In this document: positions 1 to 64,000 of the stretch, piece after piece
Numbering within the stretch: the stretch's first letter is position 1
Layout: each line of letters starts with the position of its first letter
Source: Kiritimatiellia bacterium
GTDB lineage: Bacteria; Verrucomicrobiota; Kiritimatiellia; UBA8416; YA12-FULL-48-11
Length of the DNA: 64,000 nucleotides
Direction of reading: 5' to 3'
NCBI GenBank assembly: GCA_028716365.1
Contig: JAQUPZ010000001.1
Coordinates: 473,205 to 537,204, forward strand
The notes under the pieces: model-generated
Database searches by the model: none
The model's input: only the letters and a program-made list of their open reading frames with translations
What the model was told of the DNA's origin: nothing
Position numbers and translations under genes: made by a program

Positions 1-2
1 AT

Positions 3-380
3 TATGCCCAGCGTTACATACAGGACCTTCTCTCGCAGAAGAGGATTACCTCCGTTATAGAGGACATATTACCCGGCACATCGAAGCGTGTCGATCTCGG
101 GCTAACCTGTCCGCACACGAAGTATCGGGTTGCCATTGAGATTCCCATCTCGACGTTTGCGTCGGAAAAATCTCAAACCGATGCGGACCTGGCGTGCGGG
201 TGGCAACGGGTAATCGAAGTATGTTTGAACACGACAGACCTTGCCACGCTTAAAGCCGCTTTCAAGTCTGCAGGCGGCATGCCCGATCCCCGCGTAACGG
301 CCTGTGTACCGGCAGATATTCGCAATGCGCCAAATCTGTCGGAGATATTCGATAACCCGAATTTCTGGGCAACAACATAA
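3..380 (+). CDS. 5'-truncated ORF; C-terminus with possible PD-(D/E)xK nuclease-like motif
   Basis: Manual translation from position 3 is open to TAA at 378-380 (YAQRYIQDLL...KRVDLGLTCPHTKYRVAIEIP...FWATT). It is followed by SD CAGGAGG and the vWA gene. Confidence 0.6.
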   Translation, partial: YAQRYIQDLLSQKRITSVIEDILPGTSKRVDLGLTCPHTKYRVAIEIPISTFASEKSQTDADLACGWQRVIEVCLNTTDLATLKAAFKSAGGMPDPRVTACVPADIRNAPNLSEIFDNPNFWATT

Positions 381-403
381 ACAACACAAACAGGAGGCGT
401 AGC

Positions 404-1093
404 ATGAAAAGGAACAAAGAAGTACAAGTAACGGAAGAAGTGAGCGTCACTGCGGACCTTGCGCGTCCGTCGCGCATCTGTAGCAAGACAAAACAAAGGG
501 TGATCGTCATTCAGGACGCTTCACCCTCAATGGAGCAGGACGGCAAGAAAGAAGCAGCCCACAAGGCAGCGGTAGACATGATCGAAAGGCTCGCAGAGCC
601 GGTAAACAAGAACGGCTTTGTTGTGCTTGTCCTGCAGTTCAACAGCAAGGCAGAAGTTCTGCACAACTGGACTCCTGCAACACAGTTCAATGGCGGGATG
701 AAAGAGGTCCGCATCGCAAGCTCGACGAACATCACTGCTAGTTTGGAACTGGCACTCAACCGTATTCAGAGCGCTGATGATGAGGCGGAGATGACGTACT
801 TGCGGCATGTGACTCTTATTCATTCTGATGGCTGTAACAACATCGGTAGTAAAGAGGATGTTCTCCAAGCTGCTGATCGGCTCAAGAAAATCTCCGACAT
901 CGTTTCGGTAGCATTCGGCGATGATGCCGACGAGGATCTGCTCAGGAAAATAGCCTCGTCACCAGAGCATTTCTACCGTTGTGCAAACGGCGCTGAACTT
1001 CGCCGTTTCATGGCACAGATCGGAGACACTCTTACTGTCATGATGGCCCAGCAGCAGAATGCCACCCAGGCGCTGACCCAGCTCCAGCGCTAG
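404..1093 (+). CDS. vWA domain protein, TerY-like
   Basis: MIDAS DASPS after VIVIQ, TNITASLELA, HSDG; lies upstream of PP2C and kinase genes. Confidence 0.85.
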   Translation: MKRNKEVQVTEEVSVTADLARPSRICSKTKQRVIVIQDASPSMEQDGKKEAAHKAAVDMIERLAEPVNKNGFVVLVLQFNSKAEVLHNWTPATQFNGGMKEVRIASSTNITASLELALNRIQSADDEAEMTYLRHVTLIHSDGCNNIGSKEDVLQAADRLKKISDIVSVAFGDDADEDLLRKIASSPEHFYRCANGAELRRFMAQIGDTLTVMMAQQQNATQALTQLQR

Positions 1094-1169
1094 CGGCCGA
1101 AACAGGAGTCTTCTGACTCCTGTCCGCCGGAGATCGTCTACCGGCGTTGACGAGGCAGACAAGGGTGAA

Positions 1170-1403
1170 ATGACCATGAGAGCGTTGCCAACAAAGGAAC
1201 AGATTAGGTGGTTTATTTCCATCGGTATCGATGAAAAACTGCTGCCACCGGCCCGCGAATCTTCGCCTGCCCCGCAACATTCATTTATATCCGCCAGCCA
1301 TCCAGGCAGTGGTATTCCCAAAATCAGGATACTACTGTCCGCTCTTTTGTTGGTCGTTTGTTTTGTGCTCGCGGTTGTTGCAGCAAGGAGGTGTTTCCTG
1401 TGA
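1170..1403 (+). CDS. Small membrane protein
   Basis: C-terminal hydrophobic helix ILLSALLLVVCFVLAVVAA; its TGA overlaps the GTG start of the next gene (GTGA at 1400-1403). Confidence 0.55.
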   Translation: MTMRALPTKEQIRWFISIGIDEKLLPPARESSPAPQHSFISASHPGSGIPKIRILLSALLLVVCFVLAVVAARRCFL

Positions 1404-2947
1404 AAGACTCAGTTTCCATTTCTTTTCTTAAGAACCGGATATTCTCAGTTTTGTTCATAATTCTCTTTGTATTCATTTCGCCCACGCATAACCTGCACGC
1501 AATTTCGAACTCAGGACAAAGCGCTGTAAATATTCCCCGTCCTTTTTCCCAATCATCATCTCATCAATATTCCAATAAGTCACAAATGCTCTTTAATCGT
1601 TTTGATGTTCCGGAAAAGATGTTCTCAAACAGGACTGATCGTATTCTTCTTGTACTGGCTGGTCTCACCAATAATGCCCAATTCTCTTTCGCAACCACGC
1701 GTGATAACGTGGCCCTGTTGGGATCTCGGCATCGCCAACCCATGTCTATATTAAACGATCTTCAGACATCTTCAGGAAATACCGGCAAAGAAATCGATGA
1801 TATCCGTTGCAACCTGCAAAATCTTTCCGCGACCAACACCCTAAACACCAGCCGGACAATTCTTAACAGCCGGTTTTTGTTCATTCTTGCGTTCATATTG
1901 AATGTGGTTCTTTTCGTGCTCTTTCTTTGCCTGAAGAAAAATCTTCTCATAATTTCCGCGTCCGGTAACATGGACGTTCAAAGTCATGAATCCGATTTCA
2001 AGGGACCTCACGCAAGCCTGCTTAAGCCGCCGGGCGAGGAAATTCCTGATCCTGAAAATCAGGTTCAAAACATTGCTTCCACTGAGCTGGGTAGTGTTGA
2101 TTCTCGTATAAAACTCTTTTCAGATCCTTTTCAAACCTTGTGCGTGGCAGGCACTCACAAAGGCAATGTAAGATTGAACAACGAGGATTACTGTCTTGCT
2201 TTCTCGACATCTACGGGCTGGCAGGTTACTATAACAGCCGATGGACTAGGCGGTGTAACCTCAGGTGAATACGCTTCTTACTATGCCGTCACAGCAGCCG
2301 CATGTTCGATCATTCGTTCCTTCTTCTCGTGCCGTACACCTGATCCAATATCGACTGCAAGAAAGGCGCTTCTTGACGCAAACAAAGTTCTTTGCATCAG
2401 TGCCCGTGAGTGGCCAGATGCCTTTGGCGGCATTTCACTCAGAACCACTCTGATCTGTATCATTGCCACTGAAAAGAGATTCTCGTTCGCTTATTGCGGT
2501 GATGGCGGTGGAATCGTGGTGCGGAAGGGCGGAACTATTCAGCAATTCCTCTTCCCGCACAAGGCCGGCGAACATGTGTCTAATGTGCTTGAATCGTCAC
2601 TTGGTCCGGAGATTGAAGGCGAGCCTTCGTTCGGCTCCATCCCCAGGTATCCAGGTGACATTCTTTTTTGCGGTTCTGACGGTATATTTGATGTAGCAGG
2701 CCCTAAATTTCCGATAGCTACTATTCAGACTATTGCGCGTCACAACGGAGACCTGAAATCAGCGATTAATGAGATTCTTGATAAACTGGCCGACGCAAAA
2801 GACAAACAAGGATGTTTTATATGCGACGATAATCTCACAATAGCTGCAATCTGCGATAAATCCATTTTGCCTCTTTCCGCAGAGCCTCAAAAGCCTTTTT
2901 GTGAAAAGAACGAACATCGTTCAAATGAAGATGTGAGGGCGTCGTGA
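1400..2947 (+). CDS. PP2C-family Ser/Thr phosphatase with an N-terminal membrane-anchored extension
   Basis: Motifs NEDY, TADGLGG, CGDGG, GSDGIFD, DDNLT; two hydrophobic segments in the N-terminal ~190 aa; GTG start after GGAGG, coupled to the upstream stop. Confidence 0.85.
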   Translation: MKDSVSISFLKNRIFSVLFIILFVFISPTHNLHAISNSGQSAVNIPRPFSQSSSHQYSNKSQMLFNRFDVPEKMFSNRTDRILLVLAGLTNNAQFSFATTRDNVALLGSRHRQPMSILNDLQTSSGNTGKEIDDIRCNLQNLSATNTLNTSRTILNSRFLFILAFILNVVLFVLFLCLKKNLLIISASGNMDVQSHESDFKGPHASLLKPPGEEIPDPENQVQNIASTELGSVDSRIKLFSDPFQTLCVAGTHKGNVRLNNEDYCLAFSTSTGWQVTITADGLGGVTSGEYASYYAVTAAACSIIRSFFSCRTPDPISTARKALLDANKVLCISAREWPDAFGGISLRTTLICIIATEKRFSFAYCGDGGGIVVRKGGTIQQFLFPHKAGEHVSNVLESSLGPEIEGEPSFGSIPRYPGDILFCGSDGIFDVAGPKFPIATIQTIARHNGDLKSAINEILDKLADAKDKQGCFICDDNLTIAAICDKSILPLSAEPQKPFCEKNEHRSNEDVRAS

Positions 2948-4182
2948 TTCTTAAGTCTGGAACAATATTAAATACCGTCAAGGGCGCCAGTTTGGAAATA
3001 ACCGGAATCCTGAGTGCCGGTAAACAGGGAACTGTCAGTAAAGTTCTTAATAAGAAAACCGGCCAAATAGGTACAGTTAAGATATTTCATGACGATTTTT
3101 CTGATCAGCAAACATCATCGCGCATAAAATATCTCAATTCTATTGAAGTCAGCAATCTGTCTCCCGTACTTGTCGGACCATCTGACATTATTTCCAATCC
3201 TGGCATTGTAGGCTATTATTCCGCATATATTCCCGGCACACAGTTAAACGAGTACCTCAAAACTACGAAACTTACACTTATGCAACGCCTTGTGCTTGCC
3301 ATAAGCTTTGCCAAGGGTATCCGCGCTCTCCATAAGAACAATGTGGCGGACGGAGATATCCGTTCCGAAAATGTCCTTGTTGTTGCAGAAAATGGCGTTA
3401 GCCAGCCTTACAAGATTGACTTGGACAATTTTAACACCAACGGAACTCCGAAACCAAAATGCATCGGTGCAGAGGATTACATGGCGCCCGAACTCAATAA
3501 AGCATTCCGCGAGGGCCGCAAACGCTATCCGGACATCAATTCAGACCGGTTTTCATTTTTTATCAGTATACATGAAATCATTCTTCTTATCCACCCGGCT
3601 TCAGGGTTTATGGCTACAGACGAAGAATATCACCGTGCGATGTATGAAGGCGCGTGGCTGCACGATCCGGCTCTTCCTCCTCCAAAAAACGTCAAAGGTT
3701 GTTCGTCTAAAATGCTCAATGCCCGGCTTATATCGCTTTACAGGCGAGGTATAGGCCTTTTTCCGGATAAAAGACCATCTGTTGCTGAATGGTGTGATGA
3801 GTTGATTCGGGCTTTGTATGAAATTGACATTTGCCGCCACTGTCACATGCCGTCCCTAATTGATGCATCAAAAACACGCTGTTATTCATGCGGGAAACCA
3901 TATTTACCGCCATCTTTACTCCTTAACTCAGGCAAAATCATAACAATCGATACTGGCAGTGTTCAGGTCGGCAGAAGCCTTTTAGGCGGATCAATGAGTG
4001 TTTCAAGGGAACATGCATTGTTTTCGAGGATGGGACCTCTGCTTTTTGTTCAGAGTTTCGGTGCAAACGGTACATGGCGGCTGACCGAGGGGGTATGGCA
4101 TCGGATTCCTGATGGTGTTGTTGTGCCCCTTTCTGAAGGCAACAGGATTCGTATGGCTGATATTGAATTAAGGGTTCAGTAA
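2944..4182 (+). CDS. Ser/Thr protein kinase with Zn-ribbon and C-terminal FHA domain
   Basis: GKQGTV, TVKIF, DGDIRSENVLV, IDLDN, YMAPE; CRHC...CYSC; FHA motifs GR, VSREHA, NGT; GTGA coupling. Confidence 0.85.
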   Translation: MILKSGTILNTVKGASLEITGILSAGKQGTVSKVLNKKTGQIGTVKIFHDDFSDQQTSSRIKYLNSIEVSNLSPVLVGPSDIISNPGIVGYYSAYIPGTQLNEYLKTTKLTLMQRLVLAISFAKGIRALHKNNVADGDIRSENVLVVAENGVSQPYKIDLDNFNTNGTPKPKCIGAEDYMAPELNKAFREGRKRYPDINSDRFSFFISIHEIILLIHPASGFMATDEEYHRAMYEGAWLHDPALPPPKNVKGCSSKMLNARLISLYRRGIGLFPDKRPSVAEWCDELIRALYEIDICRHCHMPSLIDASKTRCYSCGKPYLPPSLLLNSGKIITIDTGSVQVGRSLLGGSMSVSREHALFSRMGPLLFVQSFGANGTWRLTEGVWHRIPDGVVVPLSEGNRIRMADIELRVQ

Positions 4183-4198
4183 AAAAGTGAGGTGAAAT

Positions 4199-4531
4199 AT
4201 GTTTATTCTATTTATTCTTTCTTGGCTGGGAATGATCTTCCTCTCAGTAATTGTATTTGAAAGTATACACCAGGCTATCAAACTGCGCCTGCCTGTTGTT
4301 CTTAGCAAGCATATCTGCTGTTCCTGCTGGTGGTTCTTTCTTGCCCTGCTGACTTTTTGCTCGTTCCGCCTGGCAGCTCTGCTGAATTTTCTGCTCATGC
4401 TGCCTTTTGCCTTGAGTCATATGAACATCTGCCGCTTTAGGAACGAGATAATACCCCTCATGCGAGTTCTCAGGAACATTCCGCATGCTGTATCAGATTT
4501 TGTAGAAAGGCTTAAACCATACGTCAAGTAG
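4199..4531 (+). CDS. Hypothetical membrane protein
   Basis: SD GAGGTG before ATG; 2-3 hydrophobic segments. Confidence 0.55.
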   Translation: MFILFILSWLGMIFLSVIVFESIHQAIKLRLPVVLSKHICCSCWWFFLALLTFCSFRLAALLNFLLMLPFALSHMNICRFRNEIIPLMRVLRNIPHAVSDFVERLKPYVK

Positions 4532-4570
4532 TGGAAATAATGATGTGGAAAGGCAGACAACATTACGAGT

Positions 4571-4804
4571 ATGAGCATGAATGCAATCGTCACAAAGAAA
4601 CAGATTGATATTTTCAAATCCCTTTTCTGTGTCGGTCGCATGGACGTCTATGGGACATATTATCTTGATTCAGGAAGGTGCTACGTGGCCCAAGAACCGA
4701 TTACACGTGAAGTCATTAGAAAACATCTCGATGGCCGCATCCCGATGGGGGTGTTTATGTTGAAGGGTGACGTCACATCCCTGAAAGTCAGGAAACCATA
4801 CTAA
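4571..4804 (+). pseudogene. Truncated TOTE-type archaeo-eukaryotic primase N-terminal fragment
   Basis: FKSLF-x-GRMDVYG...PITREVIRKHLDGRIPMGVF resembles the N-terminus of TOTE/AEP primases; the ORF stops after 77 aa, before the catalytic residues. Confidence 0.5.
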
Positions 4805-4822
4805 AAAAGGAAAGGGGCAAGC

Positions 4823-5632
4823 ATGAAAAAGATCAAGAAGTCGACAGTCTTTGGAACCAAGGAATGGGCAGAAAAGACGGCAAACTGTTGTGACGGATGT
4901 GGGCATGATTGTCATTATTGTTACGCTAAGTCCATGGCAATCCGATTTACAAAAAGAACCGGAAAGACACCCAATACTTGGCTCATTGAGGAACCCGCGT
5001 TGCACAGGATACAAACAATATGCAGAGGAAAGCCAGCCAAGGTCATGTTTCCGTCAATGCACGATTTGACCCCCAACATTCTTCCCGTGTGTATCGAAGC
5101 GATTCGCATGATGCTTGATTACGGGCACCGGTTGCTGATTGTTTCAAAACCACATGAGGACTGCATCCGGGAGATTTGTGAGACATTCTCGCAGGATAAA
5201 AGCAGGATCCTCTTCAGATTTACAATCGGATCGGCGAGCGATGAAACTCTGCGGTTCTGGGAGTCCGGTTCGCCTTGCTTTCAAGAGCGTTTACTGTCCC
5301 TGGCGCTAGCCCATGACGCAGGATTTGCGACCAGTGTATCTTGTGAACCCATGCTTGACGACAGGATTGAGCTGGTAGTTGATGCCACGACTCCGTGGGT
5401 TACTGATTCAATATGGATTGGCAAAATGAACCAGTTGCGTCAGCGGCTTCGCGTGAACGGTGCCGGTCCTGATGTGCTGGCAAGAGGCGAGGCATTACTG
5501 GAGAGCCAGAATGACAAGAACATTCGCCATCTCTACATGAGGCTCAAAGACAATCCCATCATCAAGTGGAAAGAAAGCATCAAGAGGGTCATTGGTGCGG
5601 TCATTCCGACGAAACCGGGTTTGGACATCTGA
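4823..5632 (+). CDS. Radical SAM protein, DUF5131/phage Gp37-68-like
   Basis: CxxxCxxC (CGHDCHYCYA), FPSMHDL, SCEPML. Confidence 0.75.
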   Translation: MKKIKKSTVFGTKEWAEKTANCCDGCGHDCHYCYAKSMAIRFTKRTGKTPNTWLIEEPALHRIQTICRGKPAKVMFPSMHDLTPNILPVCIEAIRMMLDYGHRLLIVSKPHEDCIREICETFSQDKSRILFRFTIGSASDETLRFWESGSPCFQERLLSLALAHDAGFATSVSCEPMLDDRIELVVDATTPWVTDSIWIGKMNQLRQRLRVNGAGPDVLARGEALLESQNDKNIRHLYMRLKDNPIIKWKESIKRVIGAVIPTKPGLDI

Positions 5633-5661
5633 ATTACATGGCCGGACTGAGGAGGTATGTT

Positions 5662-6432
5662 ATGGGTGATCGAGGAAATATAGTGGTACGCCATGAAAAT
5701 GGTCAGCGCATCTATCTATACACGCACGAATACGGTTCACATATCGGCTACATCTTGGCTTCTGCTCTTAAGCGTGCCGGTATGGAGCGGTGGGACTGCG
5801 ACTGTTATCTTACCAGAATCATCTTCTGCGAGATGGTTCGCGGAGAGGAGATGGAGAATATTGGGTTCGGAATTGGCACATCTGTTCCCGACAATGATCA
5901 TCCAATGCTCGTGGTCAATGTTCCGAGGCAACGCATTTATTGGGCACTGAGAGAAACGCCGCATAAGCCAACCTCATCTGTATTGTCATTCAGAGAATTC
6001 ATCTTGATAAGACCAGCAGCGTGTGCATGGCTCTGCCCGGTGGACAATATCAAGGCTGTGGGTCAGTACATTCTATCTTGTCTCCGGTCCGGGATGCGAT
6101 TTGGTTCGGACATCTTCTGCAACAGGCAGCACTTCTGTCATTCCACAATTCGATACGACATCCTGAATGATTATGAGGCCCATTTCTATGAAACACGTCA
6201 GCTTTGTGACTACGCTGTGGATTTCCTGTATCAGCGAAAGTTAGTTCGGTTGGTGACGTACATGGATCCTCATTGTGGCCTGCCGATTGATTATGATCTT
6301 GTATTGACTGACGCCGGGAGAGAGGCAGTCATGGCTTCTTTCGAAGACTCAGCCGAATCGACGAAGCTCGAAAGAATAGCCAGCACAGAAGCCAAAATCG
6401 TTGAGAAGAATAAAAACGATCTGCTATTCTAA
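5662..6432 (+). CDS. Phage-type hypothetical protein
   Basis: SD GAGGAGG at 5650-5656; MGDRGNI...YLYTH...RWD...YLTRIIF...GFGI pattern recalls phage hypotheticals (from memory, unverified). Confidence 0.6.
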   Translation: MGDRGNIVVRHENGQRIYLYTHEYGSHIGYILASALKRAGMERWDCDCYLTRIIFCEMVRGEEMENIGFGIGTSVPDNDHPMLVVNVPRQRIYWALRETPHKPTSSVLSFREFILIRPAACAWLCPVDNIKAVGQYILSCLRSGMRFGSDIFCNRQHFCHSTIRYDILNDYEAHFYETRQLCDYAVDFLYQRKLVRLVTYMDPHCGLPIDYDLVLTDAGREAVMASFEDSAESTKLERIASTEAKIVEKNKNDLLF

Positions 6433-6512
6433 TACAAAGTAAAGTTGCATCAGAATTGCAGAAGACGTTTAAGAAGGAGATGGAAAACGCGGCAACCATG
6501 TGAGGTGTTGCA

Positions 6513-6815
6513 ATGAACCAAAACACGGCAGAGGCAATCAAGGCGATTCTAAAAGCTGATCAAACAGTATCAGCTCAGGATCTTGCCCGTATTCTTGATG
6601 TATGCCGTAATCCGCAAATTGCCTCTTCAGCCCCTCCAGCAATCACTCGGGGTACTCGTCAGTTCTTGACTCCGAAGCAGGCGGCTCAAGCGTTAAGCAC
6701 CAGTATTCGCACAATCTGGCGCCTTGCCGAGCGTGGAGAGCTTCGCAGGATAAAGCTTGGAACAAAGACCACCAGGTTTGTTCTCGACGATATTGATCGT
6801 CTCGCGGCCCCTTGA
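6513..6815 (+). CDS. Excisionase-like/MerR-type HTH DNA-binding protein
   Basis: FLTPKQAAQALSTSIRTIWRLAERGELRRIKLG; last gene before the tRNA-Tyr 3' end. Confidence 0.8.
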   Translation: MNQNTAEAIKAILKADQTVSAQDLARILDVCRNPQIASSAPPAITRGTRQFLTPKQAAQALSTSIRTIWRLAERGELRRIKLGTKTTRFVLDDIDRLAAP

Positions 6816-6926
6816 CCAAATTATGAGTCCCAGAATGCCGGCTCACCTGATTATTGCGAACGATTTCAGGCCAATTTCATATGTTATTGAAAGCCTGAAA
6901 TTACGCAGGAAAGTGCCCCTAAAATC

Positions 6927-6947
6927 TTGGTGTAAATTTGGTGTAAA
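6927..6947. repeat. Tandem direct repeat TTGGTGTAAA x2, putative integrase arm-type sites
   Basis: Exact 10-mer at 6927-6936 and 6938-6947, about 150 bp from the tRNA 3' end. Confidence 0.55.
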
Positions 6948-7100
6948 AATCCGACTCGTGTCCGCTCGAGTCAGCAAATGCCACTAGGTGCCAATATGGG
7001 TCAGAAAAGGACTACTACCAGAAACGGATATTACGTCAAAATGCCTGTAAACATTGATCAATATGTGCATCGGGGTTTGAAATATCTTGTGAATAATGAG

Positions 7101-7186
<86 letters not shown>

Positions 7187-7270
7187 TTAAAAACGTCAGA
7201 CTATGGCCAGTAATCTGAAAGTGCGCCATTGTGCATAGCACTGCAAATACGGGCAAGGAAAATCTTTTCA

Positions 7271-8440
7271 TCAACCCTTTATTACTCCCAGAGGCCGTAA
7301 TTTTGCCACTATTTCTACAAGGTCGGATTGGGCGGAGATTACTTCTTCAATATTCTTATAAGCCTGCGGCGCTTCGCTCAAGTCCATGCGTCCTTTGCGG
7401 CCTTTACCCCATCTTCCGAAAACAATACCTTCCATGGCTTTATCACATTCTTCCACAGTCAACTTCCGGCATGCTTCATTACGTCCCATAGTCCTGCCTG
7501 CACCATGTGAACACGACATGAACGATTCCGGATTACCAAGACCCCTTACAATATAAGACGATGTACCCATGGAGCCCGGAATGATTCCCATCTGACCTTT
7601 CCCGGCAGACGTGGCACCCTTTCGATGAATTAATACATCCCTGCCAAAATGCTGTTCAATTGCGCAATAGTTATGATGAATGTTTATCATCTGGGTTACA
7701 TGGCAGTGAGCACGACGACACACAATTTCCGAGAAACGTTCCATCATCAATTCCCTGTTTCTCGCGGCGAACTTCAATGCAAAGTTCATTGCTGCCAGAT
7801 ATTCTTCCGCTTCCGAACTGTTTTTTGAGAACCATGCCAGGTCTTTTGATGTCAGCGGCACATCATGTTTCTCGCACAATCTTTGTGCAACCCGGTGATA
7901 ATATTCCGCTATTTTTAATCCGAAATTACGACTGCCGCTGTGAATCATCAGCCATGCAAGGCCGTCATCACCAGCCTGTATCTCAATAAAATGATTTCCG
8001 CCTCCAAGAGTGCCAAGTTGATATTTCGCGGAATCAAGTTCCTGTTTTACGGGCGGACATTCCTCCGGCGCGGTTTTCCAGCCATCCCAGTTCTGGGATG
8101 ATTTGTGGTGATCGAAACCAACCGGAATAACGCCACGGGTTTCGCCTATGATTTCTTTGATGAGCTTTGTTGTCATGTCCCGGGCCTCCAGGTCTGTTTC
8201 CACTGCCAGCATACCGCAGCCGATATCCACACCAACCGCATTTGGAATAACGGCATCGATGCAGGCAACCACACCCCCGATGGGCATTCCATATCCGACA
8301 TGACAATCAGGCATGAGTGCTACATGTTTATAGGTGACGTTGAGTTCGGCAAGGTTTTCAGCCTGTTCAAGAGCGCCAGCCTCAATGTTCTTACACCAGG
8401 ACTTGATAGGGATACGCTTATCTGTTCTTATCCATTCCAT
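7271..8440 (-). CDS. rtcB: RNA-splicing/repair ligase RtcB
   Basis: MPDCHVG, VGVDIGCG, GTLGGGNHF, HSGSR, HRKGA, PGSMG, SHGAGR, EAPQAYK. Confidence 0.96.
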   Translation of the reverse strand: MEWIRTDKRIPIKSWCKNIEAGALEQAENLAELNVTYKHVALMPDCHVGYGMPIGGVVACIDAVIPNAVGVDIGCGMLAVETDLEARDMTTKLIKEIIGETRGVIPVGFDHHKSSQNWDGWKTAPEECPPVKQELDSAKYQLGTLGGGNHFIEIQAGDDGLAWLMIHSGSRNFGLKIAEYYHRVAQRLCEKHDVPLTSKDLAWFSKNSSEAEEYLAAMNFALKFAARNRELMMERFSEIVCRRAHCHVTQMINIHHNYCAIEQHFGRDVLIHRKGATSAGKGQMGIIPGSMGTSSYIVRGLGNPESFMSCSHGAGRTMGRNEACRKLTVEECDKAMEGIVFGRWGKGRKGRMDLSEAPQAYKNIEEVISAQSDLVEIVAKLRPLGVIKG

Positions 8441-8495
8441 ATATTCAAATTTACATTGTCGAAACTCTGCATTTCCTCTAAATTAGCGGTCTTTC

Positions 8496-9314
8496 ATGAA
8501 AAAGTCATTGAAATATAGAGCTGCATTGGCAGATATACGGCGGATAGTTGTCAAGCTGGGGAGCCGTGTGCTGGTACAGAAAACCGGCCGTCCTGATATC
8601 CGCCAGATAAAAGGACTGGTCCGGGATATTGCCCATTTACAAAGAGCTGGCTACGAGATTGTTGTGGTAACTTCGGGAGCTATTGGCGCAGGTATGGAAG
8701 CACTGGGTATGAAAGAACGGCCGACAGCATTGCCTGATCTGCAGATGGCAGCGGCAGTTGGACAATCGCGCCTTATGTCCAGATACGACGCACTGTTCTC
8801 AGCAGCAGGTTGCAAGATTGGACAGGTGCTTCTCACGCATGAAGATTTTCATCATAAAATCAGATTCACCAACGCCCGTCGCACCATGGAAAACATGATT
8901 CGTAACAAGGTCATTCCGATTGTTAATGAAAATGACGTGGTGGCCGATGAAGAAATCAAGGCTGACCTGGCGCTGGGCGACAATGATCTTCTTGCTTCGC
9001 TTCTTGTGAAACTTATCAGGGCCGACCTTTTGATCATGCTCACGACGGTTGACGGCTTGCGTAAATCCGGCAAGAACGGAATAACCCGGCGCGTGAGATA
9101 CCTGGAATCCATTACCAGGAACACATATGCCATGGTTACGGGAAGTAAATCAAAATTGTCCATAGGTGGAATGTCTTCCAAGCTCAGGGCAGCCGAATCG
9201 GTATCAAGGGCCGGCTGTTCCGCACTGATTGCAAACGGGCGCAAGAGCGATGTGCTGACAGAAATAATGAGTGGAAAAGATGTCGGTACGCTTATCCTTG
9301 CTTCGGCCATGTAA
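8496..9314 (+). CDS. proB: Glutamate 5-kinase (no PUA domain)
   Basis: VVKLGS, VTSGAI, AAVGQ, NENDVV, GDNDLL, GGMSSKL. Confidence 0.95.
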   Translation: MKKSLKYRAALADIRRIVVKLGSRVLVQKTGRPDIRQIKGLVRDIAHLQRAGYEIVVVTSGAIGAGMEALGMKERPTALPDLQMAAAVGQSRLMSRYDALFSAAGCKIGQVLLTHEDFHHKIRFTNARRTMENMIRNKVIPIVNENDVVADEEIKADLALGDNDLLASLLVKLIRADLLIMLTTVDGLRKSGKNGITRRVRYLESITRNTYAMVTGSKSKLSIGGMSSKLRAAESVSRAGCSALIANGRKSDVLTEIMSGKDVGTLILASAM

Positions 9315-9325
9315 AGGAATGAATC

Positions 9326-10582
9326 ATGAAACTTCATGATGAAATTATTGCCATTGGTGATCGTGCAGTTGCCGCAGCCCGTGAACTTCTTCTACTTAGT
9401 GCCCGCCGGAAAAACGCAATTCTCCAGTCTATGGCAGATCAGATCGAAGCTCGAAGACCGGTGTTGAAAGAGGCAAATCGCAAGGATGTTGAAGAAGCGA
9501 AATCTACGGGCCTGTCTGCGGCAATGATAGACCGGCTTCTCCTGACTGATGGTCGTATTGACTCCATAGTCCGCGGCATAAGGTCCATTGTCGGCCTCAA
9601 AGATCCGATAGGCGCAAGAATCAGCCGCTGGATCAGACCGAATGGTCTCGAGATAATCAAGCGTCGCGTACCTATCGGAGTCATTGCAATTATCTATGAG
9701 TCGCGTCCCAATGTAACTGCCGATACTGCCGTTCTCTGCCTGAAAACTTCCAATGCCGTGATCCTGCGTGGCGGCAAGGAAGCGATGAATTCGAATGCTG
9801 CAATTGCCGATGCCCTGGTGGCAGGTGGGAAGAAACACGGCTTGCCGGATGATGCCATTCAACTTATACGTACTACAGACAGGGAAGCTGTCCGTGAACT
9901 TGTCCAGATGGAAGGCCGTGTTGATCTTGTGATTCCGCGGGGCGGCGAAACCTTGATCCGTGCTGTTACCGAGCATGCCCGTGTACCGGTCATAAAACAT
10001 TACAAGGGAGTGTGTCACGTCTATGTTGATGAATCAGCAGACCAGGAAGTGGCAATTAAAATTGCTGAGAATGCAAAGTGTCAGCGTCCTGCTGTATGCA
10101 ATGCCATTGAAAAGCTGATTGTGCATGAAAAAATAGCAGAGGAATTCCTGCCGAAAATGGCGGCGCGTTTCCGGGAGCTTGGCGTGGAACTCAGGGGTGA
10201 TGAGGCGTCCAGGCAGATTGTTCCATGGATAAAAGAGGCCACTGAAGATGACTGGTACACGGAGTATCTTGACCTCATTCTTGCGATAAAGATTGTGCCG
10301 TCTGTAAAGGCGGCAGTTGATCACATAAACAAATATGGCTCAAAGCATTCCGATGCAATCATTTCTGAAGATGAAACGGCGCAAAAACTGTTCGTTCAGG
10401 AAGTTGATTCAGCCGCAGTCTATGTGAATGCTTCAACGCGTTTTACAGATGGCGGCGAATTTGGAATGGGTGCGGAAATAGGCATCAGTACGGACAAAAT
10501 ACACGCGCGCGGACCAATGGGGTTGGAAGAACTCACCACATACAAATACGTGATCCATGGCCGTGGTCAAATCCGGGAATAG
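9326..10582 (+). CDS. proA: Gamma-glutamyl phosphate reductase
   Basis: IYESRPNVT, LRGGKEA, PRGG, CNAIE, NASTRFTDGGEFG, HARGPMGL. Confidence 0.97.
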   Translation: MKLHDEIIAIGDRAVAAARELLLLSARRKNAILQSMADQIEARRPVLKEANRKDVEEAKSTGLSAAMIDRLLLTDGRIDSIVRGIRSIVGLKDPIGARISRWIRPNGLEIIKRRVPIGVIAIIYESRPNVTADTAVLCLKTSNAVILRGGKEAMNSNAAIADALVAGGKKHGLPDDAIQLIRTTDREAVRELVQMEGRVDLVIPRGGETLIRAVTEHARVPVIKHYKGVCHVYVDESADQEVAIKIAENAKCQRPAVCNAIEKLIVHEKIAEEFLPKMAARFRELGVELRGDEASRQIVPWIKEATEDDWYTEYLDLILAIKIVPSVKAAVDHINKYGSKHSDAIISEDETAQKLFVQEVDSAAVYVNASTRFTDGGEFGMGAEIGISTDKIHARGPMGLEELTTYKYVIHGRGQIRE

Positions 10583-11257
10583 CTATTTGTTTTCCGGCAA
10601 GGATTTTTTCTTCGTAGTTGTTTCAGGAGTTTCAATCTGAATCATTACCGGTGTTGCCGGTTTTTCCATTTTGGGTTCTGCCGGCGTTGGAGTGACCGGC
10701 ATTGGAGCCTTCGTTCTTTCTCCGGGCTTGCCGTATCTTCCATAGCGTCTGCGTTCAGCATTTCTGTCTTCGAGTTTCAGGTCATATTCCTTCGCAAGCC
10801 ACTTCCATTCAGGGGAAGTAAAACTGAACTCTTTATCGAGAGAATTAACAGTGTCCAGGATGGCGAGAGTGGGAATACGCTTGACGTTTGAACACCATGA
10901 AGAAACTTCACCCAGAACCGGAGGAACATCTTTCTCGCTGCCGATAATTATAATTCTTTCGGGTTTTACTGAAAAAATACTGCCTGAATTATAATCCGCA
11001 AAAGTTATTTTGACCCATGCTGCGGTATTACTGTCCCAGATATAAAGAGCCTGACCGGTTTTGACACCTGCTTCACTGAACGAGACAATCAGTATATTTC
11101 TTCGCAGTTTTGCAATGTCAAAAGCAAGCTGGACAGTAGTGTAATGAGAAGGAACAACCAGCAGGGTGGGTTCAGAGGCCCTTGCTGCAGGTGAATAACT
11201 GAATAACCCCATGGCAATCAACGCTATAACGCATGAAAATATACTTTTTTTGAACAT
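10583..11257 (-). CDS. Secreted hypothetical protein
   Basis: SD CAGGAGG; signal peptide ending ARA; Pro-rich C-terminus. Confidence 0.75.
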   Translation of the reverse strand: MFKKSIFSCVIALIAMGLFSYSPAARASEPTLLVVPSHYTTVQLAFDIAKLRRNILIVSFSEAGVKTGQALYIWDSNTAAWVKITFADYNSGSIFSVKPERIIIIGSEKDVPPVLGEVSSWCSNVKRIPTLAILDTVNSLDKEFSFTSPEWKWLAKEYDLKLEDRNAERRRYGRYGKPGERTKAPMPVTPTPAEPKMEKPATPVMIQIETPETTTKKKSLPENK

Positions 11258-11354
11258 AACACACCTCCTGAAAAACAAGTATGTAAAACGATCTAATTCA
11301 TAGTCTTAGTCTTATATAACAAGATAATCTGCCGAGTTCAGCATACTGTCAAAT

Positions 11355-12557
11355 CTATTTTTTAAGAAGTTTCCTGAACTCTTCGGTCAGCATCGGAACT
11401 ATCTTAAATAAATCTCCGACAATACCATATGTAGCAACTTTGAAAATCGGGGCTTCAGGGTCCTTGTTGATGGCAACAATGATATCAGATGCGGAAATAC
11501 CGGCAAGATGCTGTATCTGCCCGCTGATTCCACAGGCAAAATAGATTTTAGGACATACAGTTTTACCTGTTTGGCCAACCTGGTGTGAATATGCTATCCA
11601 GTTGGAATCAACAGCTGCACGGGAAGCACCAACTCCGGCGCCCAGTACTCCGGCAAGTTCCTTCAAGATTGCAAAGTTCTCTGACTTCATCATTCCTCTT
11701 CCCCCGGAAACAATGATATCGGCCTCGGCAATGTTTACGGTGGTCTCAGCTTCAGCTTCAAATTTGATTCTCTTTGTCCGCGATTTAAGAAGCTCGGCGG
11801 CAATGTCCTGAAGAAGAACCTCACCTTTTCGACTGGCATCAACCACAGCCTCTTTCATTACCTTGTGACGGACGGTCGACATCTGGGGCCTGTTGTTCGG
11901 CGAAATGATGGTGGCCATTATGTTGCCGCCAAATGCCGGACGGGTTTGCAGAAGGTTTTTCGTTTCAGGATCGATGGCAAGACCGGTACAATCAGCCGTG
12001 AGGCCGGCATTAATGGACACGGCCACGCGCGAGATCAGACTGCGGCCAATCGTCGTTGCGCCACAGAGCAGGATGTTGGGCTTGTGCCTGTTAACGAGAT
12101 CAATCACCACCGCCGCATAGGGTTCGTCCTGAAAGTATGCAAGCTCGGGTTTATCGACTAAATAAACTTTTTGAGCACCGCGGACGACAAGGTCCTGGGC
12201 TTTTTCCGTGATACCGGAACCAAGGAGGACCGCACACAGGTTCATGCCAAGGCTGTCGGCAAGCTTGCGTCCTTCACCCAGCAATTCGTAAGTAACCGAC
12301 TGAATTTTGCCGTTACTCTGTTCTGCAAAAACCCAGACATCCCTGTAAGCGCTCAAGTCGCGTGTTGCGGCTATGTCTTTCTTGAGTTCAATTGCGTCGA
12401 ATTTGCATGCATCAAAACATGCGCCACAAAGCGTACATTTCGCATAGTCAATGCGCGCCAGCTTGTTCTCAACAACAATTGCACCGAATGGACATGCCTT
12501 GACGCAAAGGGTGCAACCAACGCATTTATTGTCAAGTATTCTTATAGATCCTGCCAT
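11355..12557 (-). CDS. etfA: Electron transfer flavoprotein alpha subunit with N-terminal 2[4Fe-4S] ferredoxin
   Basis: CVGCTLCVKACP, CTLCGACFDAC, QTRPAFGGN, QVGQTGK, GISGQIQH. Confidence 0.95.
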   Translation of the reverse strand: MAGSIRILDNKCVGCTLCVKACPFGAIVVENKLARIDYAKCTLCGACFDACKFDAIELKKDIAATRDLSAYRDVWVFAEQSNGKIQSVTYELLGEGRKLADSLGMNLCAVLLGSGITEKAQDLVVRGAQKVYLVDKPELAYFQDEPYAAVVIDLVNRHKPNILLCGATTIGRSLISRVAVSINAGLTADCTGLAIDPETKNLLQTRPAFGGNIMATIISPNNRPQMSTVRHKVMKEAVVDASRKGEVLLQDIAAELLKSRTKRIKFEAEAETTVNIAEADIIVSGGRGMMKSENFAILKELAGVLGAGVGASRAAVDSNWIAYSHQVGQTGKTVCPKIYFACGISGQIQHLAGISASDIIVAINKDPEAPIFKVATYGIVGDLFKIVPMLTEEFRKLLKK

Positions 12558-12569
12558 CTTCGTCGTTCC

Positions 12570-13364
12570 TTATTTCGCGACTCCAACCACCACATCTTTA
12601 AGCTGTTCAACAAGTTTACGGACCATTTCTTCCGGTTCACCTGTCAATATCTGACCACCCTGCCGGGGGGTAGGTGTGAAAATCTTGACCACTTTTGTCG
12701 GAGAACCGTCGAGTCCGGTTTTTGCGGGTTCGGCGCCGATATCCTGGGCTGTCCACTTGGTAATTACAGCTTTGCGGGCGGCCATTTTACCCTTTAGTGA
12801 TGCAAGTCGCGGCTCATTGATTTCCTTAACAACTGTCAGGACACACGGAAGCGGTGAATCCACAAATTCGTGACCGTCTTCCAGAAGGCGTTGTGCGACG
12901 ATATGTTTATCATCCACTTCCTCGATCTTGCGAACGTACGTAATCTGGGGGAGGTTCAGATGGGTTGCAATACCGGGACCGACTTGTGCGGTGTCGCCGT
13001 CAGAAGCCTGCTTACCGCAGATGATCATGCTGAAATCGCCGATCTTTTTAATGGCCATGGCGAGAGTATAGCTGGTTGCCCATGTATCACTTCCGGCGAA
13101 TGCACGGTCGGTTACAAGGATTCCCTTGTCAATACCCATTGCAATTACTTCGCGTAGCGCCGCTTCAGCCTGCGGTGGTCCCATACTTAAAGCGGTGACT
13201 GTGCCTCCGAGTTTTTCCTTGAGACGCAGGGCTTCTTCCACGGCAAACATATCGAAAGGATTGACAATGGATGCCACACCTTCACGCATGAGCGTGTTTG
13301 TCTTTGGATCAATTTTTACGTCCGTCGTGTCCGGAACTTGTTTTATACATACAATAAAATGCAT
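12570..13364 (-). CDS. etfB: Electron transfer flavoprotein beta subunit
   Basis: MHFIVCIKQVPDT, NPFD, GSDTWATS, DGDTAQVG; start reassigned to 13364. Confidence 0.95.
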   Translation of the reverse strand: MHFIVCIKQVPDTTDVKIDPKTNTLMREGVASIVNPFDMFAVEEALRLKEKLGGTVTALSMGPPQAEAALREVIAMGIDKGILVTDRAFAGSDTWATSYTLAMAIKKIGDFSMIICGKQASDGDTAQVGPGIATHLNLPQITYVRKIEEVDDKHIVAQRLLEDGHEFVDSPLPCVLTVVKEINEPRLASLKGKMAARKAVITKWTAQDIGAEPAKTGLDGSPTKVVKIFTPTPRQGGQILTGEPEEMVRKLVEQLKDVVVGVAK

Positions 13365-13471
13365 TCTAAAAATCTCCAGGCGTATGGCCCAACGTGGAAA
13401 AAGACAGCAAACTATAGAATCTGTCACGGTATTTACAAGGAGGAATTTAAATAAATAAAAAATTGGCATTG

Positions 13472-13501
13472 TTGACGGAGGGCAGTCCGGTAGGGTACAT
13501 T
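13472..13501 (+). promoter_or_regulatory. Putative sigma70 promoter for serC
   Basis: TTGACG-N18-TACATT. Confidence 0.4.
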
Positions 13502-13535
13502 GTGCGCATTTCAAAAAACACGAAAGGAGAAGTTC

Positions 13536-14612
13536 ATGGCTAGAGTTTATAATTTCTGCGCAGGGCCAGCGGTTCTTCCTGAAGAAGCTCTTTTGGAAGC
13601 ACAAATGGAATTGCTGGATTTTAACGGGTCCGGTATGTCTGTTCTGGAATGTAGTCATCGCGGTAAAGAATATGCCGCTGTTCACGATGAATGTGTGGCC
13701 AATCTCAAGAAACTATTGAAAATTTCCGATGATTATGCCGTTTTATTTCTGCAGGGTGGTGCAAGCACCCAGTTTGCGATGGTGCCTATAAATCTTCTGG
13801 TAAACGGTCAGACTGCGGACTATCTCAATTCCGGTGCATGGGCATCCAAAGCCATCAAGGAAGCCAAATTGATCGGCAAGGTCAATGTTGCGGCAGACTG
13901 CGGCAAGGAAATTCCGACCAGGGTACCTTCTGAAAAAGAAATGAAGTTTACCCCAGGCGCTGCGTATGTGCACATTACATCGAACGAGACGATTTCCGGG
14001 GCACAGTACAAGTCATTTCCGAAGACTGAAGCTCCGCTGGTTGCTGATATGTCGTCTGATTTTCTTTCAAGGCCTTTTGACATGAACCAGTTCGGTCTTG
14101 TTTATGCCGGTGCGCAGAAGAATCTCGGTCCTGCCGGAGTGGCAGTGGTGATCATACGCAAGGACCTTGCGGGACGCGTTCCTGCGAACACGCCCACAAT
14201 GCTTAAGTACACAACGCACATAGAGAACAATTCCCTGTATAATACGCCGCCATGTTTTGCAATTTACATGATTAATCTGGTTACTCGCTGGATTCAAAAG
14301 ATGGGACTTGAAAATCTATACAAACAGAACCGCGCCAAGGCACAGAAGATCTACGATGTGCTGGACAGCAGCAAATTCTACAAAGCCACGGCTGTCAAAG
14401 AATGCCGGTCGGACATGAACGTTACGTTCCGTCTGCCCAGCGAGCAACTGGAAGAAATGTTCGTAAAGGAAGCCAGCCAGCAGAAGCTGAAGGGGCTCAA
14501 AGGTCACCGTTCTGTTGGCGGCATCCGTGCCTCCATTTACAATGCTTTTCCTCTCAAGGGAATAGATACTCTTGTTTCATTCATGAAGGAATTTGAGAAG
14601 AAGAACAGCTGA
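13536..14612 (+). CDS. serC: Phosphoserine aminotransferase
   Basis: YNFCAGPA, SHRGK, LQGGAS, DMSSD, GAQKN, YNTPP, GHRSVGGIRASIYNA. Confidence 0.97.
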   Translation: MARVYNFCAGPAVLPEEALLEAQMELLDFNGSGMSVLECSHRGKEYAAVHDECVANLKKLLKISDDYAVLFLQGGASTQFAMVPINLLVNGQTADYLNSGAWASKAIKEAKLIGKVNVAADCGKEIPTRVPSEKEMKFTPGAAYVHITSNETISGAQYKSFPKTEAPLVADMSSDFLSRPFDMNQFGLVYAGAQKNLGPAGVAVVIIRKDLAGRVPANTPTMLKYTTHIENNSLYNTPPCFAIYMINLVTRWIQKMGLENLYKQNRAKAQKIYDVLDSSKFYKATAVKECRSDMNVTFRLPSEQLEEMFVKEASQQKLKGLKGHRSVGGIRASIYNAFPLKGIDTLVSFMKEFEKKNS

Positions 14613-14620
14613 AGAAAAAA

Positions 14621-15191
14621 GAAACGGAGAGACGGAGCACCGGTGAAACGGTGACTATTGTAACGGAGTGGAGACGGGAGCCTTTGGGCGCGAGACTATG
14701 CGACAAGGTGACAGGGAGACTGTGTGGGGCGAAGTGACATGGCGAAATTGTGACTTGGAAACTGAGGTGGGAGAATAATTGGCAGAGAAGATAACCAATC
14801 ACAAGGATTTGCGTGTCTATCAGCAGGCTGTTGACGGAGCCATGGCCATTTTCCAATTGACCAAGAAGTTTCCGGTCGAGGAACGGTTTTCCATGGTTGA
14901 CCAGGTTAGACGTTCTTCTCGTTCTGTATGCGCCAATATAGGAGAGGCATGGAGGAAAAGACGGTACAGAGCGGCGTTTATTGCTAAACTTAATGATGCT
15001 GAAGGAGAGGCCTCAGAAACACAAATCTGGCTGGATTTAGCCAGGAGATGTTGTTATGTCTCTTCAAGTGAGGCAACCAGCTTGGAGAAAATCTATGACA
15101 ATATCATTGGTCAATTAGTTACCATGATTCGTCAAGTGGATAAATGGGTTATCGAAGAATCATGATCACAGAGTCTCCTTGTCACCTTGTC
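14621..15191. repeat. Octamer low-complexity repeats and a 20-bp inverted repeat bracketing the four-helix-bundle gene
   Basis: GAAACGGA/GAGACGGA/GCACCGGT/GAAACGGT at 14621-14652; GACAAGGTGACAGGGAGACT (14702-14721) pairs with AGTCTCCTTGTCACCTTGTC (15172-15191) with one mismatch. Confidence 0.75.
14779..15165 (+). CDS. Four-helix-bundle protein (23S rRNA IVS/TIGR02436-like)
   Basis: HKDLRVYQ, FPVEERF, QVRRSSRSVCANIGE, EASETQIWL; TTG start. Confidence 0.9.
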   Translation: MAEKITNHKDLRVYQQAVDGAMAIFQLTKKFPVEERFSMVDQVRRSSRSVCANIGEAWRKRRYRAAFIAKLNDAEGEASETQIWLDLARRCCYVSSSEATSLEKIYDNIIGQLVTMIRQVDKWVIEES

Positions 15192-15208
15192 TCAAATTCT
15201 CAGAAAGA

Positions 15209-15311
15209 GCGCCTGTAGCTCAATTGGACAGAGCCTGCCCTGTCGAATGATGGGGCGTCAGCCTCCGCCATGTCATTCGACATGGCGCCCTGCCGACTGA
15301 CAGGGCGGAGC
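15209..15311 (+). pseudogene. 5' 41 nt of tRNA-Arg(CCG) interrupted by three 20-22 nt hairpin insertions
   Basis: Removing inserts 15235-15256, 15268-15287 and 15288-15307 restores exactly GCGCCTGTAGCTCAATTGGACAGAGCGTCAGCCTCCGGAGC, identical to 15636-15676. Confidence 0.9.
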
Positions 15312-15317
15312 ATTAAA

Positions 15318-15590
15318 ATGAAATATTATTACGTTTACATATTATTGCTCTCCAATAATCAGCTCTATACCGGTTTCACCGCTGACTTGAGCGGTAGAAT
15401 TGCAGATCACAAGGACGGGAGAGTTAAATCAACACAATACCGCAGGCCGCTCGAGTTGATTCATGCGGAAAGTTACTGCCTTGAATCTGATGCCAGGCGC
15501 CGCGAAAAGTTTTTGAAAACAACGGAAGGAAAACACCTGCTTCGTCAGCAAATCAGGGATATCTTGCACTTGAAGGGTGTTATTGAGTAG
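15318..15590 (+). CDS. Stand-alone GIY-YIG nuclease
   Basis: YVYILL...YTG, conserved Arg (GRI) and Glu (RRE); the real start is probably 15318, not 15270. Confidence 0.9.
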   Translation: MKYYYVYILLLSNNQLYTGFTADLSGRIADHKDGRVKSTQYRRPLELIHAESYCLESDARRREKFLKTTEGKHLLRQQIRDILHLKGVIE

Positions 15591-15635
15591 ATTCTTTTCA
15601 CAAAGCAATATACTTTGTTCTCTTGATTTGTCCAT

Positions 15636-15712
15636 GCGCCTGTAGCTCAATTGGACAGAGCGTCAGCCTCCGGAGCTGAAGGTTATGAGTTCGAGCCTCA
15701 TCAGGCGCACCA
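15636..15712 (+). tRNA. tRNA-Arg(CCG)
   Basis: Acceptor GCGCCTG/CAGGCGC+ACCA; anticodon arm TCAGC-CTCCGGA-GCTGA; T arm ATGAG-TTCGAGC-CTCAT. Confidence 0.97.
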
Positions 15713-15720
15713 TTACCAAA

Positions 15721-15757
15721 AATGGGTAGGTTGTAATATGAACCTGCCCATTTTTTT
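15721..15757 (+). terminator. Rho-independent terminator after tRNA-Arg
   Basis: AATGGGTAGGTT/AACCTGCCCATT stem followed by a T-run. Confidence 0.8.
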
Positions 15758-15977
15758 CATGCTTTCCCTAACAATCCTACCAAATCTGGACACCAACCTA
15801 CCCAAAAATGGTAACTTAGAGGTTTATTAGGGTTTTTTGAGGACCGGATGATAGCCCGGATGATAAATGAGGGGGGATTAGGAAAAATAAGCCCCTATAT
15901 CCATTACGATTTGATTCTTGATGAAGCTGAGAATTGGTCTAAAAATCACACATACCATAAGGGCTATTTGGTTTTTT

Positions 15978-16841
15978 CTATGGTACAATGATTTTTCTTA
16001 CATTACTTCCTGCTGATTCGCCATATGAGTTTGTAGTGCTGACTCTGTACCAGTAGATTCCAGCGTCTAAAACAGTGTTGGTACAGCAAGTAATATTGGA
16101 TGTTGTAATGATGATATTACTGTAAGAGCTAGTGAGCTGATCCTTTCGATATACGACAAACGCCTGTTCGTTGTCACTATTGTCCGACCAAGTTAGAACA
16201 ACATCTCGTCCTGTAAATGTTAGATTAAGATCAGTGGGTTTTTTGGGAGGAAGGTTTTGTTTGTCTAGGACAATAAGATATGAGTAGTCAGTATATACGC
16301 CGCCGCCAATGGCGGTAAGCCGTATTCGGGTATCACTGAGTTTGTCGATAGTCCACGCGCGATATCCACTTCCTCCCTTGAATAAGGTTCCGGCTTGGAC
16401 ATTATAAATTTCGAAGAAGCCGGCGCTCGAATCGATCTCAAAAGGAGTTGGCGTGCAAGTGATACTCGGCGCCGCTGAATTCGTTATCCATACTTCGTTA
16501 GAGGAATCATAGGTAACGAAATAATCTGGCGAAAATGTCATCGTAACATTAGTAAGACAGACATACAGGCTGTTGGTACCATCCTGCCAGTCTGCGGTCT
16601 TGGGGTAACCACTCAATCCGTATGCAGTTCCTTTCCAAACCCCAATAATATTTTCCATACTGGGAGTATTTGCGGTACGTTGGATCTTGTCAAATAGCTC
16701 GTTGATCACGTCTGCGGAGATTACATCACTGGGCTTAATCCGATGTTCCGATTTGTAATCATCTGCGAATATATTTGTATCGATTAATATGGGCACCATA
16801 ATAATCTCCAGTAATATCAAGGAGTGTATATACTTGTTCAT
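15978..16841 (-). CDS. Secreted protein with C-terminal fibronectin type III domain
   Basis: PKKPTDL...LTWSDNSDNEQAFVVYR...YWYRVSTTNSYGES. Confidence 0.75.
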   Translation of the reverse strand: MNKYIHSLILLEIIMVPILIDTNIFADDYKSEHRIKPSDVISADVINELFDKIQRTANTPSMENIIGVWKGTAYGLSGYPKTADWQDGTNSLYVCLTNVTMTFSPDYFVTYDSSNEVWITNSAAPSITCTPTPFEIDSSAGFFEIYNVQAGTLFKGGSGYRAWTIDKLSDTRIRLTAIGGGVYTDYSYLIVLDKQNLPPKKPTDLNLTFTGRDVVLTWSDNSDNEQAFVVYRKDQLTSSYSNIIITTSNITCCTNTVLDAGIYWYRVSTTNSYGESAGSNVRKIIVP

Positions 16842-16855
16842 TTTATCCCCCTTTA

Positions 16856-17356
16856 CTATTCAAACACAGACATGTCAGCTGTAGCTTGCTCCGCCTCTTC
16901 ATTTACGATACACTGGATTCGGTAGAATTGAGTTACACTAAAGACCGTGCTGGTAATGCAACTAGAAGTCTGATGCCAAGTACCAGTACCGCCAGTAGCA
17001 TATACGAAACCTACTCGTTGTGCATTGGTTGCAAGAGATGTGATGGTGTTTGCACAAGTAACCTCGTATACTTTTCCGCTGATGCTTTGCCACTCAATAA
17101 TCGTATTTTCTTCCTGAACGGTAATGTTCGTTACGGCAAGAACACTCGTAGGATCGCCGGGATTTGTACCCGTAAGGGTCTCATCCCAATCTGTTAGACC
17201 ATCATTGTCATAATCTGTCACTGTTGCCGTCTCTATGATGTTTGTTTCCTCGGCAAAGAGGATGTAGGGCATTAATAACATCATCGCAAAAACGGTACCT
17301 AATCTACAAAGATATGAACATGTCTCTATGATTTGGAACTGTTTGCTTTCATTCAT
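16856..17356 (-). CDS. Secreted protein with DxDxDG (TSP3-like Ca-binding) motif and PVC-type Ig-like C-terminus
   Basis: DYDNDGLTDWDETLTGTNPGDPTS; IEWQSISGKVYEV...FYRI; start uncertain. Confidence 0.65.
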   Translation of the reverse strand: MNESKQFQIIETCSYLCRLGTVFAMMLLMPYILFAEETNIIETATVTDYDNDGLTDWDETLTGTNPGDPTSVLAVTNITVQEENTIIEWQSISGKVYEVTCANTITSLATNAQRVGFVYATGGTGTWHQTSSCITSTVFSVTQFYRIQCIVNEEAEQATADMSVFE

Positions 17357-17591
17357 GATAGGAAATAATCCACTATAAAGCAACTCATCTAGACATAACA
17401 AAGGTAAACCCACCAAATCGAGCTAGCATCTTTGATAATATACCCCTCCCGCATTTGTATGTTGCCAGAATACCAAGCGGGTTTCAAGATGTAATTCGTT
17501 ATATTGAAATTTCCAGCTTCCAAGGTAGGGTAGGGATGATTAGTTGATATCCTTCAGACGTTTTGTTAATATCCAAAAACTGGAGAGGAGT

Positions 17592-19928
17592 ATGAAGAAA
17601 TCTTTCCTTACTATCCTGTACGTTTTTCTGTCATTCTTCTTTGCTGTTAATGCCCAAGCCCAATCATTTTCCATTACCAACGCCTCTTTTGATGCTAATA
17701 TTATTTCGCTTTCTTGGGATAACGTAACGAACAGGTATATCGTCAGCCAGTCAACATCGCTTATTACGGGACAGTGGCAATATGTAGGTTGGGTACTTTC
17801 GACAAATGATTCAGTAATTACCAATACCTATGACAATTGTTTCTACAGAATAAGGAAAGTTTCTGTAGTTAATTTTGCCGATACGAATTTTGAGAAGGCT
17901 GTCAGAGATAATATAACAAATAAATTTATCCCGACAAATGAGGTTTACGATATTGATGTAAATGCCAGTACCAATCTAAGTGTTCCATTAAATTTGATTA
18001 TTAACGTATCTGGGTATGAGCAATTTACGGCACTCAGGAGTTTTGATTGTTCTCACAACCAATTGACTAATCTGGATGCCTCTGCGTGTGTAAGTCTGGC
18101 TACTTTGAACTGTGGTTATAATCAGTTAACTAATCTGAATGTTTCTGCCAATACCAATCTGACAACGCTATATTGTAGTTTTAGTAATTTTACAAATCTG
18201 AATGTTTCTGCCAATACCCTCCTGACGACGTTGGACTGTGCTTATAGCCTGCTTACCAGTCTTGATGTTTCGACTTGTACAAATTTAACAATCTTGAATT
18301 GCGAGATGAATAAATTAACCAATTTAAATGTTTCAACAAATGTTAAGCTATTTTGGATGGCATGTTCTCGCAATCTGTTAACTAATCTTGATATCTCTGC
18401 CTGCACAAATCTGATAACATTATACTGTTACAGCAATCAATTTACCAATTTTGATGTGTCTGCCAATACGAACCTGAAATATCTGTATTGTAACGACGAT
18501 AAATTGACTAATCTTGATTTGTTGGTTTGTACAAATTTGAAAACACTATATTGTCACAGTAACCAACTGTTTAATCTTAATGTTTCTACAAATGTGAAAC
18601 TGACAGAATTGTCCTGCTCCTACAATCCGTTAACCAATTTGAATGTTTCTGCCAATACAAGCCTGACAAATTTGTACTGTTCCCACAATCAGTTAACTAA
18701 TCTGAATATCTCTGCAAATTTAAAACTGCAATCTCTGAGCTGTGACCAAAACCAACTGACCAATCTTATTATTTCTGCTTATACGAACCTGCAATATCTG
18801 TATTGTTATAGTAATAAATTAACCGAATTGAACGTCTCCGGTTGTACAAATTTGTCTATTCTGTCTTGTTATACTAATTCTCTGACGAATCTCGATGTAA
18901 CTGGTTGCACAAATCTGACTGAATTACGTTGTAATAATAATCCACTGACCAACCTCGACATGGCAGGCTTCACAAATCTAAACAAAGTGTACTGTAATAA
19001 TAATCAGCTTATTAACCTCAATGTGAATGGTTGTACAAATCTGTACTGGATGTACTGTAATAATAATCTGTTGACCAACTTCAGCGTGGCAGGTTGTACA
19101 AATCTGAACAGGTTATACTGTTATGCTAATTCTATGACGAATCTCAATGTGACGGGTTGTACAAATTTGACCGATATACGCTGTTATAATAATCAGCTGA
19201 CCAATCTCGATGTGGCTAGTTATACAAAGCTGATCACGTTGTATTGTTATAATAATAAATTGACGAATCTCGATGTAACTGGTTGCACAAATCTATATAC
19301 ACTGGAATGTAATAATAATCAGCTGACCAACCTCAATGTGGCTGGTTACACAAAGCTATACACTTTACGCTGTCATACTAATCATTTGACGAATCTCGAT
19401 GTGGCAGGTTGTACAAATCTAAGTACACTGGAATGTTATAATAATCCGTTAACTAACCTAAGTATTATGGCTGGATACACAAATCTGTACTGGTTGAACT
19501 GTTATAATAATCAGCTGACCAACCTCAATGTAACGAATTGTACAAGGTTGAGTAATTTGTACTGTTATAATAATCAATTAGCGAATCTCGATGTGGTAGG
19601 TTGTACAAATCTGACCGATTTACGCTGTTATAATAATCAGCTGACCAACCTCAACGTGGCGAATTGTATAAAACTTCGCAATTTGTATTGTTATAACAAC
19701 CAGCTGACTAATCTTAATATGTCAGTAAATACAAACTTGATGGAATTGAGGTGTTACAGCAATCAAATGGACAATCTCAACCTGTCTGTCAACACCAACC
19801 TCACATATGTTGACGCTAGATGGTGTTCTTTACTCACGAATATAACTGTATGGTGGTCTACTCCAACTAACATTCCCGGCGGCGTAACTCTTTTATATAA
19901 CGGCAGTACAACGCTTAGTTATCCATAA
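17592..19928 (+). CDS. Secreted Cys-containing leucine-rich-repeat protein (internalin-like cap)
   Basis: SD GAGAGGAG; signal peptide ending AQA; cap FADTNFEKAVR; about 28 repeats of ~21 aa (LTNLDVxGCTNLxxLxCxNNQ). Confidence 0.9.
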   Translation: MKKSFLTILYVFLSFFFAVNAQAQSFSITNASFDANIISLSWDNVTNRYIVSQSTSLITGQWQYVGWVLSTNDSVITNTYDNCFYRIRKVSVVNFADTNFEKAVRDNITNKFIPTNEVYDIDVNASTNLSVPLNLIINVSGYEQFTALRSFDCSHNQLTNLDASACVSLATLNCGYNQLTNLNVSANTNLTTLYCSFSNFTNLNVSANTLLTTLDCAYSLLTSLDVSTCTNLTILNCEMNKLTNLNVSTNVKLFWMACSRNLLTNLDISACTNLITLYCYSNQFTNFDVSANTNLKYLYCNDDKLTNLDLLVCTNLKTLYCHSNQLFNLNVSTNVKLTELSCSYNPLTNLNVSANTSLTNLYCSHNQLTNLNISANLKLQSLSCDQNQLTNLIISAYTNLQYLYCYSNKLTELNVSGCTNLSILSCYTNSLTNLDVTGCTNLTELRCNNNPLTNLDMAGFTNLNKVYCNNNQLINLNVNGCTNLYWMYCNNNLLTNFSVAGCTNLNRLYCYANSMTNLNVTGCTNLTDIRCYNNQLTNLDVASYTKLITLYCYNNKLTNLDVTGCTNLYTLECNNNQLTNLNVAGYTKLYTLRCHTNHLTNLDVAGCTNLSTLECYNNPLTNLSIMAGYTNLYWLNCYNNQLTNLNVTNCTRLSNLYCYNNQLANLDVVGCTNLTDLRCYNNQLTNLNVANCIKLRNLYCYNNQLTNLNMSVNTNLMELRCYSNQMDNLNLSVNTNLTYVDARWCSLLTNITVWWSTPTNIPGGVTLLYNGSTTLSYP

Positions 19929-20069
19929 TAAGGATCTACTGTATTCCTTTATGATGTTGGCGTTCTTCTCCTTTCTCTCAATGGGCAAGTAGCAATTTCT
20001 AACGGCATTTTCTAATTGGCGATTCTAACAATATTTAACGGCAGGCAATCAGGGCATTTAAGGGCATAC

Positions 20070-20116
20070 TTGAGTTTCTAATAATGGCGGAGTAGAATGG
20101 AAAACAGTGGGAGGGG
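20070..20116 (+). promoter_or_regulatory. Module B copy: sigma70-like promoter plus SD
   Basis: TTGAGT-N17-TAGAAT then AGTGGGAGGGG before the TTG start at 20123. Confidence 0.7.
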
Positions 20117-20122
20117 ATTATT

Positions 20123-21025
20123 TTGAACATCATCACTACAGCAGATGGTCAATATTACCGCCGCTGGGTAAACATCATACCTTCTTTATTTATTCCGGGA
20201 TCAGGGCACTTTCTCTCAGGTAGGAAAAAAGCTGGAATTATCTGGTTTTGTTTCGCTCTTCTACTTGGGGATAGGATGCTTTGGATCTTCTTATCTACAA
20301 AAATACCTTCATTGCCATACTCAACGATTTGTTACTGGATAGTCGCCCTTGTTTTTAGTCTGGTTGTTATGGCGGATTCATGTCGTTGTCCTATTCCGAA
20401 AATAGGTTTCAAAGGTTGGTTCGTATTTTCCGGTATATTTATTGTGACATCTTTTGTGCCTGTTTTTCTTGTCCATCAATTTCTAGTTCACCCATTCACG
20501 ATATCTTCAATGTCAATGTCTCCTACTTTTATTGGGGCAAAAAGGGATGCAAAAGGGAAACAATTGAGTAGGGGTGATTATGTTCTTGTTAATAAATTAA
20601 TTTACTATTTCAAAAATCCACAGCGAGGTGACATTGCAGTATTTAACATTTCCGGTGTTCAAGGACTTCAAAAGAATAAATATTTCTGTATGAGAATTGT
20701 TGGAATTCCCGGTGATACAGTAAGAATCAATCCGCCTTATATAATTGTAAATGGACAGAAACTTCTAGAGCCACCGATATTTGCAAAGATTTCTTCGAGA
20801 GAAAATGGTTATTCGGGATATTTATTTCCGCAGGCTTACAACAAAGCTTTTTATGAAACACCGAAAGATGGTATTCGCCTTTTTGATAATGAGTATTTGG
20901 TTTTTGGAGATAACGCCACGAATAGTTACGATAGTCGGTATTTTGGGGCAATTAAACGAAGCAGTATTATCGGTAAAGTTTTCTATATCTATGCTCCTGC
21001 TGAAAGAAAAGGGAGAGTGGAATAA
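20123..21025 (+). CDS. Signal peptidase I paralog with extra N-terminal membrane domain; catalytic Lys replaced by Met
   Basis: FTISSMSMSPT (box B), GDYVLVNK, RGDIAVF, YFCMRIVGIPGD (box D), GDNATNSYDSRYFG (box E). Confidence 0.85.
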   Translation: MNIITTADGQYYRRWVNIIPSLFIPGSGHFLSGRKKAGIIWFCFALLLGDRMLWIFLSTKIPSLPYSTICYWIVALVFSLVVMADSCRCPIPKIGFKGWFVFSGIFIVTSFVPVFLVHQFLVHPFTISSMSMSPTFIGAKRDAKGKQLSRGDYVLVNKLIYYFKNPQRGDIAVFNISGVQGLQKNKYFCMRIVGIPGDTVRINPPYIIVNGQKLLEPPIFAKISSRENGYSGYLFPQAYNKAFYETPKDGIRLFDNEYLVFGDNATNSYDSRYFGAIKRSSIIGKVFYIYAPAERKGRVE

Positions 21026-21119
21026 TTTCATTTCAGGTAAGGCTATAATAAGAAACAAATTAATGAACGCCCCTAACCAAAATTTAGAATGGCATTCGGT
21101 AAGGTGGCAGGAGAAATAA

Positions 21120-22022
21120 ATGAAAAAAACACTATTAATTATGTTCTTGTTCGCTCTCAGTATAGCAGAAGTAATACAAGCGGGTTCACCAGAGAAGAAA
21201 TGGGTCAAAGAACTACGAGAAAAACTGGAGTCTGATGGTTCTGTGTTGCTTTACTGGGAGTGCGACCATGGATGGAGGGATTGCAACTGCGGAGGTAATT
21301 ACTATATACCAGCAACTCGGAAGCAAATCTCCGACTCTCCCGTTTGGAACACTAACTCGCTCTTACCACCATTGTCGTTAGAAAAGGCGATTACGATTGC
21401 ACAGGCGGAACTGAAGCAGAAGAATCCGGACTATGACCAGTTTCGTTTATCTCAGGCATCTCTCTCTTTAATCAGTGGTATAGGAATTAACAGGGAGAAA
21501 TGGTGGTATTTCTTTAACTACCATGGAACTTCTCAAATTCGCCATGATAGATCGTTTCTTATATGTGTATTAATGGATGGCACTGCTCTTAAGCCTTGTA
21601 TTGTTGAACATAATCTCAAGACGTGGACTGATAAGGATAAGGTATTGCACGGTAAAATGACAGCTAAGGAAGATGATGCAATACGAAAAGATATCGAAAA
21701 GAGACTAGCTGCTATCATTGTCCCTGAGATCGACTTCAGGCAGGCTAATATTTTCGATGTTGTTGATGATTACAATCACTGTGTCGCTGAATATGGCACC
21801 GGAGCGGAAAAGAAAGAAGAAACACGACTTCAGATTAGACTTCACGAATCCGCTATAATCCAATCCTGTCCTCCATATGCTTTACCTATAGATGCTCCAC
21901 TTCTTGCGTTCTCTTGCAAGGATGTGTCGCTATTGGAAGTCCTGAAGATTACGGTAAATGTTTTACAGCTCAAAATGCACATGGAGGGGAATGTTGTCAC
22001 TCTGTATAATCCAAAGAATTGA
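21120..22022 (+). CDS. Secreted hypothetical protein with C-terminal secretin-N/STN-like domain
   Basis: Signal peptide; IIVPEIDFRQANIFDVV...DVSLLEVLKI...MEGNVVTL. Confidence 0.65.
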   Translation: MKKTLLIMFLFALSIAEVIQAGSPEKKWVKELREKLESDGSVLLYWECDHGWRDCNCGGNYYIPATRKQISDSPVWNTNSLLPPLSLEKAITIAQAELKQKNPDYDQFRLSQASLSLISGIGINREKWWYFFNYHGTSQIRHDRSFLICVLMDGTALKPCIVEHNLKTWTDKDKVLHGKMTAKEDDAIRKDIEKRLAAIIVPEIDFRQANIFDVVDDYNHCVAEYGTGAEKKEETRLQIRLHESAIIQSCPPYALPIDAPLLAFSCKDVSLLEVLKITVNVLQLKMHMEGNVVTLYNPKN

Positions 22023-22067
22023 CTCAAGTTCAACGGCGATTCAATGGGCGTAGTGAAGGATTAAAAG

Positions 22068-22517
22068 ATGAAACCACTAGATGCCACATTGATAGATGCA
22101 ACAAAGCCAAGCAAATGGGAAATTAGGTTTGAGAAGATTCCTGTTCTTGGTCGGATCTTCGAGTATGCCATGTATCAAGATAGAATCAGACCCATCGTTA
22201 AAGACATCAAGAAACAACTTAAAGAACGAGAGGGAATTGATGTTCGATCTTACTGGAATAATGACGACTGGCACATTGCATCCAAGTTGTTCAAGATTAT
22301 CAGTGAAACAATAGAATGGAAACCCTCTATGTTTATCCCTGATGATCCCTGTCGCATAGTATTTTGGGCATATCTTGATTGCCTTGATGCCGTTGATGCA
22401 CAGGAAATGATTGAGGACGAATTCAAATTCAAGTTTTCCGAGGAGGAGATAAAACTTACAAATAATTTCACAATGAAGGAACTCGTAGAATTGATTAAAT
22501 GGAAATCAAACCAGTAA
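22068..22517 (+). CDS. Hypothetical protein with ACP-like C-terminus
   Basis: LDCLDAVDAQEMIEDEFKFKFSEEE...TMKELVELI. Confidence 0.6.
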   Translation: MKPLDATLIDATKPSKWEIRFEKIPVLGRIFEYAMYQDRIRPIVKDIKKQLKEREGIDVRSYWNNDDWHIASKLFKIISETIEWKPSMFIPDDPCRIVFWAYLDCLDAVDAQEMIEDEFKFKFSEEEIKLTNNFTMKELVELIKWKSNQ

Positions 22518-22672
22518 TCGCCCTCTTCCTCGCCCTCTCAATTACACTTCAATACCCCGCTTTAATGTTTCCTAAAAGGCTTGGTAATACGCCGTTAAGT
22601 TGCCCGGTTAGAATTCATCCTTGTTTTTGTGCTGTTCTCTAGTTAATATCTAGCCACAATACTGGAGGACTT

Positions 22673-23845
22673 ATGAGGAAGCTGATTTCTGTTATGGTCT
22701 TAATCTTCTCGCTTTCTATTACCCATTTATCCATTGCTCAAGAAAACAACAAGAATGCAGAATTTGCTAATGCCCAAAAGATTTATCAGGAACAGTCTCT
22801 TGCGATTTCGCTAACCTACGCCGCTAAATCCAAGACTATTTTGGCTGAATACGCAAAAGAGCTGGATACCCTTGAACAGGTAATAGCGAAAAAAGCCGAT
22901 CTTAAAGGTGTTATGGCGGTTAGACAGGAGGAGGCTGATGTAAAATTAGCAAATGGCATTCCAGATAACGTTACTGACCAGACTCCAGTAGAACTGAAGG
23001 CTTTGAAAGAAAAATACAAAGGAATTATGGCAACAGTAGAATCTGACAAGAAGAAGGATCTTGCAAAACTGGCGACTCTATACATTGGTAGACTTAAGAC
23101 AATACAGGATACTTTGACCAAGAACTTAAAGATTGATGATGCCTTGGTGGTCAATAATGAGATAGCACAGGTTAAAGGAAGTATAGATTTGAAGACAAAC
23201 GAAATAGTTGGTGCTTCCAGTCAGATGACTCCTCAGAGTGCTGTTAAACCCGAAGAAAAGAAACCTGCTTCTCCTCCTGCGAACGCTCTAGTGGCAGGCG
23301 AAGGGAAGACTATCGTAACAGTGAATTCATCGATTGCGGGGAAGAAGTCACCACTGGAAGATGCTCTTGTCGTCATTTGCGATGCCGGTTTGAACTCGAC
23401 TGTTGCTCTGGGTCCCACGGGACAGGATGGAAAGGTGCAGCTCGATGTCAATGCCAAGACAAGGTATGACTTGATTGCGTTCCACAAGGAATACAAATTC
23501 CTGAGAGAGAAAAACATTCGTTTTTCAAAACCATTGGAGTTAACAATGTATCCGCTGCCCAAGGGGCAGTTGATGGGTGTCGTTGATCGTTCAGGTCTGT
23601 CCATATTTGACGAAGCAGAGAAGGATATACAAATCGGAACTACTTATGGCGAACACACCTCGTGCGACTTTCGTTGCATGAACAATGAGTGTTTGATTGG
23701 GTACGACAGACCGACGCTTACAATCATTGAAAGGTGCAGTCCCGGTCAGTCTTTCTTCATGAAGAAGGGAAAGAGGCGGGCAAAGTGTGATGTTCTATGT
23801 AGTCTGCCCTCCGGATTTGTAATCCAATATAAAGTTTCTCCGTAA
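22673..23845 (+). CDS. Secreted coiled-coil hypothetical protein
   Basis: SD GGAGG; signal peptide ending SIA; helical N-half and beta-rich C-half. Confidence 0.75.
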   Translation: MRKLISVMVLIFSLSITHLSIAQENNKNAEFANAQKIYQEQSLAISLTYAAKSKTILAEYAKELDTLEQVIAKKADLKGVMAVRQEEADVKLANGIPDNVTDQTPVELKALKEKYKGIMATVESDKKKDLAKLATLYIGRLKTIQDTLTKNLKIDDALVVNNEIAQVKGSIDLKTNEIVGASSQMTPQSAVKPEEKKPASPPANALVAGEGKTIVTVNSSIAGKKSPLEDALVVICDAGLNSTVALGPTGQDGKVQLDVNAKTRYDLIAFHKEYKFLREKNIRFSKPLELTMYPLPKGQLMGVVDRSGLSIFDEAEKDIQIGTTYGEHTSCDFRCMNNECLIGYDRPTLTIIERCSPGQSFFMKKGKRRAKCDVLCSLPSGFVIQYKVSP

Positions 23846-23995
23846 ATGGTAACTTAATGGTCTCTCTAAACCATTTCCCTAAACCGCCCCTCTTAGTCTT
23901 CCGAAGTAAATAGTTTCCCGCCCACATTACTCTACAAATTGTTATAACTTCTTGTAGTTGTTCAAAACGCAATTCTCCCTGCACTCTAACAACCC

Positions 23996-24041
23996 TTGAA
24001 TTTGGCTAATTGGCGGAGTAAGATGGGAAGAGTGGGAGGGG
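23996..24041 (+). promoter_or_regulatory. Module B variant: promoter plus SD
   Basis: TTGAAT-N17-TAAGAT, AGTGGGAGGGG, ATG at 24046. Confidence 0.65.
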
Positions 24042-24045
24042 AGTA

Positions 24046-24642
24046 ATGGATGTGATATTTACATTAGGATTTTGCGTTTTTCTTATTCTCCTTGTAATTC
24101 TCGCTTGGATTATGTTGAAAAAGGCGAAGTTCTATTTTTCCACTTCCAAATATTTCCCTGCATTTGTTTGTGGCGTTTTAGGGATGGTCTGTCTTGTGCT
24201 ACCCATTATTTTGCTCCTTGCTCCTGTTTGCATTACAGATGGCCATAGGTCAAACAGAACACAATGTATGAGTAATATACGCCAAATAGGAATATCGCTG
24301 TCTATGTATTCAGTGGATCATAACGAGCGATATCCTCAAGATTTACAGACTCTTGCTATAACAATGAAACTACCACCACGATTATTTATCTGTCCTTCGA
24401 GCAAACATATCGCAGGTTCTCTTTCGAATTTGAACGAATGGACTGATTACGTTTATATTTGTGATTCCAGTCCAACAAATGATCCAAACATGCCCATTGT
24501 TTTTGAGTTTCCAGCAAATCATAACGGTAAAGGAGGTAATGTTTTGTTAAATGACGGTTCAGTTTTTTGGCTAAATACTAAAGAATTCCGTAAGAGCATT
24601 CAGAAGCAATTACTTAATGACAATATGACGAAGAAGAAATGA
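24046..24642 (+). CDS. Prepilin-like DUF1559/H-X9-DG protein with N-terminal 2-TM module
   Basis: CMSNIRQIGISLSMYSVDHNERYP; NHNGKGGNVLLNDGSV. Confidence 0.8.
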   Translation: MDVIFTLGFCVFLILLVILAWIMLKKAKFYFSTSKYFPAFVCGVLGMVCLVLPIILLLAPVCITDGHRSNRTQCMSNIRQIGISLSMYSVDHNERYPQDLQTLAITMKLPPRLFICPSSKHIAGSLSNLNEWTDYVYICDSSPTNDPNMPIVFEFPANHNGKGGNVLLNDGSVFWLNTKEFRKSIQKQLLNDNMTKKK

Positions 24643-24670
24643 AAATGAACGCCCCTGAGCAAAATTTAAA

Positions 24671-25126
24671 ATGGCATTGGGTAAGGTGGATAAAAGCAGG
24701 TTTACCATGATTCGTTACCGTCATATTTTAACGTTGTCCCTGTTGTCTCTTTGTGTAGGCTGTTATTGGAATCTAGGTTGGTTCATGGCATTACAGTTCA
24801 TTGGTCTCATATGTCCAGTTGTAATTCCTATTCTTGTTGTGTGTCTTTTCCCGAAAATGTCATTTGGATTAATAGTCGGCACTTATGCTGTGATAGTTCT
24901 GATTACAACAGGCATCCGCAACTTTCTCTATGTTCTGTATGGTAATGGCTTAAACTATCTGTTGCACGACAGTGAAACACAGTTAGTTGTTATAGTATTG
25001 GCTGTCGAACAACTTATCCTTGGAATCATTACAATTGGAATCCTGACGCTATTAAGACGACGCAGAGCAATTTCCTCTAATCTTCGTCCCCCTCCGAATC
25101 GTCCCATCAATAACCCAAAGAATTAG
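24671..25126 (+). CDS. Hypothetical multi-pass membrane protein
   Basis: Four hydrophobic segments; the annotated ATG lies inside module C and 24708 is an alternative start. Confidence 0.6.
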   Translation: MALGKVDKSRFTMIRYRHILTLSLLSLCVGCYWNLGWFMALQFIGLICPVVIPILVVCLFPKMSFGLIVGTYAVIVLITTGIRNFLYVLYGNGLNYLLHDSETQLVVIVLAVEQLILGIITIGILTLLRRRRAISSNLRPPPNRPINNPKN

Positions 25127-25327
25127 GTCATCTTAACGCCATCTTCGGGCATTTGTTGGGCATTCTAAAACGGCACTCTCAATGGGCGTATTAGCATTTT
25201 CTCATCGGGCATTCTAAAATCAATTAGTATGGGCATTCTTAACGATTTCTTATTGGCGATTCTAACATTTAACGCAGGCAAGAAGGGCATTTAAGGGCAC
25301 TTGAGTTTTGAGAGGGGGAAGGATAAG

Positions 25328-25579
25328 ATGAGGAGAGTGAAGAAGAAAACAAAGAAAGTAAATATTCCTAGAAAACTTAGTCTTGTTCGCTTTAATGCTA
25401 CAGGACTGAACAAGAAAATGCTTAAAAAATATCCATTTAAAAAAGATGATACATATATTTTTTTAGGTGAGATTCCAAATATGGCTGGACATGTAGTTGT
25501 GTTAGATATCAAGAAACATAAGATTTATTCAGGTTATCATATTGAAAACTTTGTCGAACTTGCAGACGACAGCTTATGA
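25328..25579 (+). CDS. Small basic hypothetical protein
   Basis: ORF follows module B; YIFLGEIPNMAGHVVV...GYHIENFVEL. Confidence 0.6.
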   Translation: MRRVKKKTKKVNIPRKLSLVRFNATGLNKKMLKKYPFKKDDTYIFLGEIPNMAGHVVVLDIKKHKIYSGYHIENFVELADDSL

Positions 25580-25923
25580 ACATTCTTCTTTTCGTTGCAG
25601 TTTTAGTGTCTGTAGTTGTTTTAATATGGGCAGTTAGGATTTCATGGAAGAAAAGAGAAGAAGTTGTTAAAGCCCAAAAACCCAAACAAGTCCTGAAGTT
25701 CTTTGCGATTATCTTGTTTGTCATCGGCTGTGTAAATCTTTTTATGTCTATCAGAGAGGCTCAAGAGATTTGTGCCTTTGTAAATGGTTTTGATACCAAG
25801 AAAGTAATGTTCAGTAATTACTTATCTTCAGAGTTAACAACATTCCTAATTCCTGTTGTTGTATCAGGCGTTATGTATCTGCTTTCGTTAACTATGCCTT
25901 GGAATCGGAAAATAAAAGAATAA
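25576..25923 (+). CDS. Hypothetical membrane protein
   Basis: ATGA coupling to the upstream ORF; three hydrophobic segments. Confidence 0.65.
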   Translation: MNILLFVAVLVSVVVLIWAVRISWKKREEVVKAQKPKQVLKFFAIILFVIGCVNLFMSIREAQEICAFVNGFDTKKVMFSNYLSSELTTFLIPVVVSGVMYLLSLTMPWNRKIKE

Positions 25924-26031
25924 CGTCTTCCCTTCTCCCATTTCTCCCCCGCATTCTGAAATCAATTAGCAGGGCATTTAACGTCCCTCTCATTGGGCAA
26001 GTAGTATTTCTAGATGGCAGGGGAGAGGGGT

Positions 26032-27036
26032 TTATTTCTTATTATAAATTGGGTTTGCTATAAAATTCTTAGCGGCTTGTTTTGCGGTTTCAATCTGAGC
26101 AGGCAACAATTTCTTTTCTAATACTCGCCCTTTTTCTACAGCTTGGTCGATTCCATTCGTACCAGCAATTAAAAACCATTTATATGCTTCAATATTATCT
26201 TCTATTATACCGAGTCCATTAACATAGCAAAGTCCTAGGTTGTATTGAGCCGTTGCATATCCCTGTTCGGCAGATTTACGAAACCATTTAATAGCTTCTA
26301 CCAGATCTTTTTCTACACCTTTACCATTGGCATAGCAAAACCCCAAACTGCACTGAGCCTCTGCATTCCCTTGCTCGGCAGATTGTTGAAACCACTTAAT
26401 TGCTTTTACATAGTTAGTTTCTATACCTTTTCCGCTGTAATAACATAATCCCACGAAGTACTGAGCAAGTGCGTTTCCCTGTTTAGCAGCCTTGAGATAC
26501 CACTTAACGGCTTCTACATGATTCGTTTCTACACCTTGCCCGTCATAGTAACATGATGCCATACTCAACTGAGCATATGCATTTCCTTGTAGAGCAGCTT
26601 TTTGATACCATTTAACGCCTTCAACAAAATCTTTCTCAACACCTTCACCGTAGGAATAGCAAAATCCTAGACTGAACTGAGCCTCTGACAATCCCTGTTC
26701 AGCAGCCCTTCTGTACCACTTAACCGCCTCTAGTAAATCCTTCCCCAGACCCTCACCTTTTTTGTAACACCCCCCTATGTTATATTGAGCCTGAGCCAAC
26801 CCTTGTTCAGCGGATTTTTTGTACCACTTAACGGCTTCAACCAAATTTTTTTCAACACCCTTACCATTGTCGTAGCAACACCCCAGTTCGAATTGTGCCT
26901 TTACGTCGCCTCCAATAGCTTTGGCTTTAGTTTGTTCAAAAGTGGCTTCATCTGAAAGTTTTGGTGAAACACATCCAGTAATTATCGCACAACACGCTGC
27001 AATAATACCGATGCTCAATGTTGATGTTATTTTCAT
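26032..27036 (-). CDS. Sel1-like repeat lipoprotein
   Basis: Lipobox IITGC; seven AQxxLGxCYxxGxGVEKD repeats. Confidence 0.92.
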   Translation of the reverse strand: MKITSTLSIGIIAACCAIITGCVSPKLSDEATFEQTKAKAIGGDVKAQFELGCCYDNGKGVEKNLVEAVKWYKKSAEQGLAQAQYNIGGCYKKGEGLGKDLLEAVKWYRRAAEQGLSEAQFSLGFCYSYGEGVEKDFVEGVKWYQKAALQGNAYAQLSMASCYYDGQGVETNHVEAVKWYLKAAKQGNALAQYFVGLCYYSGKGIETNYVKAIKWFQQSAEQGNAEAQCSLGFCYANGKGVEKDLVEAIKWFRKSAEQGYATAQYNLGLCYVNGLGIIEDNIEAYKWFLIAGTNGIDQAVEKGRVLEKKLLPAQIETAKQAAKNFIANPIYNKK

Positions 27037-27097
27037 CTACTTCAACTCTACCACGCCCATTTTCCTAGGCAATTCTAAACGGGCATTCTAACGGCAC

Positions 27098-27125
27098 TTG
27101 AGTTTCATTCAGTAAAGGTTATGAT
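27098..27125 (+). promoter_or_regulatory. Module B promoter
   Basis: TTGAGT-N16-TATGAT, then GGAGGG and ATG at 27146. Confidence 0.6.
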
Positions 27126-27145
27126 GCTGGCAACTGGAGGGTAAT

Positions 27146-27619
27146 GTGTTTTGTACGGGGAAATCTATTCTTGTTATTTTTCTGTCCCCACTCCTTGTCG
27201 TCGCTTGGATAATGCTGAAAAATGCCATATTCTACTTTTCCCGTTCTAAGCATTTGCCTGCCTTTGCTTGTGGGGTTGTTGGTGTTGCCTGCCTTGTCTT
27301 GCTTATTATGGCGATTTTTAGTGAAAGAACTCGTTACACTCAAAGCGATCCGATACCAAAGACGAGAACCGCATTCCGCACAGCTCATGCTGCCATTGTT
27401 GTATACCGCCATGAGTACGGAATATACCCAAAATCATTTCAGGATATGACAAGGGATAAAAATCAAAAACATATCACATTTTTAAATGATTTATCGGATC
27501 TGCAAGACGCTTGGGGACAATGCATTCGATATACTACAAATTCAAGGGGGTTCGAATTGAGATCATCAGGAAGAGATAAAACATTCGACACACTAGATGA
27601 TATAGTCGAGAAATACTGA
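27146..27619 (+). CDS. Pseudopilin GspG-like protein with N-terminal 2-TM module
   Basis: YRHEYGIYP...DAWGQCIRY...FELRSSGRDKTFDTLDDI. Confidence 0.75.
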   Translation: MFCTGKSILVIFLSPLLVVAWIMLKNAIFYFSRSKHLPAFACGVVGVACLVLLIMAIFSERTRYTQSDPIPKTRTAFRTAHAAIVVYRHEYGIYPKSFQDMTRDKNQKHITFLNDLSDLQDAWGQCIRYTTNSRGFELRSSGRDKTFDTLDDIVEKY

Positions 27620-27747
27620 GAAAAGCACTAATCGCCATTATGAACGTCCTTCTATAAATACCCTCATCGCCCATTTCTTCCTCTCCCTCTCATTGGGCGG
27701 GTAGCATTTCTAAGTATCTCAAGAGGAGAATCGTTTAAGCAGTAGAT

Positions 27748-28224
27748 ATGAATGTTCAGCATCTTGTATTGCCTTTGGTCATATGCTTGTTGGTCTACTT
27801 GATTTTAATCGGCGGTACGAATTGGCTTTCACGACCTATACGACGAATGCTTATTCTTTTATACGTTTTTCTACACATTGCGAGCTGGGGACTAATGCAT
27901 TCCATTGTGTTCATCCAATTTAGGAACGAAATACGCTCACTACACAACGATGCTTTGTCTAATATAAAACGAGGTGTAATAGAAGACGAACCACCGTGTT
28001 TACCAGTGCATAATTCTGACCAAAAGTATACTAACGAATGGATACAGGTGAATCCAATTCCTCGGTACAACGTCTTAAGCATCGCTCCCATTCCGTTTAT
28101 TCTTATTGCGAATGAGAGCTTCCAGTTAGGTATTGATTGGAAAATGGAAGAGACAGCGACGTATGTATTTACGGGTATTTCAGTCGAACAAGTGATGGCA
28201 GAATGGGACTGGAAGTGTTTTTAG
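27748..28224 (+). CDS. Hypothetical membrane protein
   Basis: Two N-terminal hydrophobic helices; bounded by modules. Confidence 0.6.
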   Translation: MNVQHLVLPLVICLLVYLILIGGTNWLSRPIRRMLILLYVFLHIASWGLMHSIVFIQFRNEIRSLHNDALSNIKRGVIEDEPPCLPVHNSDQKYTNEWIQVNPIPRYNVLSIAPIPFILIANESFQLGIDWKMEETATYVFTGISVEQVMAEWDWKCF

Positions 28225-28324
28225 TCTTTGCCGTTATTGTAACAGGAAGCAAATCACCCTCCTCCTTAAACATCCCCCCTCGTCGGCGTATTATTTCTAA
28301 ACGGGCATTCTTAAAAGGGCATAC

Positions 28325-28368
28325 TTGAGTTTCTAATTATGGCGGAGTAGAATGAGGAAAGTGGGAGG
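28325..28368 (+). promoter_or_regulatory. Module B copy: promoter plus SD
   Basis: TTGAGT-N17-TAGAAT, AGTGGGAGG, ATG at 28372. Confidence 0.7.
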
Positions 28369-28371
28369 CGT

Positions 28372-29244
28372 ATGAAAACCAATTTAACCATGAAACAAAT
28401 AACTTCCTTGCGATGGCTTGTCTTGTTCCTCATAATCACCTGCACCTGTTACTTGAGGGCAGATCAGGGCACAAATGGGATAACCAAAATATCCTTACCC
28501 GATGCTTCTGTATATGAAGGCGAGATGAAGGACGGCTTGTTCAATGGCAAGGGCGTTTTGACCAATGCAAGCGGCTACAGATACGAAGGTGAGTTCAAGA
28601 ATGGTCAATACGATGGCAAAGGCATTCTCATCTATTCTAATGGTGGCAAATACGATGGCGATTTCAAAGACGGGGCACGAACAGGAAAAGGTGTTCTTAT
28701 ATTTCGTAGCGGTGAAAGATACGAAGGCGATTTCAAAAACGGGGAATTCGATGGTAAAGGTGTCTTCTTTTTTATCAGAGGGGATGCATGTAAATATGAC
28801 GGGGAATATAAGAAGGGGCAACGGGATGGCAAAGGCATTCTTACTTTACGAGATGGTGCAAAGTATGAGGGAGAGTTTGTTGATGGCGTGAAAAATGGCA
28901 TTGGAACTTATATTTATGCTAACGGGGTTAAATATGAGGGAGAGTTTAAGAATGGCAAAAGTGAGGGGAAAGGCGTTATTTCTTATGCTAATGGGGATAA
29001 GTATGAAGGAGATGTTAAGAACGGCAGTCCTGATGGCTTCGGCGTTTCTACTTACCGAAATGGGCATCAAAGAAAAGGAGAATATCGTGCAGGTCAATAT
29101 GTCGGGAATAAATTATTTTTAAAACATATTGCATTAATATTTACTATAGGATTTCCCATCAGTTTAATTTTTAACATTGTTCTGATATTGAAGTTACGGC
29201 GAAAGACTCCCGAAAAGCAGAAGGATGAACAGACCACAAAATAA
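28372..29244 (+). CDS. MORN-repeat protein with signal peptide and C-terminal membrane anchor
   Basis: Eight YEGExKxGxxxGKG repeats plus a partial ninth. Confidence 0.9.
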   Translation: MKTNLTMKQITSLRWLVLFLIITCTCYLRADQGTNGITKISLPDASVYEGEMKDGLFNGKGVLTNASGYRYEGEFKNGQYDGKGILIYSNGGKYDGDFKDGARTGKGVLIFRSGERYEGDFKNGEFDGKGVFFFIRGDACKYDGEYKKGQRDGKGILTLRDGAKYEGEFVDGVKNGIGTYIYANGVKYEGEFKNGKSEGKGVISYANGDKYEGDVKNGSPDGFGVSTYRNGHQRKGEYRAGQYVGNKLFLKHIALIFTIGFPISLIFNIVLILKLRRKTPEKQKDEQTTK

Positions 29245-29317
29245 TATAGCCCCCCCTCAACGCCGATTCAAAGTGGTCGGTAAGTGGGGGAATGTTCGAA
29301 TTTAGAAAGGAAGGATC

Positions 29318-29890
29318 ATGAAATATTCTATGATGATATGTCTTGTGAGCATGGCGGTATTGACATTTATTGTACTTGCTGATTCTGAGGATTCTGCCGA
29401 TGTTCATGGGGCAATTGGAATCCAGAGAGGAACGCTTGTTGCCGAAGTCAGTGCTCTACAATCTCTCCGTAAAGGAAATACTTCTGAGGCTATTGAAACG
29501 CTAGAACGACACTCTTACGTCACGGCAGTCATCTTACTTGAAAACCCTGTGTGGAAAACAGATTTAGCAGTTCAAATGTTCGCTGTGGAATTAAAACATT
29601 ATCGGAAACAACATGCACAACCGGAATCGAAATGGACAGTTACAGAAAAACGTCTTGAAGAATTACTCAAGGAACTGAAGGAAGGCAATCGCACAATTAT
29701 TCCAACGGGAGCTGTTATCGTTAAACAAGATTCCAAATGTTTATATTACAAGAAACAGTGTCGTTCATGTAGTTTTTTGTCAGAGCAACAGATTGGAACA
29801 ACGCTTCCCAAGGGCATGGCAACAATCAGTTCAGACTTTACATGTCCAAAATGCGGGAAGAAACAAGACGTTAGAATAGACATCAAATAA
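29318..29890 (+). CDS. Secreted hypothetical protein with C-terminal Zn-ribbon
   Basis: Signal peptide; CRSC...CPKC. Confidence 0.65.
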   Translation: MKYSMMICLVSMAVLTFIVLADSEDSADVHGAIGIQRGTLVAEVSALQSLRKGNTSEAIETLERHSYVTAVILLENPVWKTDLAVQMFAVELKHYRKQHAQPESKWTVTEKRLEELLKELKEGNRTIIPTGAVIVKQDSKCLYYKKQCRSCSFLSEQQIGTTLPKGMATISSDFTCPKCGKKQDVRIDIK

Positions 29891-29896
29891 CATTAA

Positions 29897-30601
29897 ATGA
29901 ACTCCCCTAACCAAAATTTAAAATGGCATTCGGTAAGGTGGATAAAGCGGATTGCCTGCATTGTAATTATCGGCGTTCTACTTGCGATAGCTATTCCTTT
30001 CTATATTCAGGAAAGAAACCATGGGGCTGAAAATGCATGGCTTAAAAATCGCAAGATCATTAATGCAGGAAAAACACAAGCAGAACTGGCACAAATGATG
30101 GGCTATCCTACAAACAATCTCTCTACGGATGAGGACATAATTAGAATGAATCGTATTTATGAACTTTTACCTAAAAGATCTTGGGATGACGCTCTTGTAT
30201 GTGCGAACCAAATAAGCAATGCCAGCAACAGGACGTTGCTTGTGTCTGTCGTAAATAACATGAGAGAAGCAGATAGTCATCGATCAATACAAGAGAGGCG
30301 TGATCACGATGAGCTTCAAAGAATAAGGAAGAACGCTGGAGAAATCGAAACTTCCATATACCAATCTGTAGCAAAATTTTACCAAAAGAATAAGTTTTTA
30401 CCCATGTCAACGGATGAGCTTGCAAAATATTTCCCAAACAAGGCTCTTGTAAATGAGATGACAAACTGTGTTATCTCCGTATCGTCAAATATGTTCAGTA
30501 TTACTTACAAGGTTCGTGGGGATAAAATGAATAGAAAAGAACACGTCCGTCTTAAGGCGGAAATGCGTGACGGGGGGGTGCATGTCACAGGAATCCATTG
30601 A
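29897..30601 (+). CDS. Pilin-like protein whose N-terminus is encoded by repeat module C
   Basis: MNSPNQNLKWHSVRW (module C) then IVIIGVLLAIAIPFY. Confidence 0.65.
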   Translation: MNSPNQNLKWHSVRWIKRIACIVIIGVLLAIAIPFYIQERNHGAENAWLKNRKIINAGKTQAELAQMMGYPTNNLSTDEDIIRMNRIYELLPKRSWDDALVCANQISNASNRTLLVSVVNNMREADSHRSIQERRDHDELQRIRKNAGEIETSIYQSVAKFYQKNKFLPMSTDELAKYFPNKALVNEMTNCVISVSSNMFSITYKVRGDKMNRKEHVRLKAEMRDGGVHVTGIH

Positions 30602-30704
30602 TAAAGCTAACGTCCCTCTCATTGGGCAAGTAGCATTTCTAATTGGTGGGTTTAGATGTTCTTCCATTCTTTCCCTGCATTTCAATTTCTGTTAATCTCT
30701 TTAC

Positions 30705-31385
30705 ATGGATTCAAGTCCTAATGCTCAATATAAATTGCCCCTGTGGTATTATCCGGGCTTTGTTCTCCCATTTGCACTGATTTTGTTAGTGCTCTTAGGA
30801 ATGGTTTTCACTTTACCTCCAAACGTCATAGACCCTCGCAAATACCCAGCTTTTATGGATGGCGGAGAGGACTGGGGCGGTTCAAACATCTTCTTTTACT
30901 CTAGGGTTGTGATGTTGCTTATGGGCTTTCTTGGTTTCCTGTCCCTTGGTTACTTGAAGCCTGCCCCTGATTGGGAAAAGATACCGTCTAAAACAAGGTT
31001 GGTATTGTTCCAATTTAAGTCACACCTATTATGCTTCTTTTTTTATTTTATATTAGTTCTTTTAGACCGTGATTCGATGGGTTTCGTCAATTGGCTGGAA
31101 ATGTTTTGTTGGTATATTTCCAGTGCCTATTTCGGAGTTCTACTTTTAAGTAAGGGGGCTTCACGAGGTATTTATCAGTTGTCGGGAATAGTCAGTTTTA
31201 TTTTACTTGTATTTGGTTTTTACTGCGGTTTCTGGCTAACGGGAGCAGAGTTTCAGGCTGATGCAATCCCATTTTGGAAGTTACTTATAAGATTATTTAT
31301 TCAGATGGCAGTTTACATAGTAGGAATGAGCATTTGGTCTTCGGCTATAACAAGAACGCAACAATCACTCTCCACAGTTAACTAA
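30705..31385 (+). CDS. Hypothetical multi-pass membrane protein
   Basis: About six hydrophobic segments. Confidence 0.65.
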   Translation: MDSSPNAQYKLPLWYYPGFVLPFALILLVLLGMVFTLPPNVIDPRKYPAFMDGGEDWGGSNIFFYSRVVMLLMGFLGFLSLGYLKPAPDWEKIPSKTRLVLFQFKSHLLCFFFYFILVLLDRDSMGFVNWLEMFCWYISSAYFGVLLLSKGASRGIYQLSGIVSFILLVFGFYCGFWLTGAEFQADAIPFWKLLIRLFIQMAVYIVGMSIWSSAITRTQQSLSTVN

Positions 31386-31429
31386 TTGGCGTATTAGTAT
31401 TTCTCATTGGGCAATTTCTAACGGCATAC

Positions 31430-31458
31430 TTGAGTTTCGGAAGAGGGCGGGGTAGAGT
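31430..31458 (+). promoter_or_regulatory. Module B promoter
   Basis: TTGAGT-N17-TAGAGT. Confidence 0.55.
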
Positions 31459-31507
31459 CAGGAGAAATGGGGGGATTGTGCGAATATTTAAATGCTCATT
31501 GCTGGTA

Positions 31508-31897
31508 ATGAAAACGAATCTGTCAATTGTTGTTATGATTGTTTTATGTGCATGTTTGTTTTCTTGCGGTAAACCAGTTCTTAAAAAGCACTATGTAAAA
31601 TCTGCTCAGAATCCCTTTGATTTAATGATGGATCGCTTGTCGTTTGAAGAGTTTGAGCAAGAGATTATCAAACATCCAGAGTTAATAAATCACAAAGACC
31701 CTTCTCCTAATATTCCAGAGAGTTCAAGGGGTAGCATTCTGTCTGGTGCTGCTATTCTTATGAAAACAAACCATGTAAAAATGTTGATTTCCCATGGTGC
31801 TGATGTTGATGAGGCTATTGACTGGAACTCTAAATATGGTTCAACAAATGCGATAGAACTGTTGATAAAGATCAGCAGAGAAATAAAAAAACAGTAA
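31508..31897 (+). CDS. Lipoprotein with ankyrin-like repeat
   Basis: Lipobox LFSC; VKMLISHGADVD. Confidence 0.7.
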   Translation: MKTNLSIVVMIVLCACLFSCGKPVLKKHYVKSAQNPFDLMMDRLSFEEFEQEIIKHPELINHKDPSPNIPESSRGSILSGAAILMKTNHVKMLISHGADVDEAIDWNSKYGSTNAIELLIKISREIKKQ

Positions 31898-32004
31898 ACA
31901 GCATTCTAATCGACATCTTAACGTCCCTCTCATTGGGCAAGTAGCATTTCTCCCCCGCATTCTAAAATCAATACACTGGTGAATACCGATGATAAAACGG
32001 GACT

Positions 32005-32284
32005 GGTTACAATGTGAACATGCCCATTCTTTTCCAGTTTTCCTGACAATCTTACCAAATCTTTTTAGTAACCTACCCCAAAATGGTAACTCAGGATGGC
32101 GAATCTGATACTTACACCAATGTACGTAATATGTCGGTTATTGGTCTAAGGTGACATTTCTTGTGTTTCCATGCGATAATTCCACAGTAATTATAAAAGA
32201 AATGCCACACCACGAGTGACGGAATTCGACTAGTTCCGTTACTTTATAGGGGCGAAAGGAAATGCGCTTTCGCCCCTTCTTTTT
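32005..32284. repeat. Diverged copy of the tRNA-Arg downstream region plus a structured motif (homologous to 33665-33948)
   Basis: Shares terminator remnant, ATGGTAACT, GTCTARGGTGACATTTCTTGTG and GGGGCGAAAG/CTTTCGCCCC hairpin with 33665-33948; a third partial copy is at 32581-32623. Confidence 0.85.
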
Positions 32285-32285
32285 A

Positions 32286-32424
32286 TCCGTCTTCGCAGAA
32301 GACCCCGGAATTGGAGTCCGCGGGATGAATGCGGATTTTGCTACGCCGGATTCCACAAAGAAACTGCGGGCTTCCAGCCTTCGCCAAGAAGAGGCTATGG
32401 CCTGGCATACACGTTAGCCCGCAG
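32286..32424. repeat. Cluster of nested REP-like palindromes
   Basis: TCCGTCTTCGC...GCTACGCCGGA split by a 43-bp insert; CCAGCCTTCGCCAAGAAGAGGCTATGGCCTGG inside CTGCGGG...CCCGCAG. Confidence 0.6.
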
Positions 32425-32700
32425 AGCTTCATTTAAAATATAATTAATTCCCTGTTTCTCCCCCGCATTCTAAAATAAATTAGCAGGGCATTTACACTAC
32501 CATATCAGCTGGACTCGTTTGCGGGGGCAGGTCACATACAAGGGCAAAATTACTACTTATTCTCACCTAAGTAATATATCGGTTGTTTGTCTAGGGTGAC
32601 ATTTCTTGTGCTTCCATGTGATAGTCCTGGTGCTGACGAATTGGACCTGTGAACAGGAAATTAATCACTGGCAAGTATCCGAACGGTTAAGGGGCGCATA

Positions 32701-33042
32701 ATGAATTCAAGATTTAAAGCAGCTATCAGGCGGTCATTCTCTTATCTATTTGAGAAGTATGGTTTCAATTTTGTTCCTGTTGTAAATGATTTTGACGGGA
32801 ATGTCGTTATTGCTGAATCTGATAGTTTGCGATTTCGTTTTATTCACGACAGAAACTATGTTTTCCTGGATATCAATAACACATTAGGCTCAAATCAGTG
32901 GGTGGGATTCTATAAAATCCTAGACCCATTGAAAAAAAGCGGGCAAATTGAATGTAACTATAAATACTCAAACAAAATAAAAGTGATTAGTAAATTGCTG
33001 TCTCAGTGTTTGCCTGCGATACAAAAAATCAGTATTCAATAA
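32701..33042 (+). CDS. Hypothetical protein (immunity-protein-like size and composition)
   Basis: 113-aa ORF; no recognised motif. Confidence 0.55.
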   Translation: MNSRFKAAIRRSFSYLFEKYGFNFVPVVNDFDGNVVIAESDSLRFRFIHDRNYVFLDINNTLGSNQWVGFYKILDPLKKSGQIECNYKYSNKIKVISKLLSQCLPAIQKISIQ

Positions 33043-33169
33043 GGTTAACGAAGAGTGTTACATTTACCCGGTCTTAAACTTCCTTCATCTTCTGCTTCTT
33101 TAATTTTCCTCAGCTTGTTTCCTTTGTTCTCGACGGCATTCTGATTTTCCTTTTTAATAACAGGCATAT

Positions 33170-33559
33170 ATGAAAATACTGATTGCCGATGATGAAACAA
33201 AAATCAGGTCAATGTTCAAGATGATACTTTCCTCTGAGTTTCCAGATAGCGTTATAGATTTTGCTGTTAATGGGGCAGAGGCGGTAGATTATTTCCAGAA
33301 AGGTAATTATGATATTTTGTTGCTTGATCTCAGTATGCCCGTAAAAAGCGGTTGTCAGGCTTTTTTAGAGATTCAAGAAATATGCAGGAAAGAAAATCTA
33401 AAAACGCCATATGTAATATTTTGTACCGGACTTCCAATACCGGAAGAACTTGAAGAAATAGCTGCTGATACCTCCCGTTGTGCCATACTTCAAAAACCAG
33501 TAACGTATGAGGATCTAATTGGAACGTTTCAAGCACTGATAAAGCCGAATAATTCCTGA
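33170..33559 (+). CDS. Single-domain response regulator (CheY-like)
   Basis: ILIADDE, LLLDLSMP, FCTG, QKP. Confidence 0.92.
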   Translation: MKILIADDETKIRSMFKMILSSEFPDSVIDFAVNGAEAVDYFQKGNYDILLLDLSMPVKSGCQAFLEIQEICRKENLKTPYVIFCTGLPIPEELEEIAADTSRCAILQKPVTYEDLIGTFQALIKPNNS

Positions 33560-33602
33560 GCTGAACAAACTAAATAATATTGGATTATTGTCGGTTAATC
33601 GC

Positions 33603-33645
33603 CCTCCGGAGCTGAAGGTTATGAGTTCGCGCCTCATCAAGCGCA
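33603..33645 (+). repeat. att-like copy of the tRNA-Arg 3' half
   Basis: CCTCCGGAGCTGAAGGTTATGAGTTCGCGCCTCATCAAGCGCA, 41/43 to 15667-15709; similarity continues through the terminator to 33752. Confidence 0.9.
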
Positions 33646-34076
33646 TACTTGCCAAAAATGAGCAGGTTGCAATATAAACCTGCCCATTTTTTTCAGTTTT
33701 CCTAACAATCCTCACAACTTTTGCCAGTAACCCTCCCGGAAATGGTAACTTAGGAGGATGAATTTACTACTTAAACTAAGCTACGTAGTATATAGGTTAT
33801 TTGTCTAGGGTGACATTTCTTGTGCTTCCATGTGATAATTCCCGCCAGATATAAATTTGTAAAAATAGTCCTCCCAGTAGTGGCGAATTCGACCAGTTCG
33901 CCATTTGCTATAGGGGCGAAAGTGGACGCACTTTCGCCCCTTCTTTTTATTAGCCTTCTCCACTCCCAGTAAAACCTGTTCTAGTTGCCCCATTTGAATC
34001 AACTTGAGGACTAAAAGAATCCGGTCTTGTTTATGATAAGGGCGCTTGATAGCTTTCCTCTTATTAACAGGTATAT

Positions 34077-34451
34077 ATGAAAATACTGATTGCCGATGAT
34101 GAAACAATGATAGGATCGTTGTTTAAAATGATTCTTAGCGCTGAATATTCTGCCAGCAGTATCGATGTGGTTGTAAACGGAGCAGAGGCGGTAGATGCTT
34201 TTCGGGCTGGGAATTATGATATCCTGTTACTGGATCTTCATATGCCGGTAAAAGATGGTTATCAGGCTTGCCTGGAAATTCAGGAGATATGCAGGCAGGA
34301 AAAGCGGGAAATGCCGTTTGTTATATTCTGTACGGGATTCGGAATAGCAAAAAAGATTCAAGAAATAACCGCTGATAAAACTCATTTTGCCCTGTTACAT
34401 AAACCAGTGACTTGCGACAAAATCATCAACACATTCAAGGCCATAAAGTAG
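34077..34451 (+). CDS. Single-domain response regulator (paralog of 33170)
   Basis: MKILIADDET identical start, LLLDLHMP, FCTG, HKP. Confidence 0.92.
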   Translation: MKILIADDETMIGSLFKMILSAEYSASSIDVVVNGAEAVDAFRAGNYDILLLDLHMPVKDGYQACLEIQEICRQEKREMPFVIFCTGFGIAKKIQEITADKTHFALLHKPVTCDKIINTFKAIK

Positions 34452-34474
34452 GCGGTTAGGGCATCAGATTACTA

Positions 34475-34752
34475 GAACCTATCTCAAAATTGTTTTGGCC
34501 ATGACACAGCGAGTTCTGCCCTGACCGCCAGGCGGCGGCGAAGGGTCAATACCCTCAGCGGTCTTGGCCCCTCACCGATAACGCCGCGGCAGAGCAGAAG
34601 ACGCTGTGCCCAAGATGGTTGCATGGATTTTACGCCGGAGCTTTGTTGCGCGTGCAAGGGAAAGACCTTTGCGGGTATTCCACCTGCACGCGCGCCTTGC
34701 CCGGCACAAAAATCCATGCAATCATGGTTCAAACCAATTTTGAGATAGGTTC
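34475..34752. mobile_element. 278-bp MITE-like element
   Basis: Perfect 18-bp TIR GAACCTATCTCAAAATTG (34475-34492)/CAATTTTGAGATAGGTTC (34735-34752), TA on both sides; internal inverted repeat TGCATGGATTTT/AAAATCCATGCA; GC-rich interior, no transposase. Confidence 0.85.
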
Positions 34753-36014
34753 TAATATCTATACTTAATTCTGGTTTCGGTTTTACCAAATACGTTGGGT
34801 TTACTAGTTACCGCTTTACCAATATCCCGTCCGTATTGATCCTTGATAATGGTTTCAGTTTCTCCAAATACGTTAGGCTTGCTTGAGACTGCCTTTCCAG
34901 TAGTTTTTCCATGTGTATCCTTGATAATAGTTTCAGTCTTTCCAAAAACATCTGGTTTACTTGTAGTAGCCTTTGCCACGGCTTTCCCATATTGATCTTT
35001 GATAACTGTTTCAATTTTACCAAATACGTCAGGTTTACCTGTTACGGCTTTTCCGATTGTTCGTCCGGATCGGTCCTTTATGGCGGTTTGAGTTTCACCA
35101 AATGCATTAGGCTTGCTTGTTGTATTCTTTCTTATTGTTTGTCCATATTGATCTTTTATTTCCGTTTCAATTTCTCCAAAGACATTGGGCTTATGGGAAA
35201 TTGCTTTGTATTGATTGTTGTTCAAGGTTGAACTGCAAGTGTTAATCCCTGACCGAGGCAGTACAGTTCCATTTTGCTTATGATCCCTGACGCTTGTTCC
35301 AGGCAGAACAGGATAATTCGTAACTGTTGGGGTAATTGAAGGCAGGTAAGAAGCAGGAGTTAAACTGTATGAAGCTATTGGAGGCTGATAAGAACCGGGC
35401 GTTTGGCTATATGAAGCTATGGCGGTCTGATAAGAATATGGAGATTGACTGTATGAAGCTACGGTAGGCTGGTAAGAGGCAGGCGTCTGGCTATATGAAG
35501 TAATTTCGGATTGATAAGAATCCAGGGGTTGGCTGTAAGACGCTATCGGAAGCTGATAAGAATCGGGAGGTTGACTGTATGGCGCAATTGCGGGTTGGTA
35601 AGAGGCTGGAGTGAGACTGTATGAAACTATCTCAGACTGGTAAGAACCAATAGGTTGGCTATAGGAACCTATCGGAGGTTGGTATGAATCGGGAGTAATA
35701 CTGTAGGATGTTATTACAGGTTGATATTTTTTTGCCTCGATAGTTCGTTGTGCCATTACTTCTCTATACTCCTGTACTTTTTGCGGAGAATAATTAAAAC
35801 GCTTTTGAAGATGTTCCGGCAAATCCTGTAAACGAATACCTGCTCCTGCTGTTTTAGAATCTTCTGTGTAAGTAATAAAAACATGAGTTGGATTCACGAT
35901 TACTACCTGGGCATTTTCGTAAACACCGCCCAAATTATCAGTAATGGTTTCGGAGAGGCATAGGAGGGGGAAAAAACAGGTTAAGCAAAGAATGATGAAT
36001 CGAACTCTTTTCAT
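34752..36014 (-). CDS. Secreted protein with 9x14-aa Ser/Tyr/Pro/Gln repeats and 5.6x26-aa repeats
   Basis: Signal peptide; SYSQxPxSYQxxIA x9 (35331-35708); KPxVFGxTETxIKDxxGxxxGKAxTS (34755-35192). Confidence 0.85.
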   Translation of the reverse strand: MKRVRFIILCLTCFFPLLCLSETITDNLGGVYENAQVVIVNPTHVFITYTEDSKTAGAGIRLQDLPEHLQKRFNYSPQKVQEYREVMAQRTIEAKKYQPVITSYSITPDSYQPPIGSYSQPIGSYQSEIVSYSLTPASYQPAIAPYSQPPDSYQLPIASYSQPLDSYQSEITSYSQTPASYQPTVASYSQSPYSYQTAIASYSQTPGSYQPPIASYSLTPASYLPSITPTVTNYPVLPGTSVRDHKQNGTVLPRSGINTCSSTLNNNQYKAISHKPNVFGEIETEIKDQYGQTIRKNTTSKPNAFGETQTAIKDRSGRTIGKAVTGKPDVFGKIETVIKDQYGKAVAKATTSKPDVFGKTETIIKDTHGKTTGKAVSSKPNVFGETETIIKDQYGRDIGKAVTSKPNVFGKTETRIKYRY

Positions 36015-36381
36015 AACCCTCCTCCTTCTAATCTTTACTTGTATCTTGCCAGAAGTGGATTTTTAATTGTCACTCAAATGTAAAATCGATAACTATCCAT
36101 TGGCCAACAATCTAGTGATTCTTCCGGCTCTGAAATGCATTGTTTCAACGGCCAAATAACCCAAGTGCCGGCATGGAATCGTGCTTTAAGCATGACCTGC
36201 TTCCTGAAAACAGGACATGAAGATCTTTGGTGATTTACAAGTTTACAGGGTCACATTTCACAATTGATGTTGGCTGGCGCAGGTTAATTGCGATAGACAG
36301 CCGAATATTTTCATGTTAATCAACAAGGCTTCCTGTAGTAAAACTGATCGAAGTTTGTTGAATTTGGGAGGAAAAATATTC

Positions 36382-38415
36382 ATGAATATTATTTTACGGT
36401 GTTTCGCCATATCAGTTATGGTTTCTTATCTGCTGATTCTGTCTTCGTGTTGCACGAAATCCACCGGAAAAATTCCTGCAAGTCTCACAGATCTTACCCG
36501 GGAAATACAGTCGGGGAAACGCCTGGTTGCACATGCCTCATGGTGGGGATTTGATCCGGATAATTCGACAAAAATACTCCAGGCCGCCATTGATTCCGGT
36601 GTCAGGAAACTGATAGTCAACAATACGGGAAGGCCGTGGGTGGTAGACAAGATCCAGCTTGCCAGTGACCAGGAAATCGTGTTTGAACGGGGAGTGGTCA
36701 TACAGGCAAAGCGCGGGTCATTCAAAGGCAAGGCCGATTCGCTTTTCACTGCATCCCTGAAAAAGAACATTACGTTGAACGGATACGGTGCTGAATTCCG
36801 TATGTGGAGGCAGGACTACGATGATCCCGGCCAATATGAACATGCTGAATGGCGGCATACGTTGAGTATCCGCAGTTGCAGCAATGTATGCGTATATGGT
36901 CTGATACTGGCGGAAAGCGGTGGAGACGGTATATATCTTGGAGTTGCCAGGCGGGGTATTACCAATAAAGACATTCACATCAAAGATGTAACCTGCATTG
37001 ACAACTATCGACAGGGTGTAAGCGTAATCAGCGCCGAGAACCTGCTCATGGAAAATTGCATCCTCAAAAACACTGCAGGTACGGCCCCGATGGCCGGAAT
37101 TGATTTCGAACCAAACATGCCGGATGAGAAACTGGTCAATTGCGTCATGCGCAACTGTGTTTCAGAGAATAACAAAGGCGGCGCCTATGAGTTTTACCTC
37201 AAGCAACTAACGGCAGCCACGACTCCAATCTCCGTCCGGCTGGAAAACTGTCGATCTGTTGGATGCCGTAGTGCTGTTGGTATATCGACTGGCGATGAAG
37301 TGGGTACAACGGCAGTTAATGGTGTGATGGAATTTGTGAACTGTACCTTTAAGGGGAGTGAAGGAACCGGAATTGCGGTTCGCGGTAAGCCCGCTGAAGG
37401 ATGCAAAATTCACTTCAAGAACTGTAAACTTCTTAACTGTCTTGCCGGTAAACCCGATCAATCACCCATACAAATTTCATCCGCGCCCTCTGGAGCCGAC
37501 AATATGGGCGGTTTGACATTCGCAAACTGCCGTATTATCGATCCTGTTGCAAGAATGCCGCTGGCATACATGGACATGAATGGAGACCGGCAACTTGTTG
37601 ATATCACGGGCCGGTTGACCGTTGAGTGTAATGGACAGACTAAGGTTTATACGCTTGATAAAAAGCAGATCGACGCATGGTTTCCGGCACAGGCAGAGAT
37701 AAAGTCTGTTCTGCCTTTTGAATTAAAAGGTATCCAGTGGCAACCGCTTGTCAGGGAAACAAAATCCGACACAATAAACAGTTGCATGGTACGTCAACGT
37801 GAGCGCGCAGGATTTCTTCTGTGGGCAGAGTCCGGCAGGGAAGTGAAGTTTGTAATTCGTGTTGAACCAGTTGGAAAAGGACATAAAACACCCGCAAAAG
37901 TAAGAATTATTACACCGTCTGGTAAAGAAACAACACTCGCAGAGGCGGTTCCCGGCCAGGACACTTCATACACGTTCAATGCGGTGGAAACCGGCGCACA
38001 CCGGTTAGTATGCGAACCCGGTTCTAACACTGCCCGGATTTCCTCATCAACCCGGCAGGTCTGCGCTTTTTCAGAGACCGGATCCATGCACCTGCTTTCC
38101 ACCATGGGTGAATTCTTTTTCTATGTTCCCGCCGGTGTTAAGGAATTTGTAGTCAAGGTTGCCGGTGATTCTCCTGGTGAACTTGTGAAGGCAATGCTTG
38201 TCAATCCGGACGGCAGTGTTGTAGAGGAAAAGGACAACATAGGAACGGCCCACAGGTTCCATGTGACCCGATCCGATACATCAAAAGGTGCGAGCTGGAG
38301 TATCCGCTTTGCTAAACCATCTCAAGCTGTACTGGAAGATTTTTATGTCAACCTGCGTGGAATTCCACCTGTACTGGCAGGTACTCGCGAGACATTGCTA
38401 ATTCCCGTGAAATAG
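36382..38415 (+). CDS. Secreted right-handed beta-helix (pectate-lyase-like) protein
   Basis: SD GGGAGG; LQAAIDSG, ESGGDGIY, NYRQGVSVISAENL, GIDFEPN. Confidence 0.8.
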   Translation: MNIILRCFAISVMVSYLLILSSCCTKSTGKIPASLTDLTREIQSGKRLVAHASWWGFDPDNSTKILQAAIDSGVRKLIVNNTGRPWVVDKIQLASDQEIVFERGVVIQAKRGSFKGKADSLFTASLKKNITLNGYGAEFRMWRQDYDDPGQYEHAEWRHTLSIRSCSNVCVYGLILAESGGDGIYLGVARRGITNKDIHIKDVTCIDNYRQGVSVISAENLLMENCILKNTAGTAPMAGIDFEPNMPDEKLVNCVMRNCVSENNKGGAYEFYLKQLTAATTPISVRLENCRSVGCRSAVGISTGDEVGTTAVNGVMEFVNCTFKGSEGTGIAVRGKPAEGCKIHFKNCKLLNCLAGKPDQSPIQISSAPSGADNMGGLTFANCRIIDPVARMPLAYMDMNGDRQLVDITGRLTVECNGQTKVYTLDKKQIDAWFPAQAEIKSVLPFELKGIQWQPLVRETKSDTINSCMVRQRERAGFLLWAESGREVKFVIRVEPVGKGHKTPAKVRIITPSGKETTLAEAVPGQDTSYTFNAVETGAHRLVCEPGSNTARISSSTRQVCAFSETGSMHLLSTMGEFFFYVPAGVKEFVVKVAGDSPGELVKAMLVNPDGSVVEEKDNIGTAHRFHVTRSDTSKGASWSIRFAKPSQAVLEDFYVNLRGIPPVLAGTRETLLIPVK

Positions 38416-38487
38416 AGATCGAGATATCTTCAAAACAAACGTAAGACCAAAGAGGATCAGGCGAATTTCCGATATATTTGGAAATAC

Positions 38488-38516
38488 TTGAGTACTAGTA
38501 ACTTTTAGGTTAAGTT
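38488..38516 (+). promoter_or_regulatory. Putative sigma70 promoter of tRNA-Pro
   Basis: TTGAGT-N17-TAAGTT, 27 nt upstream of the tRNA. Confidence 0.5.
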
Positions 38517-38543
38517 CACAATATTTCTTAGAGCTTCAAATGG

Positions 38544-38620
38544 CGGGGTGTAGCGCAGCCTGGTAGCGCGTCAGCCTTGGGCGCTGAAGGTCTCGGGTTC
38601 AAATCCCGACGCCCCGACCA
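38544..38620 (+). tRNA. tRNA-Pro(TGG)
   Basis: CGGGGTG/CGCCCCG+ACCA; TCAGC-CTTGGGC-GCTGA; GGTTCAAATCC. Confidence 0.95.
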
Positions 38621-38794
38621 CCTAAAATATTCCGTGATTAATTTTCCTGGGATTTTGGTATTTTGGATGATTCATAACAAAATGGAGGGGAAAAAGCGGG
38701 TATTGAAGGAACGGATATTTGCTGGACAAAATCGCTCCACAGGAGGATAATATATATGGGGACGGGGAGAAATGAGCAGGAAAGGAGGTGTGAT

Positions 38795-39010
38795 ATGCAT
38801 CCGATAATTACAGTAAAATCATGGGCTCATAACGTCCACATGAAACAAATGGATGAGCTGGAAGAGAATGCGACTAAGTTAATTTATGATGCCGCTTTCT
38901 GGACGCTCGTTATTTTAATAACACTGTTTGTCGCAGCGTTCTTATTTGTAATAAGTGCTCCGACCGACTTGAGCCTGAATGATCTTCCGATATATCCGTA
39001 TATGCATTAA
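38795..39010 (+). CDS. Small single-pass membrane protein
   Basis: SD AGGAGGTG; one hydrophobic helix. Confidence 0.55.
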   Translation: MHPIITVKSWAHNVHMKQMDELEENATKLIYDAAFWTLVILITLFVAAFLFVISAPTDLSLNDLPIYPYMH

Positions 39011-39255
39011 CTGGCATTCAGCGGATATGAAAAGCGGGTAAGATCTAAAGGGTGAGTGTTTTTGCATCTTAGTCGGGCAGGAGAAGTAAAGTGTCAGCTT
39101 TTAAAAAGGTTCCTGCCATTGTAAAGACGGGACATACATCCAGGTAATCTCCCGGAAAAATTATTCAGCTTTCCCTCGAAAATCTGACCAGACACTGATA
39201 TTCTGTGAATAATAGCTGGAGGATTTCACCGGCAATTTGGAATGTTATCTGGATA

Positions 39256-39882
39256 ATGACGGCAGAACCAAACAATAGAATCGGAATACTTGGAGGGACA
39301 TTTAACCCCATTCATACTGGTCATCTGATTCTTGCCCAAAGTGCACTGGAGACGTTTGACCTTGACAGGATATTTTTTATTCCCAGCGCAAAACCGCCGC
39401 ATAAAAAACCGTCCGTTCTGGCAGATGCAGAACACCGCATGGCAATGCTGGACACTGCCATTGAGGATGATATGCGTTTCGAAATGAGTGATATTGAAAT
39501 CAAACGTGGCGGACCATCTTATTCGATTGACACAGTACGTGAACTGAAAAAGATATATCCATCTGTAGAATTCCATTTCATCATTGGCGCTGATTCACTA
39601 CTCGAACTGCACCTTTGGAAAGATATCAACGATTTATTGAATCTCTGTACATTTGTGACATTCGGCCGGCCCGGCGTAAATATTGCTCAGATCCAGAAAA
39701 AAGATCTGTTCCTTGATCCGCCGTGGCCGGAAAAACTTCTGGAAAACATTGTAACCAACCGCTTGATTGATATTTCTTCGTCAGATATAAGGCACAGGAT
39801 TGCGGAATGTATGAGTATCCGTTATCTTGTGCCACGGGCAGTTGAGATGTATATTGCCGAACATAATCTGTATGTAAGGTAA
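39256..39882 (+). CDS. nadD: Nicotinate-nucleotide adenylyltransferase
   Basis: IGILGGTFNPIHTGH, PPHK, SYSIDT, IIGADS, ISSSDIR. Confidence 0.95.
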   Translation: MTAEPNNRIGILGGTFNPIHTGHLILAQSALETFDLDRIFFIPSAKPPHKKPSVLADAEHRMAMLDTAIEDDMRFEMSDIEIKRGGPSYSIDTVRELKKIYPSVEFHFIIGADSLLELHLWKDINDLLNLCTFVTFGRPGVNIAQIQKKDLFLDPPWPEKLLENIVTNRLIDISSSDIRHRIAECMSIRYLVPRAVEMYIAEHNLYVR

Positions 39883-39896
39883 CAAGGAGGACAACC

Positions 39897-40235
39897 ATCA
39901 AAGCATCTGAAATTATAAAGAGAGCGCAAAAAGTTTTAGAGGACAAGAAGGGTGAAGATATCCGTGTGTTTGATGTCAGGAAAACCTCCAGTGTTACAGA
40001 TTATTATGTTGTTGTTTCCTGTTCGAGTGCGCCACAGTTGAATGCCATGGCCGATGAGATCCAATTCCTGCTGAAAAAAGAGGGTGTACAAGCACATCGC
40101 CGTTCTGGCGATCCTGAGTCAGGCTGGATTGTGGTTGACTATTTTGATGTGGTCATACACATCTTTGCAGCTCAAACGCGTCAATACTATGCAATTGAAG
40201 AGCTGTGGGCTGGCGCTCGTCGACCGCGTCGCTGA
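39897..40235 (+). CDS. rsfS: Ribosome silencing factor, probable ATC start
   Basis: LEDKKGEDI...DYYVVVS...WIVVDYFDVVIHIF...R.YYAIEELW; SD AAGGAGG 6 nt before in-frame ATC; directly after nadD. Confidence 0.9.
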   Translation: MKASEIIKRAQKVLEDKKGEDIRVFDVRKTSSVTDYYVVVSCSSAPQLNAMADEIQFLLKKEGVQAHRRSGDPESGWIVVDYFDVVIHIFAAQTRQYYAIEELWAGARRPRR

Positions 40236-40749
40236 ATTCAATTTCGGCGGGATGTTCTTCCACAATAAACCCTTCCATGAGCAGAAGTTGGGATGCCAGG
40301 GATTGAAGTTCCTGGTCCTTTTCTGTTTTTCCGGACTGGCTTATGGCATGCAGTACTTCTTCGGATCCAACGGCCATTGCTATTGTGCTCATCTGGCTGG
40401 CGGCACTGACAGGTTTTTCTCTAAAGGACCACAAAGCTGTTCCACAAATGATAAATACAGCCGCGGCTGCACAGGCTGCCCACTGCATGTAAGCAGGCGT
40501 GAAGAAAAGGGGCTTCCGATTTGATTCTTCCCTTGCGGCTGCAAGGATTCCTGCCATGACAGCGGCGCCTGGTTCTCCGGCAGGCAATGAAGTCCTGGCC
40601 ACAGACATTACTTTTTCAATGTCGTCGCGATACTTACGACATTTTTCACATTCGACCAGATGATTGCAAAGGGTCTCAAACTCCTGTCCTGACAATTCAC
40701 CCGTTTGATTGAGCAATATCTGTTGTTGTATCTTTTCACAGTTCATTTT
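40153..40749 (-). CDS. Anti-sigma factor (zf-HC2 plus TM)
   Basis: MNCEKIQ...HLVECEKC; TM helix; downstream of ECF sigma. Confidence 0.85.
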   Translation of the reverse strand, partial: KMNCEKIQQQILLNQTGELSGQEFETLCNHLVECEKCRKYRDDIEKVMSVARTSLPAGEPGAAVMAGILAAAREESNRKPLFFTPAYMQWAACAAAAVFIICGTALWSFREKPVSAASQMSTIAMAVGSEEVLHAISQSGKTEKDQELQSLASQLLLMEGFIVEEHPAEIEFSDAVDERQPTALQLHSIDAFELQRCV

Positions 40750-40771
40750 TTCCTCCTCTTTGTGGAGGTTC

Positions 40772-41356
40772 TCAAGAGTCAAATTTTTCGTTTAATTCCC
40801 TGTAATCCTTACTCAAAATCGTCCTCATCTTGCCGAGTGCATACTGCATCCTGGCCAGGGCTGTATTTATCGACACTTTCTGTATCCGGGCTATCTCGCT
40901 GAAGGATAGTTCCGCCTGTACACGCATCAGGAAAACTTCCTTTTGCTCGGCCGGCAGAACATTTACCGCTTCATTTATTCTTACACTCAAATCCTGCAAA
41001 GCCATCCTGGTTGCGGGTTCAGGTTCATTGCTCTGCATCATTTGCCCCAGCGACAACCCTTCCTCATGTTCTTCATCCAGGCTCAGTTCCGGCTTCCTTC
41101 TCCTTATTCTGTCAATGATCACATTGTGAGCAATTCTCACAAGCCAACCGCAAAAGTTGCCATGTTTATATTTTACATGTTTCCGTATAACCCGGAGCCA
41201 CACCTCCTGAAATATCTCATCGGCTTCATCCCGGCCTTGGATCATATTTATGATAAATCCAAACAAAGGCCGGCGGTATTTTTCTATAAGAGCCTCAAGT
41301 GCATCAACTTGCCCACGCCTATACCGGATCAGCAGTTCCTTGTCAGTTACTTCCAT
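40772..41356 (-). CDS. ECF-type RNA polymerase sigma factor
   Basis: ADEIFQEVWLRV, WLVRIAHN, LPAEQKEVF, SFSEIA, NTALARMQYA. Confidence 0.92.
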   Translation of the reverse strand: MEVTDKELLIRYRRGQVDALEALIEKYRRPLFGFIINMIQGRDEADEIFQEVWLRVIRKHVKYKHGNFCGWLVRIAHNVIIDRIRRRKPELSLDEEHEEGLSLGQMMQSNEPEPATRMALQDLSVRINEAVNVLPAEQKEVFLMRVQAELSFSEIARIQKVSINTALARMQYALGKMRTILSKDYRELNEKFDS

Positions 41357-41419
41357 ATACTTGCTTGGTCCTGCGGTATCCTGCACCCTTTACTCTGTAA
41401 AACGGGGAGGGTACCTGAG

Positions 41420-42118
41420 TTATTGTACGATTTTTCGTAATTCTTCAAAAGCCTGCAGACTGAAACTCCAAACGGCAGAAGCCGTTTCCGTCATATGTAC
41501 CCCGGCAAACCGGATCATCTGTTCAATTGTGGCGGACGACACTGTTACTATCCAGATGCATATGCCAACGACATTCATAAGATATATCAGGGCATAAGAA
41601 AAAACTGCGCCATATTCATTTATGTCACTCTGATGTTGAAGGAGTGTACTTATTGTGAATGTAAAATGAAATCCCCATGTAAAGCCCACAAGCCCCAGCC
41701 AGAACAAATGATAGGCTTCAACATCATAAAAGATGGATAAAATATAATAACCAGTTATTACAATGACTGTATACAGCGGAAAGAAATACGGTGCCAGCGT
41801 GATCAGAAAATTACTTTTTGACATGGTTACGCTACCGTTATCCTTTGCCACTTTCATGCGAAATACCCTGGCACCCATCATTGTTCCCCAGAGCGCATGA
41901 GTCAATTCATGTGCCAGGACATAAGTTCTTATCGGGAGTGGCAGGATGAAATAAAGAACAATCCAGAAAAGGAATCCTCCTCCCAGGGCCCAAGCCGATA
42001 CAGGTATGGTCGTGCTGTACAAAGGTGTGATCGTATGAACCAGCGACACCACTGTCCTGGTAACCGCAAAGCATACCGGAATCAGAAGAATTCCCACAAA
42101 AAATGTCAGTATTCTCAT
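41420..42118 (-). CDS. Membrane Zn-metallopeptidase-like protein (M50B-like)
   Basis: AHELTH (HExxH) and LAPYFFP within multiple TM helices. Confidence 0.7.
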   Translation of the reverse strand: MRILTFFVGILLIPVCFAVTRTVVSLVHTITPLYSTTIPVSAWALGGGFLFWIVLYFILPLPIRTYVLAHELTHALWGTMMGARVFRMKVAKDNGSVTMSKSNFLITLAPYFFPLYTVIVITGYYILSIFYDVEAYHLFWLGLVGFTWGFHFTFTISTLLQHQSDINEYGAVFSYALIYLMNVVGICIWIVTVSSATIEQMIRFAGVHMTETASAVWSFSLQAFEELRKIVQ

Positions 42119-42237
42119 TTATATATCTATCTTCACAATTGCAATCATAGTAGTGCTCTTAATCCACGTATCCTGCGTTTTCCAGCCGGCAGTTAGATTA
42201 CGATTATGATTAAGATCAGGATAGTGAAAAAATAGGG

Positions 42238-42265
42238 TTGACCCTGAGGTTTTGGACACTATGAT
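42238..42265 (+). promoter_or_regulatory. Putative rpsT promoter
   Basis: TTGACC-N16-TATGAT. Confidence 0.55.
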
Positions 42266-42312
42266 TACACAGCTTTTGAATCGAACAAGGAAATTAAGGA
42301 GTTAGATATAAT

Positions 42313-42576
42313 ATGCCTAATATTAAAAGTGCGGCGAAAAGAGCTAAGACTTCAGAGAAGAATCGGATCAAGAACAAGGGAATTATGACCTTGATTTCCT
42401 CTCTTCGGAATGATCTGTACGATGCCATCTCGGCCGGCGACAGCACGAAAAGCCTGGAGCTCTTTAAGCAGTACTATTCAGTAATAGACAAGGCCGCGAA
42501 AAAGGGGATCATCCGGAAAACAGCAGCCAGCCGTCGCAAGTCAAGAGCTTCTTTGAGAATGGCGACCCTGAAATAG
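42313..42576 (+). CDS. rpsT: 30S ribosomal protein S20
   Basis: MPNIKSAAKRAKTSEK...IDKAAKKGII...ASRRKSR. Confidence 0.95.
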   Translation: MPNIKSAAKRAKTSEKNRIKNKGIMTLISSLRNDLYDAISAGDSTKSLELFKQYYSVIDKAAKKGIIRKTAASRRKSRASLRMATLK

Positions 42577-42645
42577 GCCTTGTTTCTTTTAATCACCGGT
42601 ATCCGCGACATATGCCGACACTCCGATATGTCAGGACGGCAAATT

Positions 42646-43176
42646 TCACCAATACTCTACAACAGCTTCGACAATCCGGTGTGCCAGGTCTTTTGATGCG
42701 GTTGGCAGAGCCAGGCGTTTGGCGGCGGCGATATCGCCCGCTGGAAAGAATGTAGCTTCCCCCTGTACCCTTTTCTTGGAAAGAATCTGGTTCGTTTTGG
42801 CTTTCTTGAAAAGTACCTCTGCTGTCAGATACAATCGATATTCCTGAGCTGTTTTCCGGCTGTCCTGTTGAAAGCTGAGAGGATGAAATGATATCTTGGT
42901 AATTATAACCTCAAGTATGGTGTCGGCAACATCCTGCCCCGCCACTTCCAGAGAACCATCCATCTGTAACTGTTGTATTGTTGCCCTGGTTGCTTCGGTT
43001 TCAACCATCGGTTCATCTGTCTTGTTAACGAAAGTTGGAACGAAAACTGTTTTGATGTCGGCTGGCAGAGTACTGCCAAGTTTATAGCCGGCGCATCCGG
43101 TCAGAACCGTGCCCAGGGCCGTAATAAAAAGCAACATGGAACAACCAAACCATACAGAGAACATTCTTTTTTTCAT
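42646..43176 (-). CDS. lptE: LPS assembly lipoprotein LptE
   Basis: Lipobox LTGC-AGYK; TVFVPTFVNKT; LAHRIVEAV. Confidence 0.8.
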   Translation of the reverse strand: MKKRMFSVWFGCSMLLFITALGTVLTGCAGYKLGSTLPADIKTVFVPTFVNKTDEPMVETEATRATIQQLQMDGSLEVAGQDVADTILEVIITKISFHPLSFQQDSRKTAQEYRLYLTAEVLFKKAKTNQILSKKRVQGEATFFPAGDIAAAKRLALPTASKDLAHRIVEAVVEYW

Positions 43177-44192
43177 TTGTTTTTCTCGAGCTCCTTTTTC
43201 AAAACATCAATACGTTCACCAGCATCTCCTGCCAGCTTAGATGACGGAAATCTTTTTGCGAAATCCTCATATGCAATAAGTGCGGCTTTCTTCTTACCCG
43301 GTGTTTTATCATAAAATACTGCCAGTTCGTAATACATGTTTGCAAGCCGTTCGTCAAGTTTGTCGCGATATTCCCTGGCCAAATCAATACTGCTGTGTTT
43401 TGGATAGTCACCCATAAAACCCGCAAAGGCAGAAAGAGCCTGCCTGCAAAGGGTTTCATCACGAATACTCTGATTTGCTGACAAATAAAGGCAATATGCT
43501 CTCCTGAAACTTGCATCAGCTGCCCGTTCACTGTTCGGATAACGGTACCTTACGGTATCATAGGCACTTATAGCGGACTGATAATCCGCCATATCTTCAT
43601 TTATTAAAGCTACATTATACTGGGCTTCCACGGAATTCTTCCAGTTTGGAGCATTCTTGACTAATGTTTCAAAAAGGGGCAGGGCCTGTTCCTGTATTTT
43701 AAAACCAGGGAAGAACAGGAACTTCATGCGTTTGGCTGTCATAAGATAATTGGCTATACGAAACTGTTTGTCGAGCGCTTCTTCGTAAGGAAACTGTCCC
43801 GCGAAATTATCAACCAGATACTGGTACTCGTCAAAAGCATCCCTGTAATCGCCCCTGTCGTATTTGATTCTGGCATAAGCCAGCTGGGCCAGGGGAGCTT
43901 CCGGTGATGTGTGCCAGCGGTGAACAAGGGCATTGAACTGTTTCATTGCCGCTTTCTGTTTGCCCTTCGCCAGCAGTTTGTTTGCGAATTCCAGTTGTTC
44001 TGCAGGAGATGACTTGGCTGGCCGGTGAAACAACAACCCCGGATCCTTTTTTTTGTGCTCATCCTTGATTTCCAGCTTACTGGTGTTCTTGAAGTCTGTC
44101 TCGTACTGGGCATGAAGAACGGGTTGGAAAACAAGAACCAGCCACAAAACACTTACTTGAAACCAAATGAATTTCCTTTTGTACATAGGCAA
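43173..44192 (-). CDS. bamD: Outer-membrane assembly protein BamD/YfiO-like TPR protein
   Basis: TPR-like helices, YPxS motifs, LANMYYELAVFY...YEDFAKRFPSS; next to lptE. Confidence 0.7.
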   Translation of the reverse strand: MPMYKRKFIWFQVSVLWLVLVFQPVLHAQYETDFKNTSKLEIKDEHKKKDPGLLFHRPAKSSPAEQLEFANKLLAKGKQKAAMKQFNALVHRWHTSPEAPLAQLAYARIKYDRGDYRDAFDEYQYLVDNFAGQFPYEEALDKQFRIANYLMTAKRMKFLFFPGFKIQEQALPLFETLVKNAPNWKNSVEAQYNVALINEDMADYQSAISAYDTVRYRYPNSERAADASFRRAYCLYLSANQSIRDETLCRQALSAFAGFMGDYPKHSSIDLAREYRDKLDERLANMYYELAVFYDKTPGKKKAALIAYEDFAKRFPSSKLAGDAGERIDVLKKELEKNK

Positions 44193-44301
44193 GTAAGCTA
44201 TAGGCGCATATATCTGCGGTCAAGCCTTGATTCCGGAGAGATTTACCGCTATTTTGTTCCCCAATTTCTTACAACACAAAAACCCGGAGGATTATTATAG
44301 T

Positions 44302-45882
44302 ATGAAAAAAAAGGTGCTCATTCCCACCAAGCTTGACAAAGTGGCACGGGAAACTCTAGTCGCCAGCGGCAATTACGAAGTTGTACAGGACGATTCAGCC
44401 GATATCCTGGAACTTGCTAAAAAGAATTCAGATGCCTATGCGCTTATAGTACGCAGCGAGAAGGTCACTCCTGAAGTAATAGATGCAATTCCCAAACTAA
44501 AGGTAGTCATCCGCGCCGGTGCAGGGTTCAACACAATAGACACAAAGTATGCCCGTAAAAAGGGAATCGATGTGATGAATACACCCGGGGCCAATTCAAA
44601 TGGTGTTGCCGAGGAAGTCATTGCCCTGATACTGGCCGACGCGCGTCATCTGATAACTGCCGACGCTTCAACCCGCAGGGGTGAATGGGAAAAGAAAGCG
44701 TTCATGGGCCGTGAGTTGGCCGGCAAAACAGTTGGTATTGTCGGCTTGGGCAACATCGGACGTCTGGTTGTAAAAAGACTTTCTGGTTTTGAATGTACCC
44801 TGATTGGTTACGACCCGGTGATTTCCGTTGAGCGGGCAAGGGAAATGAACGTGACCCTCGTGGATTTGGAAGCGCTTTTCTCACAGTCCGATTATATTTC
44901 CCTTCACATTCCGGAAAACGAACAGACCAAGGGGCTCGTCGGGGTAAAACTTCTTTCCCATATTAAGAAAGGCGCCACAATCATAAACTGTGCGAGAGCC
45001 GGGATTATTGATGAGGCTGCTCTGCGAGCGGTTAAGCAGGAAAAAAAATTACGGTTCCTGAATGACGTCTATCCCAAGGATGCGGAAGGCAGAAAAAGCG
45101 TCGAGGACATTGCCGACATAATGGTTCCGCATCTTGGTGCCAGTACCATTGAGGCGAACTATAATGCCGCGAAACGCTCGGCCGAACAACTGATCGATTT
45201 CGATGCCCAAGGCATCACGAGCTTTATCGTCAATCGCGATATTCCGGAAGGGCTCGACAGGGCATATTGCGATCTTGCCAATACGCTTGCCAGACTTTGC
45301 CACTGCCTGATAGGCAAAACAACATCTCTCAAGCTCATTGAGACAAGCATTTACGGCGAACTGGAGCCATTCAGTAAATGGCTGCTCGTCCCGATCGTTG
45401 CCGGTATATGGGAGGATTTCGACCGCTCAATGGATCCCAAGGCCGCGCGGGCATATCTGGAAGGTCGCGGGATCGAATATGTGAACCGCAAGGTTGACCC
45501 GGGTAAAGGTTATGAGGCGTCAATCACGGTTGACCTTACAAGCCAGATTGATTCAGACAATCTGCGGCAGATAAGCATCAGGGGTACAGTTGCCGAAGGA
45601 AATAAAATGGTTTCAAGGATCAATGAATTCGATAAGCTCTATTTTGAGCCTAAAGGCGATACGGTTTTCTTCCTTTATAAGGACCGTCCCGGTGTGATCG
45701 GTACCATAGGCGCGAAACTTGCAAGCGGCAAGATCAATATCGAAGACATGCGCAATCCGCATGATGCCAAGACCAACCGTTCCCTCGCGATACTGAAGGT
45801 CAACCAGCAGGTTCCTGAAGAATTGATGAACGCCATTAGCAAGGAAATAAAGGCAATCTCAGCGTTCAGTATCAAGCTGTAA
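44302..45882 (+). CDS. serA: D-3-phosphoglycerate dehydrogenase with ACT domain
   Basis: RAGAG, NTPGAN, GIVGLGNIG, NCARAG, PHLGAST, KDRPGVIG. Confidence 0.93.
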   Translation: MKKKVLIPTKLDKVARETLVASGNYEVVQDDSADILELAKKNSDAYALIVRSEKVTPEVIDAIPKLKVVIRAGAGFNTIDTKYARKKGIDVMNTPGANSNGVAEEVIALILADARHLITADASTRRGEWEKKAFMGRELAGKTVGIVGLGNIGRLVVKRLSGFECTLIGYDPVISVERAREMNVTLVDLEALFSQSDYISLHIPENEQTKGLVGVKLLSHIKKGATIINCARAGIIDEAALRAVKQEKKLRFLNDVYPKDAEGRKSVEDIADIMVPHLGASTIEANYNAAKRSAEQLIDFDAQGITSFIVNRDIPEGLDRAYCDLANTLARLCHCLIGKTTSLKLIETSIYGELEPFSKWLLVPIVAGIWEDFDRSMDPKAARAYLEGRGIEYVNRKVDPGKGYEASITVDLTSQIDSDNLRQISIRGTVAEGNKMVSRINEFDKLYFEPKGDTVFFLYKDRPGVIGTIGAKLASGKINIEDMRNPHDAKTNRSLAILKVNQQVPEELMNAISKEIKAISAFSIKL

Positions 45883-47607
45883 TTCCCCTTCAGGGAAGAG
45901 CATTGCCGAGCTGAATTCGTTCTGGAATTCAGGATCGAGCGAAAGGTCAAAATGCCGTGTGGCCCTGGTTATCCGGGCCGCGTGTTCTTCTTCTGCCATT
46001 GAAAGAAGGACCATCTTGGCGCCGAACGAAGCCGTATTGCCCATGAAGCGAATCCGTTCACACGGAATTGGCGGCAGCATGCCGATCCGCCTTGCATTGT
46101 TGCGTCTGATAAAATTACCAAATGCGCCGGCAAGCAGAACCGAACCCAGATCTGCCGCCTTGAGATTTTCCATTTTCAAAAGTATGTTGATTCCGGTGCG
46201 TATTGCACCATTGGCAAGCTGGAGCTCGCGGACGTCTTTCTGGTACATGTAAATCGGTTTACCAGTGGCGCTTTCTTTCCGATTGGCCAGCAGGAAACTA
46301 TATTGACCGTTCTGTTCTGTGATGCGATTACGTATTGGTTCCGGTACTGTATCCGGCAGATCTTCCGGCGATTGAATCCGTCCGGTACTGTCTATGACTC
46401 CGCACCTTAAAAGCTCAGCCATGATATCTATTAACCCCGATCCGCAGATTCCGGCGGGTTTCGTATTGCCGATGACATTGATCTGGATATCGCCGTCCGT
46501 AATAACCACTTTCTCAATGGCGCCGGCAGTACCGCGCATACCATTAATTATGCGCGCCCCTTCAAACGCCGGTCCGGCCGCAACAGAAGTGGCCGTTAAT
46601 CTGCCCTTGTTATTGAGAACTATCTCCCCATTGGTACCGACATCAACAAACAATGTAGGTTCCTGCATGCGATCCAGCTGTGTGGCGATGATTCCGGCAA
46701 CTGTATCGCCGCCTACGAACCCGCCGATTTGCGGGAAAACATGAACATCCCCGGCGGGATTGATATTAAGGCCCAGTTCAGACGCTTTCTTTTTCAGCGG
46801 GTCGGTAAATGCGGCAAGAAAAGGTATTTGTCCCAGCGATTCAGGATTAATACCGCACAGGATTTCCTGCATGGCAGTATTCCCGGCAAACACGACCTCA
46901 TAAACATTGTCATGGTTGATACCGGCCTCTTTCAGCAATTTACCAGTCAGGTAATTGATCGCCTTGATGACGGCGCCCTGGAGTTGTTGGAGCCCGTCCT
47001 TTTCATCACGACATTTCTTGATACGGGAAACAACATCGTCTCCATAAGAGGTCTGTGGATTTACCATACTTGCGACTGCCATGTCGGCGCCGGAAACAAG
47101 ATCAACAAGCGTACCCACAATTGTTGTTGTACCGACATCAAATGCAACGCCGTAACACCTGTTTTCAGTATTGCCGGTTTCAGCGTGAATAATCCGGCTG
47201 TCAATAGTTACCGTTGTAACACCGGTCACACGATCAAACTTCTTGATTGTACGGGGCTGGAGTTTGACTTTGCCGCCGACATCATGCGATAAGATCTTCT
47301 GTGTGGTCTGGAACAGGGATGAATCCGGAATCTCAACTCTCAGTTCCTCGTGTACTTTGCACTGACAGGCAAGCCGGTATCCCTGGGCAAGCATGTTGGA
47401 ATCAAGAATTGCTTTTTCCTGGTCGGAAGGCGGACATTTACCTGAAGTTATGCGTACCAGACATTTGCCGCACTTGGCGCTGCCGCCGCAGGGTGTCTGT
47501 AATATATAGCCGGCCTCACCAGCGGCTTCGAGGAGTATGGTGCCATTCAGTACGAAAACACTGCGGCCTGAAGGTTCAAATGTTACGCGCAGTTCCCTGT
47601 TCATAAT
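45859..47607 (-). CDS. ASKHA (DUF4445) protein with N-terminal 2Fe-2S domain; RACo-like
   Basis: CGGSAKCGKC, LACQC, FDVGTTT, FVGGDTVA, DVGTNGE, AGPAFEG, GICGSG, LAGAFG. Confidence 0.9.
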   Translation of the reverse strand: MMNRELRVTFEPSGRSVFVLNGTILLEAAGEAGYILQTPCGGSAKCGKCLVRITSGKCPPSDQEKAILDSNMLAQGYRLACQCKVHEELRVEIPDSSLFQTTQKILSHDVGGKVKLQPRTIKKFDRVTGVTTVTIDSRIIHAETGNTENRCYGVAFDVGTTTIVGTLVDLVSGADMAVASMVNPQTSYGDDVVSRIKKCRDEKDGLQQLQGAVIKAINYLTGKLLKEAGINHDNVYEVVFAGNTAMQEILCGINPESLGQIPFLAAFTDPLKKKASELGLNINPAGDVHVFPQIGGFVGGDTVAGIIATQLDRMQEPTLFVDVGTNGEIVLNNKGRLTATSVAAGPAFEGARIINGMRGTAGAIEKVVITDGDIQINVIGNTKPAGICGSGLIDIMAELLRCGVIDSTGRIQSPEDLPDTVPEPIRNRITEQNGQYSFLLANRKESATGKPIYMYQKDVRELQLANGAIRTGINILLKMENLKAADLGSVLLAGAFGNFIRRNNARRIGMLPPIPCERIRFMGNTASFGAKMVLLSMAEEEHAARITRATRHFDLSLDPEFQNEFSSAMLFPEGELQLDTER

Positions 47608-48245
47608 ACTCCGAAAAGTTCGTCCACATTTTCCACAATCGGACAATCACAACGCTGTAACCTTTCTCTGGCCTGATGTCCGTCTGTCAAAAGTATACAC
47701 CGGCAGTTCAACTCGCAGGCGACTTCGTAGTCATGATCGGTGTCGCCAATCAGCAGAACGTGGTCTGAAGGCGTGCCGGTATCCTGCTGAAATTTCCTGC
47801 CCAGTTTAACTTTTGAACTGCCATAAAGGTCCGAATGACCGTAGACATTCTTGAAATACTTCCGGATCCCTTTGGCCTCGAGCAGTCCCTCCAGAATTGA
47901 CAGTTCCGACGCCGAAAGAACAGACATGGATTTACCACTGGATGCCAGGCTTTCCAATACCCTGGTAATTCCTGCCCTGAGGTTCGTGTCCTGTACTTCT
48001 TTCATGTAGATTTTGTGGAATTCATTTGAGACATTATCCCAACTTTCCGAACGGAGGTCGAACCCCAGCTTTACATAACAGTCTTTGATAGGAAACCCGA
48101 ATATATCACGGTACTCCACGAGATTTATAACCGGAAGCCCGCGCCTGGCAAGCATGACATTTATGGTTCGCAGGCTCGCGGCAATATCATCGAGCAGGGT
48201 CCCATTCCAATCCCAGATAATGTGTTGTATTCCATTTACCTTCAT
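47601..48245 (-). CDS. HAD-family hydrolase
   Basis: WDWNGTLLD; LIGDTDHD. Confidence 0.9.
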   Translation of the reverse strand: MKVNGIQHIIWDWNGTLLDDIAASLRTINVMLARRGLPVINLVEYRDIFGFPIKDCYVKLGFDLRSESWDNVSNEFHKIYMKEVQDTNLRAGITRVLESLASSGKSMSVLSASELSILEGLLEAKGIRKYFKNVYGHSDLYGSSKVKLGRKFQQDTGTPSDHVLLIGDTDHDYEVACELNCRCILLTDGHQARERLQRCDCPIVENVDELFGVL

Positions 48246-48442
48246 AAATTTAAAAGAGATAATAGCATTCACATCGATGGATCACTATGCCAAAATAATA
48301 ATCTTAATCGTAATTTTAATCCTGGTCGTATATCCTCTGCATATTCAGAAGATTACTGACAGGATCAAGATTATGATACTGAAACCGGCAGAAGACCTAA
48401 GCAAACAGGCCTGTAGAACGTTCTTTCCATGGAAAAGCAGGA

Positions 48443-48985
48443 ATGAGCACCAGTAATGAAGATATGAATGCCGCAAAGCTGGCGGCTTTTGAAACCATCG
48501 TATCCGAATACGAAGGTATGTTATTACGGTATGTCGCGCGTATTGTCCAGAGCCATGACGCCGCACAGGATATCGTACAGGACACGTTCATAAAACTGTT
48601 TCAGGACTGGGAAGATGAGCTCCGTCCGTCTCCGGAAATATCCAGCTGGTTATACCGTGTGGCCCACAATTGTGCTGTGGATCATCTTAGAAAAGAAACC
48701 AGACGAAATCTTCTGCATAACCGCCATGCAGAAGAACATGATGAGTTTGTTCTGCCGAACCGCGGGGATGGCTTTCGCCTGAATGAGGCAGCCGAGAAAG
48801 CCGCTGCCGCCCTCCGCAAATTGAGTCTCCGGGAACAACAGATGGTGATCCTCAAAGTTTACGAGGAGAAATCATACAGGGAAATCAGCGAAATTACCGG
48901 ACTGTCCGTGGGTAATGTCGGATACATACTGCATTTTGCAATGAAGAAACTGGCCGAGGAATTAAAGCGAACGAGCGTGATATGA
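48443..48985 (+). CDS. ECF sigma factor
   Basis: AQDIVQDTF, WLYRVAHN, LSLREQ, SYREISEITGLSVGNV. Confidence 0.92.
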   Translation: MSTSNEDMNAAKLAAFETIVSEYEGMLLRYVARIVQSHDAAQDIVQDTFIKLFQDWEDELRPSPEISSWLYRVAHNCAVDHLRKETRRNLLHNRHAEEHDEFVLPNRGDGFRLNEAAEKAAAALRKLSLREQQMVILKVYEEKSYREISEITGLSVGNVGYILHFAMKKLAEELKRTSVI

Positions 48986-49272
48986 AGAAACGCAGGGACA
49001 CAAAACAGCAGAATGTTAAACCGGAATGCCGGTTAACATATCCCCTGCTGTTTGATTATGCCTGCCATGCCGGTGATCTGGACAAGGGCCTTTTCGAACT
49101 TGTCAGGAAACATCTTGCACATTGTCCGGCTTGCCGGAAAACGGCGAAAGACATAAGTTCTGTGGTTGGTATACTGCGTACTGTTTCAGAAGCCGACAAA
49201 AACATACCAAGCCGCCTTTCTCCGGAACGCCGCCGGCGAATCATGCAGTTTTTGGGCAAATCCCGGGATTGA
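48982..49272 (+). CDS. Short zf-HC2 anti-sigma-like protein
   Basis: HLAHCPAC; coupled to the sigma gene; no TM segment. Confidence 0.75.
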   Translation: MKKRRDTKQQNVKPECRLTYPLLFDYACHAGDLDKGLFELVRKHLAHCPACRKTAKDISSVVGILRTVSEADKNIPSRLSPERRRRIMQFLGKSRD

Positions 49273-49318
49273 CTGGTTTGAAGAACAAAACATAATTAAA
49301 AGAGCTTAAGGTGTTAAA

Positions 49319-50311
49319 ATGAATAAACCGGTAATAGGAATAACAATGGGTGATCCGGCAGGGGTCGGACCTGAACTTTGTCTTCGTGTTCTGAAAGAAA
49401 AGCAAGTCCTGCAGAAGTGCCGGCCGGTGATTTTCGGAGATGCCGCCGTGCTTGAACGTGTGGCACGACTGTGTCGTTTATCCCGTCCCCGTTTTGTAGT
49501 TCCGATAGAGAAATGGACAAAGATGAAACGTGCCTCGGATTTTCCCCTTGTTGTTGATTGTCAGTCTATCGAGGCGGAACATGTATTACCGGGGAAAATT
49601 AATCCGGCTTGTGGAAGCGCTTCGTACAGGTATATCGAGGCAGCGGTGAGTTCTGCCAAGTGCGGGAAAATTGCGGCGATCGCGACAGCTCCCATAAACA
49701 AGGAGTCCCTTAACCTGGCAGGAATCAAATATCCAGGGCATACTGAAATTCTTGCCAAACTGACACATGCACGCCGGGTCTGCATGATGATGGCGTCGAA
49801 TGAAATAAAGGTCAGTCTTGTAACCATCCACACAGGTCTTGCCCGTGTCCCGGAACAGCTCTCCGTGAAAGGTATTGTTGATGTCATTGAACTGACAGAT
49901 GGTGTAATCAGACGTCTTGGGAAGACCAAACCGCGCATTGCTGTTTGCGCGCTCAATCCCCATGGAGGAGAGAATGGATTGTTCGGGACCGAAGAGAAGA
50001 AAATCATAAAACCCGCCATTGAACGGGCGCGTAAAAAAGGAATTGCAGTGACAGGACCTGTTGTCCCTGACACGGCTTTTCTGCCTCAAAAACGCAGGGA
50101 ATTTGATGCTTATGTTGTGATGTACCACGACCAGGGCCTTATTCCTTTTAAAATGCTGGCCTTTGATAATGGTGTGAACATTACGCTCGGCCTCCCGATT
50201 GTCCGGACATCGGTTGACCATGGCACGGCATTTGACATAGCATGGCAGGGTAAGGCTTCTGCCAGCAGTATGGTCCAAAGCATTTTATGGGCGGCGAAAT
50301 TGGCAAAATAA
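49319..50311 (+). CDS. pdxA: 4-hydroxythreonine-4-phosphate dehydrogenase
   Basis: ITMGDPAGVGPE, TAPINK, GHTE, LNPHGGE, MYHDQG, RTSVDHGTAFDIA. Confidence 0.96.
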   Translation: MNKPVIGITMGDPAGVGPELCLRVLKEKQVLQKCRPVIFGDAAVLERVARLCRLSRPRFVVPIEKWTKMKRASDFPLVVDCQSIEAEHVLPGKINPACGSASYRYIEAAVSSAKCGKIAAIATAPINKESLNLAGIKYPGHTEILAKLTHARRVCMMMASNEIKVSLVTIHTGLARVPEQLSVKGIVDVIELTDGVIRRLGKTKPRIAVCALNPHGGENGLFGTEEKKIIKPAIERARKKGIAVTGPVVPDTAFLPQKRREFDAYVVMYHDQGLIPFKMLAFDNGVNITLGLPIVRTSVDHGTAFDIAWQGKASASSMVQSILWAAKLAK

Positions 50312-50313
50312 AA

Positions 50314-50345
50314 AAGGGATCACTGTTCATGGTGATCCCTTCTTT
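50314..50345. terminator. Bidirectional terminator between pdxA and the porin gene
   Basis: AAGGGATCAC-N8-GTGATCCCTT with A-run before and T-rich run after. Confidence 0.8.
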
Positions 50346-50365
50346 GTAAACAATTGTTTCAAGAA

Positions 50366-51448
50366 TTACAGTAGGAACTGCAGACCAACTAAAATTGTGG
50401 TTGGACTGTCACCCCATCGATATTCCACGCCGCCGCGGGCATTGTGCCCCTTGAGAAAATAATTCAGGCCGACAGTATAATCCTCGACGTTGTCATTACC
50501 GTCAGCATCCTGGATACTGTATTTCCCGGTCAACTGTGTCTGCTTGACCATGGCGCCGGCCTCGACGCATGCCGTATCTCCATCGAAAGAGGAATTGTCC
50601 CACCTGTACCAGCCGCCGTTAAGAGTTAGCCCAACAGGCCCAGCCTGACAGCCGGACTGAAAGTCAACAACCACCGCATCGGAATCCATGATATTTGTAA
50701 CCTTGTTGGTGGAACCGGCTAATGTTGAAGAAGTCAGTGTGGCTTTGTCTTGCTGATCAATACCGGCGCCGATTGAGAAATATGGCGCGCCTTTCCCAAG
50801 GCGTTCCTGGCTGAAGAACCAGCCTGTTTCAGCCTTGCCGATAAGATTAAGTGCAATATGTCCGGTCAACCGCAGGGAAGCATCGGGATTTTTTGCGCCA
50901 TCAGTCGAGTCATATCCATCGTAAGCGCCGACGATATAAGAGAACCTGTCGCTGAGATTGCCATGAAGTTCTGCACCGTAATCGCGCCATACAAATGTGT
51001 TTACCAGTTTGATGACTTCAGTGTTGTAGTCAACACCCAGGAGAGTACTTGCGCCAGCGCGGCTTTCAAAAGAGAAGGGGAGCAGTATGAAACCGGTCTT
51101 GAGCCATTGTTCTCCCAAATCACATTTATGGAGACGAACATCGAGGAATGCATCCTGGATATCCACGTGAACGTTCGATACTCCATTCTTTCCGGCATTG
51201 GGAGCATCAGTTTCGACGAAGAACATGATACCGTCCATGACCTGACCGGTGAGCATTATTCTGCCGCGCCTCAGGAAGAAATCTTCCTTGTCAGTGCCAT
51301 TATCCGTATAGAGGAAATGCGGTTGTCCCAGTACTCCCAACTGCATCCAGCAATTACTGTCGCTGTTGATTTCCCATTTTGGTCCCGCGTAGGTTGTTAC
51401 TGCTGCCAGAACCAACACTGTCAACATGCTTACGACCAGTCTTCTCAT
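50366..51448 (-). CDS. Outer-membrane porin (OprO/OprP-like)
   Basis: Signal peptide; FFLRRGRIML.G; IQDAFLD; WRDYG; C-terminal VGLQFLL. Confidence 0.75.
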   Translation of the reverse strand: MRRLVVSMLTVLVLAAVTTYAGPKWEINSDSNCWMQLGVLGQPHFLYTDNGTDKEDFFLRRGRIMLTGQVMDGIMFFVETDAPNAGKNGVSNVHVDIQDAFLDVRLHKCDLGEQWLKTGFILLPFSFESRAGASTLLGVDYNTEVIKLVNTFVWRDYGAELHGNLSDRFSYIVGAYDGYDSTDGAKNPDASLRLTGHIALNLIGKAETGWFFSQERLGKGAPYFSIGAGIDQQDKATLTSSTLAGSTNKVTNIMDSDAVVVDFQSGCQAGPVGLTLNGGWYRWDNSSFDGDTACVEAGAMVKQTQLTGKYSIQDADGNDNVEDYTVGLNYFLKGHNARGGVEYRWGDSPTTILVGLQFLL

Positions 51449-51632
51449 ACAATGATCCTTTCTGTTTTGTTAGAATAATTTCTTCCATTTATTGGTGCAA
51501 ATAAAACAATAACCTACATTTTCACACACTGTATTATCAAGCATCTCTTTTATTTTTCTGGGCATATTCTGATGCCGGTCAGGAACAATGATTGCGATTG
51601 ATTTTTTCCGGATAATTGTGGATTTTCCCACC

Positions 51633-52610
51633 ATGGTAAAGAAAGCCGCACGTATTATTTTTCTGATAAACGTTCTGCTTCTATTCAATGGTTGTATTTC
51701 TCTCAATGATTCGCATAGGAGAGATCTTTATCGGCATATCAAAGCCGCATCGGTGGAAGTACTCGTTGATGGACACCTCGAAGGATCCGGCTGGTTTGCG
51801 GACCCTGCCGGATATGTAATAACAGCAGCTCATGCCGTCAGCCGCTCTAATATCAGCATCGAAATAGTTTTTGGAAATAAAGGACGACTACCAGCTGAAA
51901 TAATTGCGTCAGACAGGGGACACGACATTGCCCTGCTCAAGATTAAAGAAGGTACAGGCCCATACCAGTCCCTGAAAATTGCAGACAGTATTCCGGACCC
52001 GGAAGCCCCTGTTTATCTTTACGGTTCCCCCATGTTTCATCACGGGATCATGCTGGGAGGAATCGTGGCGCGTGACAGCACCACTTTTACTTATTACACC
52101 GATCGCCGGATGCTTGTGCGTTGTTACCATGTGACAGCTCCTTCACCGCCCGGAACATCCGGTGGACCCTGGGTCGACAGGCGTGGACAGGTCGTTGGAA
52201 ACCAGTCAGGTTTCATCACGCATCAGGGAACCGGGGCCGGTATTGCCCTTGTGGCGCCACCGGACGCAATTCACCGGCTTGTTGCCACGAAAAAATCCGT
52301 CCCCACGCCAACCCTTGGTTGTGGCCTGGAAGAACTATGGACACAGTCACCCGGCTTCATTAAACGCTTTCCCAAAGGAACAGAAGGAGTAGTCACTATT
52401 CCCATAGACAAAGGCGGATCAGTCGAAGCTGCCGGATTAAATAAAGAGTCGCTCATCATTTCAATAGAAGGACAGGCCATCCGTTACAAGGATGATCTTT
52501 ACAGGGTAATTCATGCCAGGAAACCCGGTGATATAATCAATATAAAAGTCCTTGATCCGGACAAGACAACTCCGCGCGATGTTCAGATCAAACTTGGCAA
52601 ACTTGATTAA
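51633..52610 (+). CDS. HtrA-like S1C serine protease with PDZ domain (lipoprotein)
   Basis: Lipobox FNGC; TAAHAV, DIALLK, PGTSGGP; C-terminal PDZ. Confidence 0.88.
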   Translation: MVKKAARIIFLINVLLLFNGCISLNDSHRRDLYRHIKAASVEVLVDGHLEGSGWFADPAGYVITAAHAVSRSNISIEIVFGNKGRLPAEIIASDRGHDIALLKIKEGTGPYQSLKIADSIPDPEAPVYLYGSPMFHHGIMLGGIVARDSTTFTYYTDRRMLVRCYHVTAPSPPGTSGGPWVDRRGQVVGNQSGFITHQGTGAGIALVAPPDAIHRLVATKKSVPTPTLGCGLEELWTQSPGFIKRFPKGTEGVVTIPIDKGGSVEAAGLNKESLIISIEGQAIRYKDDLYRVIHARKPGDIINIKVLDPDKTTPRDVQIKLGKLD

Positions 52611-52614
52611 ATCA

Positions 52615-53481
52615 TCAGACTAGCGTTCCGCAAACAACCCTGTCCCTGCCGGCAAGGTCTTTGAAGACCATGATTTCATGGAACCCTGCACCGGCAAGCA
52701 ATGATTTCACCGCGTTGGCCTGTGTATCACCGATTTCAAGGAACAGGAAACCGCCGGGTTTGAGTGCTATCGCCGCATCCTGTACAATTGTTTCAATTAC
52801 CATTAACCCGTTTGGTCCGCCATCCAGTGACAGTCGCGGCTCGTGATTGAGGATGTTTACAGGAAGTTTCTCGTACGTAGCGGTTGGAATGTAAGGCGGA
52901 TTGGAAACAATGGCGGAGATGGTACCAGGCTCAACCGCATCCGGCAGTTCGTTGCAGGCAAATGCAATCTTACCGGCAGCGCCAAGCGCGGCAGCGTTCT
53001 CATTTGCCAGCGCCACGGCATCTTCGCTGATATCCAATCCGATATAAAGAGCTTCCGGCCTGGCCAGCGCAAGGCTGATCACAATACAACCTGAACCCGT
53101 ACCGACATCAACAATCGCAGGCTTGTCATTTTGCCAGAGCGGTTTGCATTCCAGGACTTGATTCACAAGTATTTCGGTTTCAGGCCTTGGTATCAGGGCG
53201 CGCTTGTCCGTCTTGAATATGTAACCCATGAATTCGGCCTGGCCGGTTACATATTGGACAGGTTCACCTTCGCCGACCCGTTTGACGCCCCTGATCATTG
53301 CTTCAATCAGTTTATCGCTGAGAACGGTATCAAATTTCAGGTAAAGTTCGAGACGCTTGCATTTGAGAAGCCTGCTGGCGAGGAGTTCGCAGATCAACCG
53401 GGGATGTTCAATGTTTTTCGCAGCAAGATGGTCAGTCCCGGTTTCCAGCACATCCTTTACAGTTTTGGAAGTCATCTCCAT
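52615..53481 (-). CDS. prmC: Release-factor glutamine methyltransferase
   Basis: GEPVQY, LIPRPETE, DVGTGSG, SNPPY, LEIG, DLAGRDR. Confidence 0.96.
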   Translation of the reverse strand: MEMTSKTVKDVLETGTDHLAAKNIEHPRLICELLASRLLKCKRLELYLKFDTVLSDKLIEAMIRGVKRVGEGEPVQYVTGQAEFMGYIFKTDKRALIPRPETEILVNQVLECKPLWQNDKPAIVDVGTGSGCIVISLALARPEALYIGLDISEDAVALANENAAALGAAGKIAFACNELPDAVEPGTISAIVSNPPYIPTATYEKLPVNILNHEPRLSLDGGPNGLMVIETIVQDAAIALKPGGFLFLEIGDTQANAVKSLLAGAGFHEIMVFKDLAGRDRVVCGTLV

Positions 53482-53534
53482 AAAGATATACTACCATGAG
53501 ATCTGCGCAAAAAAACCTTTAAGGTTATTTTTCC

Positions 53535-54644
53535 TTACGATTTTGACAGCGTAACGCCGATGTTCTTCATTTCTGTCTCGAGCCGTAGTTGGACATCACG
53601 TTCACGCAAGGTTGTTAAAAGCTCCCCGATATCGCCATCAATGACCTTGTCGAGACTGTAGAGCGTGAAATTAATCCGGTGGTCTGTCAGCCGGTTCTGT
53701 GGAAAATTGTATGTGCGTATACGTTCACTGCGGTCACCAGTTCCGATCTGCGAACGGCGGAAATTGCCTTTTTTCTCATCTTCTTCGCGGCGCCTGAGAT
53801 CAAGCAGGCGCGCCTTTAATACAGCCATGGCCTTGTCCTTATTGCGTTTCTGCGATCTTTCATCCTGGCTTTGAACGACCACGCCTGTTGCCAGATGTGT
53901 TATACGAACGGCTGAATATGTCGTATTCACGCTTTGTCCGCCGGGACCGGATGAGCAGAATATATCAACCCGGATTTCGTCGGGTTTTATTTCAATATCA
54001 TCATCCGGGTCGGCCTCGGGAAAGACCGCGACGGTTGCCGCCGAGGTATGGATCCTGCCCGATCCTTCTGTCTCGGGTATGCGCTGGACGCGATGTCCGC
54101 CACTTTCATATTTCAGTGCGGCGTAAACATCCTGGCCTTCAACGGAGAAAATGACTTCCTTGTAACCGCCGATTTCGCTTGTGCTGCCGTCAATCATGCC
54201 GATTTTCCAGCTGTTCCTTTCGGCGTAATGGCTGTACATGCGGAAAAGGTCGCCTGCGAACAAAGCTGCCTCGTCGCCTCCTGTACCGGCGCGGATTTCC
54301 ATGATCGCATTACGGCTGTCGCTTGGATCGGGCGGAAGAAGGGCAATGAGCAATTCACGTTCTGCAACAGGAAGGGCTTTTTCAAGGTCCGTTATTTCTG
54401 TCTTTGCAAGTTCTTTAAGTTCCGCGTCTGCGCTTTCGCTTGCAATCAATTCCCTGTGTTCGTTGACGTCGTCTTCAAGCCGCGTGAATCTGTCTGCCTT
54501 CTCTTTGAGTCTTTTCAGCGCGGCATGTTCACGGAGAAGTTCGCGGAATTTTTTCTGGTTTGCCGAAGCCGCGGGATTGGCGAGTTCGTTTTCGATTTCA
54601 GTGAGCCGCCCCATCCTTTTTTCAATATATGCCCTGTCAATCAT
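53535..54644 (-). CDS. prfA: Peptide chain release factor 1
   Basis: EIRAGTGG, ESGGHRVQRIP, HTS, GPGGQSVN, RSERIRTYNFPQ; upstream of prmC. Confidence 0.97.
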   Translation of the reverse strand: MIDRAYIEKRMGRLTEIENELANPAASANQKKFRELLREHAALKRLKEKADRFTRLEDDVNEHRELIASESADAELKELAKTEITDLEKALPVAERELLIALLPPDPSDSRNAIMEIRAGTGGDEAALFAGDLFRMYSHYAERNSWKIGMIDGSTSEIGGYKEVIFSVEGQDVYAALKYESGGHRVQRIPETEGSGRIHTSAATVAVFPEADPDDDIEIKPDEIRVDIFCSSGPGGQSVNTTYSAVRITHLATGVVVQSQDERSQKRNKDKAMAVLKARLLDLRRREEDEKKGNFRRSQIGTGDRSERIRTYNFPQNRLTDHRINFTLYSLDKVIDGDIGELLTTLRERDVQLRLETEMKNIGVTLSKS

Positions 54645-54724
54645 GATAAATCAGATGTCAACAATTAGAAGCAAGAAGTCAGAAAATATCCTTATGCATT
54701 TTTACTTTGCGAAGTGTTTCCCGG

Positions 54725-54769
54725 AAAACAAAACGGACCGGATGGAATTTACAGATTCAATCCGGCCCG
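54725..54769 (-). terminator. Probable terminator after rpmE
   Basis: Imperfect CGGACCGGAT/ATCCGGCCCG stem with an A-run on the + strand side. Confidence 0.5.
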
Positions 54770-54781
54770 TGACTGATAAAG

Positions 54782-54988
54782 CTACTTCTTTTTGCTGCTG
54801 TAACGTTTTCTGAACTGCTCGACACGGCCTTCCGTGTCAATCAGCGTTGCTGTTCCCGTAAAGAAAGGATGGCATGCCGAGCATGTATTTACCTGCATTT
54901 CCTTGACGGTGGAACGTGTATGGATCACATTACCGCAGGCACAGGTAATTGTCGCTGCGTCGTATTTAGGATGTATATCTTTTTTCAT
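54782..54988 (-). CDS. rpmE: 50S ribosomal protein L31 (Zn-binding type)
   Basis: MKKDIHPKY, CACG, CSACHPFFTG, GRVEQF. Confidence 0.97.
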   Translation of the reverse strand: MKKDIHPKYDAATITCACGNVIHTRSTVKEMQVNTCSACHPFFTGTATLIDTEGRVEQFRKRYSSKKK

Positions 54989-55123
54989 CGTCGTATTACC
55001 TTATGATTTTTCAGCGGGGGTGAAAACTACAACCTGACGTCCTGGAATGCAAGCGTTAATTTCAGGGTATTTACTGTTGGATTCGGTTTGGATGTACTAT
55101 ATATTACAGACGGAACATGTGTT

Positions 55124-56599
55124 ATGAAAACTAGTCCGCGAAAATCTGCTTGCATGGTGTTTCCGGCGGTATTGCTGGCCGGACTGTTTGTTTCAGGTTG
55201 TGGCGGATCAGGAGAATCAAATCTCGAAGAAGGTCTTGCCAGATTGCGGGAGAACAACTACCAGTTAGCTGTAAAATCTCTCGAGAAGGCTGTTGACCAG
55301 ATGCCTGACAATGCTTCTGCCAGGTGTAATCTCGGTATTGCCTACTGGAAGCTTGGACAGCATAAGGACGCCGCCTCGTGTTTCAAGAAAGCTGCTGAGC
55401 TCAGTCCTGAAGATGTTCGTCCTCTGGAGTTTCTGGCACAGGTTCTGATGGACATGCAAAACTGGAATGAGGCGCGCAGTGTGCTTGTCCAGGCAGACAA
55501 GAGACACCCTTTATCGTCGCGGGTCCTGACATCGATGGCTCTTGTGGAGTTCCGCGCTGGAAACAACACCCAGGCTCTCTCAAGATTAACCCAGGCTCTC
55601 AATGCTGATCCTGCTTACGCTCCTGCTCTTTACAATATGGCGATCCTTCAACGTGACCGGATGAACAATAAAGAAGCGGCAACCAATTACTTCCAGAATT
55701 ATCTTAAAATCGCGGGCAGTAATTCGCGCATTAAGGATATGCCGCAATTCCTGAACAAGGTACCGCCGAGAGAACCGGTTCAACAGGTTCCTGTAAAGGT
55801 TGTAAAACAGCCGCCGGCTGATTCGCTGATAACCAGTGCCAGGAAGGCCATAGATAAACAGGAATTCGACAGCGCATTGGAAATGTTGAAACAGGCTGTA
55901 AGTAAAAATCCAACCGATCCCGCGGCGATCTGGGAACTGGCAGTCCTTTACGACAAACAGTTGAAGTATGACGAGAAAGCGTTGGAAATCTATCTCAAGT
56001 TTGTAAAGCAGTTCCCAAAGGAGCCACGTGCTGCCGTGGCCAAAAAGCGGATCGACGAAATCCAGCCCTTGATCAAACAACTGTCTCAACAGAAACAGGA
56101 CATCAAATCCGTTCCAAGCGAAAAGAACCTGGAAGCGGCGCAGAATGCTTTTCAGGAAGGGCTGGAATATCAGAACGATCAGAAATGGGATGCTGCAATT
56201 GCCAGTTATAAACGCGCTTTTGATCTAGATAATTCTCTTTCGGTTGCACTGTATAATCTGGGACTGGTTTACAAGACGAAAGGAGACCTTAATCTTTCGA
56301 AACAGGCTTTTGGCCAGGCTCTTAACGTTGAACCAAATATGACAAAGGCCCATTACATGCTGGCGGTTGTCTATAACATGCAAAAAGAAAATAAATATGC
56401 CATCGAAGAGTTAAACAAGATTTTCAGGGCAGATCCTGATTATGCCAAAGCGCACCTGCTTATGGGCGTCATCATGAGAGATGAGAACGATATTGAAAGC
56501 GCGAAAGCACATTTTACAAAGTATATAAAGCTGGCGCCTGAAGATCCATCTGCCAAAATGGCACAGGAATGGCTGAATAGTACAGGTAATCGGCGGTAA
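55124..56599 (+). CDS. TPR-repeat lipoprotein
   Basis: Lipobox VSGC; multiple TPRs (YNLGLVY, ALYNMA). Confidence 0.88.
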   Translation: MKTSPRKSACMVFPAVLLAGLFVSGCGGSGESNLEEGLARLRENNYQLAVKSLEKAVDQMPDNASARCNLGIAYWKLGQHKDAASCFKKAAELSPEDVRPLEFLAQVLMDMQNWNEARSVLVQADKRHPLSSRVLTSMALVEFRAGNNTQALSRLTQALNADPAYAPALYNMAILQRDRMNNKEAATNYFQNYLKIAGSNSRIKDMPQFLNKVPPREPVQQVPVKVVKQPPADSLITSARKAIDKQEFDSALEMLKQAVSKNPTDPAAIWELAVLYDKQLKYDEKALEIYLKFVKQFPKEPRAAVAKKRIDEIQPLIKQLSQQKQDIKSVPSEKNLEAAQNAFQEGLEYQNDQKWDAAIASYKRAFDLDNSLSVALYNLGLVYKTKGDLNLSKQAFGQALNVEPNMTKAHYMLAVVYNMQKENKYAIEELNKIFRADPDYAKAHLLMGVIMRDENDIESAKAHFTKYIKLAPEDPSAKMAQEWLNSTGNRR

Positions 56600-56624
56600 T
56601 ACAGGTGCTGAAGTTCTGCATTAG

Positions 56625-57185
56625 ATGTTTGTTATTATGGATAATTTCCCTTCACCAAACGCAGTTGATATCGGAGCGCTGGTAATACTCCTGCTCGGTA
56701 CAATTATAGGTTTCAGGCGGGGACTGTCAGGTGAATTAGCCCGCTTCATCGGAACAATATTCGCATTCTGTCTGGCCATGTATTTTTACAAACCGTTTGG
56801 TGCCTGGCTGGTTGAACACACGCGTTTTGAAGAAGAGCCGGCAAATGTTACAGCATTTGTCCTGGTGGTGGCGGCCGTACTTCTGGTGACACTCGTCTTG
56901 CGTCTTGTCCTGCGAAGCATAATGAAGATATCGTTCGAAGGGAGCATTGAGAAGGGCGGGGGATGTATCGCCGGTTTCGTCCGCGCGGTAATACTTGTAT
57001 TGGTAATATTTATCGCCATGAATATGTGGCCGCATGATTACCTTAACAGGGTTTTCGGCAGGGAATCAATTATAGGCAGTGTGGTGGTCAAATACATGCC
57101 TGCAGTAAGAAAACAGGTGGAAAAACTCCCCGTAAAAAAGAAGATCGGGAACATAAAAGAAAAAATATCGGAAGAGATGAATTAA
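56625..57185 (+). CDS. cvpA: CvpA-family membrane protein
   Basis: VDI...GFRRGLSGEL...GGCIAGFVRA. Confidence 0.85.
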   Translation: MFVIMDNFPSPNAVDIGALVILLLGTIIGFRRGLSGELARFIGTIFAFCLAMYFYKPFGAWLVEHTRFEEEPANVTAFVLVVAAVLLVTLVLRLVLRSIMKISFEGSIEKGGGCIAGFVRAVILVLVIFIAMNMWPHDYLNRVFGRESIIGSVVVKYMPAVRKQVEKLPVKKKIGNIKEKISEEMN

Positions 57186-57236
57186 TTGTTTCTCGCATTC
57201 TGCCTTCTGTCTCCTGTATCCTGAATGCTGTGGCTT

Positions 57237-59066
57237 ATGTCAAAAGTAATTCCAAAACGTGTTCTCGAGGACATACGGTTCCGCAGCGATATAGTTGATG
57301 TGATCGGATCATATTTCAACCTTCAGCGGGCGGGATCGGCATTCAAGGCAACATGCCCTTTTCACAAGGAAAAAACTCCTTCATTTCATGTGAACCCTCA
57401 GCGGCAGATTTTCCACTGTTTCGGATGTGGAACTGGAGGGGATGTGTTCAGGTTTGTAATGCAGTATGAAGGCGTGGATTTTATGGGCGCCATCAAAATT
57501 CTCGCTCACAGGGCGGGCATTAAAATTGAACTGGAGGAGGGCGAGGAGGGCGGATCGGACAAGGCCGCCCTTTATCAGCTTCATGCCGACGTTGCGGCTT
57601 TCTTCCATCACGAACTTCTTGAGGGAAAAAGATCTGCAGCAGCAAAGCAGTACCTGGTCAAGCGTGATCTTGCGCGCGAGACGGTTGAGGAATTTCAGAT
57701 AGGTTATGCTCCTGAAGGATGGGATGTCCTGATCAACTGGGCACATCAGAAAAAATACACCACCGACCTGCTGGAAAAGGCCGGCCTTATTCTCCGTAAA
57801 GATAAGCCGTCAGCCGGAAGCGGTGAATTCTATGACCGGTTCAGAAACCGCCTTATGTTTCCCATATTCGACGAACAAAGCCGCGTAATCGGGTTCAGCG
57901 GGCGTACCATGGACGATAAGGACAAAACCGCGAAATACATAAACAGTCCGGAGACCCTGCTGTTCAAAAAAAGCCGGGTGCTTTACGCATTGGACAAGGC
58001 AAGACGCCACATTGTGGAATCGCGGGAAGCCATCATATGCGAGGGACAGATAGACGTAATCCGCTGCCATCAGGCAGGTTTCAAAACGGCGGTTGCTTCA
58101 CAGGGAACGGCTTTCACCGAGGAGCATGTGCGTATTCTCAGGCGTTATGCAGACAGTGTTGTGATCATTTTCGACACGGACAAGGCAGGCCAGGATGCAT
58201 CCATCCGGACATCCATGGAGTTCATGGATGCCGGTATGGCGGTACGCGTGGGTGTTCTTCCGGAAAAAGAAGACCCCGATTCGTACATTCGCAAAAAAGG
58301 CGCTGAAGGTTTCAGTAATGTTGTAAACCAGGCTGGATCGGCAGTTGCGTACCAGGTTCGTGTCCTTTCAACGCGGGAAGATGCAAAGAGTGAAATCGGC
58401 GCCATGCGCATTGCCAAGGCCGTGCTCCAGACCATAAGTCACAGTCCAAACGCCGTACAGAGGGCGAAACTTGTACAGGAGGTGGCTGAACGTCTGAACA
58501 TTCCAGCGACTGCACTGCAGGAGGACTTGCGTTTTATGCAGAGAAAGGCTGGTCAACAGAGTACCGCAACCGCAAGAAGTGATGGCGAAACCGCGCCTGA
58601 AAAGGAACAACCAAAAGAGGAAATACAACTTTGCGAACATATGGCAAACGTCATGGACCATCCGGAACTTGTCGACCTTGTTAAGAAATATCTGCCGCTG
58701 TCCATGATCCATGATCCCATTTGCAGATTGTTCGTCGAGGCATGCCTGGAATCGGTCGCCGCCGGCCGTACTATTCAGGATGTCATCAACGACAAGGATG
58801 ATAAATCAGGAGAGTTGCAGAATTTTGTGGCCCGGACATTTATGACACCTACGAAGATAACCGGCCAGGAGACATCCCACGGAGCGGCTGTGAAAGATCT
58901 TATTCTTTATATCTGGCGCCGGAAACTTGAAAAAGAACGTGCGGCGATAGATAAAAATCCGGATGCAAAGAGTGAGGAACGGCGGCGCCAGATCACTTAT
59001 GACCTGAAATCTCTTAAAAAGTGGGACGATGGTGCTCTCATTATCGAGTTTGAGCTTTCTTCCTGA
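57237..59066 (+). CDS. dnaG: DNA primase
   Basis: CPFHKEKTPSF, HCFGC, DRFRNRLMFPI, KYINSPET, EGQID, DTDKAG. Confidence 0.97.
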   Translation: MSKVIPKRVLEDIRFRSDIVDVIGSYFNLQRAGSAFKATCPFHKEKTPSFHVNPQRQIFHCFGCGTGGDVFRFVMQYEGVDFMGAIKILAHRAGIKIELEEGEEGGSDKAALYQLHADVAAFFHHELLEGKRSAAAKQYLVKRDLARETVEEFQIGYAPEGWDVLINWAHQKKYTTDLLEKAGLILRKDKPSAGSGEFYDRFRNRLMFPIFDEQSRVIGFSGRTMDDKDKTAKYINSPETLLFKKSRVLYALDKARRHIVESREAIICEGQIDVIRCHQAGFKTAVASQGTAFTEEHVRILRRYADSVVIIFDTDKAGQDASIRTSMEFMDAGMAVRVGVLPEKEDPDSYIRKKGAEGFSNVVNQAGSAVAYQVRVLSTREDAKSEIGAMRIAKAVLQTISHSPNAVQRAKLVQEVAERLNIPATALQEDLRFMQRKAGQQSTATARSDGETAPEKEQPKEEIQLCEHMANVMDHPELVDLVKKYLPLSMIHDPICRLFVEACLESVAAGRTIQDVINDKDDKSGELQNFVARTFMTPTKITGQETSHGAAVKDLILYIWRRKLEKERAAIDKNPDAKSEERRRQITYDLKSLKKWDDGALIIEFELSS

Positions 59067-59082
59067 GAACGGGAAAAAGGGG

Positions 59083-59111
59083 TTGATTCGGCAGTAACGT
59101 CAATATAGTAT
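59083..59111 (+). promoter_or_regulatory. Putative promoter of tRNA-Phe
   Basis: TTGATT-N17-TAGTAT. Confidence 0.5.
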
Positions 59112-59179
59112 CCCCACGTTTCAAATCTCTGGAAATTTGAACTGTCACATGGCAAGCCTGCTTGCCGTAACTTTAATGG

Positions 59180-59255
<76 letters not shown>

Positions 59256-59304
59256 GTTTTCCTTTGGATTACGGACGGTGTACAAAATTGTAAATAAAAG
59301 AGGT

Positions 59305-60633
59305 ATGGTGAGAAAAATTTCTTTGGCTGTTTTCGTGATCTGCGTGGCGCTTGGCTGTTCGGCCAGGGCAGAGGACCTTAAAAGCGCCATTATAACCATG
59401 CTTGAAATGGACAGCCGCATGAAGTCGGCAAATGCCCGGATTGAAGCCGCCAGGATGAAGAAAAATGCTACGCTGGGCGAAATGCTGCCCACGGTTGAGC
59501 TGTCGAGTTCATACGGGTCCGGAGAATTTGACTGGGATTATCCGGAAGTAGAAAGCAGGATTTCCACTACTGACACCAACATCACTACTTCATTTGACAT
59601 GACCACCGTCCGGCTGGTTCAGCCGTTGTTGTTCGGCAGCCAGCGTGCCGTATACCGCAAGGACAAGATTGCATATCTGAGCGCTCGTGTAGACGGCAGC
59701 ATCACGCGGCAGGAATTGATTCTGAATGGTGTGACTTCGTACCTGCGGCTGAAGCAGGCGGAGAAGGATGTCGAGTATGCCAGGGCCTCGGTGGAAAACA
59801 TCAAGAAGCAGACCGAGATGGAGGATTCGCGTGTTGCGAAGGGTGGTGGCGTCTCGACCGATGTTCTGCAGTCCAAGGCACAGCTGCTCCGAGCGCAGGC
59901 CCAGCTCATGCGTGCGGAGGGCCAGCTTGTAGGTGCCGGTAATACGGTTGAACGTGTTTTCTCCCGCCCCGTAACCTCGATTTCCAGTCTGCAGAAAGCT
60001 GACTTGACCGCCGGCAATCCCATTCCGGCCGATCTGCAACAGGCGGAGGACGTGGCAATAAAGTTGAGCCCGCATCTAAAAGCTGCTGACCTGGACGTGC
60101 AGACTGCCGAAGCGGTAGTGTCATTCAAGAGATATGAGAACTTGCCCAAGATTAACGGGGTTCTTGAATATAACACGATGGATAACTACTCCGGCGTAGA
60201 GGGCATACGCGAGCAGAACACTGCAAAAATAGAACTTCGTTATAGTTTCGGTTTAGGGATGTCCTCTATCAATGAAGCCCGGTCTGCCCGCCAGGGGCTT
60301 GTTTCCGCGGAGGAAAAAGTTATCGATATCAGGAAACAGGTCCTCCAGCAGGTGCGCAATGCGTGGCAGAGCCTGCGCACGGCGAAGGATACGGCCGAGG
60401 TCCTGAGAAACCAGGAAGCAATTGCGGAGGAGTTTCTCACACTGGCCCGGAAAGAGCGTACGCTCGGAAGAAGGTCCCTGCTGGACGTGTTGAACGGGGA
60501 GACAATCCTTATCAACGCCCGCAGTGAGGCGGCTTCGGCTGAAGCAGACATAGAAATATATACCTACCAGCTTCTGCGCGCCATGGGCGTACTGAATGTC
60601 GAGTCTGACAAGGTAGCGAAGAAGTCGAAATAG
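59305..60633 (+). CDS. TolC-family outer-membrane efflux/T1SS channel
   Basis: Signal peptide; LPTVEL, VTSYLRL, DVLQSKA, GRRSLLDVLNGE, YQLLRAMG. Confidence 0.9.
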   Translation: MVRKISLAVFVICVALGCSARAEDLKSAIITMLEMDSRMKSANARIEAARMKKNATLGEMLPTVELSSSYGSGEFDWDYPEVESRISTTDTNITTSFDMTTVRLVQPLLFGSQRAVYRKDKIAYLSARVDGSITRQELILNGVTSYLRLKQAEKDVEYARASVENIKKQTEMEDSRVAKGGGVSTDVLQSKAQLLRAQAQLMRAEGQLVGAGNTVERVFSRPVTSISSLQKADLTAGNPIPADLQQAEDVAIKLSPHLKAADLDVQTAEAVVSFKRYENLPKINGVLEYNTMDNYSGVEGIREQNTAKIELRYSFGLGMSSINEARSARQGLVSAEEKVIDIRKQVLQQVRNAWQSLRTAKDTAEVLRNQEAIAEEFLTLARKERTLGRRSLLDVLNGETILINARSEAASAEADIEIYTYQLLRAMGVLNVESDKVAKKSK

Positions 60634-60648
60634 TTATTGGGCGGGCCG

Positions 60649-60762
60649 AGATTCCTCACTCCGTTCGGAATGACACACTGTACGCGGTTTGTTTGGATGC
60701 TTCTGTCATCCTGCCTGCCCGCCGTAGCCCCTGGGCGAAGGAGGGAACGTAGTGAAGAATCT
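60649..60762. repeat. Inverted pair of REP-like elements, one carrying a 32-bp nested insertion
   Basis: AGATTCCTCACTCCGTTCGGAATGACA (60649-60675) vs TGTCATCCTG[CCTGCCCGCCGTAGCCCCTGGGCGAAGGAGGG]AACGTAGTGAAGAATCT (60704-60762). Confidence 0.8.
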
Positions 60763-61116
60763 TTGGTCCTGAGCCTCGGTAATGCCCTGTTTCCCTCCTT
60801 ATATATAGAAAGACCGTTGCGAAAAGACGATCAACAGGATCGGGGAACGGTTGGCAGGACCAACCGTCTTCGCCGGGAGTTACTACGAAACACCGGTAAA
60901 GTTATTAACAGGCACCATGCGGGAGGATAGGGGGAATACGTTCCGGCTTTCAAATTCCTTCTTTTTTTCTCATTTTTCTGTTGCTGTTCTGTACGATTTT
61001 TTTTAGTATTCGCCAACGCTGAAAAGCGTTTTATTTATGTGTGTGTATTTAGGGAAACAAGGAAACTGAGTGATTCAAGAATTTCAAATCGATAGATCTA
61101 ACCGGAGATTAATTCC

Positions 61117-64000
61117 ATGATTAAACATGCGAGCGCAACGACGGGTTCAGGTCAGGCATTATGGGATACTGGAGCTACTAATGGAATGGGTGGAGCGGGT
61201 AACGATACACTTTTCATAGATTTGTCGTCAGCGGGTTGGACTGGATTAGTTTTGACCGAGTCTGGCTTGGGCGGCGCCGACCTGCTCAAGGTTGATATTG
61301 ATGCCACGGCTTCAGCCCTCGCTCGCAATGTCATATCCATGTTTGGCAGCGCGGGCGCCGACACGTTAAGGCTTAACCTGAATGCCACTGGCATTTTTAG
61401 CAACAACATTTTAATGAGCGGCGGAGCGGGCAACGACAATTTCCAGTTGAACGCAAATGCTTCGAATCCCATCGCGACAGATTTTGCAGGCAATTATATT
61501 TCCCTTTATGGCTGTGCCGGTGCAGACATAATGCGCGTGAACATCGACGCAAAATCCGATGTTAGCAGTAATTTCATAGGCATGTATGGCTTTTTAAGCA
61601 ACTCGACTGCGACGGGCGCGGGTGTTGATTTCAACGACAACATGCTGCTGAGTATCGATGCCGAGGGAGATTTTAGTTGGAATTATGTTTCATTGTTAGG
61701 TGGTGCAGGTGCGGACACGTTGAAGGTGAATCTTGATATTGACGCCAGTGCCGGTGGTAACCTGATCGGGCTGGCGGGCAACGCGGGGAACGACATACTG
61801 CAACTGAATGTCAACGTGGACGGTTATTTCGACCACAACAACAATTTAACAACGGCTGTCAGTGTCACTGTCACTGGCGGAGTTTACATGTACGGCAGCG
61901 CGGGCGTAGACAACCTGCTGTTGAACATCAACGCCGGCGAAGACATTTCAGAGAATGTTATCAGCTTAACAGGCGGTGCGGGCAATGACAGGCTCGTGAT
62001 GAACCTCAATGCCGGTGATGATATTTCCGCAAATGCGGAGGTTTATGATTACTGGTCTTCCTCCACGGTTCACAGCGGCTCGATAGTAATGTCCGGCGGT
62101 GCTGGAAGTGACTACATGCTGATGAATCTCGTTGCCGGTCATGGTGTAAGCTCCAATGACATTGAGATGTGGGGCGGCGCGGGCAACGACATGCTCCAGC
62201 TGAAGATAGACGCCGATTATATTTTCGGCAACACAAGTGACTGGGTCGGGAGCACTACCTGGGTCAGCGGCGGCATTTCGATGACCGGCGGAGCGGGCAA
62301 CGACACGATGAAGTTGACGCTCAACGTGAGGGGTGATGTGACTTACTTAGGCGGAGCCGCATTCACATACCCGGCGGGTACCATTGAGAGCAATGATGTC
62401 TACATGTGGGGCAGTGCGGGTAATGACAAGATGTATGTCGACATCAATTTCAACGGCACAGGTTCTTTTTACAGCAATGACATAGAGATGTATGGAAGTC
62501 TGGGCTATGACTACCTCCAGATGAATGTTGATGCGGTAATGGGCGGTTCGTATTTCACCAGCAATGATTTCTCCATGTTCGGCGGAGTAACGTCGGGTAC
62601 GACTCTTGTTGACGGCGCCGATATCATGAAAATGGCGGTGAATGTCGCCATAGATAATCCGTCGGGTGATGCTTCGTTCGACCATAATGATTTTTCCATG
62701 ACCGGCAGTGCAGGCATTGACAACATGAACATGTTGGTGAATGTCGATCTTATCGCCGGCGCAGGTACCGCTGATTTCGAATATAACAGTTTCGCCATGG
62801 ATGGCGGTGCGGGCAATGATATCATGAGGATGGCTGTGAATGCCGATATGTATGGCGCCACTTCTGCTTCCGTCTATTCCAATGATTTCACCATGACCGG
62901 CAGTGCGGGCATTGACAACATGAATATGGCCTTGAACTTTGCCGTCGACGGTGGCGATTCTTATGCCTACTTTTATTACAACGAGATATACATGTATGGT
63001 GGCGCAACGGTGACGGGAACCATTGTTGACGGCGCAGACATCATGAACATGGTTGTGAACGTCGAGATGGATGCCGCCGATTACTTGTACTTCTCATACA
63101 ATACCTTCTTTATGTCCGGCAGTGCCGGAGCCGACAGGATGAACATGGCCGTGAACGTCGACATGTTCAATCACTATGATACGGCGGAATTCTCGTATAA
63201 CAGTTTCACCATGTACGGCGGTGCGGGCAATGACGTCATGAGGATGGCTGTGAATGCCGACGTATATGGCGGCACTTCTGCTTCCGTCCATTCCAATGAT
63301 TTCACCATGACCGGCAGTGCGGGCATTGACAACATGAATATGGCCTTGAACTTTGTCGTCGACGGTGGCGCTTCTGGAGCCTACTATTATTACAACGAGA
63401 TATACATGTACGGCGGCGCAACGACGGGAACCATTGTTGACGGCGCAGACATCATGAACATGGTTGTGAACGTCGAGATGGATGCCGCCACTTACAACTA
63501 CTTCACATACAATACCTTCTTTATGTCCGGCAGTGCCGGAGCCGACAGGATGAACATGGCCGTGAACGTCGACATGTTCTGCGACATGGACACGGCCAGC
63601 TTCTCGTATAACAGTTTCACCATGGACGGCGGTGCGGGCAATGATGTCATGAGGATGGCTGTGAATGCCGACATATATGGCGGCACTTCTGCTTCCGTCT
63701 ATTCCAATGATTTTTCCATGACCGGCAGTGTCGGGGCCGACAACATGAACATGCTCCTGAGCTTCGATGTCGACGGTGGCGCTTCTGAAGCCTACTATTC
63801 TTCCAACGATATGTACATGTACGGCGGCGCAACGGCATCTGTGGCGGGGACTATTGTTGACGGTGCCGACATCATGAACATGGTGGTAAACGTCGCTCTG
63901 GAAGGATCCGAAGCCTGGTACTTCTACAATGACTTCTACATGTCCGGCGGCAGTCTGGGGAACGACAACATGGCGATGGCCGTGAATGCCGATATGGTCG
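61117..64000 (+). CDS. Giant RTX-like repetitive protein, 3'-truncated (not in the ORF track)
   Basis: SD GGAG, ATG at 61117; the frame was open in every line checked through to the window end (>960 aa); recurring GGAGND/GSAGxD motifs; 411-414 bp tandem DNA repeats from ~62800. Confidence 0.9.
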   Translation, partial: MIKHASATTGSGQALWDTGATNGMGGAGNDTLFIDLSSAGWTGLVLTESGLGGADLLKVDIDATASALARNVISMFGSAGADTLRLNLNATGIFSNNILMSGGAGNDNFQLNANASNPIATDFAGNYISLYGCAGADIMRVNIDAKSDVSSNFIGMYGFLSNSTATGAGVDFNDNMLLSIDAEGDFSWNYVSLLGGAGADTLKVNLDIDASAGGNLIGLAGNAGNDILQLNVNVDGYFDHNNNLTTAVSVTVTGGVYMYGSAGVDNLLLNINAGEDISENVISLTGGAGNDRLVMNLNAGDDISANAEVYDYWSSSTVHSGSIVMSGGAGSDYMLMNLVAGHGVSSNDIEMWGGAGNDMLQLKIDADYIFGNTSDWVGSTTWVSGGISMTGGAGNDTMKLTLNVRGDVTYLGGAAFTYPAGTIESNDVYMWGSAGNDKMYVDINFNGTGSFYSNDIEMYGSLGYDYLQMNVDAVMGGSYFTSNDFSMFGGVTSGTTLVDGADIMKMAVNVAIDNPSGDASFDHNDFSMTGSAGIDNMNMLVNVDLIAGAGTADFEYNSFAMDGGAGNDIMRMAVNADMYGATSASVYSNDFTMTGSAGIDNMNMALNFAVDGGDSYAYFYYNEIYMYGGATVTGTIVDGADIMNMVVNVEMDAADYLYFSYNTFFMSGSAGADRMNMAVNVDMFNHYDTAEFSYNSFTMYGGAGNDVMRMAVNADVYGGTSASVHSNDFTMTGSAGIDNMNMALNFVVDGGASGAYYYYNEIYMYGGATTGTIVDGADIMNMVVNVEMDAATYNYFTYNTFFMSGSAGADRMNMAVNVDMFCDMDTASFSYNSFTMDGGAGNDVMRMAVNADIYGGTSASVYSNDFSMTGSVGADNMNMLLSFDVDGGASEAYYSSNDMYMYGGATASVAGTIVDGADIMNMVVNVALEGSEAWYFYNDFYMSGGSLGNDNMAMAVNADMV

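Follow-up and report, generated by a model that had tools for sequence, protein, structure and literature searches.

How does a tRNA gene come to be preceded by a broken copy of its own 5' part, with a very small nuclease gene lying between the two? This question is raised by a locus in the window, the 64-kb stretch of DNA that was analysed as a whole. The preliminary description had read the order as the first 41 nt of tRNA-Arg, 6 nt, a GIY-YIG ORF, 45 nt and a complete tRNA-Arg. Our analysis resolved the locus into the following features.

15209-15234, plus strand: positions 1-26 left over from the ancestral tRNA-Arg(CCG), covering the D arm and the 5' strand of the acceptor stem; exact 26-nt repeat of 15636-15661
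15235-15256, plus strand: single hairpin unit of the H+ type, GCCCTGTCGAATGATGGGGC after CT, a 22-nt insert between tRNA C26 and G27 (motif search, sequence)
15257-15266, plus strand: remnant tRNA positions 27-36 (5' strand of the anticodon stem, and the loop to the second C of CCG; sequence repeat)
15267-15306, plus strand: 40-nt double hairpin, GCCATGTCATTCGACATGGC followed by GCCCTGCCGACTGACAGGGC, between anticodon-loop C36 and G37 (sequence, motif search)
15307-15311, plus strand: remnant tRNA positions 37-41 (GGAGC), where tRNA homology ends (comparison with 15672-15676)
15312-15317, plus strand: 6-nt leader ATTAAA from the remnant to the start codon, left end of the inferred block of ~365 nt (sequence)
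15318-15590, plus strand: GIY-YIG nuclease gene, 90 aa, nuclease domain alone, UPF0213/Slx1-like branch (Pfam PF01541)
15591-15635, plus strand: 45-nt spacer from the ORF to the intact tRNA (sequence)
15636-15712, plus strand: intact tRNA-Arg(CCG) (ARAGORN and Rfam)

The complete downstream tRNA was recovered by ARAGORN and by Rfam (70 bits) where the preliminary description had placed it. The exact 26-nt repeat starting at 15209 had an E-value of 9e-10 (blastn, within the window), and an exact 13-nt repeat relates 15255-15267 to 15660-15672 (tRNA positions 25-37). The upstream copy does extend to position 41, as was claimed, but it is not the single block described: three 20-nt hairpins, 62 nt in total with the adjoining bases, split it into three pieces. 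After removal of these 62 nt, which the earlier geometry did not mention, the described order is exact, and the inserted unit of ~365 nt corresponds precisely to 15312-15676. Both inserts sit exactly at C^G steps (^ marks the point of insertion), namely C26^G27 and C36^G37, the second one right after the anticodon. The 22-nt insert contains one 20-nt hairpin with the centre GTCGNATGAC, which characterizes the hairpin units family-wide, while the second unit of the double hairpin has a degenerate centre. The brief return of tRNA sequence after the double hairpin is also seen in most homologous loci; its GGAG could have a second role as a ribosome-binding site. The duplication is restricted to tRNA positions 1-41, the flanks at 15166-15208 and 15591-15635 being unrelated, and the 5' copy does not belong to any larger duplication. 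The hairpin motif had three matches in the 64-kb window, all at the tRNA-Arg locus, against 0.15 expected, and as single-stranded DNA the hairpin region folded better than 200 of 200 shuffled sequences (z=-3.74).

Under the insertion model, positions 1-41 of the intact tRNA-Arg (15636-15676) are element-borne and the remainder is the resident 3' part. The unit is intron-less, as had been proposed: a complete tRNA lies downstream instead of a 3' exon, and an Rfam scan of 14000-17000 at E<=1 returned nothing besides tRNA and no intron family. A group I intron carrying a GIY-YIG gene was rejected on these grounds, as was membership of any other known RNA family. An integrative island or prophage was considered as well. 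Such elements resemble the one described here in targeting the anticodon or T loop, restoring the gene by a carried duplicate and leaving a direct repeat, but they depend on an integrase, the segment they duplicate is the 3' part, and their length runs to kilobases. The sole ORF of the ~365-nt unit is the GIY-YIG gene, with no tyrosine or serine recombinase beside it, and it is the 5' part (1-41) that is duplicated in the window; this candidate was rejected too.

The ORF matched PF01541 with an E-value of 4.5e-12 (46.5 bits versus a cut-off of 22.6), which bears out its earlier assignment as a GIY-YIG gene. Among 35 homologs, Y7, Y17, G19, H31 and E63 were invariant and R27 was conserved in at least 90%, and all of these residues are present in the window protein. 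By analogy with I-TevI, we take the Tyr of GIY, the Tyr of YIG, and the Arg, His and Glu to be catalytic. The structure model (pLDDT 92.9) shows 90 aa folded into one compact domain, and neither Pfam nor the model revealed an extra DNA-binding domain. The best PDB relatives by profile were 1zg2 and 1ywl (E~6e-12; UPF0213 BH0048/EF2693), and Foldseek also ranked these two first, followed by Slx1 (6seh/7cq2; TM 0.6). Sequence profile and fold agree in placing the protein in the UPF0213/Slx1-like branch. In the model, the fold and the catalytic residues are those of an intact GIY-YIG domain, and the protein is predicted to be an active nuclease. Like the window protein, UPF0213/YhbQ-type proteins and Slx1, its best matches in sequence and structure, have a stand-alone GIY-YIG domain of ~90-100 aa. 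The substrates of Slx1 are branched and stem-loop DNA. Slx1 differs in being a repair partner of Slx4 with no mobility, and the searches made found no tRNA or hairpin association of UPF0213 proteins. NCBIfam contained no named family matching the protein. Close relatives number in the hundreds, with 60-83% identity across phyla, and a profile search returned 2,832 clusters (50% identity) at E<=1e-10. None was found on viral contigs, where their presence could have accounted for the spread between phyla, and phage carriage is unsupported.

Direct evidence of insertion came from relatives. Metagenome contigs were scanned for the uninterrupted core of tRNA-Arg(CCG), which yielded 80 loci, none of them (0/80) encoding a relative of the GIY-YIG protein. 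In three of the 80 (L143, L168 and L128) an ortholog of SerC with 73-77% aa identity is directly upstream, as in the window. In L143 and L168, serC leads into a long intergenic stem, behind which the tRNA-Arg(CCG) is intact and no GIY-YIG gene is present; in L128 the stem contains a different IVP gene, after which the intact tRNA-Arg(CCG) follows, again without GIY-YIG. The 3' arm of the stem abuts position 1 of the tRNA in all three relatives, whereas in the window it abuts the partial copy. Because the partial copy occupies the position where the intact tRNA of the relatives begins, it represents the 5' part of the ancestral tRNA gene, and the segment 15312-15676 together with the hairpins is therefore an insertion. 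Judged by gene order and sequence, the three loci are empty orthologous sites, the kind of allele that the preliminary description had proposed to seek. Sporadic presence with empty orthologous alleles in relatives is the pattern of a homing gene.

The association with tRNA genes extends far beyond this locus. In a family sample comprising the best 80 of more than 561 matches (contigs, one genome per species), 72 loci had a tRNA of the same orientation no more than 150 nt from the ORF, 59 downstream and 13 upstream, and many carried a partial copy of that tRNA beyond the other end of the ORF, as expected from the earlier suggestion that homologs sit between a partial and a full tRNA. This link may be weaker in more distant relatives. 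Several of the contigs among the eight loci with no nearby tRNA end at the ORF. The ORF always has the orientation of the tRNA and is very close to it. The adjoining tRNAs represent 12 amino-acid types, Ser being the commonest, and the hosts include Patescibacteria, Lentisphaerae, Kiritimatiellae, Verrucomicrobiota, Gammaproteobacteria and Bdellovibrio. Since tRNA genes are sparse in bacterial genomes, chance adjacency to the ORF would be expected at very few loci. Tandem tRNA genes are common, and an old, decayed tandem duplication with an unrelated ORF between the copies might be imagined; the recurrence of the same layout, sites and hairpin in dozens of unrelated genomes and tRNA types contradicts such an explanation, which we regard as practically negligible.

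Two mirror forms make up the family, one restoring the 5' part and the other the 3' part of the tRNA. Where the tRNA is downstream, the region before the ORF often contains a 5' copy of that tRNA. Where it is upstream (13 loci), the ORF begins 0-30 nt past the tRNA 3' end, and at several loci it runs into a double hairpin, with the stop codon within the hairpin unit; several then have a copy of the last ~20 nt of the tRNA, so that 3' copies do occur in this family. The typical extents are 1-36/37, 1-55 and 1-72 for the 5' copies and 55/56-76 for the 3' copies, and the copies terminate at anticodon-loop or T-loop positions. The duplication of a 5' half, put forward earlier from the window alone, thus holds at this locus but not as a rule. 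Similarly, the junction at position 41 is real in the window but is not the landmark of the family; what recurs instead is a double hairpin, 40 nt long and conserved, at C^G in the T loop or the anticodon loop.

Double hairpins were found in 46 instances in homologous loci, each of exactly 40 nt, with the consensus GCCnnGTCATnCGACnnGGC followed by GCCnnGTCGnATGACnnGGC. The insertion site in the T loop is GGTTC^GAATCC: 28 of the 46 matched the centre GGTTC^GAnTC strictly (about 31 by eye). Some 13 further ones lie in the anticodon loop, at YC^GR of Ser-CGA or Arg-NCG tRNAs. Those members nearest to the window protein (L084, L088 and L085) are also located at tRNA-Arg and have hairpins at the same anticodon-loop site. 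The sequence GGTTCGAATCC is borne by other tRNA genes. On either side of the double hairpin, at least 5-6 nt of the respective half-site are always present, and the ORF is on the short-flank side; the insert is equally readable as 38 nt plus a duplication of CG. The hairpin stems were paired in 97.5% of cases, with 94 double-change cells versus 21.5 in shuffles (0/500), and the covariation signal was lost when the stem partners were slid. The search pattern demanded conserved centres, and the conservation of the centres is therefore partly circular, the stem pairing being the independent evidence. The D-arm region of remnants is also broken up by single hairpins, with TAAA after some of them, and single, double, triple and nested units were all seen.

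The density of hairpins was 2.49 per kb near the ORFs versus 0.06 per kb elsewhere in the same loci, a 41-fold difference. With this low density away from the ORFs and all three window units at one locus (3/3), dispersed palindromes of the REP or MITE type were rejected. The order of the two hairpin units is mostly fixed relative to the ORF and not random, as independent reinsertion would have left it; the hairpin and the ORF therefore travel together.

Signs of mobility and of decay were both present. Among protein pairs at least 80% identical, 5 of 11 were located at different tRNAs. In L084 the duplication extends over the ORF 3' end and the spacer, which indicates an earlier tandem copy, and tandem ORFs were found in L038 and L010. 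The relics L051, L083 and L066 have no ORF and retain only a tRNA and a GGTTC-hairpin-3' remnant. Tandem arrays and relics of this kind resemble the homing-decay cycle. Many metagenome contigs stop just past the ORF, as expected at a short repeat.

These observations bear on the idea that the GIY-YIG protein serves the host by acting on tRNA genes or transcripts (processing, quality control or defence), with the tRNA-like, hairpin-bearing leader as a regulatory or decoy RNA. The co-orientation of the ORF with a very close tRNA, with which it is probably co-transcribed, and the strong conservation of the protein across phyla (60-80% identity) would suit such a function. The occupancy is, however, sporadic with empty orthologous sites, close relatives are located at different tRNAs, the remnants are variable and decaying, and tandem arrays, truncated ORFs and relics occur, all of which makes a host function very improbable.

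We therefore consider it probable, with a likelihood of roughly 60%, that the locus is occupied by a free-standing, intron-less selfish unit of the homing type, ~365 nt in length plus the hairpins, which restores its tRNA target. It is made up of the 90-aa Slx1/UPF0213-like GIY-YIG gene, the double hairpin of 40 nt, which is conserved, and a duplicate of that part of the tRNA gene which the insertion displaces.

The nearest functional precedent is SegB of phage T4, a free-standing GIY-YIG homing endonuclease encoded in the T4 tRNA gene cluster (PMC2330249). SegB recognizes the GGTTCRANTCC sequence of many tRNA genes and leaves 2-nt 3' overhangs; its recognition site has to span 27 bp, and cleavage occurs outside the loop, close to the 3' end of the tRNA (PMC2330249). 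The two systems have in common the GIY-YIG domain, a free-standing gene among tRNA genes and the T-loop motif GGTTCRANTCC, and the spread of SegB by break repair along with flanking tRNA sequence is the mode that we propose for the window element. They differ in that SegB belongs to phage genomes, whereas the window protein has 90 aa, is chromosomal and is absent from the viral contigs searched, and in that neither a partial tRNA duplication nor a hairpin element has been described for SegB, the window element having both. Proteins of the Seg type are far longer, with a DNA-binding region apart from the catalytic domain. The window protein has no separate C-terminal region of this kind, and its assignment as a Seg-type endonuclease was rejected.

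With the insertion-site consensus and the SegB precedent as guides, the homing-type unit may be envisaged to spread by cleavage of the empty allele and copying through repair. The nuclease would attack a tRNA gene that is still unoccupied and cut within a 7-nt loop, between the C and the G of GGTTC^GAATCC (T loop) or of YC^GR (anticodon loop of Ser-CGA and Arg-NCG tRNAs), probably with a 2-nt stagger. The break would then be repaired from an occupied copy, the tRNA segments on either side serving as homology arms, and repair would copy the ORF along with its hairpin and the replacement segment of the tRNA. In this way the tRNA would stay functional and its old part would be left behind as the remnant. 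The double hairpin would split the target site in the remnant and probably also bears the binding motif of the nuclease. Both the ORF and the restored tRNA most likely depend for their transcription on the upstream promoter of the tRNA gene itself. A promoter scan detected no plus-strand promoter-like site in the spacer at 15591-15635, which is weak evidence, as the scanned promoter type may not be that of the host.

A simpler route would be Campbell-type homologous recombination of a small circular or linear DNA made up of the ORF and a tRNA fragment, the nuclease being only stimulatory or otherwise employed. One crossover in the carried tRNA segment would indeed yield the remnant-ORF-tRNA, tRNA-ORF-remnant and tandem layouts. 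It would explain neither why the remnants end at the C^G steps of the loops nor why a conserved hairpin is located exactly there; moreover, 21-55 nt of homology is short for RecA-dependent integration, and no replication or circularisation function is present. Integration by this route seems improbable to us.

Some features of the family also sit uneasily with the homing model. In classical homing the target site is destroyed or altered. Here, the target site of the remnant is split by the 40-nt hairpin, but the restored tRNA retains the intact loop sequence; it regenerates the presumed target, and the element is therefore not obviously immune to its own nuclease. A 90-aa domain with no separate DNA-binding module leaves the specificity for an 11-bp loop sequence unaccounted for. 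Furthermore, the precise 40-nt insertion, made despite the differing flanks of the T loop and the anticodon loop, fits site-specific insertion better than purely homology-driven copying.

Because of the regenerated site, the gap in the 11-bp specificity and the differing flanks, the opposite order of events stays viable, in which the hairpins (20 or 40 nt) are the primary mobile elements, miniature palindromes on which the GIY-YIG protein acts as a structure-specific nuclease or 'transposase'. Cuts at C^G would leave CG overhangs to be re-ligated, and the ORF and tRNA duplications would be by-products of repair. Precise insertion at C^G whatever the flanks, the reading of the insert as 38 nt plus CG, the range of single to nested units, certain hairpin-bearing remnants devoid of the ORF and the resemblance of the protein to the branched-DNA nuclease Slx1 are all consistent with it. 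Against it stands the near absence of hairpins that are not close to GIY-YIG or tRNA remnants (a density of 0.06 per kb, with no further unit in the 64-kb window), as does the mostly fixed order of the units relative to the ORF, expected of co-inheritance and not of independent reinsertion; GIY-YIG transposases are not known either. On balance, mobile palindromes as the primary element appear rather unlikely.

A related proposal, which we put forward tentatively as an unlikely but by no means negligible one, is that the 90-aa Slx1-like protein is a structure-specific nuclease for stem-loops with a central CG, which mobilises the hairpins and itself by cutting and rejoining through 2-nt CG overhangs. 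Its substrates would be the T and anticodon arms of tRNA genes, extruded or single-stranded, as well as its own hairpins. If true, this would be a mode of DNA transposition or homing that needs only a nuclease, itself a novelty, and no smaller autonomous mobile element would be known from bacteria.

Parallels to the homing-type unit may also be drawn with fungal mitochondria. According to PMC2800124, which cites Paquin et al. 2000, the double hairpins of Allomyces mtDNA, the GC clusters of yeast mitochondria and further repetitive hairpin-forming elements are short, G+C-rich, apparently mobile and tandem elements of one or two hairpins inserted in structural RNA genes. They are dispersed, with many copies per genome and no dedicated nuclease assigned, in contrast to the hairpins of the window family, which are confined to tRNA remnants beside one nuclease gene and have a defined C^G target. 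The gene itself has counterparts of another kind. Free-standing GIY-YIG ORFs that bring along a duplicate of the host gene's end, with Allomyces atp6 as an example, were reportedly described in these mitochondria by Paquin, Laforest and Lang in 1994. They share with the window element the intron-less insertion in an essential gene, the replacement segment and the displaced original left as a pseudogene fragment, but their targets are protein-coding organelle genes, their ORF is fused in frame or much longer, and they duplicate the 3' end, whereas the tRNA family duplicates either end.

The searchable full-text literature yielded no description of a tRNA-splitting GIY-YIG family, though subscription-only papers might hold one. 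The element has the appearance of very small selfish DNA of a kind not described before, and it combines separately known features: T-loop targeting as in SegB, gene restoration by a duplicate as in integrase islands and mitochondrial ORFs, and mobile double hairpins. If confirmed, it would be among the smallest autonomous mobile elements of bacteria, its parts being a nuclease of 90 aa, a hairpin of 40 nt and a borrowed tRNA segment, and it would give bacteria an equivalent of the hairpin elements of fungal mitochondria and of the ORFs that duplicate gene ends there. By exploiting the most conserved short cellular sequences, the T loop and some anticodon loops, it could inhabit very distant phyla. 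It would account for many genes annotated as 'GIY-YIG nuclease family protein' beside tRNAs, especially in Patescibacteria, as well as for pseudo-tRNA fragments and for metagenome contigs ending just past the ORF. A minimal nuclease with loop or structure specificity could also serve as a useful enzyme.

Elsewhere in the window, tblastn and blastn found no second GIY-YIG or IVP gene, and a general link between IVP and GIY-YIG was rejected, with one weak IVP match among 85 GIY-YIG loci. Pfam detected no recombinase among 18 ORFs of a separate island of ~18 kb, which includes an additional 3' copy of tRNA-Arg at 33.6 kb.

Tandem arrays, consisting of two successive ORFs or hairpin-bearing tRNA remnants, were found at several of the loci carrying GIY-YIG homologs:

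L038, 150-660: tandem array
L010, 1440-2280: tandem array
L084, 3800-4368: tandem array
L033, 1899-1980: tandem array

At L084, the 3' end of the ORF and the spacer were also contained in the upstream repeat, and the tRNA-linked GIY-YIG gene was preceded, at a distance of approximately 500 nt, by a second GIY-YIG gene in divergent orientation (3208-3486, minus strand). Nested hairpins, with one unit placed within the loop of another, were seen at L029 (about 1920-1990) and L064 (about 1910-1950).

Relics without the ORF were also detected, together with two tRNA-Thr loci at which the hairpin-bearing remnant preceded the intact tRNA:

L051, 3580-3645: ORF-less relic
L083, 1238-1300: ORF-less relic
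L066, 1760-1815: ORF-less relic
L041, 1733-1962: tRNA-Thr remnant (positions 1-57) with the double hairpin, then intact tRNA-Thr
L054, 1750-1981: the same arrangement

The order in the three relics was intact tRNA, 7-58 nt, GGTTC, the double hairpin, and the tRNA 3' remnant. At both tRNA-Thr loci, only a gap of approximately 55 nt, with no ORF, separated the remnant from the intact tRNA-Thr; the GIY-YIG ORF was placed between the latter (5') and tRNA-Tyr (3').

Five metagenome contigs (L002, L003, L084, L087, and L088) stopped 67-95 nt past the ORF, within the restored tRNA. These ends probably represent assembly breaks at the short tRNA repeat; hence, the GIY-YIG/tRNA elements may be under-assembled in metagenomes.

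In the window, the spacer between serC and tRNA-Arg(CCG) harbored another putative insertion:

14692-15201: long stem formed by arms at 14692-14726 and 15167-15201 (z = -5.05 for the RNA fold)
14779-15165: IVP gene (23S-rRNA-intervening-sequence protein; PF05635/TIGR02436)

The IVP gene occupied the loop of the stem. Among the relatives with empty sites, L143 and L168 had the same spacer stem with no ORF inside, and the L128 stem held a different IVP gene. The arrangement looks like an IVS-type insertion outside rRNA, just 5' of a tRNA.

A direct repeat (15667-15825 versus 33603-33760, 85-95% identical) spanned positions 32-76 of tRNA-Arg and approximately 110 nt 3' of it, including a terminator-like hairpin. 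The approximately 18 kb between the copies had a GC content of 36-42% (flanks, 45-51%) and encoded LRR, Sel1, MORN, signal-peptidase, and response-regulator proteins; the ORFs tested in this region included no integrase. The region resembles a genomic island that shares its tRNA-Arg with the GIY-YIG element. The window tRNA (15636-15712) was identical to that of L143 at positions 1-49, whereas its T stem was ATGAG/CTCAT instead of the GCCAG/CTGGC and similar stems of the syntenic L143, L168, and L128. The ATGAG/CTCAT stem was also present in the 33.6-kb copy.

Follow-up and report, generated by a model that had tools for sequence, protein, structure and literature searches.

A head-to-head pair of DNA hairpins as the boundary module of a small GIY-YIG nuclease cassette inside tRNA transcription units

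Several described systems unite short folded DNA sequences, small enzymes or structured-RNA genes in ways that can be set beside the locus analysed here. Integron cassettes consist of a promoter-less ORF and a folded palindromic site, and are held in a fixed orientation within a transcription unit. The small dispersed repeats of cyanobacteria, attributed to Elhai et al. in 2008, are reportedly hairpin-forming insertions of 21–27 nt in otherwise conserved sequences; we know of no tRNA-loop specificity or linked nuclease gene for them. Slx1, which carries a RING domain and depends on Slx4, cuts branched DNA and stem-loops. Structures of the UPF0213 family were solved in 2005, and to our knowledge this family has no known function. 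REP/REPIN palindromes and the RAYT transposase have a literature of their own (PMC3116915, PMC3733652), and rRNA genes of the CPR contain non-intron insertion sequences encoding GIY-YIG or 23S_rRNA_IVP proteins, according to a paper in which tRNA is not mentioned (PMC11270868). No published description of the cassette presented below was found in the full-text literature, most subscription-journal papers being outside this coverage, and the cassette is apparently undescribed. It is a small selfish gene cassette found next to tRNA genes in hundreds of uncultured bacteria. There is good support for the view that it is mobile, that it lives within the transcription units of tRNA genes and that the hairpins form its boundary module.

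In the window (the whole stretch of 64,000 nt that was analysed), nt 1–40 of tRNA-Arg(CCG) are duplicated at 15209–15311, and the copy is broken by three clean insertions of 22, 20 and 20 nt. The partial 5′ copy runs to the anticodon CG and is followed by the hairpin pair, 4 tRNA nt, a GIY-YIG gene, a spacer and the intact tRNA-Arg. The features are as follows.

15209–15234, plus strand: pseudo-tRNA arm, part 1, with 26/26 identity to 15636–15661 (tRNA-Arg(CCG) nt 1–26)
15235–15256, plus strand: single 22-nt hairpin insertion, CTGCCCTGTCGAATGATGGGGC, its position ambiguous by 1 nt
15257–15267, plus strand: pseudo-tRNA arm, part 2 (5′ strand of the anticodon stem and loop to the anticodon CCG)
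15268–15287, no strand assigned: hairpin 1 of the pair, CCATGTCATTCGACATGG plus CG (CCATGTC-ATTC-GACATGG + CG), with a perfect 7-bp stem and an ATNC tetraloop
15288–15307, no strand assigned: hairpin 2 of the pair, CCCTGCCGACTGACAGGG plus CG (CCCTGCC-GACT-GACAGGG + CG)
15308–15311, plus strand: short arm GAGC (tRNA nt 37–40), where the tRNA homology stops
15318–15590, plus strand: stand-alone GIY-YIG nuclease gene of 90 aa, UPF0213/Slx1-like type, beginning 10 nt past the pair
15591–15635, plus strand: spacer from the nuclease gene to the intact tRNA
15636–15712, plus strand: intact tRNA-Arg(CCG), in the same orientation as the cassette (ARAGORN; Rfam tRNA, 70 bits)

Comparison with the intact tRNA bears out the preliminary description in its central point, namely that the hairpins are true insertions bounded by CG; in the repeat comparison within the window, 15255–15267 is identical to 15660–15672. 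Hairpin 1 has a perfect 7-bp stem. Hairpin 2, which lies in the opposite orientation, has one C·A mismatch on the plus strand, and its loop GACT is atypical (family consensus GNAT). The third copy announced at 15235–15256 is present, but it measures 22 nt rather than 20; it is of a separate single-hairpin subtype, its loop reading GAAT on the plus strand and its tail CAG on the minus strand. No further hairpin copies occur in the 64-kb window (searches with the stem pattern and with both loops stayed at chance level), nor does a second copy of the 3′ end of the intact tRNA-Arg. Among the window ORFs no integrase is found beside the cassette, and in a permissive Rfam search of 14500–16000 (E ≤ 1) tRNA is the sole match, with no known ribozyme, intron or sRNA. 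A sigma-70-like plus-strand promoter was not found in 15591–15635, by a scan that is uninformative for this phylum. Downstream of the tRNA, the window has a low-GC stretch. The identical locus sequence occurs in one NCBI MAG and in Logan contigs from two runs; as these independent assemblies agree, the locus is not an assembly artefact.

The surmise that the palindromes belong to a family proved right beyond the window; the family is large, and the two hairpins behind the anticodon are no product of local decay. A pair pattern of 40 nt with 25 specified bases, for which about 1e-3 chance matches are expected in 596 Gb by our own estimate, matched 88 stretches (98 pairs) in other genomes, mostly of CPR/Patescibacteria and also of PVC phyla and Omnitrophota. 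Nearly all these stretches adjoin tRNA genes, of many isoacceptors. The flanks give the logo GGRTTCG^pair^AAYCC, with CG at −2/−1 in 86–87 of 92 sites, and the usual insertion point is the T-loop, at GGTTCG^AATCC. The anticodon loop, occupied in the window, is used by a minority (Arg-CCG, Arg-UCG and Ser-CGA): the 94 typed sites comprise 79 T-loops, 14 anticodon loops and a single D-loop. That the hairpins are chance palindromes, an assembly artefact or the debris of an integrase-type island or group I intron in a tRNA has next to no probability. The low-GC stretch after the tRNA and the established use of tRNA genes as common integration sites would suit such an origin, but independent assemblies agree, the pair pattern recurs in 88 stretches elsewhere, and the window has no adjacent integrase, no repeat of the tRNA 3′ end and no match to an intron model.

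The sites follow two mirror-image architectures. In type I (53 sites), a 5′ arm, the pair, a short arm, the ORF where present and the intact tRNA follow each other; in type II (41 sites), the order is intact tRNA, ORF where present, short arm, pair and 3′ arm. In every case the partial tRNA copy stops 3–12 nt past the pair, its other boundary being the tRNA end. The short arms (3–7 nt or 5–12 nt) match the local tRNA at its variable positions, the rule for type I being a short arm of 3–7 nt. An intact copy of the same tRNA stands alongside the partial copy, often with a GIY-YIG gene between them that is always co-oriented with the tRNA, and among the pair loci examined none has the pair inside a full-length tRNA copy. 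All pseudo-tRNA arms examined end in a hairpin pair, canonical or variant, including those of relatives with 76–83% identical nucleases. The same architecture is found at Arg-CCG and Arg-UCG in relatives with 73–83% identical nucleases, and all examined relatives of the window cassette have the pair at the same site. Viral contigs yielded no pair matches; phages and plasmids as carriers were rejected on this ground, the phage and plasmid records holding only distant yazA-like homologues. A single large element with pairs on both sides and a tRNA of its own was also rejected, the window having neither a tRNA-Arg 3′ repeat nor a second pair and most loci being one-sided.

The pair has the consensus CG-CCNNGTC-ATNC-GACNNGG-CG, and its hairpins 1 and 2 are one obligate head-to-head unit: 99 Hp1–Hp2 pairs were counted against 0 in any other arrangement. 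Conservation and covariation were computed on 80 distinct pairs. The two-hairpin model comes out 98.4% paired, with changes on both sides in 151 cells against 39.9 ± 6.1 in shuffles (0/500), whereas covariation under a single long hairpin is no better than in shuffles; this strong stem covariation supports two separate hairpins and not one long palindrome. Loop positions that the search pattern left unconstrained are nearly invariant, and both stems of a pair are identical in just 2 of the 80. A single 48-nt palindrome made of the pair and the palindromic anticodon loop CTCCGGAG was rejected, having no covariation support, as was mimicry of the T-arm by the hairpin loops (TCGAAT), the A58-equivalent position being freely variable.

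The structure under selection is probably at the DNA level rather than the RNA level, and single mismatches on the tRNA-sense strand (A·C 16, G·T 11) count in favour of this: the excess of G·U-compatible over A·C mismatches that an RNA fold would call for is absent. The hairpins could otherwise act in the transcript, stabilising the nuclease mRNA at its 5′ or 3′ end or directing its processing, or they could be a tRNA-like decoy or antitoxin RNA restraining a tRNA-cleaving GIY-YIG toxin, in the manner of type III toxin–antitoxin systems. Strict co-orientation with the tRNA agrees with these two versions, as do the closeness of the pair to the ORF (9–20 nt before its start codon in many loci of type I, at its stop codon in those of type II), a hairpin plus T-run used like a terminator at one locus (L133), and the fusion of a prokaryotic Slx1-like domain to a TrmH tRNA methylase (PMC1564403). 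However, the module is two-fold symmetric and reads the same on both strands, it is found ahead of the ORF at some loci and behind it at others, copies lacking the ORF spread by themselves and there is no Rfam match; taken together, the two RNA-level versions are very improbable.

In the preliminary description, each 20-nt hairpin was an independent mobile palindrome that inserts at a CG, duplicates it and accumulates in a non-functional tRNA copy. Some of the variation is of the kind it calls for: CG bounds all units, single hairpins vary in position and orientation among pseudo-arms and differ between close relatives, and arrays of 4–5 hairpins exist (L173, L177). The single hairpins are nevertheless a separate 22–23-nt subtype with a CAG(G) tail, also present in other pseudo-tRNA arms; the subtype seen at 15235–15256 recurs in L025, L049, L082 and L127. 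At that same site another single hairpin is found in L098, a site 2 nt away is used in L179, and a related groundwater contig (run X6) is devoid of the 22 nt at 15233, i.e. an indel between relatives. The extra single hairpins, the 22-nt copy of the window included, are probably secondary insertions or losses in a dispensable arm. For the pair itself, two independent 20-nt insertions piling up in a dead tRNA copy are contradicted by the count of arrangements, by the constancy of its site in the relatives of the window cassette and by the end of the partial copy 3–12 nt past it, by which pair and truncation are coupled. Duplication of the target CG is not demonstrated, being indistinguishable from a CG borne by the unit; where the site offers no 5′ CG (L092, L012:555), the pair ends in CG all the same. 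Independent palindromes are accordingly a doubtful account of the pair, with a small probability.

The nuclease of the window is a member of Pfam PF01541 (E 4.5e-12) and resembles UPF0213 proteins (YhbQ/YazA) in sequence (PDB 1ywl, E 5.9e-7; 1zg2, E 7.3e-7). Its AF2 model (pLDDT 94) has a single domain of 90 aa that is wholly nuclease core, and in fold it matches both UPF0213 and the Slx1 nuclease domain: Foldseek ranks 1–10 are 1zg2, 1ywl and then Slx1 entries (probability 1.0, TMq 0.49–0.66). Across 34 sequences, Y7, Y17, G19, H31 and E63 never vary, and at least 90% of the sequences have R27; the conserved Tyr, Tyr, Arg and Glu probably have the catalytic roles of GIY-YIG enzymes. Cassette nucleases are 60–80% identical across phyla, and yazA-type genes of cultured Firmicutes have <45% identity to them. 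The suspected tie between hairpins and the adjacent gene is supported by a protein-first search that gave 80 loci: at 74 a tRNA in the same orientation lies no more than 150 nt away, about 63 carry canonical hairpins, and the majority of the others carry variant pairs. Two adjacent perfect 7-bp hairpins occur in 45 of these 80 loci and in 0 of 459 control segments. At two loci (L156, L160) the nuclease lies between two tRNAs with neither hairpins nor arm.

Several observations indicate mobility. The distance from pair to tRNA is bimodal (7–124 nt or about 253–417 nt) and ORF-less copies exist; genome-specific pair variants are found at several different tRNAs (MAG021, BP7.bin63 and others), in other words identical variants stand beside different, non-homologous tRNAs in one genome, with arms that match each local tRNA. 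Tandem arrays (L080, L086, L011, L012), a solo pair in frame within a 1087-aa DnaE-like ORF, the 22-nt indel and the 60–80% identity of the nucleases across phyla point in the same direction. Copy number seems low, the richest MAG seen having about 9–10 sites and the window a single cassette.

We infer a system resembling REPIN/RAYT in which a structure-selective GIY-YIG nuclease is the driving enzyme, a reading that we regard as somewhat probable. In it, the hairpin pair would play the part of a REPIN, as a miniature insertion module that is not autonomous, and the UPF0213/Slx1-like nuclease that of a RAYT, as the enzyme mobilising it. The enzyme would act on DNA stem-loops whose loop contains YCG^R; it may find these in tRNA genes, when the DNA of the T-, anticodon- or D-arm is single-stranded or extruded, and in the hairpins of the element itself, which contain TTCGA/TCGAA. 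The short arm retains 2–4 bp of the tRNA stem, and with this remnant the pair may form a three-way junction. Such junctions are typical substrates of Slx1-type enzymes. Since tRNA genes are essential, only insertions leaving or recreating an intact tRNA beside the interrupted partial copy would survive, and the architecture would be constant for this reason. Having no promoter, the ORF would depend for its expression on read-through with the tRNA, from which the strict co-orientation of ORF and tRNA would follow. The proposed target TTCGA is kept by the intact neighbour and by nearly every other tRNA gene in a genome, so that an unrestrained nuclease would be self-destructive; structure selectivity is thus a necessary assumption and not a result. 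Counted against this explanation are the two hairpin-less loci, the presence in the window of one cassette with no dispersed copies, and the making of the partial tRNA duplicate with its precise ends, which the proposed mechanism leaves unexplained.

A classical free-standing homing endonuclease would work differently. It would cut a double-stranded tRNA-gene site around the loop CG in cassette-free alleles, with repair from the occupied allele; partial and intact tRNA would be homology arms, and the pair would merely destroy the recognition site in the redundant copy. The GIY-YIG domain agrees with homing, and the arm boundaries coincide with tRNA ends, as expected if donor and recipient genomes share only tRNA conservation. 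T4 SegB, a GIY-YIG homing enzyme in a tRNA cluster, leaves 2-nt 3′ ends (PMC2330249); it resembles the cassette in its catalytic domain and as a selfish gene beside tRNA genes, and CG boundaries are what a cut with a 2-nt stagger could leave. Nearest-neighbour nucleases share an anticodon in 38 of 111 cases, against 9% by chance, and this partial tracking of tRNA identity by nuclease lineages fits homology-dependent homing as well and counts against the preferred reading. However, the cassette protein is a 90-aa catalytic domain with no separate DNA-binding domain and has its closest folds in Slx1, not I-TevI. The target also persists, the intact tRNA beside the cassette keeping the CG site (CTCCGGAG in the window, GGTTCGA in most loci). 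Homing gives no reason for a conserved, covarying two-hairpin module and, where identical pairs adjoin non-homologous tRNAs, would produce chimeric tRNAs, whereas the arms match the local tRNAs; in having such a module, and in duplicating part of its target gene, the cassette also differs from homing genes. We consider homing unlikely. A variant with an element-borne tRNA segment and homology-driven homing was tried and rejected: it fits the arm boundaries but fails at identical pairs beside unrelated tRNAs with locally matching arms.

Set against REPINs, the preferred REPIN/RAYT-like reading draws on several likenesses: imperfect palindromes of 20–40 nt, mostly in head-to-head doublets and often as heterodimers with different stems; mostly non-autonomous copies; a single small enzyme gene flanked by the repeat; and occasional in-frame insertions in coding genes. 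The cassette differs from REPINs in having no unpaired GTAG or CGTC tag (as defined in PMC3733652), in that the repeats flank a GIY-YIG gene where REPINs have a Y1/HUH transposase (in the window and the 80 protein-ascertained loci), in a seemingly low copy number (at most about ten per genome seen, REPs numbering tens to thousands of dispersed extragenic copies), and in insertion almost exclusively at loop CGs of tRNA genes, coupled to partial tRNA duplication. The RING domain and Slx4, both belonging to Slx1, are absent from the cassette. Integron cassettes share with it the promoter-less ORF, the folded palindromic site and the fixed orientation in a transcription unit, and tRNA-targeting islands share the intact tRNA and the partial tRNA repeat left behind; unlike both, the cassette has no integrase, its repeat may correspond to the 5′ portion of the tRNA, and it breaks the tRNA in a loop rather than in the identity block at the 3′ end. 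It differs from a group I intron in having no match to an intron core (Rfam, 14500–16000) and in being followed by a complete tRNA rather than a 3′ exon. Cyanobacterial small dispersed repeats have another sequence and other host phyla. The CPR rRNA insertions (PMC11270868) have the same host lineages and the same two protein families, GIY-YIG and 23S_rRNA_IVP, which the window holds side by side, and their sites likewise lie at tops or bases of stem-loops in structured-RNA genes. Those insertions are inside rRNA and are tolerated or removed post-transcription, whereas the cassette targets tRNA, which partial duplication keeps intact, with the hairpin pair at the junction.

A broader proposal, put forward tentatively, is that the cassette may represent a new class of prokaryotic mobile element, with a stand-alone Slx1-like GIY-YIG ‘transposase’ that would read the shape of DNA instead of a long sequence (CG-containing loops on stems, chiefly in tRNA genes able to form cloverleaves), an end made of two hairpins in a three-way junction, and insertion coupled to a precise partial tRNA duplication. 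Its miniature palindromes would depend on a GIY-YIG nuclease in place of a Y1 transposase, and loops in essential genes for structured RNAs would define its target. If the nuclease, which is very small, does have structure-plus-CG specificity, it could serve as a reagent. For annotation, the cassette would account for the recurrent truncated tRNAs and the small ORFs named ‘GIY-YIG nuclease family protein’ beside tRNAs in MAGs of CPR/Patescibacteria, Omnitrophota and PVC, and it offers a connection to the GIY-YIG and IVP insertions in CPR rRNA genes, themselves unexplained. The constant partnership with a defined DNA structure and target gives a direct biochemical hypothesis for UPF0213; if the broader proposal is true, this family would have its first function, and many of the truncated tRNAs of CPR and PVC genomes would be accounted for.

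The partial tRNA copy in the window reproduces nucleotides 1–40 of tRNA-Arg(CCG) exactly, except for three clean insertions, and the intact gene lies 427 nt downstream. This comparison confirms the hairpin insertions in the pseudo-tRNA that were reported in the preliminary description. The locus comprises the following features.

14692–14726 and 15167–15201: 35-nt inverted repeats, 86% complementary, flanking the next ORF
14779–15165: 128-aa 23S_rRNA_IVP (four-helix-bundle) ORF
15209–15311: pseudo-tRNA, copy of nt 1–40 of tRNA-Arg(CCG)
15235–15256: insertion 1, 22 nt
15268–15287 and 15288–15307: insertions 2 and 3, adjacent 20-nt units directly after the anticodon CCG (Hp1 and Hp2, hereafter the pair)
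15318: start of the 90-aa GIY-YIG ORF
15636–15712: intact tRNA-Arg(CCG)

Both 20-nt units consist of an 18-nt hairpin, with a stem of 7 bp and a loop of 4 nt, and a CG behind it, and they lie in opposite orientations; tRNA homology stops 4 nt (GAGC) beyond the pair. The locus is not an assembly artefact, since the identical sequence occurs in a landfill-metagenome NCBI MAG and in Logan contigs from two runs. Searching the 64-kb window throughout revealed no further copy of the hairpins. The IVP ORF with its inverted repeats is missing from a homologous locus of the same synteny, L005 (serC followed by the pseudo-tRNA), and so appears to have been inserted separately at the tRNA boundary; its right repeat ends 8 nt 5′ of pseudo-tRNA nt 1. 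Between serC and the IVP ORF (14642–14755), a 15-nt direct repeat is present three times, as GGTGAAACGGTGACT and as two copies at 80%, and TGACATGGCG (14735–14744) complements the 5′ part of hairpin 1 without a mismatch. Directly 3′ of tRNA-Arg, GC content drops to 0.38–0.41 (versus 0.47–0.51) over about 16000–36000, a stretch in which one ORF (794 aa) has leucine-rich repeats and others lack a Pfam match; the tRNA 3′ end is not repeated in the window, so no island boundary was located for it.

Nuclease homologues with 73–83% identity were retrieved from other metagenomes for comparison of layouts. At tRNA-Arg(CCG) and tRNA-Arg(UCG) these relatives display a common order: a partial 5′ tRNA copy, two hairpins past the anticodon CG, 3–7 further tRNA nucleotides, the ORF and the intact tRNA. 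Stem sequences vary by locus with complementarity retained (CCATG/CATGG, CCCTG/CAGGG, CCCCG/CGGGG, CCCTATC/GATAGGG), and L005 has neither the 22-nt hairpin nor the upstream IVP gene. Judged by these layouts, the window hairpins are not local debris, and the earlier idea that they accumulate by decay in a dead tRNA copy is wrong. In two loci (L180, L181) a PhdYeFM/ParE toxin–antitoxin pair lies 3′ of the cassette-bearing tRNA-Arg(UCG).

The extent of the family was determined by searching species-representative genomes (596 Gb) with a 40-nt pattern specifying 25 bases, for which we estimate about 1e-3 chance matches. It returned 88 stretches containing 98 pairs, the majority in CPR/Patescibacteria and the remainder in Omnitrophota, Lentisphaerae, Kiritimatiellae, Verrucomicrobiota, Planctomycetota, some Gammaproteobacteria-labelled MAGs and one archaeal MAG. 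A tRNA gene adjoins nearly every pair, and the flanks of the pair are fragments of that tRNA, with the consensus GGRTTCG^pair^AAYCC corresponding to the T-loop. Anticodon-loop sites (14 of 94) all contain CG (Arg-CCG, Arg-UCG, Ser-CGA), and one site lies in a D-loop. In the reverse test, where 80 metagenome loci were picked by the nuclease protein alone, a tRNA was found within 150 nt in 74, always on the strand of the ORF, and most of these have the hairpins on the side of the ORF away from the tRNA. Apparently hairpin-less loci mostly hold variant pairs of the same design, such as CCCCGAG-ATAAA-CTCGGGG CG CCACGGG-TTTAT-CCCGTGG CG. A second family of pairs, with 5-nt loops (ATAAA/TTTAT) and other stems, is found at the corresponding CG-bounded position in Ser-tRNA cassettes (L140, L142, L153, L154, L166).

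Is the structure itself under constraint? Among 80 distinct pairs, pairing under the two-hairpin model is 98.4%, and 151 cells are changed on both sides, a number that none of 500 column shuffles reaches (39.9 ± 6.1); the signal is lost when partner positions are slid. Folding as one long hairpin was also considered, but its covariation is no better than that of shuffles. The two-hairpin structure is thus maintained. Loop positions left unspecified in the search pattern are almost invariant, and identical stems within a pair are rare (2/80), which suggests that a perfect long palindrome is avoided. Single mismatches on the tRNA-sense strand (A·C 16 versus G·T 11) give no sign of a constraint on sense RNA only, so that the structure appears to be a property of the DNA, on both strands. 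The mobile palindrome family linked to the GIY-YIG gene, as first proposed, is partly borne out, with another unit and another main target: not single 20-mers but a fixed pair, which in 99 cases runs from Hp1 (loop ATNC) to Hp2 (loop GNAT), with no other arrangement found in these loci, and not the anticodon but the T-loop (79 of 94 typed sites).

The typed sites fall into two mirror-image forms. Type I, to which the window and in all 53 distinct sites belong, begins with the tRNA from nt 1 as far as the loop CG, followed by the pair, 3–7 nt more, the optional ORF, a spacer and the intact tRNA; in Type II (41), the intact tRNA precedes the optional ORF, 5–12 nt before the CG, the pair and the tRNA from CG to its 3′ end. 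In non-array loci, identity between partial and intact copies ends 0–2 nt from the tRNA end in 25/33 Type I and 27/39 Type II cases, and short arms agree with the local tRNA, including variable T-loop and stem positions. Among typed sites, none has two long arms, and no otherwise full-length tRNA copy was found to contain the pair. Intact tRNA genes sharing the TTCGA loop are spared. Pair–tRNA distances are bimodal (about 253–417 nt with the ORF, 7–124 nt without), indicating that ORF-less miniature versions are common. The conserved, structurally constrained pair is the junction mark of a small cassette tied to tRNA genes and a UPF0213 nuclease, existing with and without the ORF and variable in presence and copy number.

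Several variants depart from this anatomy. An 88%-similar groundwater-run contig lacks the window's 22-nt hairpin, which is present ungapped in another; the relatives L098 and L179 carry other single hairpins at the same or a neighbouring site, and this 22–23-nt subtype with a CAG(G) tail is found in pseudo-arms only. In L158 (about 640–1216), tandem pseudo-tRNA-Met units 3′ of the intact tRNA-Met have the anticodon arm replaced by a single hairpin, TCCCGTCATGTGACGGGA. Four or five related hairpins (e.g. CCAGGGG-TTAAT-CCCCTGG) replace the single pair 170 nt 5′ of the ORF in L173 and L177. In L107, the pair with a roughly 30-nt leader occurs twice, before the ORF (1402–1441) and between ORF and intact tRNA (1766–1805), the second copy having no tRNA arm to its left. 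L133 contains, after the tRNA 3′ end and 5′ of the ORF, the loop motif of the hairpins in the form AGCCGGTCATTCGACCGGCT and then a T-run, which looks like an intrinsic terminator. In L156 and L160 the nuclease gene is flanked by two different intact tRNA genes, with neither hairpins nor a partial tRNA copy.

The differences in single hairpins between relatives are signs of mobility, and there are others. In several genomes, a pair variant specific to that genome recurs at many different tRNAs: in MAG021 an identical 40-mer occupies at least nine sites adjoining Ser, Pro, Lys and other tRNAs, and in BP7.bin63 CCAGG/CCCAG stems recur at Thr, Gly and Val tRNAs. Tandem arrays exist (three 394-nt units in L080), and MAG021 shows nested and truncated pairs with breakpoints within hairpin loops, as well as foreign spacers common to several loci. 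In a Giovannonibacteria MAG (L037, about 2217–2256), a solo pair at AAATTCG^AAAC adds about 14 in-frame residues (AQSSDVAPGRMTGR) to a DnaE-like ORF of 1087 aa, ahead of its C-terminal part; no tRNA, duplication or nuclease gene was found around it. Nuclease identity between phyla is 60–80%. Nearest neighbours share the anticodon in 38/111 cases (9% by chance) and the amino acid in 68/111 (27%); nuclease lineages are thus partly tRNA-faithful, switching mostly among isoacceptors.

The window ORF matches Pfam GIY-YIG (E 4.5e-12) and the UPF0213 proteins 1ywl and 1zg2, of a family of unknown function; no NCBIfam model covers it. Its AlphaFold model (pLDDT 94) matches these two structures best, then Slx1 nuclease domains (probability 1.0, TMq 0.55–0.66), and contains no additional DNA-binding domain. 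Structure-selective cleavage of branched and stem-loop DNA is established for Slx1, in agreement with the titles of structures 6seh and 7cq2. The annotated ORF of some Type II loci (P0051 and P0055 in the protein alignment) runs into the pair, giving a common C-terminal …TGRPVE tail.

REPIN/RAYT is the closest system in its way of working, but the cassette has neither the GTAG/CGTC tag nor the Y1 transposase that define it (PMC3733652). SegB (PMC2330249) and other free-standing GIY-YIG homing genes are similar; here, however, the nuclease lacks a DNA-binding domain and the target is not removed. The nearest published phenomenon is that of non-intron insertions in CPR rRNA genes that lie at the top or base of stem-loops and encode GIY-YIG or 23S_rRNA_IVP proteins (PMC11270868, a paper that does not mention tRNA). 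Neither the tRNA cassette nor its hairpins turned up in our literature search.

By analogy with REPIN and RAYT, the pair may be a non-autonomous insertion module moved by the nuclease. The latter would be structure-selective, with two substrates: stem-loop DNA with a CG in the loop, and a three-way junction formed by the pair and the 2–4 bp of the tRNA stem left in the short arm. The ORF would be expressed by read-through from the tRNA promoter, and only events leaving an intact tRNA would survive. The object is very probably what is described here; the mechanism is tentative and rather more likely to need revision than to hold, while identity and mechanism taken jointly are slightly favoured. 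There is a substantial chance that the cassette, which builds on known kinds of elements, represents a new class.

Follow-up and report, generated by a model that had tools for sequence, protein, structure and literature searches.

A putative sigma-70-type promoter block recurs upstream of unrelated genes in a tRNA-linked variable island

Six promoter-like sites precede different genes in the window

What are the six TTGAGT/TTGAAT-N16/17-TAnnnT sites that recur at this locus, each ahead of a different gene? A first-pass annotation of the 64-kb stretch of DNA analysed here (the window) read them as a portable sigma-70 promoter plus Shine-Dalgarno (SD) module within an integron-like gene array. 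All six sites were confirmed on the + strand, with a plausible start codon 7-24 nt downstream. The pattern TTGART-N16/17-TANRNT matched 9 times in the window when 1.42 matches were expected, a count that none of 100 shuffles reached; CTTGAGTTT was counted five times (0.66 expected), always inside one of the six sites, and a 30-nt module pattern, CTTGARTTT-N8-GGCGGRGTARRRT, matched four times (0.00 expected). The copies are listed below with their scores against a family profile; the G-box is the G-rich end of the spacer.

Copy 1, 19990..20122, + strand (family profile 30.4 bits): upstream homology arm ~19990 to 20069; -35 TTGAGT 20070-20075; G-box GGCGGAG 20086-20092; -10 TAGAAT 20093-20098 (spacing type TTGAGT-17-TAGAAT, 20070-20098); SD AGTGGGAGG 20106-20114; downstream, a signal peptidase I operon from TTG 20123 (genes 20123-21025, 21120-22022 and 22068-22517)
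Copy 2, 23971..24045, + strand (family profile 36.3 bits): -35 TTGAAT 23996-24001; G-box 24012-24018; -10 TAAGAT 24019-24024 (spacing type TTGAAT-17-TAAGAT, 23996-24024); SD AGTGGGAGG 24031-24039; downstream, a DUF1559-like membrane protein gene, ATG 24046
Copy 3, 25215..25336, + strand (family profile 27.8 bits; a variant contig adds to the evidence): long upstream homology arm; -35 TTGAGT 25301-25306; -10 TAAGAT 25324-25329 (spacing type TTGAGT-17-TAAGAT, 25301-25329); no SD leader
Copy 4, the most divergent, 27073..27145, + strand (family profile 25.0 bits): -35 TTGAGT 27098-27103; 16-nt spacer without G-box; -10 TATGAT 27120-27125; SD GGAGG 27136-27140; downstream, gene 27146-27619, its product paralogous at the N-terminus to the protein at 24046
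Copy 5, 28296..28371, + strand (family profile 31.7 bits): -35 TTGAGT 28325-28330; G-box 28341-28347; -10 TAGAAT 28348-28353 (spacing type TTGAGT-17-TAGAAT, 28325-28353); SD AGTGGGAGG 28360-28368; downstream, a MORN-repeat protein operon of four genes, ATG 28372, ending at 31385
Copy 6, 31405..31477, + strand (family profile 33.5 bits): -35 TTGAGT 31430-31435; G-box GGCGGGG 31446-31452; -10 TAGAGT 31453-31458 (17-nt spacer); downstream, a small lipoprotein gene, GTG 31478 or ATG 31508, ending at 31897

In copy 3 the annotated ATG (25328) overlaps the -10 TAAGAT (25324-25329), as had been cautioned, and the start codon is likely GTG 25337, 7 nt past the -10, placing this copy in a short-leader, leaderless-like class. 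The window contains AGTGGGAGG exactly three times (at 20106, 24031 and 28360), each time directly 5' of a start codon as first described. An SD belongs to the block in these three copies and also in locus L012, where a MORN homologue carries the same block and SD leader upstream, but it is not obligatory: seven copies have their start codon 7-14 nt past the -10, and copies that lack AGTGGGAGG and start 7-9 nt past the -10 look leaderless from their sequence.

Conservation extends beyond the promoter hexamers

The copies are one discrete sequence family. Its profile scored 25-45 bits with the same 15 copies from which it was built and 8 bits with the next-best match, and a profile search of ~45 kb of core DNA in the window returned no copy, all six lying within 20.0-31.5 kb. 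The block is promoter-like and 45-110 bases long depending on the copy, with a core (about -50 to -7) that reads T(C/T)TAA(C/G)GGCA(TA)C-TTGAGT-TT-N8-GGCGGRG-TArrrT. Hexamers and spacing had been described as conserved and the spacers as variable; the first half of this description stood, but conservation also covers the C that precedes the -35, the TT that follows it and the G-rich GGCGGRG abutting the -10, the last seven spacer bases being GGCGGRG in four of the six window copies. Invariant alignment columns are C, TTGA, T, TTT, G(-15), T(-12), A(-11) and T(-7), and variation falls at the inner -10 positions and in the spacer's first 8 bases; conservation at the hexamers and G-box of the copies from outside the window is partly built in, because most of these were retrieved by a pattern that already fixed those positions, and for the -10 half only some four bystander copies (L008_1536, L008_2144 and two landfill variant contigs) escape this bias. 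At locus L007 (62.7% GC) the variable spacer is GC-rich (GGCCGCCT), with hexamers and G-box kept.

Similarity also reaches upstream of the -35, where the copies at 20070 and 25301 are 84% identical over 82 nt; some copies have a further 60-70 nt upstream in common, and some a common 18-24-nt purine-rich leader with a strong SD. The copies at 20070 and 28325 differ at a single base in 40 (98% identity). An intergenic repeat, 'A', occupies about -60 to -38 in several modules; its solitary copies may be decayed modules.

Repeat 'A', example, 25979..26017, + strand: CCCTCTCATTGGGCAAGTAGCATTTCTAA
Repeat 'A', other copies: 19967, 27679, 30608 and 31919

The same block precedes unrelated genes in other genomes

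At least three further Lentisphaerae-type assemblies, one at 63% GC, also have the block, within a small sample of genomes; the sources were two Lentisphaerae-labelled MAGs and JGI metagenome contigs. Copy 1 and L008_2144 are 80% identical over 111 nt, and copy 2 and L008_3396, which lies 5' of a response-regulator gene, 88% over 56 nt. Homology between copies ends at the -10/+1 boundary, with downstream similarity at null level, and the proteins encoded downstream of the compared copies are unrelated, which is a signature of promoter reuse. The genes headed across genomes encode mostly small lipoproteins and membrane proteins. The block was not found in 47 kb of protein-selected loci from relatives, so that its distribution is patchy. 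Sequence comparison indicates promoter turnover at a single-domain response regulator family, which has the block in L008 and a co-occurring landfill strain and is without it at window position 34077 and in 81%-identical orthologues. One copy, L008_1536, is an orphan with no ORF downstream and a degenerate -10 and G-box.

A reused promoter block is the favoured reading

On balance, we favour the reading that a single sigma-70-type promoter block, specific to this lineage, has been reused before different genes and that the six sites are its copies. Each copy heads a putative transcription unit of one to four genes, and the units encode mostly small lipoproteins, membrane proteins or secreted repeat proteins. 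Like canonical (group 1) sigma-70 promoters, the block has a TTGAnn -35, a TAnnnT -10 and a 16-17-nt spacer, with T(-12), A(-11) and T(-7) as the most conserved -10 positions, and it lies directly 5' of co-oriented genes. Unlike them, it has a G-rich box at -19 to -13 where a TGn extended -10 would lie, its -35 is flanked on either side by conserved bases, and GGCA/TCTAA units resembling direct repeats are conserved further upstream; it is also unusual for promoters before unrelated genes to be so uniform. The proposal of a portable sigma-70 block was borne out in promoter geometry, position and orientation, and since one homologous family stands 5' of unrelated genes, within and between genomes, the block appears portable in an evolutionary sense. 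The further suggestion of the first-pass annotation, that the array may equip newly arriving genes with expression signals, goes beyond this.

A sigma-70-family RNA polymerase would recognise the TTGAGT -35 and the TAnnnT -10 at 17 +/- 1 nt. The sigma factor acting would most simply be the housekeeping one, because two tRNA genes in the window share the -35 hexamer: tRNA-Arg and tRNA-Pro both have TTGAGT at 17-nt spacing, and the core genes of the window have TTGACA-like -35 boxes. The site before tRNA-Pro (38488) had been equated with the six; its TTGAGT-17-TAAGTT is present, but it has the hexamers alone in common with them and goes unrecognised by the family profile (E=19). Transcription would start ~7 nt past the -10, and the mRNA would then have either a short leader with an SD or almost no leader; the G-box and upstream GGCA/TCTAA repeats would probably make extra contacts with the holoenzyme or a shared regulator.

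Distinctly less probable is a regulon signature, in which a dedicated alternative sigma or transcription factor binds the block and co-regulates envelope/exported-protein genes, the copies resembling each other as convergent or maintained binding sites and not as a moved DNA segment. This reading overlaps the favoured one, and the two are not mutually exclusive. It fits the position-specific conservation outside the canonical hexamers, the functional coherence of the downstream genes (lipoproteins, membrane proteins, signal peptidase I and secreted repeat proteins), the persistence of the block in a 63% GC genome and the existence of a discrete class with no member at the core-gene promoters of the window. 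The G-rich tract abutting the -10 and the conserved -35 flanks are atypical of housekeeping promoters and may likewise indicate a dedicated sigma factor or regulator and not simple portability. However, sub-families share 60-110 nt of contiguous homology, non-motif bases included, across genomes and with unrelated genes downstream; this exceeds what a binding site needs and points to common descent of the segment. Moreover, neither ECF sigma gene of the window (40772-41386, 48443-48985) has the block upstream, and the block, as read from the alignment, matches no sigma-54, sigma-28 or ECF consensus geometry.

The 98% identity between two copies and the clustering of all six within 11.4 kb would also suit neutral remnants, lacking any promoter function, of a recent local duplication or gene conversion event, a reading that we regard as very unlikely: the block is kept in several other genomes with homologous proteins at only 53-63% identity, and also in the 63% GC genome; substitutions gather in the early spacer and inner -10 instead of spreading evenly; and all copies but the degenerate orphan lie 7-50 nt 5' of a co-oriented start codon. 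Even less probable is a transcribed cis-regulatory RNA or translation element (a 5' UTR motif) in place of a promoter. The block is purine-rich, three window copies run on into a strong SD, and short-leader copies have 13-15 nt between the G-box, which could act as a distant SD in a transcript begun further upstream, and the start codon; yet RNAalifold found no conserved secondary structure in the block (0 pairs), an Rfam scan of it gave no match at the gathering threshold, and TTGA-type and TA...T-type hexamers at a strict 17 +/- 1 are promoter geometry.

Integron cassette arrays are Pc-driven and attC-bounded, and like them the island holds many small, mostly co-oriented, unrelated accessory genes, with recurring short repeats between them, at a locus that differs between relatives. 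That this gene run is such an array, with cassettes carrying their own promoters, is nevertheless the least credible reading of all and already contradicted on two defining features: the main ORFs tested across the 64-kb window (almost every ORF of >=100 aa) include no IntI, tyrosine or other recombinase, and the intergenic repeats are direct, not inverted, with no attC-like hairpins, folding as single-stranded DNA no better than shuffled sequence (z -0.2 to +1.6; sole exception, the convergent-gene spacer 25924-26031), while gene 26032-27036 lies on the opposite strand and six putative promoters for ~17 genes, one per unit in place of a single Pc, are ordinary operon organisation.

The block compared with mobile elements and its island setting

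As summarised in PMC3575422, the putative mobile promoters surveyed by Matus-Garcia, Nijveen and van Passel (2012) share >=80% identity over >=50 nt before non-paralogous genes, lack an associated transposase and have an unknown route of mobilisation. The block resembles them as described there in being similar before non-paralogous genes, within one genome and between genomes, and in having no transposase associated with it. It differs in that its homology runs from about -110 to -7, counted from the presumed TSS, -10 included, whereas the survey covered -150 to -50 from the start codon; in addition, its copies cluster within one variable island linked to a tRNA, and part of the family has a common SD leader. 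Uncultured Lentisphaerae/Kiritimatiellae-type genomes presumably fell outside this 2012 survey of complete genomes. Correia elements, ERIC and REPIN, as cited in PMC3575422, are likewise short non-coding intergenic repeats able to supply promoters, but they have terminal inverted repeats or palindromic structure; the block has neither and keeps a single orientation relative to the downstream gene.

In this landfill bacterium of Lentisphaerae/Kiritimatiellae type, the six operons sit in a low-GC variable island (GC 0.395 vs 0.475-0.479 in the flanks) that runs from a tRNA-Arg to a partial tRNA-Arg repeat, bounded in genomic-island fashion and unlike an integron array.

Left boundary, 15636..15819, + strand: tRNA-Arg(CCG) 15636-15712 and conserved downstream flank
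Right boundary, 33603..33753, + strand: partial direct repeat, covering the 3' part of tRNA-Arg and its flank (89% identity to 15667-15759)

Like tRNA-linked genomic islands, the island has an intact tRNA-Arg on one flank and a partial 3'-end direct repeat on the other, a GC content below that of its flanks, and content missing at a relative's syntenic site; in the relative (locus L013), the tRNA-Arg and the homologue of window gene 34752-36014 are only ~1.4 kb apart. Unlike such islands, this one has no integrase gene detected among the window ORFs tested, and its tRNA-Arg flank repeat is present three times (15763, 32038 and 33697), suggesting serial accretion or rearrangement.

A conserved promoter-like block heads six transcription units

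The first-pass annotation had placed six sigma70 promoter and Shine-Dalgarno (SD) modules in an integron-like array, where they would supply incoming genes with expression signals. Sequence inspection and a pattern scan located all six, on the + strand, each at the head of one transcription unit, and we name them by the start of the -35 element:

20070 (+), w20070, upstream of a signal peptidase I operon
23996 (+), w23996, upstream of a DUF1559-like gene
25301 (+), w25301, upstream of a gene for an 80-aa basic protein
27098 (+), w27098
28325 (+), w28325, upstream of the MORN-repeat protein gene at 28372
31430 (+), w31430

The pattern TTGART-N16/17-TANRNT matched nine times in the window against 1.42 matches expected, and none of 100 shuffles reached nine. 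The extended -35 nonamer CTTGAGTTT occurred five times (0.66 expected), always inside one of the six sites, and a 30-nt pattern to which a conserved pre--10 box is added (CTTGARTTT-N8-GGCGGRGTARRRT) occurred four times (0.00 expected). A generic promoter scan of the window gave no excess (55 sites; 54.8 expected), indicating that the signal is a specific shared sequence and not promoter-likeness as such. The window copies are confined to 20.0–31.5 kb, and a profile search returned none in ~45 kb of core DNA. The site at 38488 before tRNA-Pro, which had been likened to the six, carries the hexamers but is not a member of the family (profile E=19).

Conservation extends beyond the hexamers

The hexamers had been described as conserved and the spacers as variable, which holds for the early spacer but not for the bases next to the -10 or for those flanking the -35. 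Alignment of the six copies revealed conservation of a C just 5' of the -35, of TT just 3' of it and of GGCA(TA) further upstream, and four of them also have a G-box, GGCGGRG, abutting the -10; w20070 and w28325 differ at a single one of 40 bases. We built a family profile from 15 copies (six from the window and nine from related sequences), which gave the consensus T(C/T)TAA(C/G)GGCA(TA)C TTGAGT TT N8 GGCGGRG TArrrT. The building copies scored 25–45 bits and the next-best match anywhere 8 bits. Mean information was 1.80 bits in the -35, 1.17 bits in the -10 and 0.92 bits in the spacer (15 copies, most non-window ones being pattern-retrieved); within the spacer it was ~0 in the first 8 variable bases and 1.3–1.5 bits in the G-box. 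Columns invariant in a 14-copy alignment were C, TTGA, T, TTT, G(-15), T(-12), A(-11) and T(-7).

A sigma-70-type promoter should be most conserved at T-12, A-11 and T-7 and less so in the inner -10 and the spacer, and the columns follow this, though the search pattern fixed most of the conserved positions and the non-window copies are biased there; the -10 half is unbiased in four bystander copies. Their G-box and -10 read GGCGGAG-TAAATT (position 2144 of the related locus L008), GGCGATT-TTAGAG (L008_1536), and GGAGGGG-TAAGAT and GGCGGGG-TAAGAT (two landfill variant contigs). The single degenerate copy, L008_1536, is also the only copy that lacks a downstream ORF. In L007, a related locus of 62.7% GC, the AT-rich hexamers and the G-box are kept and the variable spacer bases are now GGCCGCCT, which is the pattern predicted by selection on a protein-binding site, unlike neutral descent.

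The hexamers fit the presumptive housekeeping promoter type

Sigma-70-type geometry, with hexamers like TTGACA and TATAAT set 17 ± 1 nt apart, is found in all six window copies and in 14 of 15 overall (TTGAGT/TTGAAT-N16/17-TAnnnT). The tRNA genes of the window are preceded by TTGAGT-17-CAATAT (tRNA-Arg), TTGAGT-17-TAAGTT (tRNA-Pro) and TTGATT-17-TAGTAT (tRNA-Phe), and core genes by TTGACC, TTGACA, TTGATA or TTGCCA at 16–18 nt from TAnnnT-like boxes, so the block hexamers fit the presumptive housekeeping promoter type of this organism. The G-box and the upstream GGCA/TCTAA units may provide extra holoenzyme contacts or a regulator site. For this reason we give appreciable weight to the rival reading, in which the block would be a regulatory site and the genes behind it a regulon.

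Other sigma classes were rejected by inspection of the alignment. The sigma-54 consensus is GG-N10-GC (TGGCAC-N5-TTGCW) with invariant spacing, that of sigma-28 (FliA) is TAAA-N15-GCCGATAA, and that of ECF factors is AAC-N16/17-CGT. In the block, TTGAG and then TTTnn come after GGCAC, so that -12 lacks GC, and copies differ in spacing by a 2-nt indel (GGCA-TA-C); the best sigma-28 register is 2 nt too short and has no CGA core; and no AAC...CGT pair is conserved at ECF spacing. Two ECF-type sigma genes lie in the core flank, at 40772–41386 (-) and 48443–48985 (+), and the block is upstream of neither. A MITE-like promoter-bearing repeat was also rejected, as the terminal inverted repeats or palindromic hairpin of Correia, ERIC and REPIN elements are both lacking in the block, and a structured RNA was dismissed since we found neither a conserved RNA structure in the block nor an Rfam match for it.

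The block is reused before unrelated genes

For each core, we aligned locally the flanking 110 nt on the upstream side and 60 nt on the downstream side. Upstream regions fell into sub-families with scores of 39–48 against a null maximum of 17, and downstream similarity stayed at the null level except for the pair L013_12990/L008_4549, whose paralogy rests on leader sequences and the downstream DNA score, not on BLASTP. Homology stops at the -10/+1 boundary.

Table. Upstream similarity between copies of the block.
w20070 and w25301: 84% over 82 nt
w20070 and L008_2144 (82-aa membrane protein, other genome): 80% over 111 nt
w20070 and w28325: 87% over 68 nt
w23996 and L008_3396 (single-domain response regulator): 88% over 56 nt
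A further upstream-region pair: 83% over 89 nt

BLASTP among 12 first genes found only two related pairs, the genes at 24046 and 27146 (N-terminal 49 aa) and the MORN protein with its homologue in locus L012. The latter (53% identical) lies in another genomic neighbourhood and retains the block and its GGAAAGTGGGAGG leader with a different early spacer. Overall, the unrelated gene families headed by the block number at least nine, across several genomes. One of these, a response-regulator family, carries it in L008 and also in a landfill strain that co-occurs with the window strain, in which 27106 and 34075 are linked on one contig via TAATGGTGGAGGGGTAAGATATCAGGCATCAC. The response-regulator gene at window position 34077 has no block; by comparison of these loci the family shows promoter turnover.

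Putative mobile promoters have been recognized by an identity of 80% or more across 50 nt or more upstream of non-paralogous genes (PMC3575422). Our block, with 80–88% identity over 56–111 nt upstream of non-paralogous genes, matches this operational picture. The published survey covered -150 to -50 relative to the start codon; on that scale the homology of the block runs from ~-135 to -25 where copies have a long arm and only from ~-75 to -20 in the others. The idea of a portable promoter and SD module is thus retained as a conserved, reusable promoter-like block with an SD leader in some copies, and loses its integron premise and hexamer-only conservation. We consider this promoter-like sequence to be real. 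Judged from sequence comparison, it is best filed as a further case of known promoter reuse, in a poorly studied lineage, and on present evidence it does not represent a novel type of genetic element.

Start codons follow the block at two distances

Three copies had been reported to run into an SD sequence, and indeed AGTGGGAGG occurs exactly three times in the 64 kb (20106, 24031 and 28360), each 4–8 nt before a start codon. Distances between the -10 end and the first start codon judged plausible fell into two classes. Long leaders of 18–24 nt with a strong SD follow w20070, w23996, w27098, w28325, w31430 and the L012 copy, and distances of 7–9 nt without an SD follow L008_2144, L008_2926, L008_4512, L013 and L010, to which w25301 is added if its start is GTG 25337; the distance in L008_3396 is 14 nt. 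The SD is therefore part of a leader shared by some copies, but as an optional extension that is absent from the short class. If the block is a promoter, the short class would yield leaderless or nearly leaderless mRNAs. A search of public RNA runs found none with the window sequence, and three small SOLiD metatranscriptomes from the study of the relative gave no matches.

The annotated ATG of w25301, at 25328, does overlap the -10, as had been cautioned. The bases after this -10 (GAGGAGAGTG) align with the leader of other copies, and a variant contig from the same metagenome reads TAAGAT-GGGGAAGA-ATG joined to 25351, so the true start most likely lies 7–17 nt past the -10.

Distribution in other genomes is patchy

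An exact-pattern scan of genome contigs found the block in two Lentisphaerae-labelled MAGs, with one chance match in an Oscillospiraceae MAG, and JGI metagenome contigs yielded it in the same kind of scan. Next to the pattern matches lay further copies that deviate from the pattern. The window comes from a landfill metagenome, and the closest named relatives of one window protein are labelled Kiritimatiellae; the lineage is accordingly given here only as Lentisphaerae/Kiritimatiellae-type (PVC group). Landfill contigs searched with an 80-nt module query returned only the two near-identical copies of the window itself. The block was not found in four loci retrieved through the MORN protein (L014–L017), where protein matches, including one to a giant-virus contig, are driven by repeat similarity, nor in five response-regulator loci of relatives (47 kb), one of which holds an 81%-identical orthologue. 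These five block-less loci show a patchy distribution and promoter turnover, in a comparison limited mainly by the small genome sample and pattern-based ascertainment.

The gene run resembles a tRNA-linked island and not an integron

Integrons are marked by an IntI-type tyrosine recombinase beside the array, by attC sites (imperfect inverted repeats at the 3' ends of cassettes that fold into hairpins as single strands) and by co-oriented cassettes with a common Pc. A Pfam search of ~60 ORFs of the 64-kb window (nearly all of at least 100 aa) detected neither PF00589 nor any other recombinase. No inverted repeats were found in the intergenic regions, where the recurring repeats are direct, and single-stranded folding of these repeats gave z values against shuffles of 0.25, -0.20, -0.18, 0.55, 1.58 and 1.07; the lone exception is the spacer 25924–26031 between convergent genes (z = -2.05). 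The Sel1-repeat gene at 26032–27036 lies on the minus strand, against the other genes of the run. Six separate blocks, rather than one common Pc, head six units, and six blocks for ~17 genes is ordinary operon organisation. With no integrase among the ORFs searched and no attC-like sites in the intergenic regions, we dropped the integron reading.

Between ~15.8 and 33.6 kb the GC content is 39.5%, compared with 47.5–47.9% in the flanks, and this segment is bounded as follows:

15636–15712, tRNA-Arg(CCG), left end
33603–33695, repeat of the tRNA 3' part and its flank, 89% identical, right end

In L013 (the same as L005, from a genome labelled Lentisphaerae bacterium RIFOXYA12_FULL_48_11), only ~1.4 kb with one module-headed gene separates tRNA-Arg from the homologue (63% identical) of window gene 34752–36014, which makes the window gene run a lineage-specific expansion at a hot spot. 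As in tRNA-linked genomic islands, we thus observe a tRNA, a direct repeat of its 3' part, atypical composition and absence from a relative. Such islands have an integrase at the tRNA-proximal end, whereas the Pfam search detected none there and the two ORFs adjoining tRNA-Arg encode secreted proteins.

Several further features lie in or near the island. The 5' half of tRNA-Arg, with a ~20-nt interruption, is found at ~15206–15266, preceding a small GIY-YIG gene (15270–15590) just upstream of the intact tRNA-Arg; in L013 (12048–12296) the GIY-YIG gene is downstream of the tRNA instead, which suggests a putative mobile GIY-YIG unit associated with tRNA-Arg. A non-coding element of ~60–110 nt (TTTCCCTAACAATCCTACCAAATCT...CCCAAAAATGGTAACTTAG...) marks internal and outer boundaries at 15763–15870, 32038–32094 and 33697–33753, and it is ~90% identical (by eye) to what follows the GIY-YIG gene in L013 (12286–12395). 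In two landfill runs, 15830 and 22610 are directly linked on a short contig whose depth equals that of the main strain; the 6.8 kb left out include the LRR gene and the first module operon. This joint, a possible sign of a unit-level indel, was seen at 90% likeness and not reproduced at 95%, and it may be a structural variant, a second locus or an assembly ambiguity. Contig depth over 32282–32432 is 20–50x that on either side in each of the four landfill runs (up to ~810 against ~16), pointing to a sequence common to many genomes or copies in the landfill community.

Repeats and tracts between the units

Two direct intergenic repeats accompany the block, and C-rich, G-poor tracts follow the stop codons of most units:

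19967, 25979, 27679, 30608 and 31919, repeat A
25209, 25951, 32465 and L008 2490, repeat B (GCATTCTAAAATCAATTAGYAGGGCATTTA)
22502–22572, 23851–23910, 25911–25971, 27633–27698, 28238–28300 and 29225–29273, C-rich tracts

Where repeat A stands without a -35/-10, it may be a decayed block. In the array of the relative (L008), repeat B has two changes in 30 bases relative to the consensus. The five clearest C-rich spacers hold 22–26 C and 6–10 G per 70 nt (background 0.19 for C and 0.21 for G); no intrinsic terminators were found at the tracts, which could possibly act as Rho-utilisation-like insulators between units.

Significance of promoter reuse

Promoter reuse is seen here in a clean natural case, in which homology breaks off sharply at the presumed transcription start. 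It bears on the expression of accessory genes that have been acquired horizontally or shuffled. Our literature search found no promoter or transcription-start work on Lentisphaerae/Kiritimatiellae taxa. If the block works as a promoter, it would open up the promoter architecture of a PVC branch with hardly any cultured members, namely a -35/-10 preference, a G-rich element replacing the extended -10 and possible leaderless starts, and genetic tools for bacteria of the Lentisphaerae/Kiritimatiellae type could use it as a portable expression signal.

We think it quite improbable that the block, the upstream A/B repeats and the C-rich post-stop tracts together form junctions at which gene units are exchanged in Lentisphaerae/Kiritimatiellae, either independently of a recombinase or by an unknown one. 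Such a system would be a functional analogue of the integron, but with a promoter at every junction: a shared repeat of ~50–110 nt would be expression signal and recombination substrate at once, and through it tRNA-linked arrays would gain and lose small exported-protein genes, with many units yielding leaderless mRNAs.

Other elements of the window

A 45-nt element (ATGAACGCCCCTAACCAAAATTTAAAATGGCATTCGGTAAGGTGG, peptide MNAPNQNLKWHSVRW) occurs at internal operon junctions (21063–21107, 24645–24689 and 29897–29941) and was not found in the related loci. At 29897 it forms the N-terminus of a 234-aa protein, and at the other two sites it lies in frames of 18–21 codons that abut or overlap the ATG of the next gene. 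Three strong promoter-like copies of GTGACA-N18-GATAAT/GATAGT with TG (32151–32277, 32596–32625 and 33810–33941), two of which are followed ~70 nt on by a strong intrinsic terminator (32248–32277 and 33912–33941), are candidate small-RNA genes upstream of response-regulator genes. Finally, a type II hammerhead ribozyme match (RF02276; Rfam gathering-level, 42.9 bits, E 2e-05) lies at 1095–1164 (+), directly 3' of a VWA-domain gene (404–1093).
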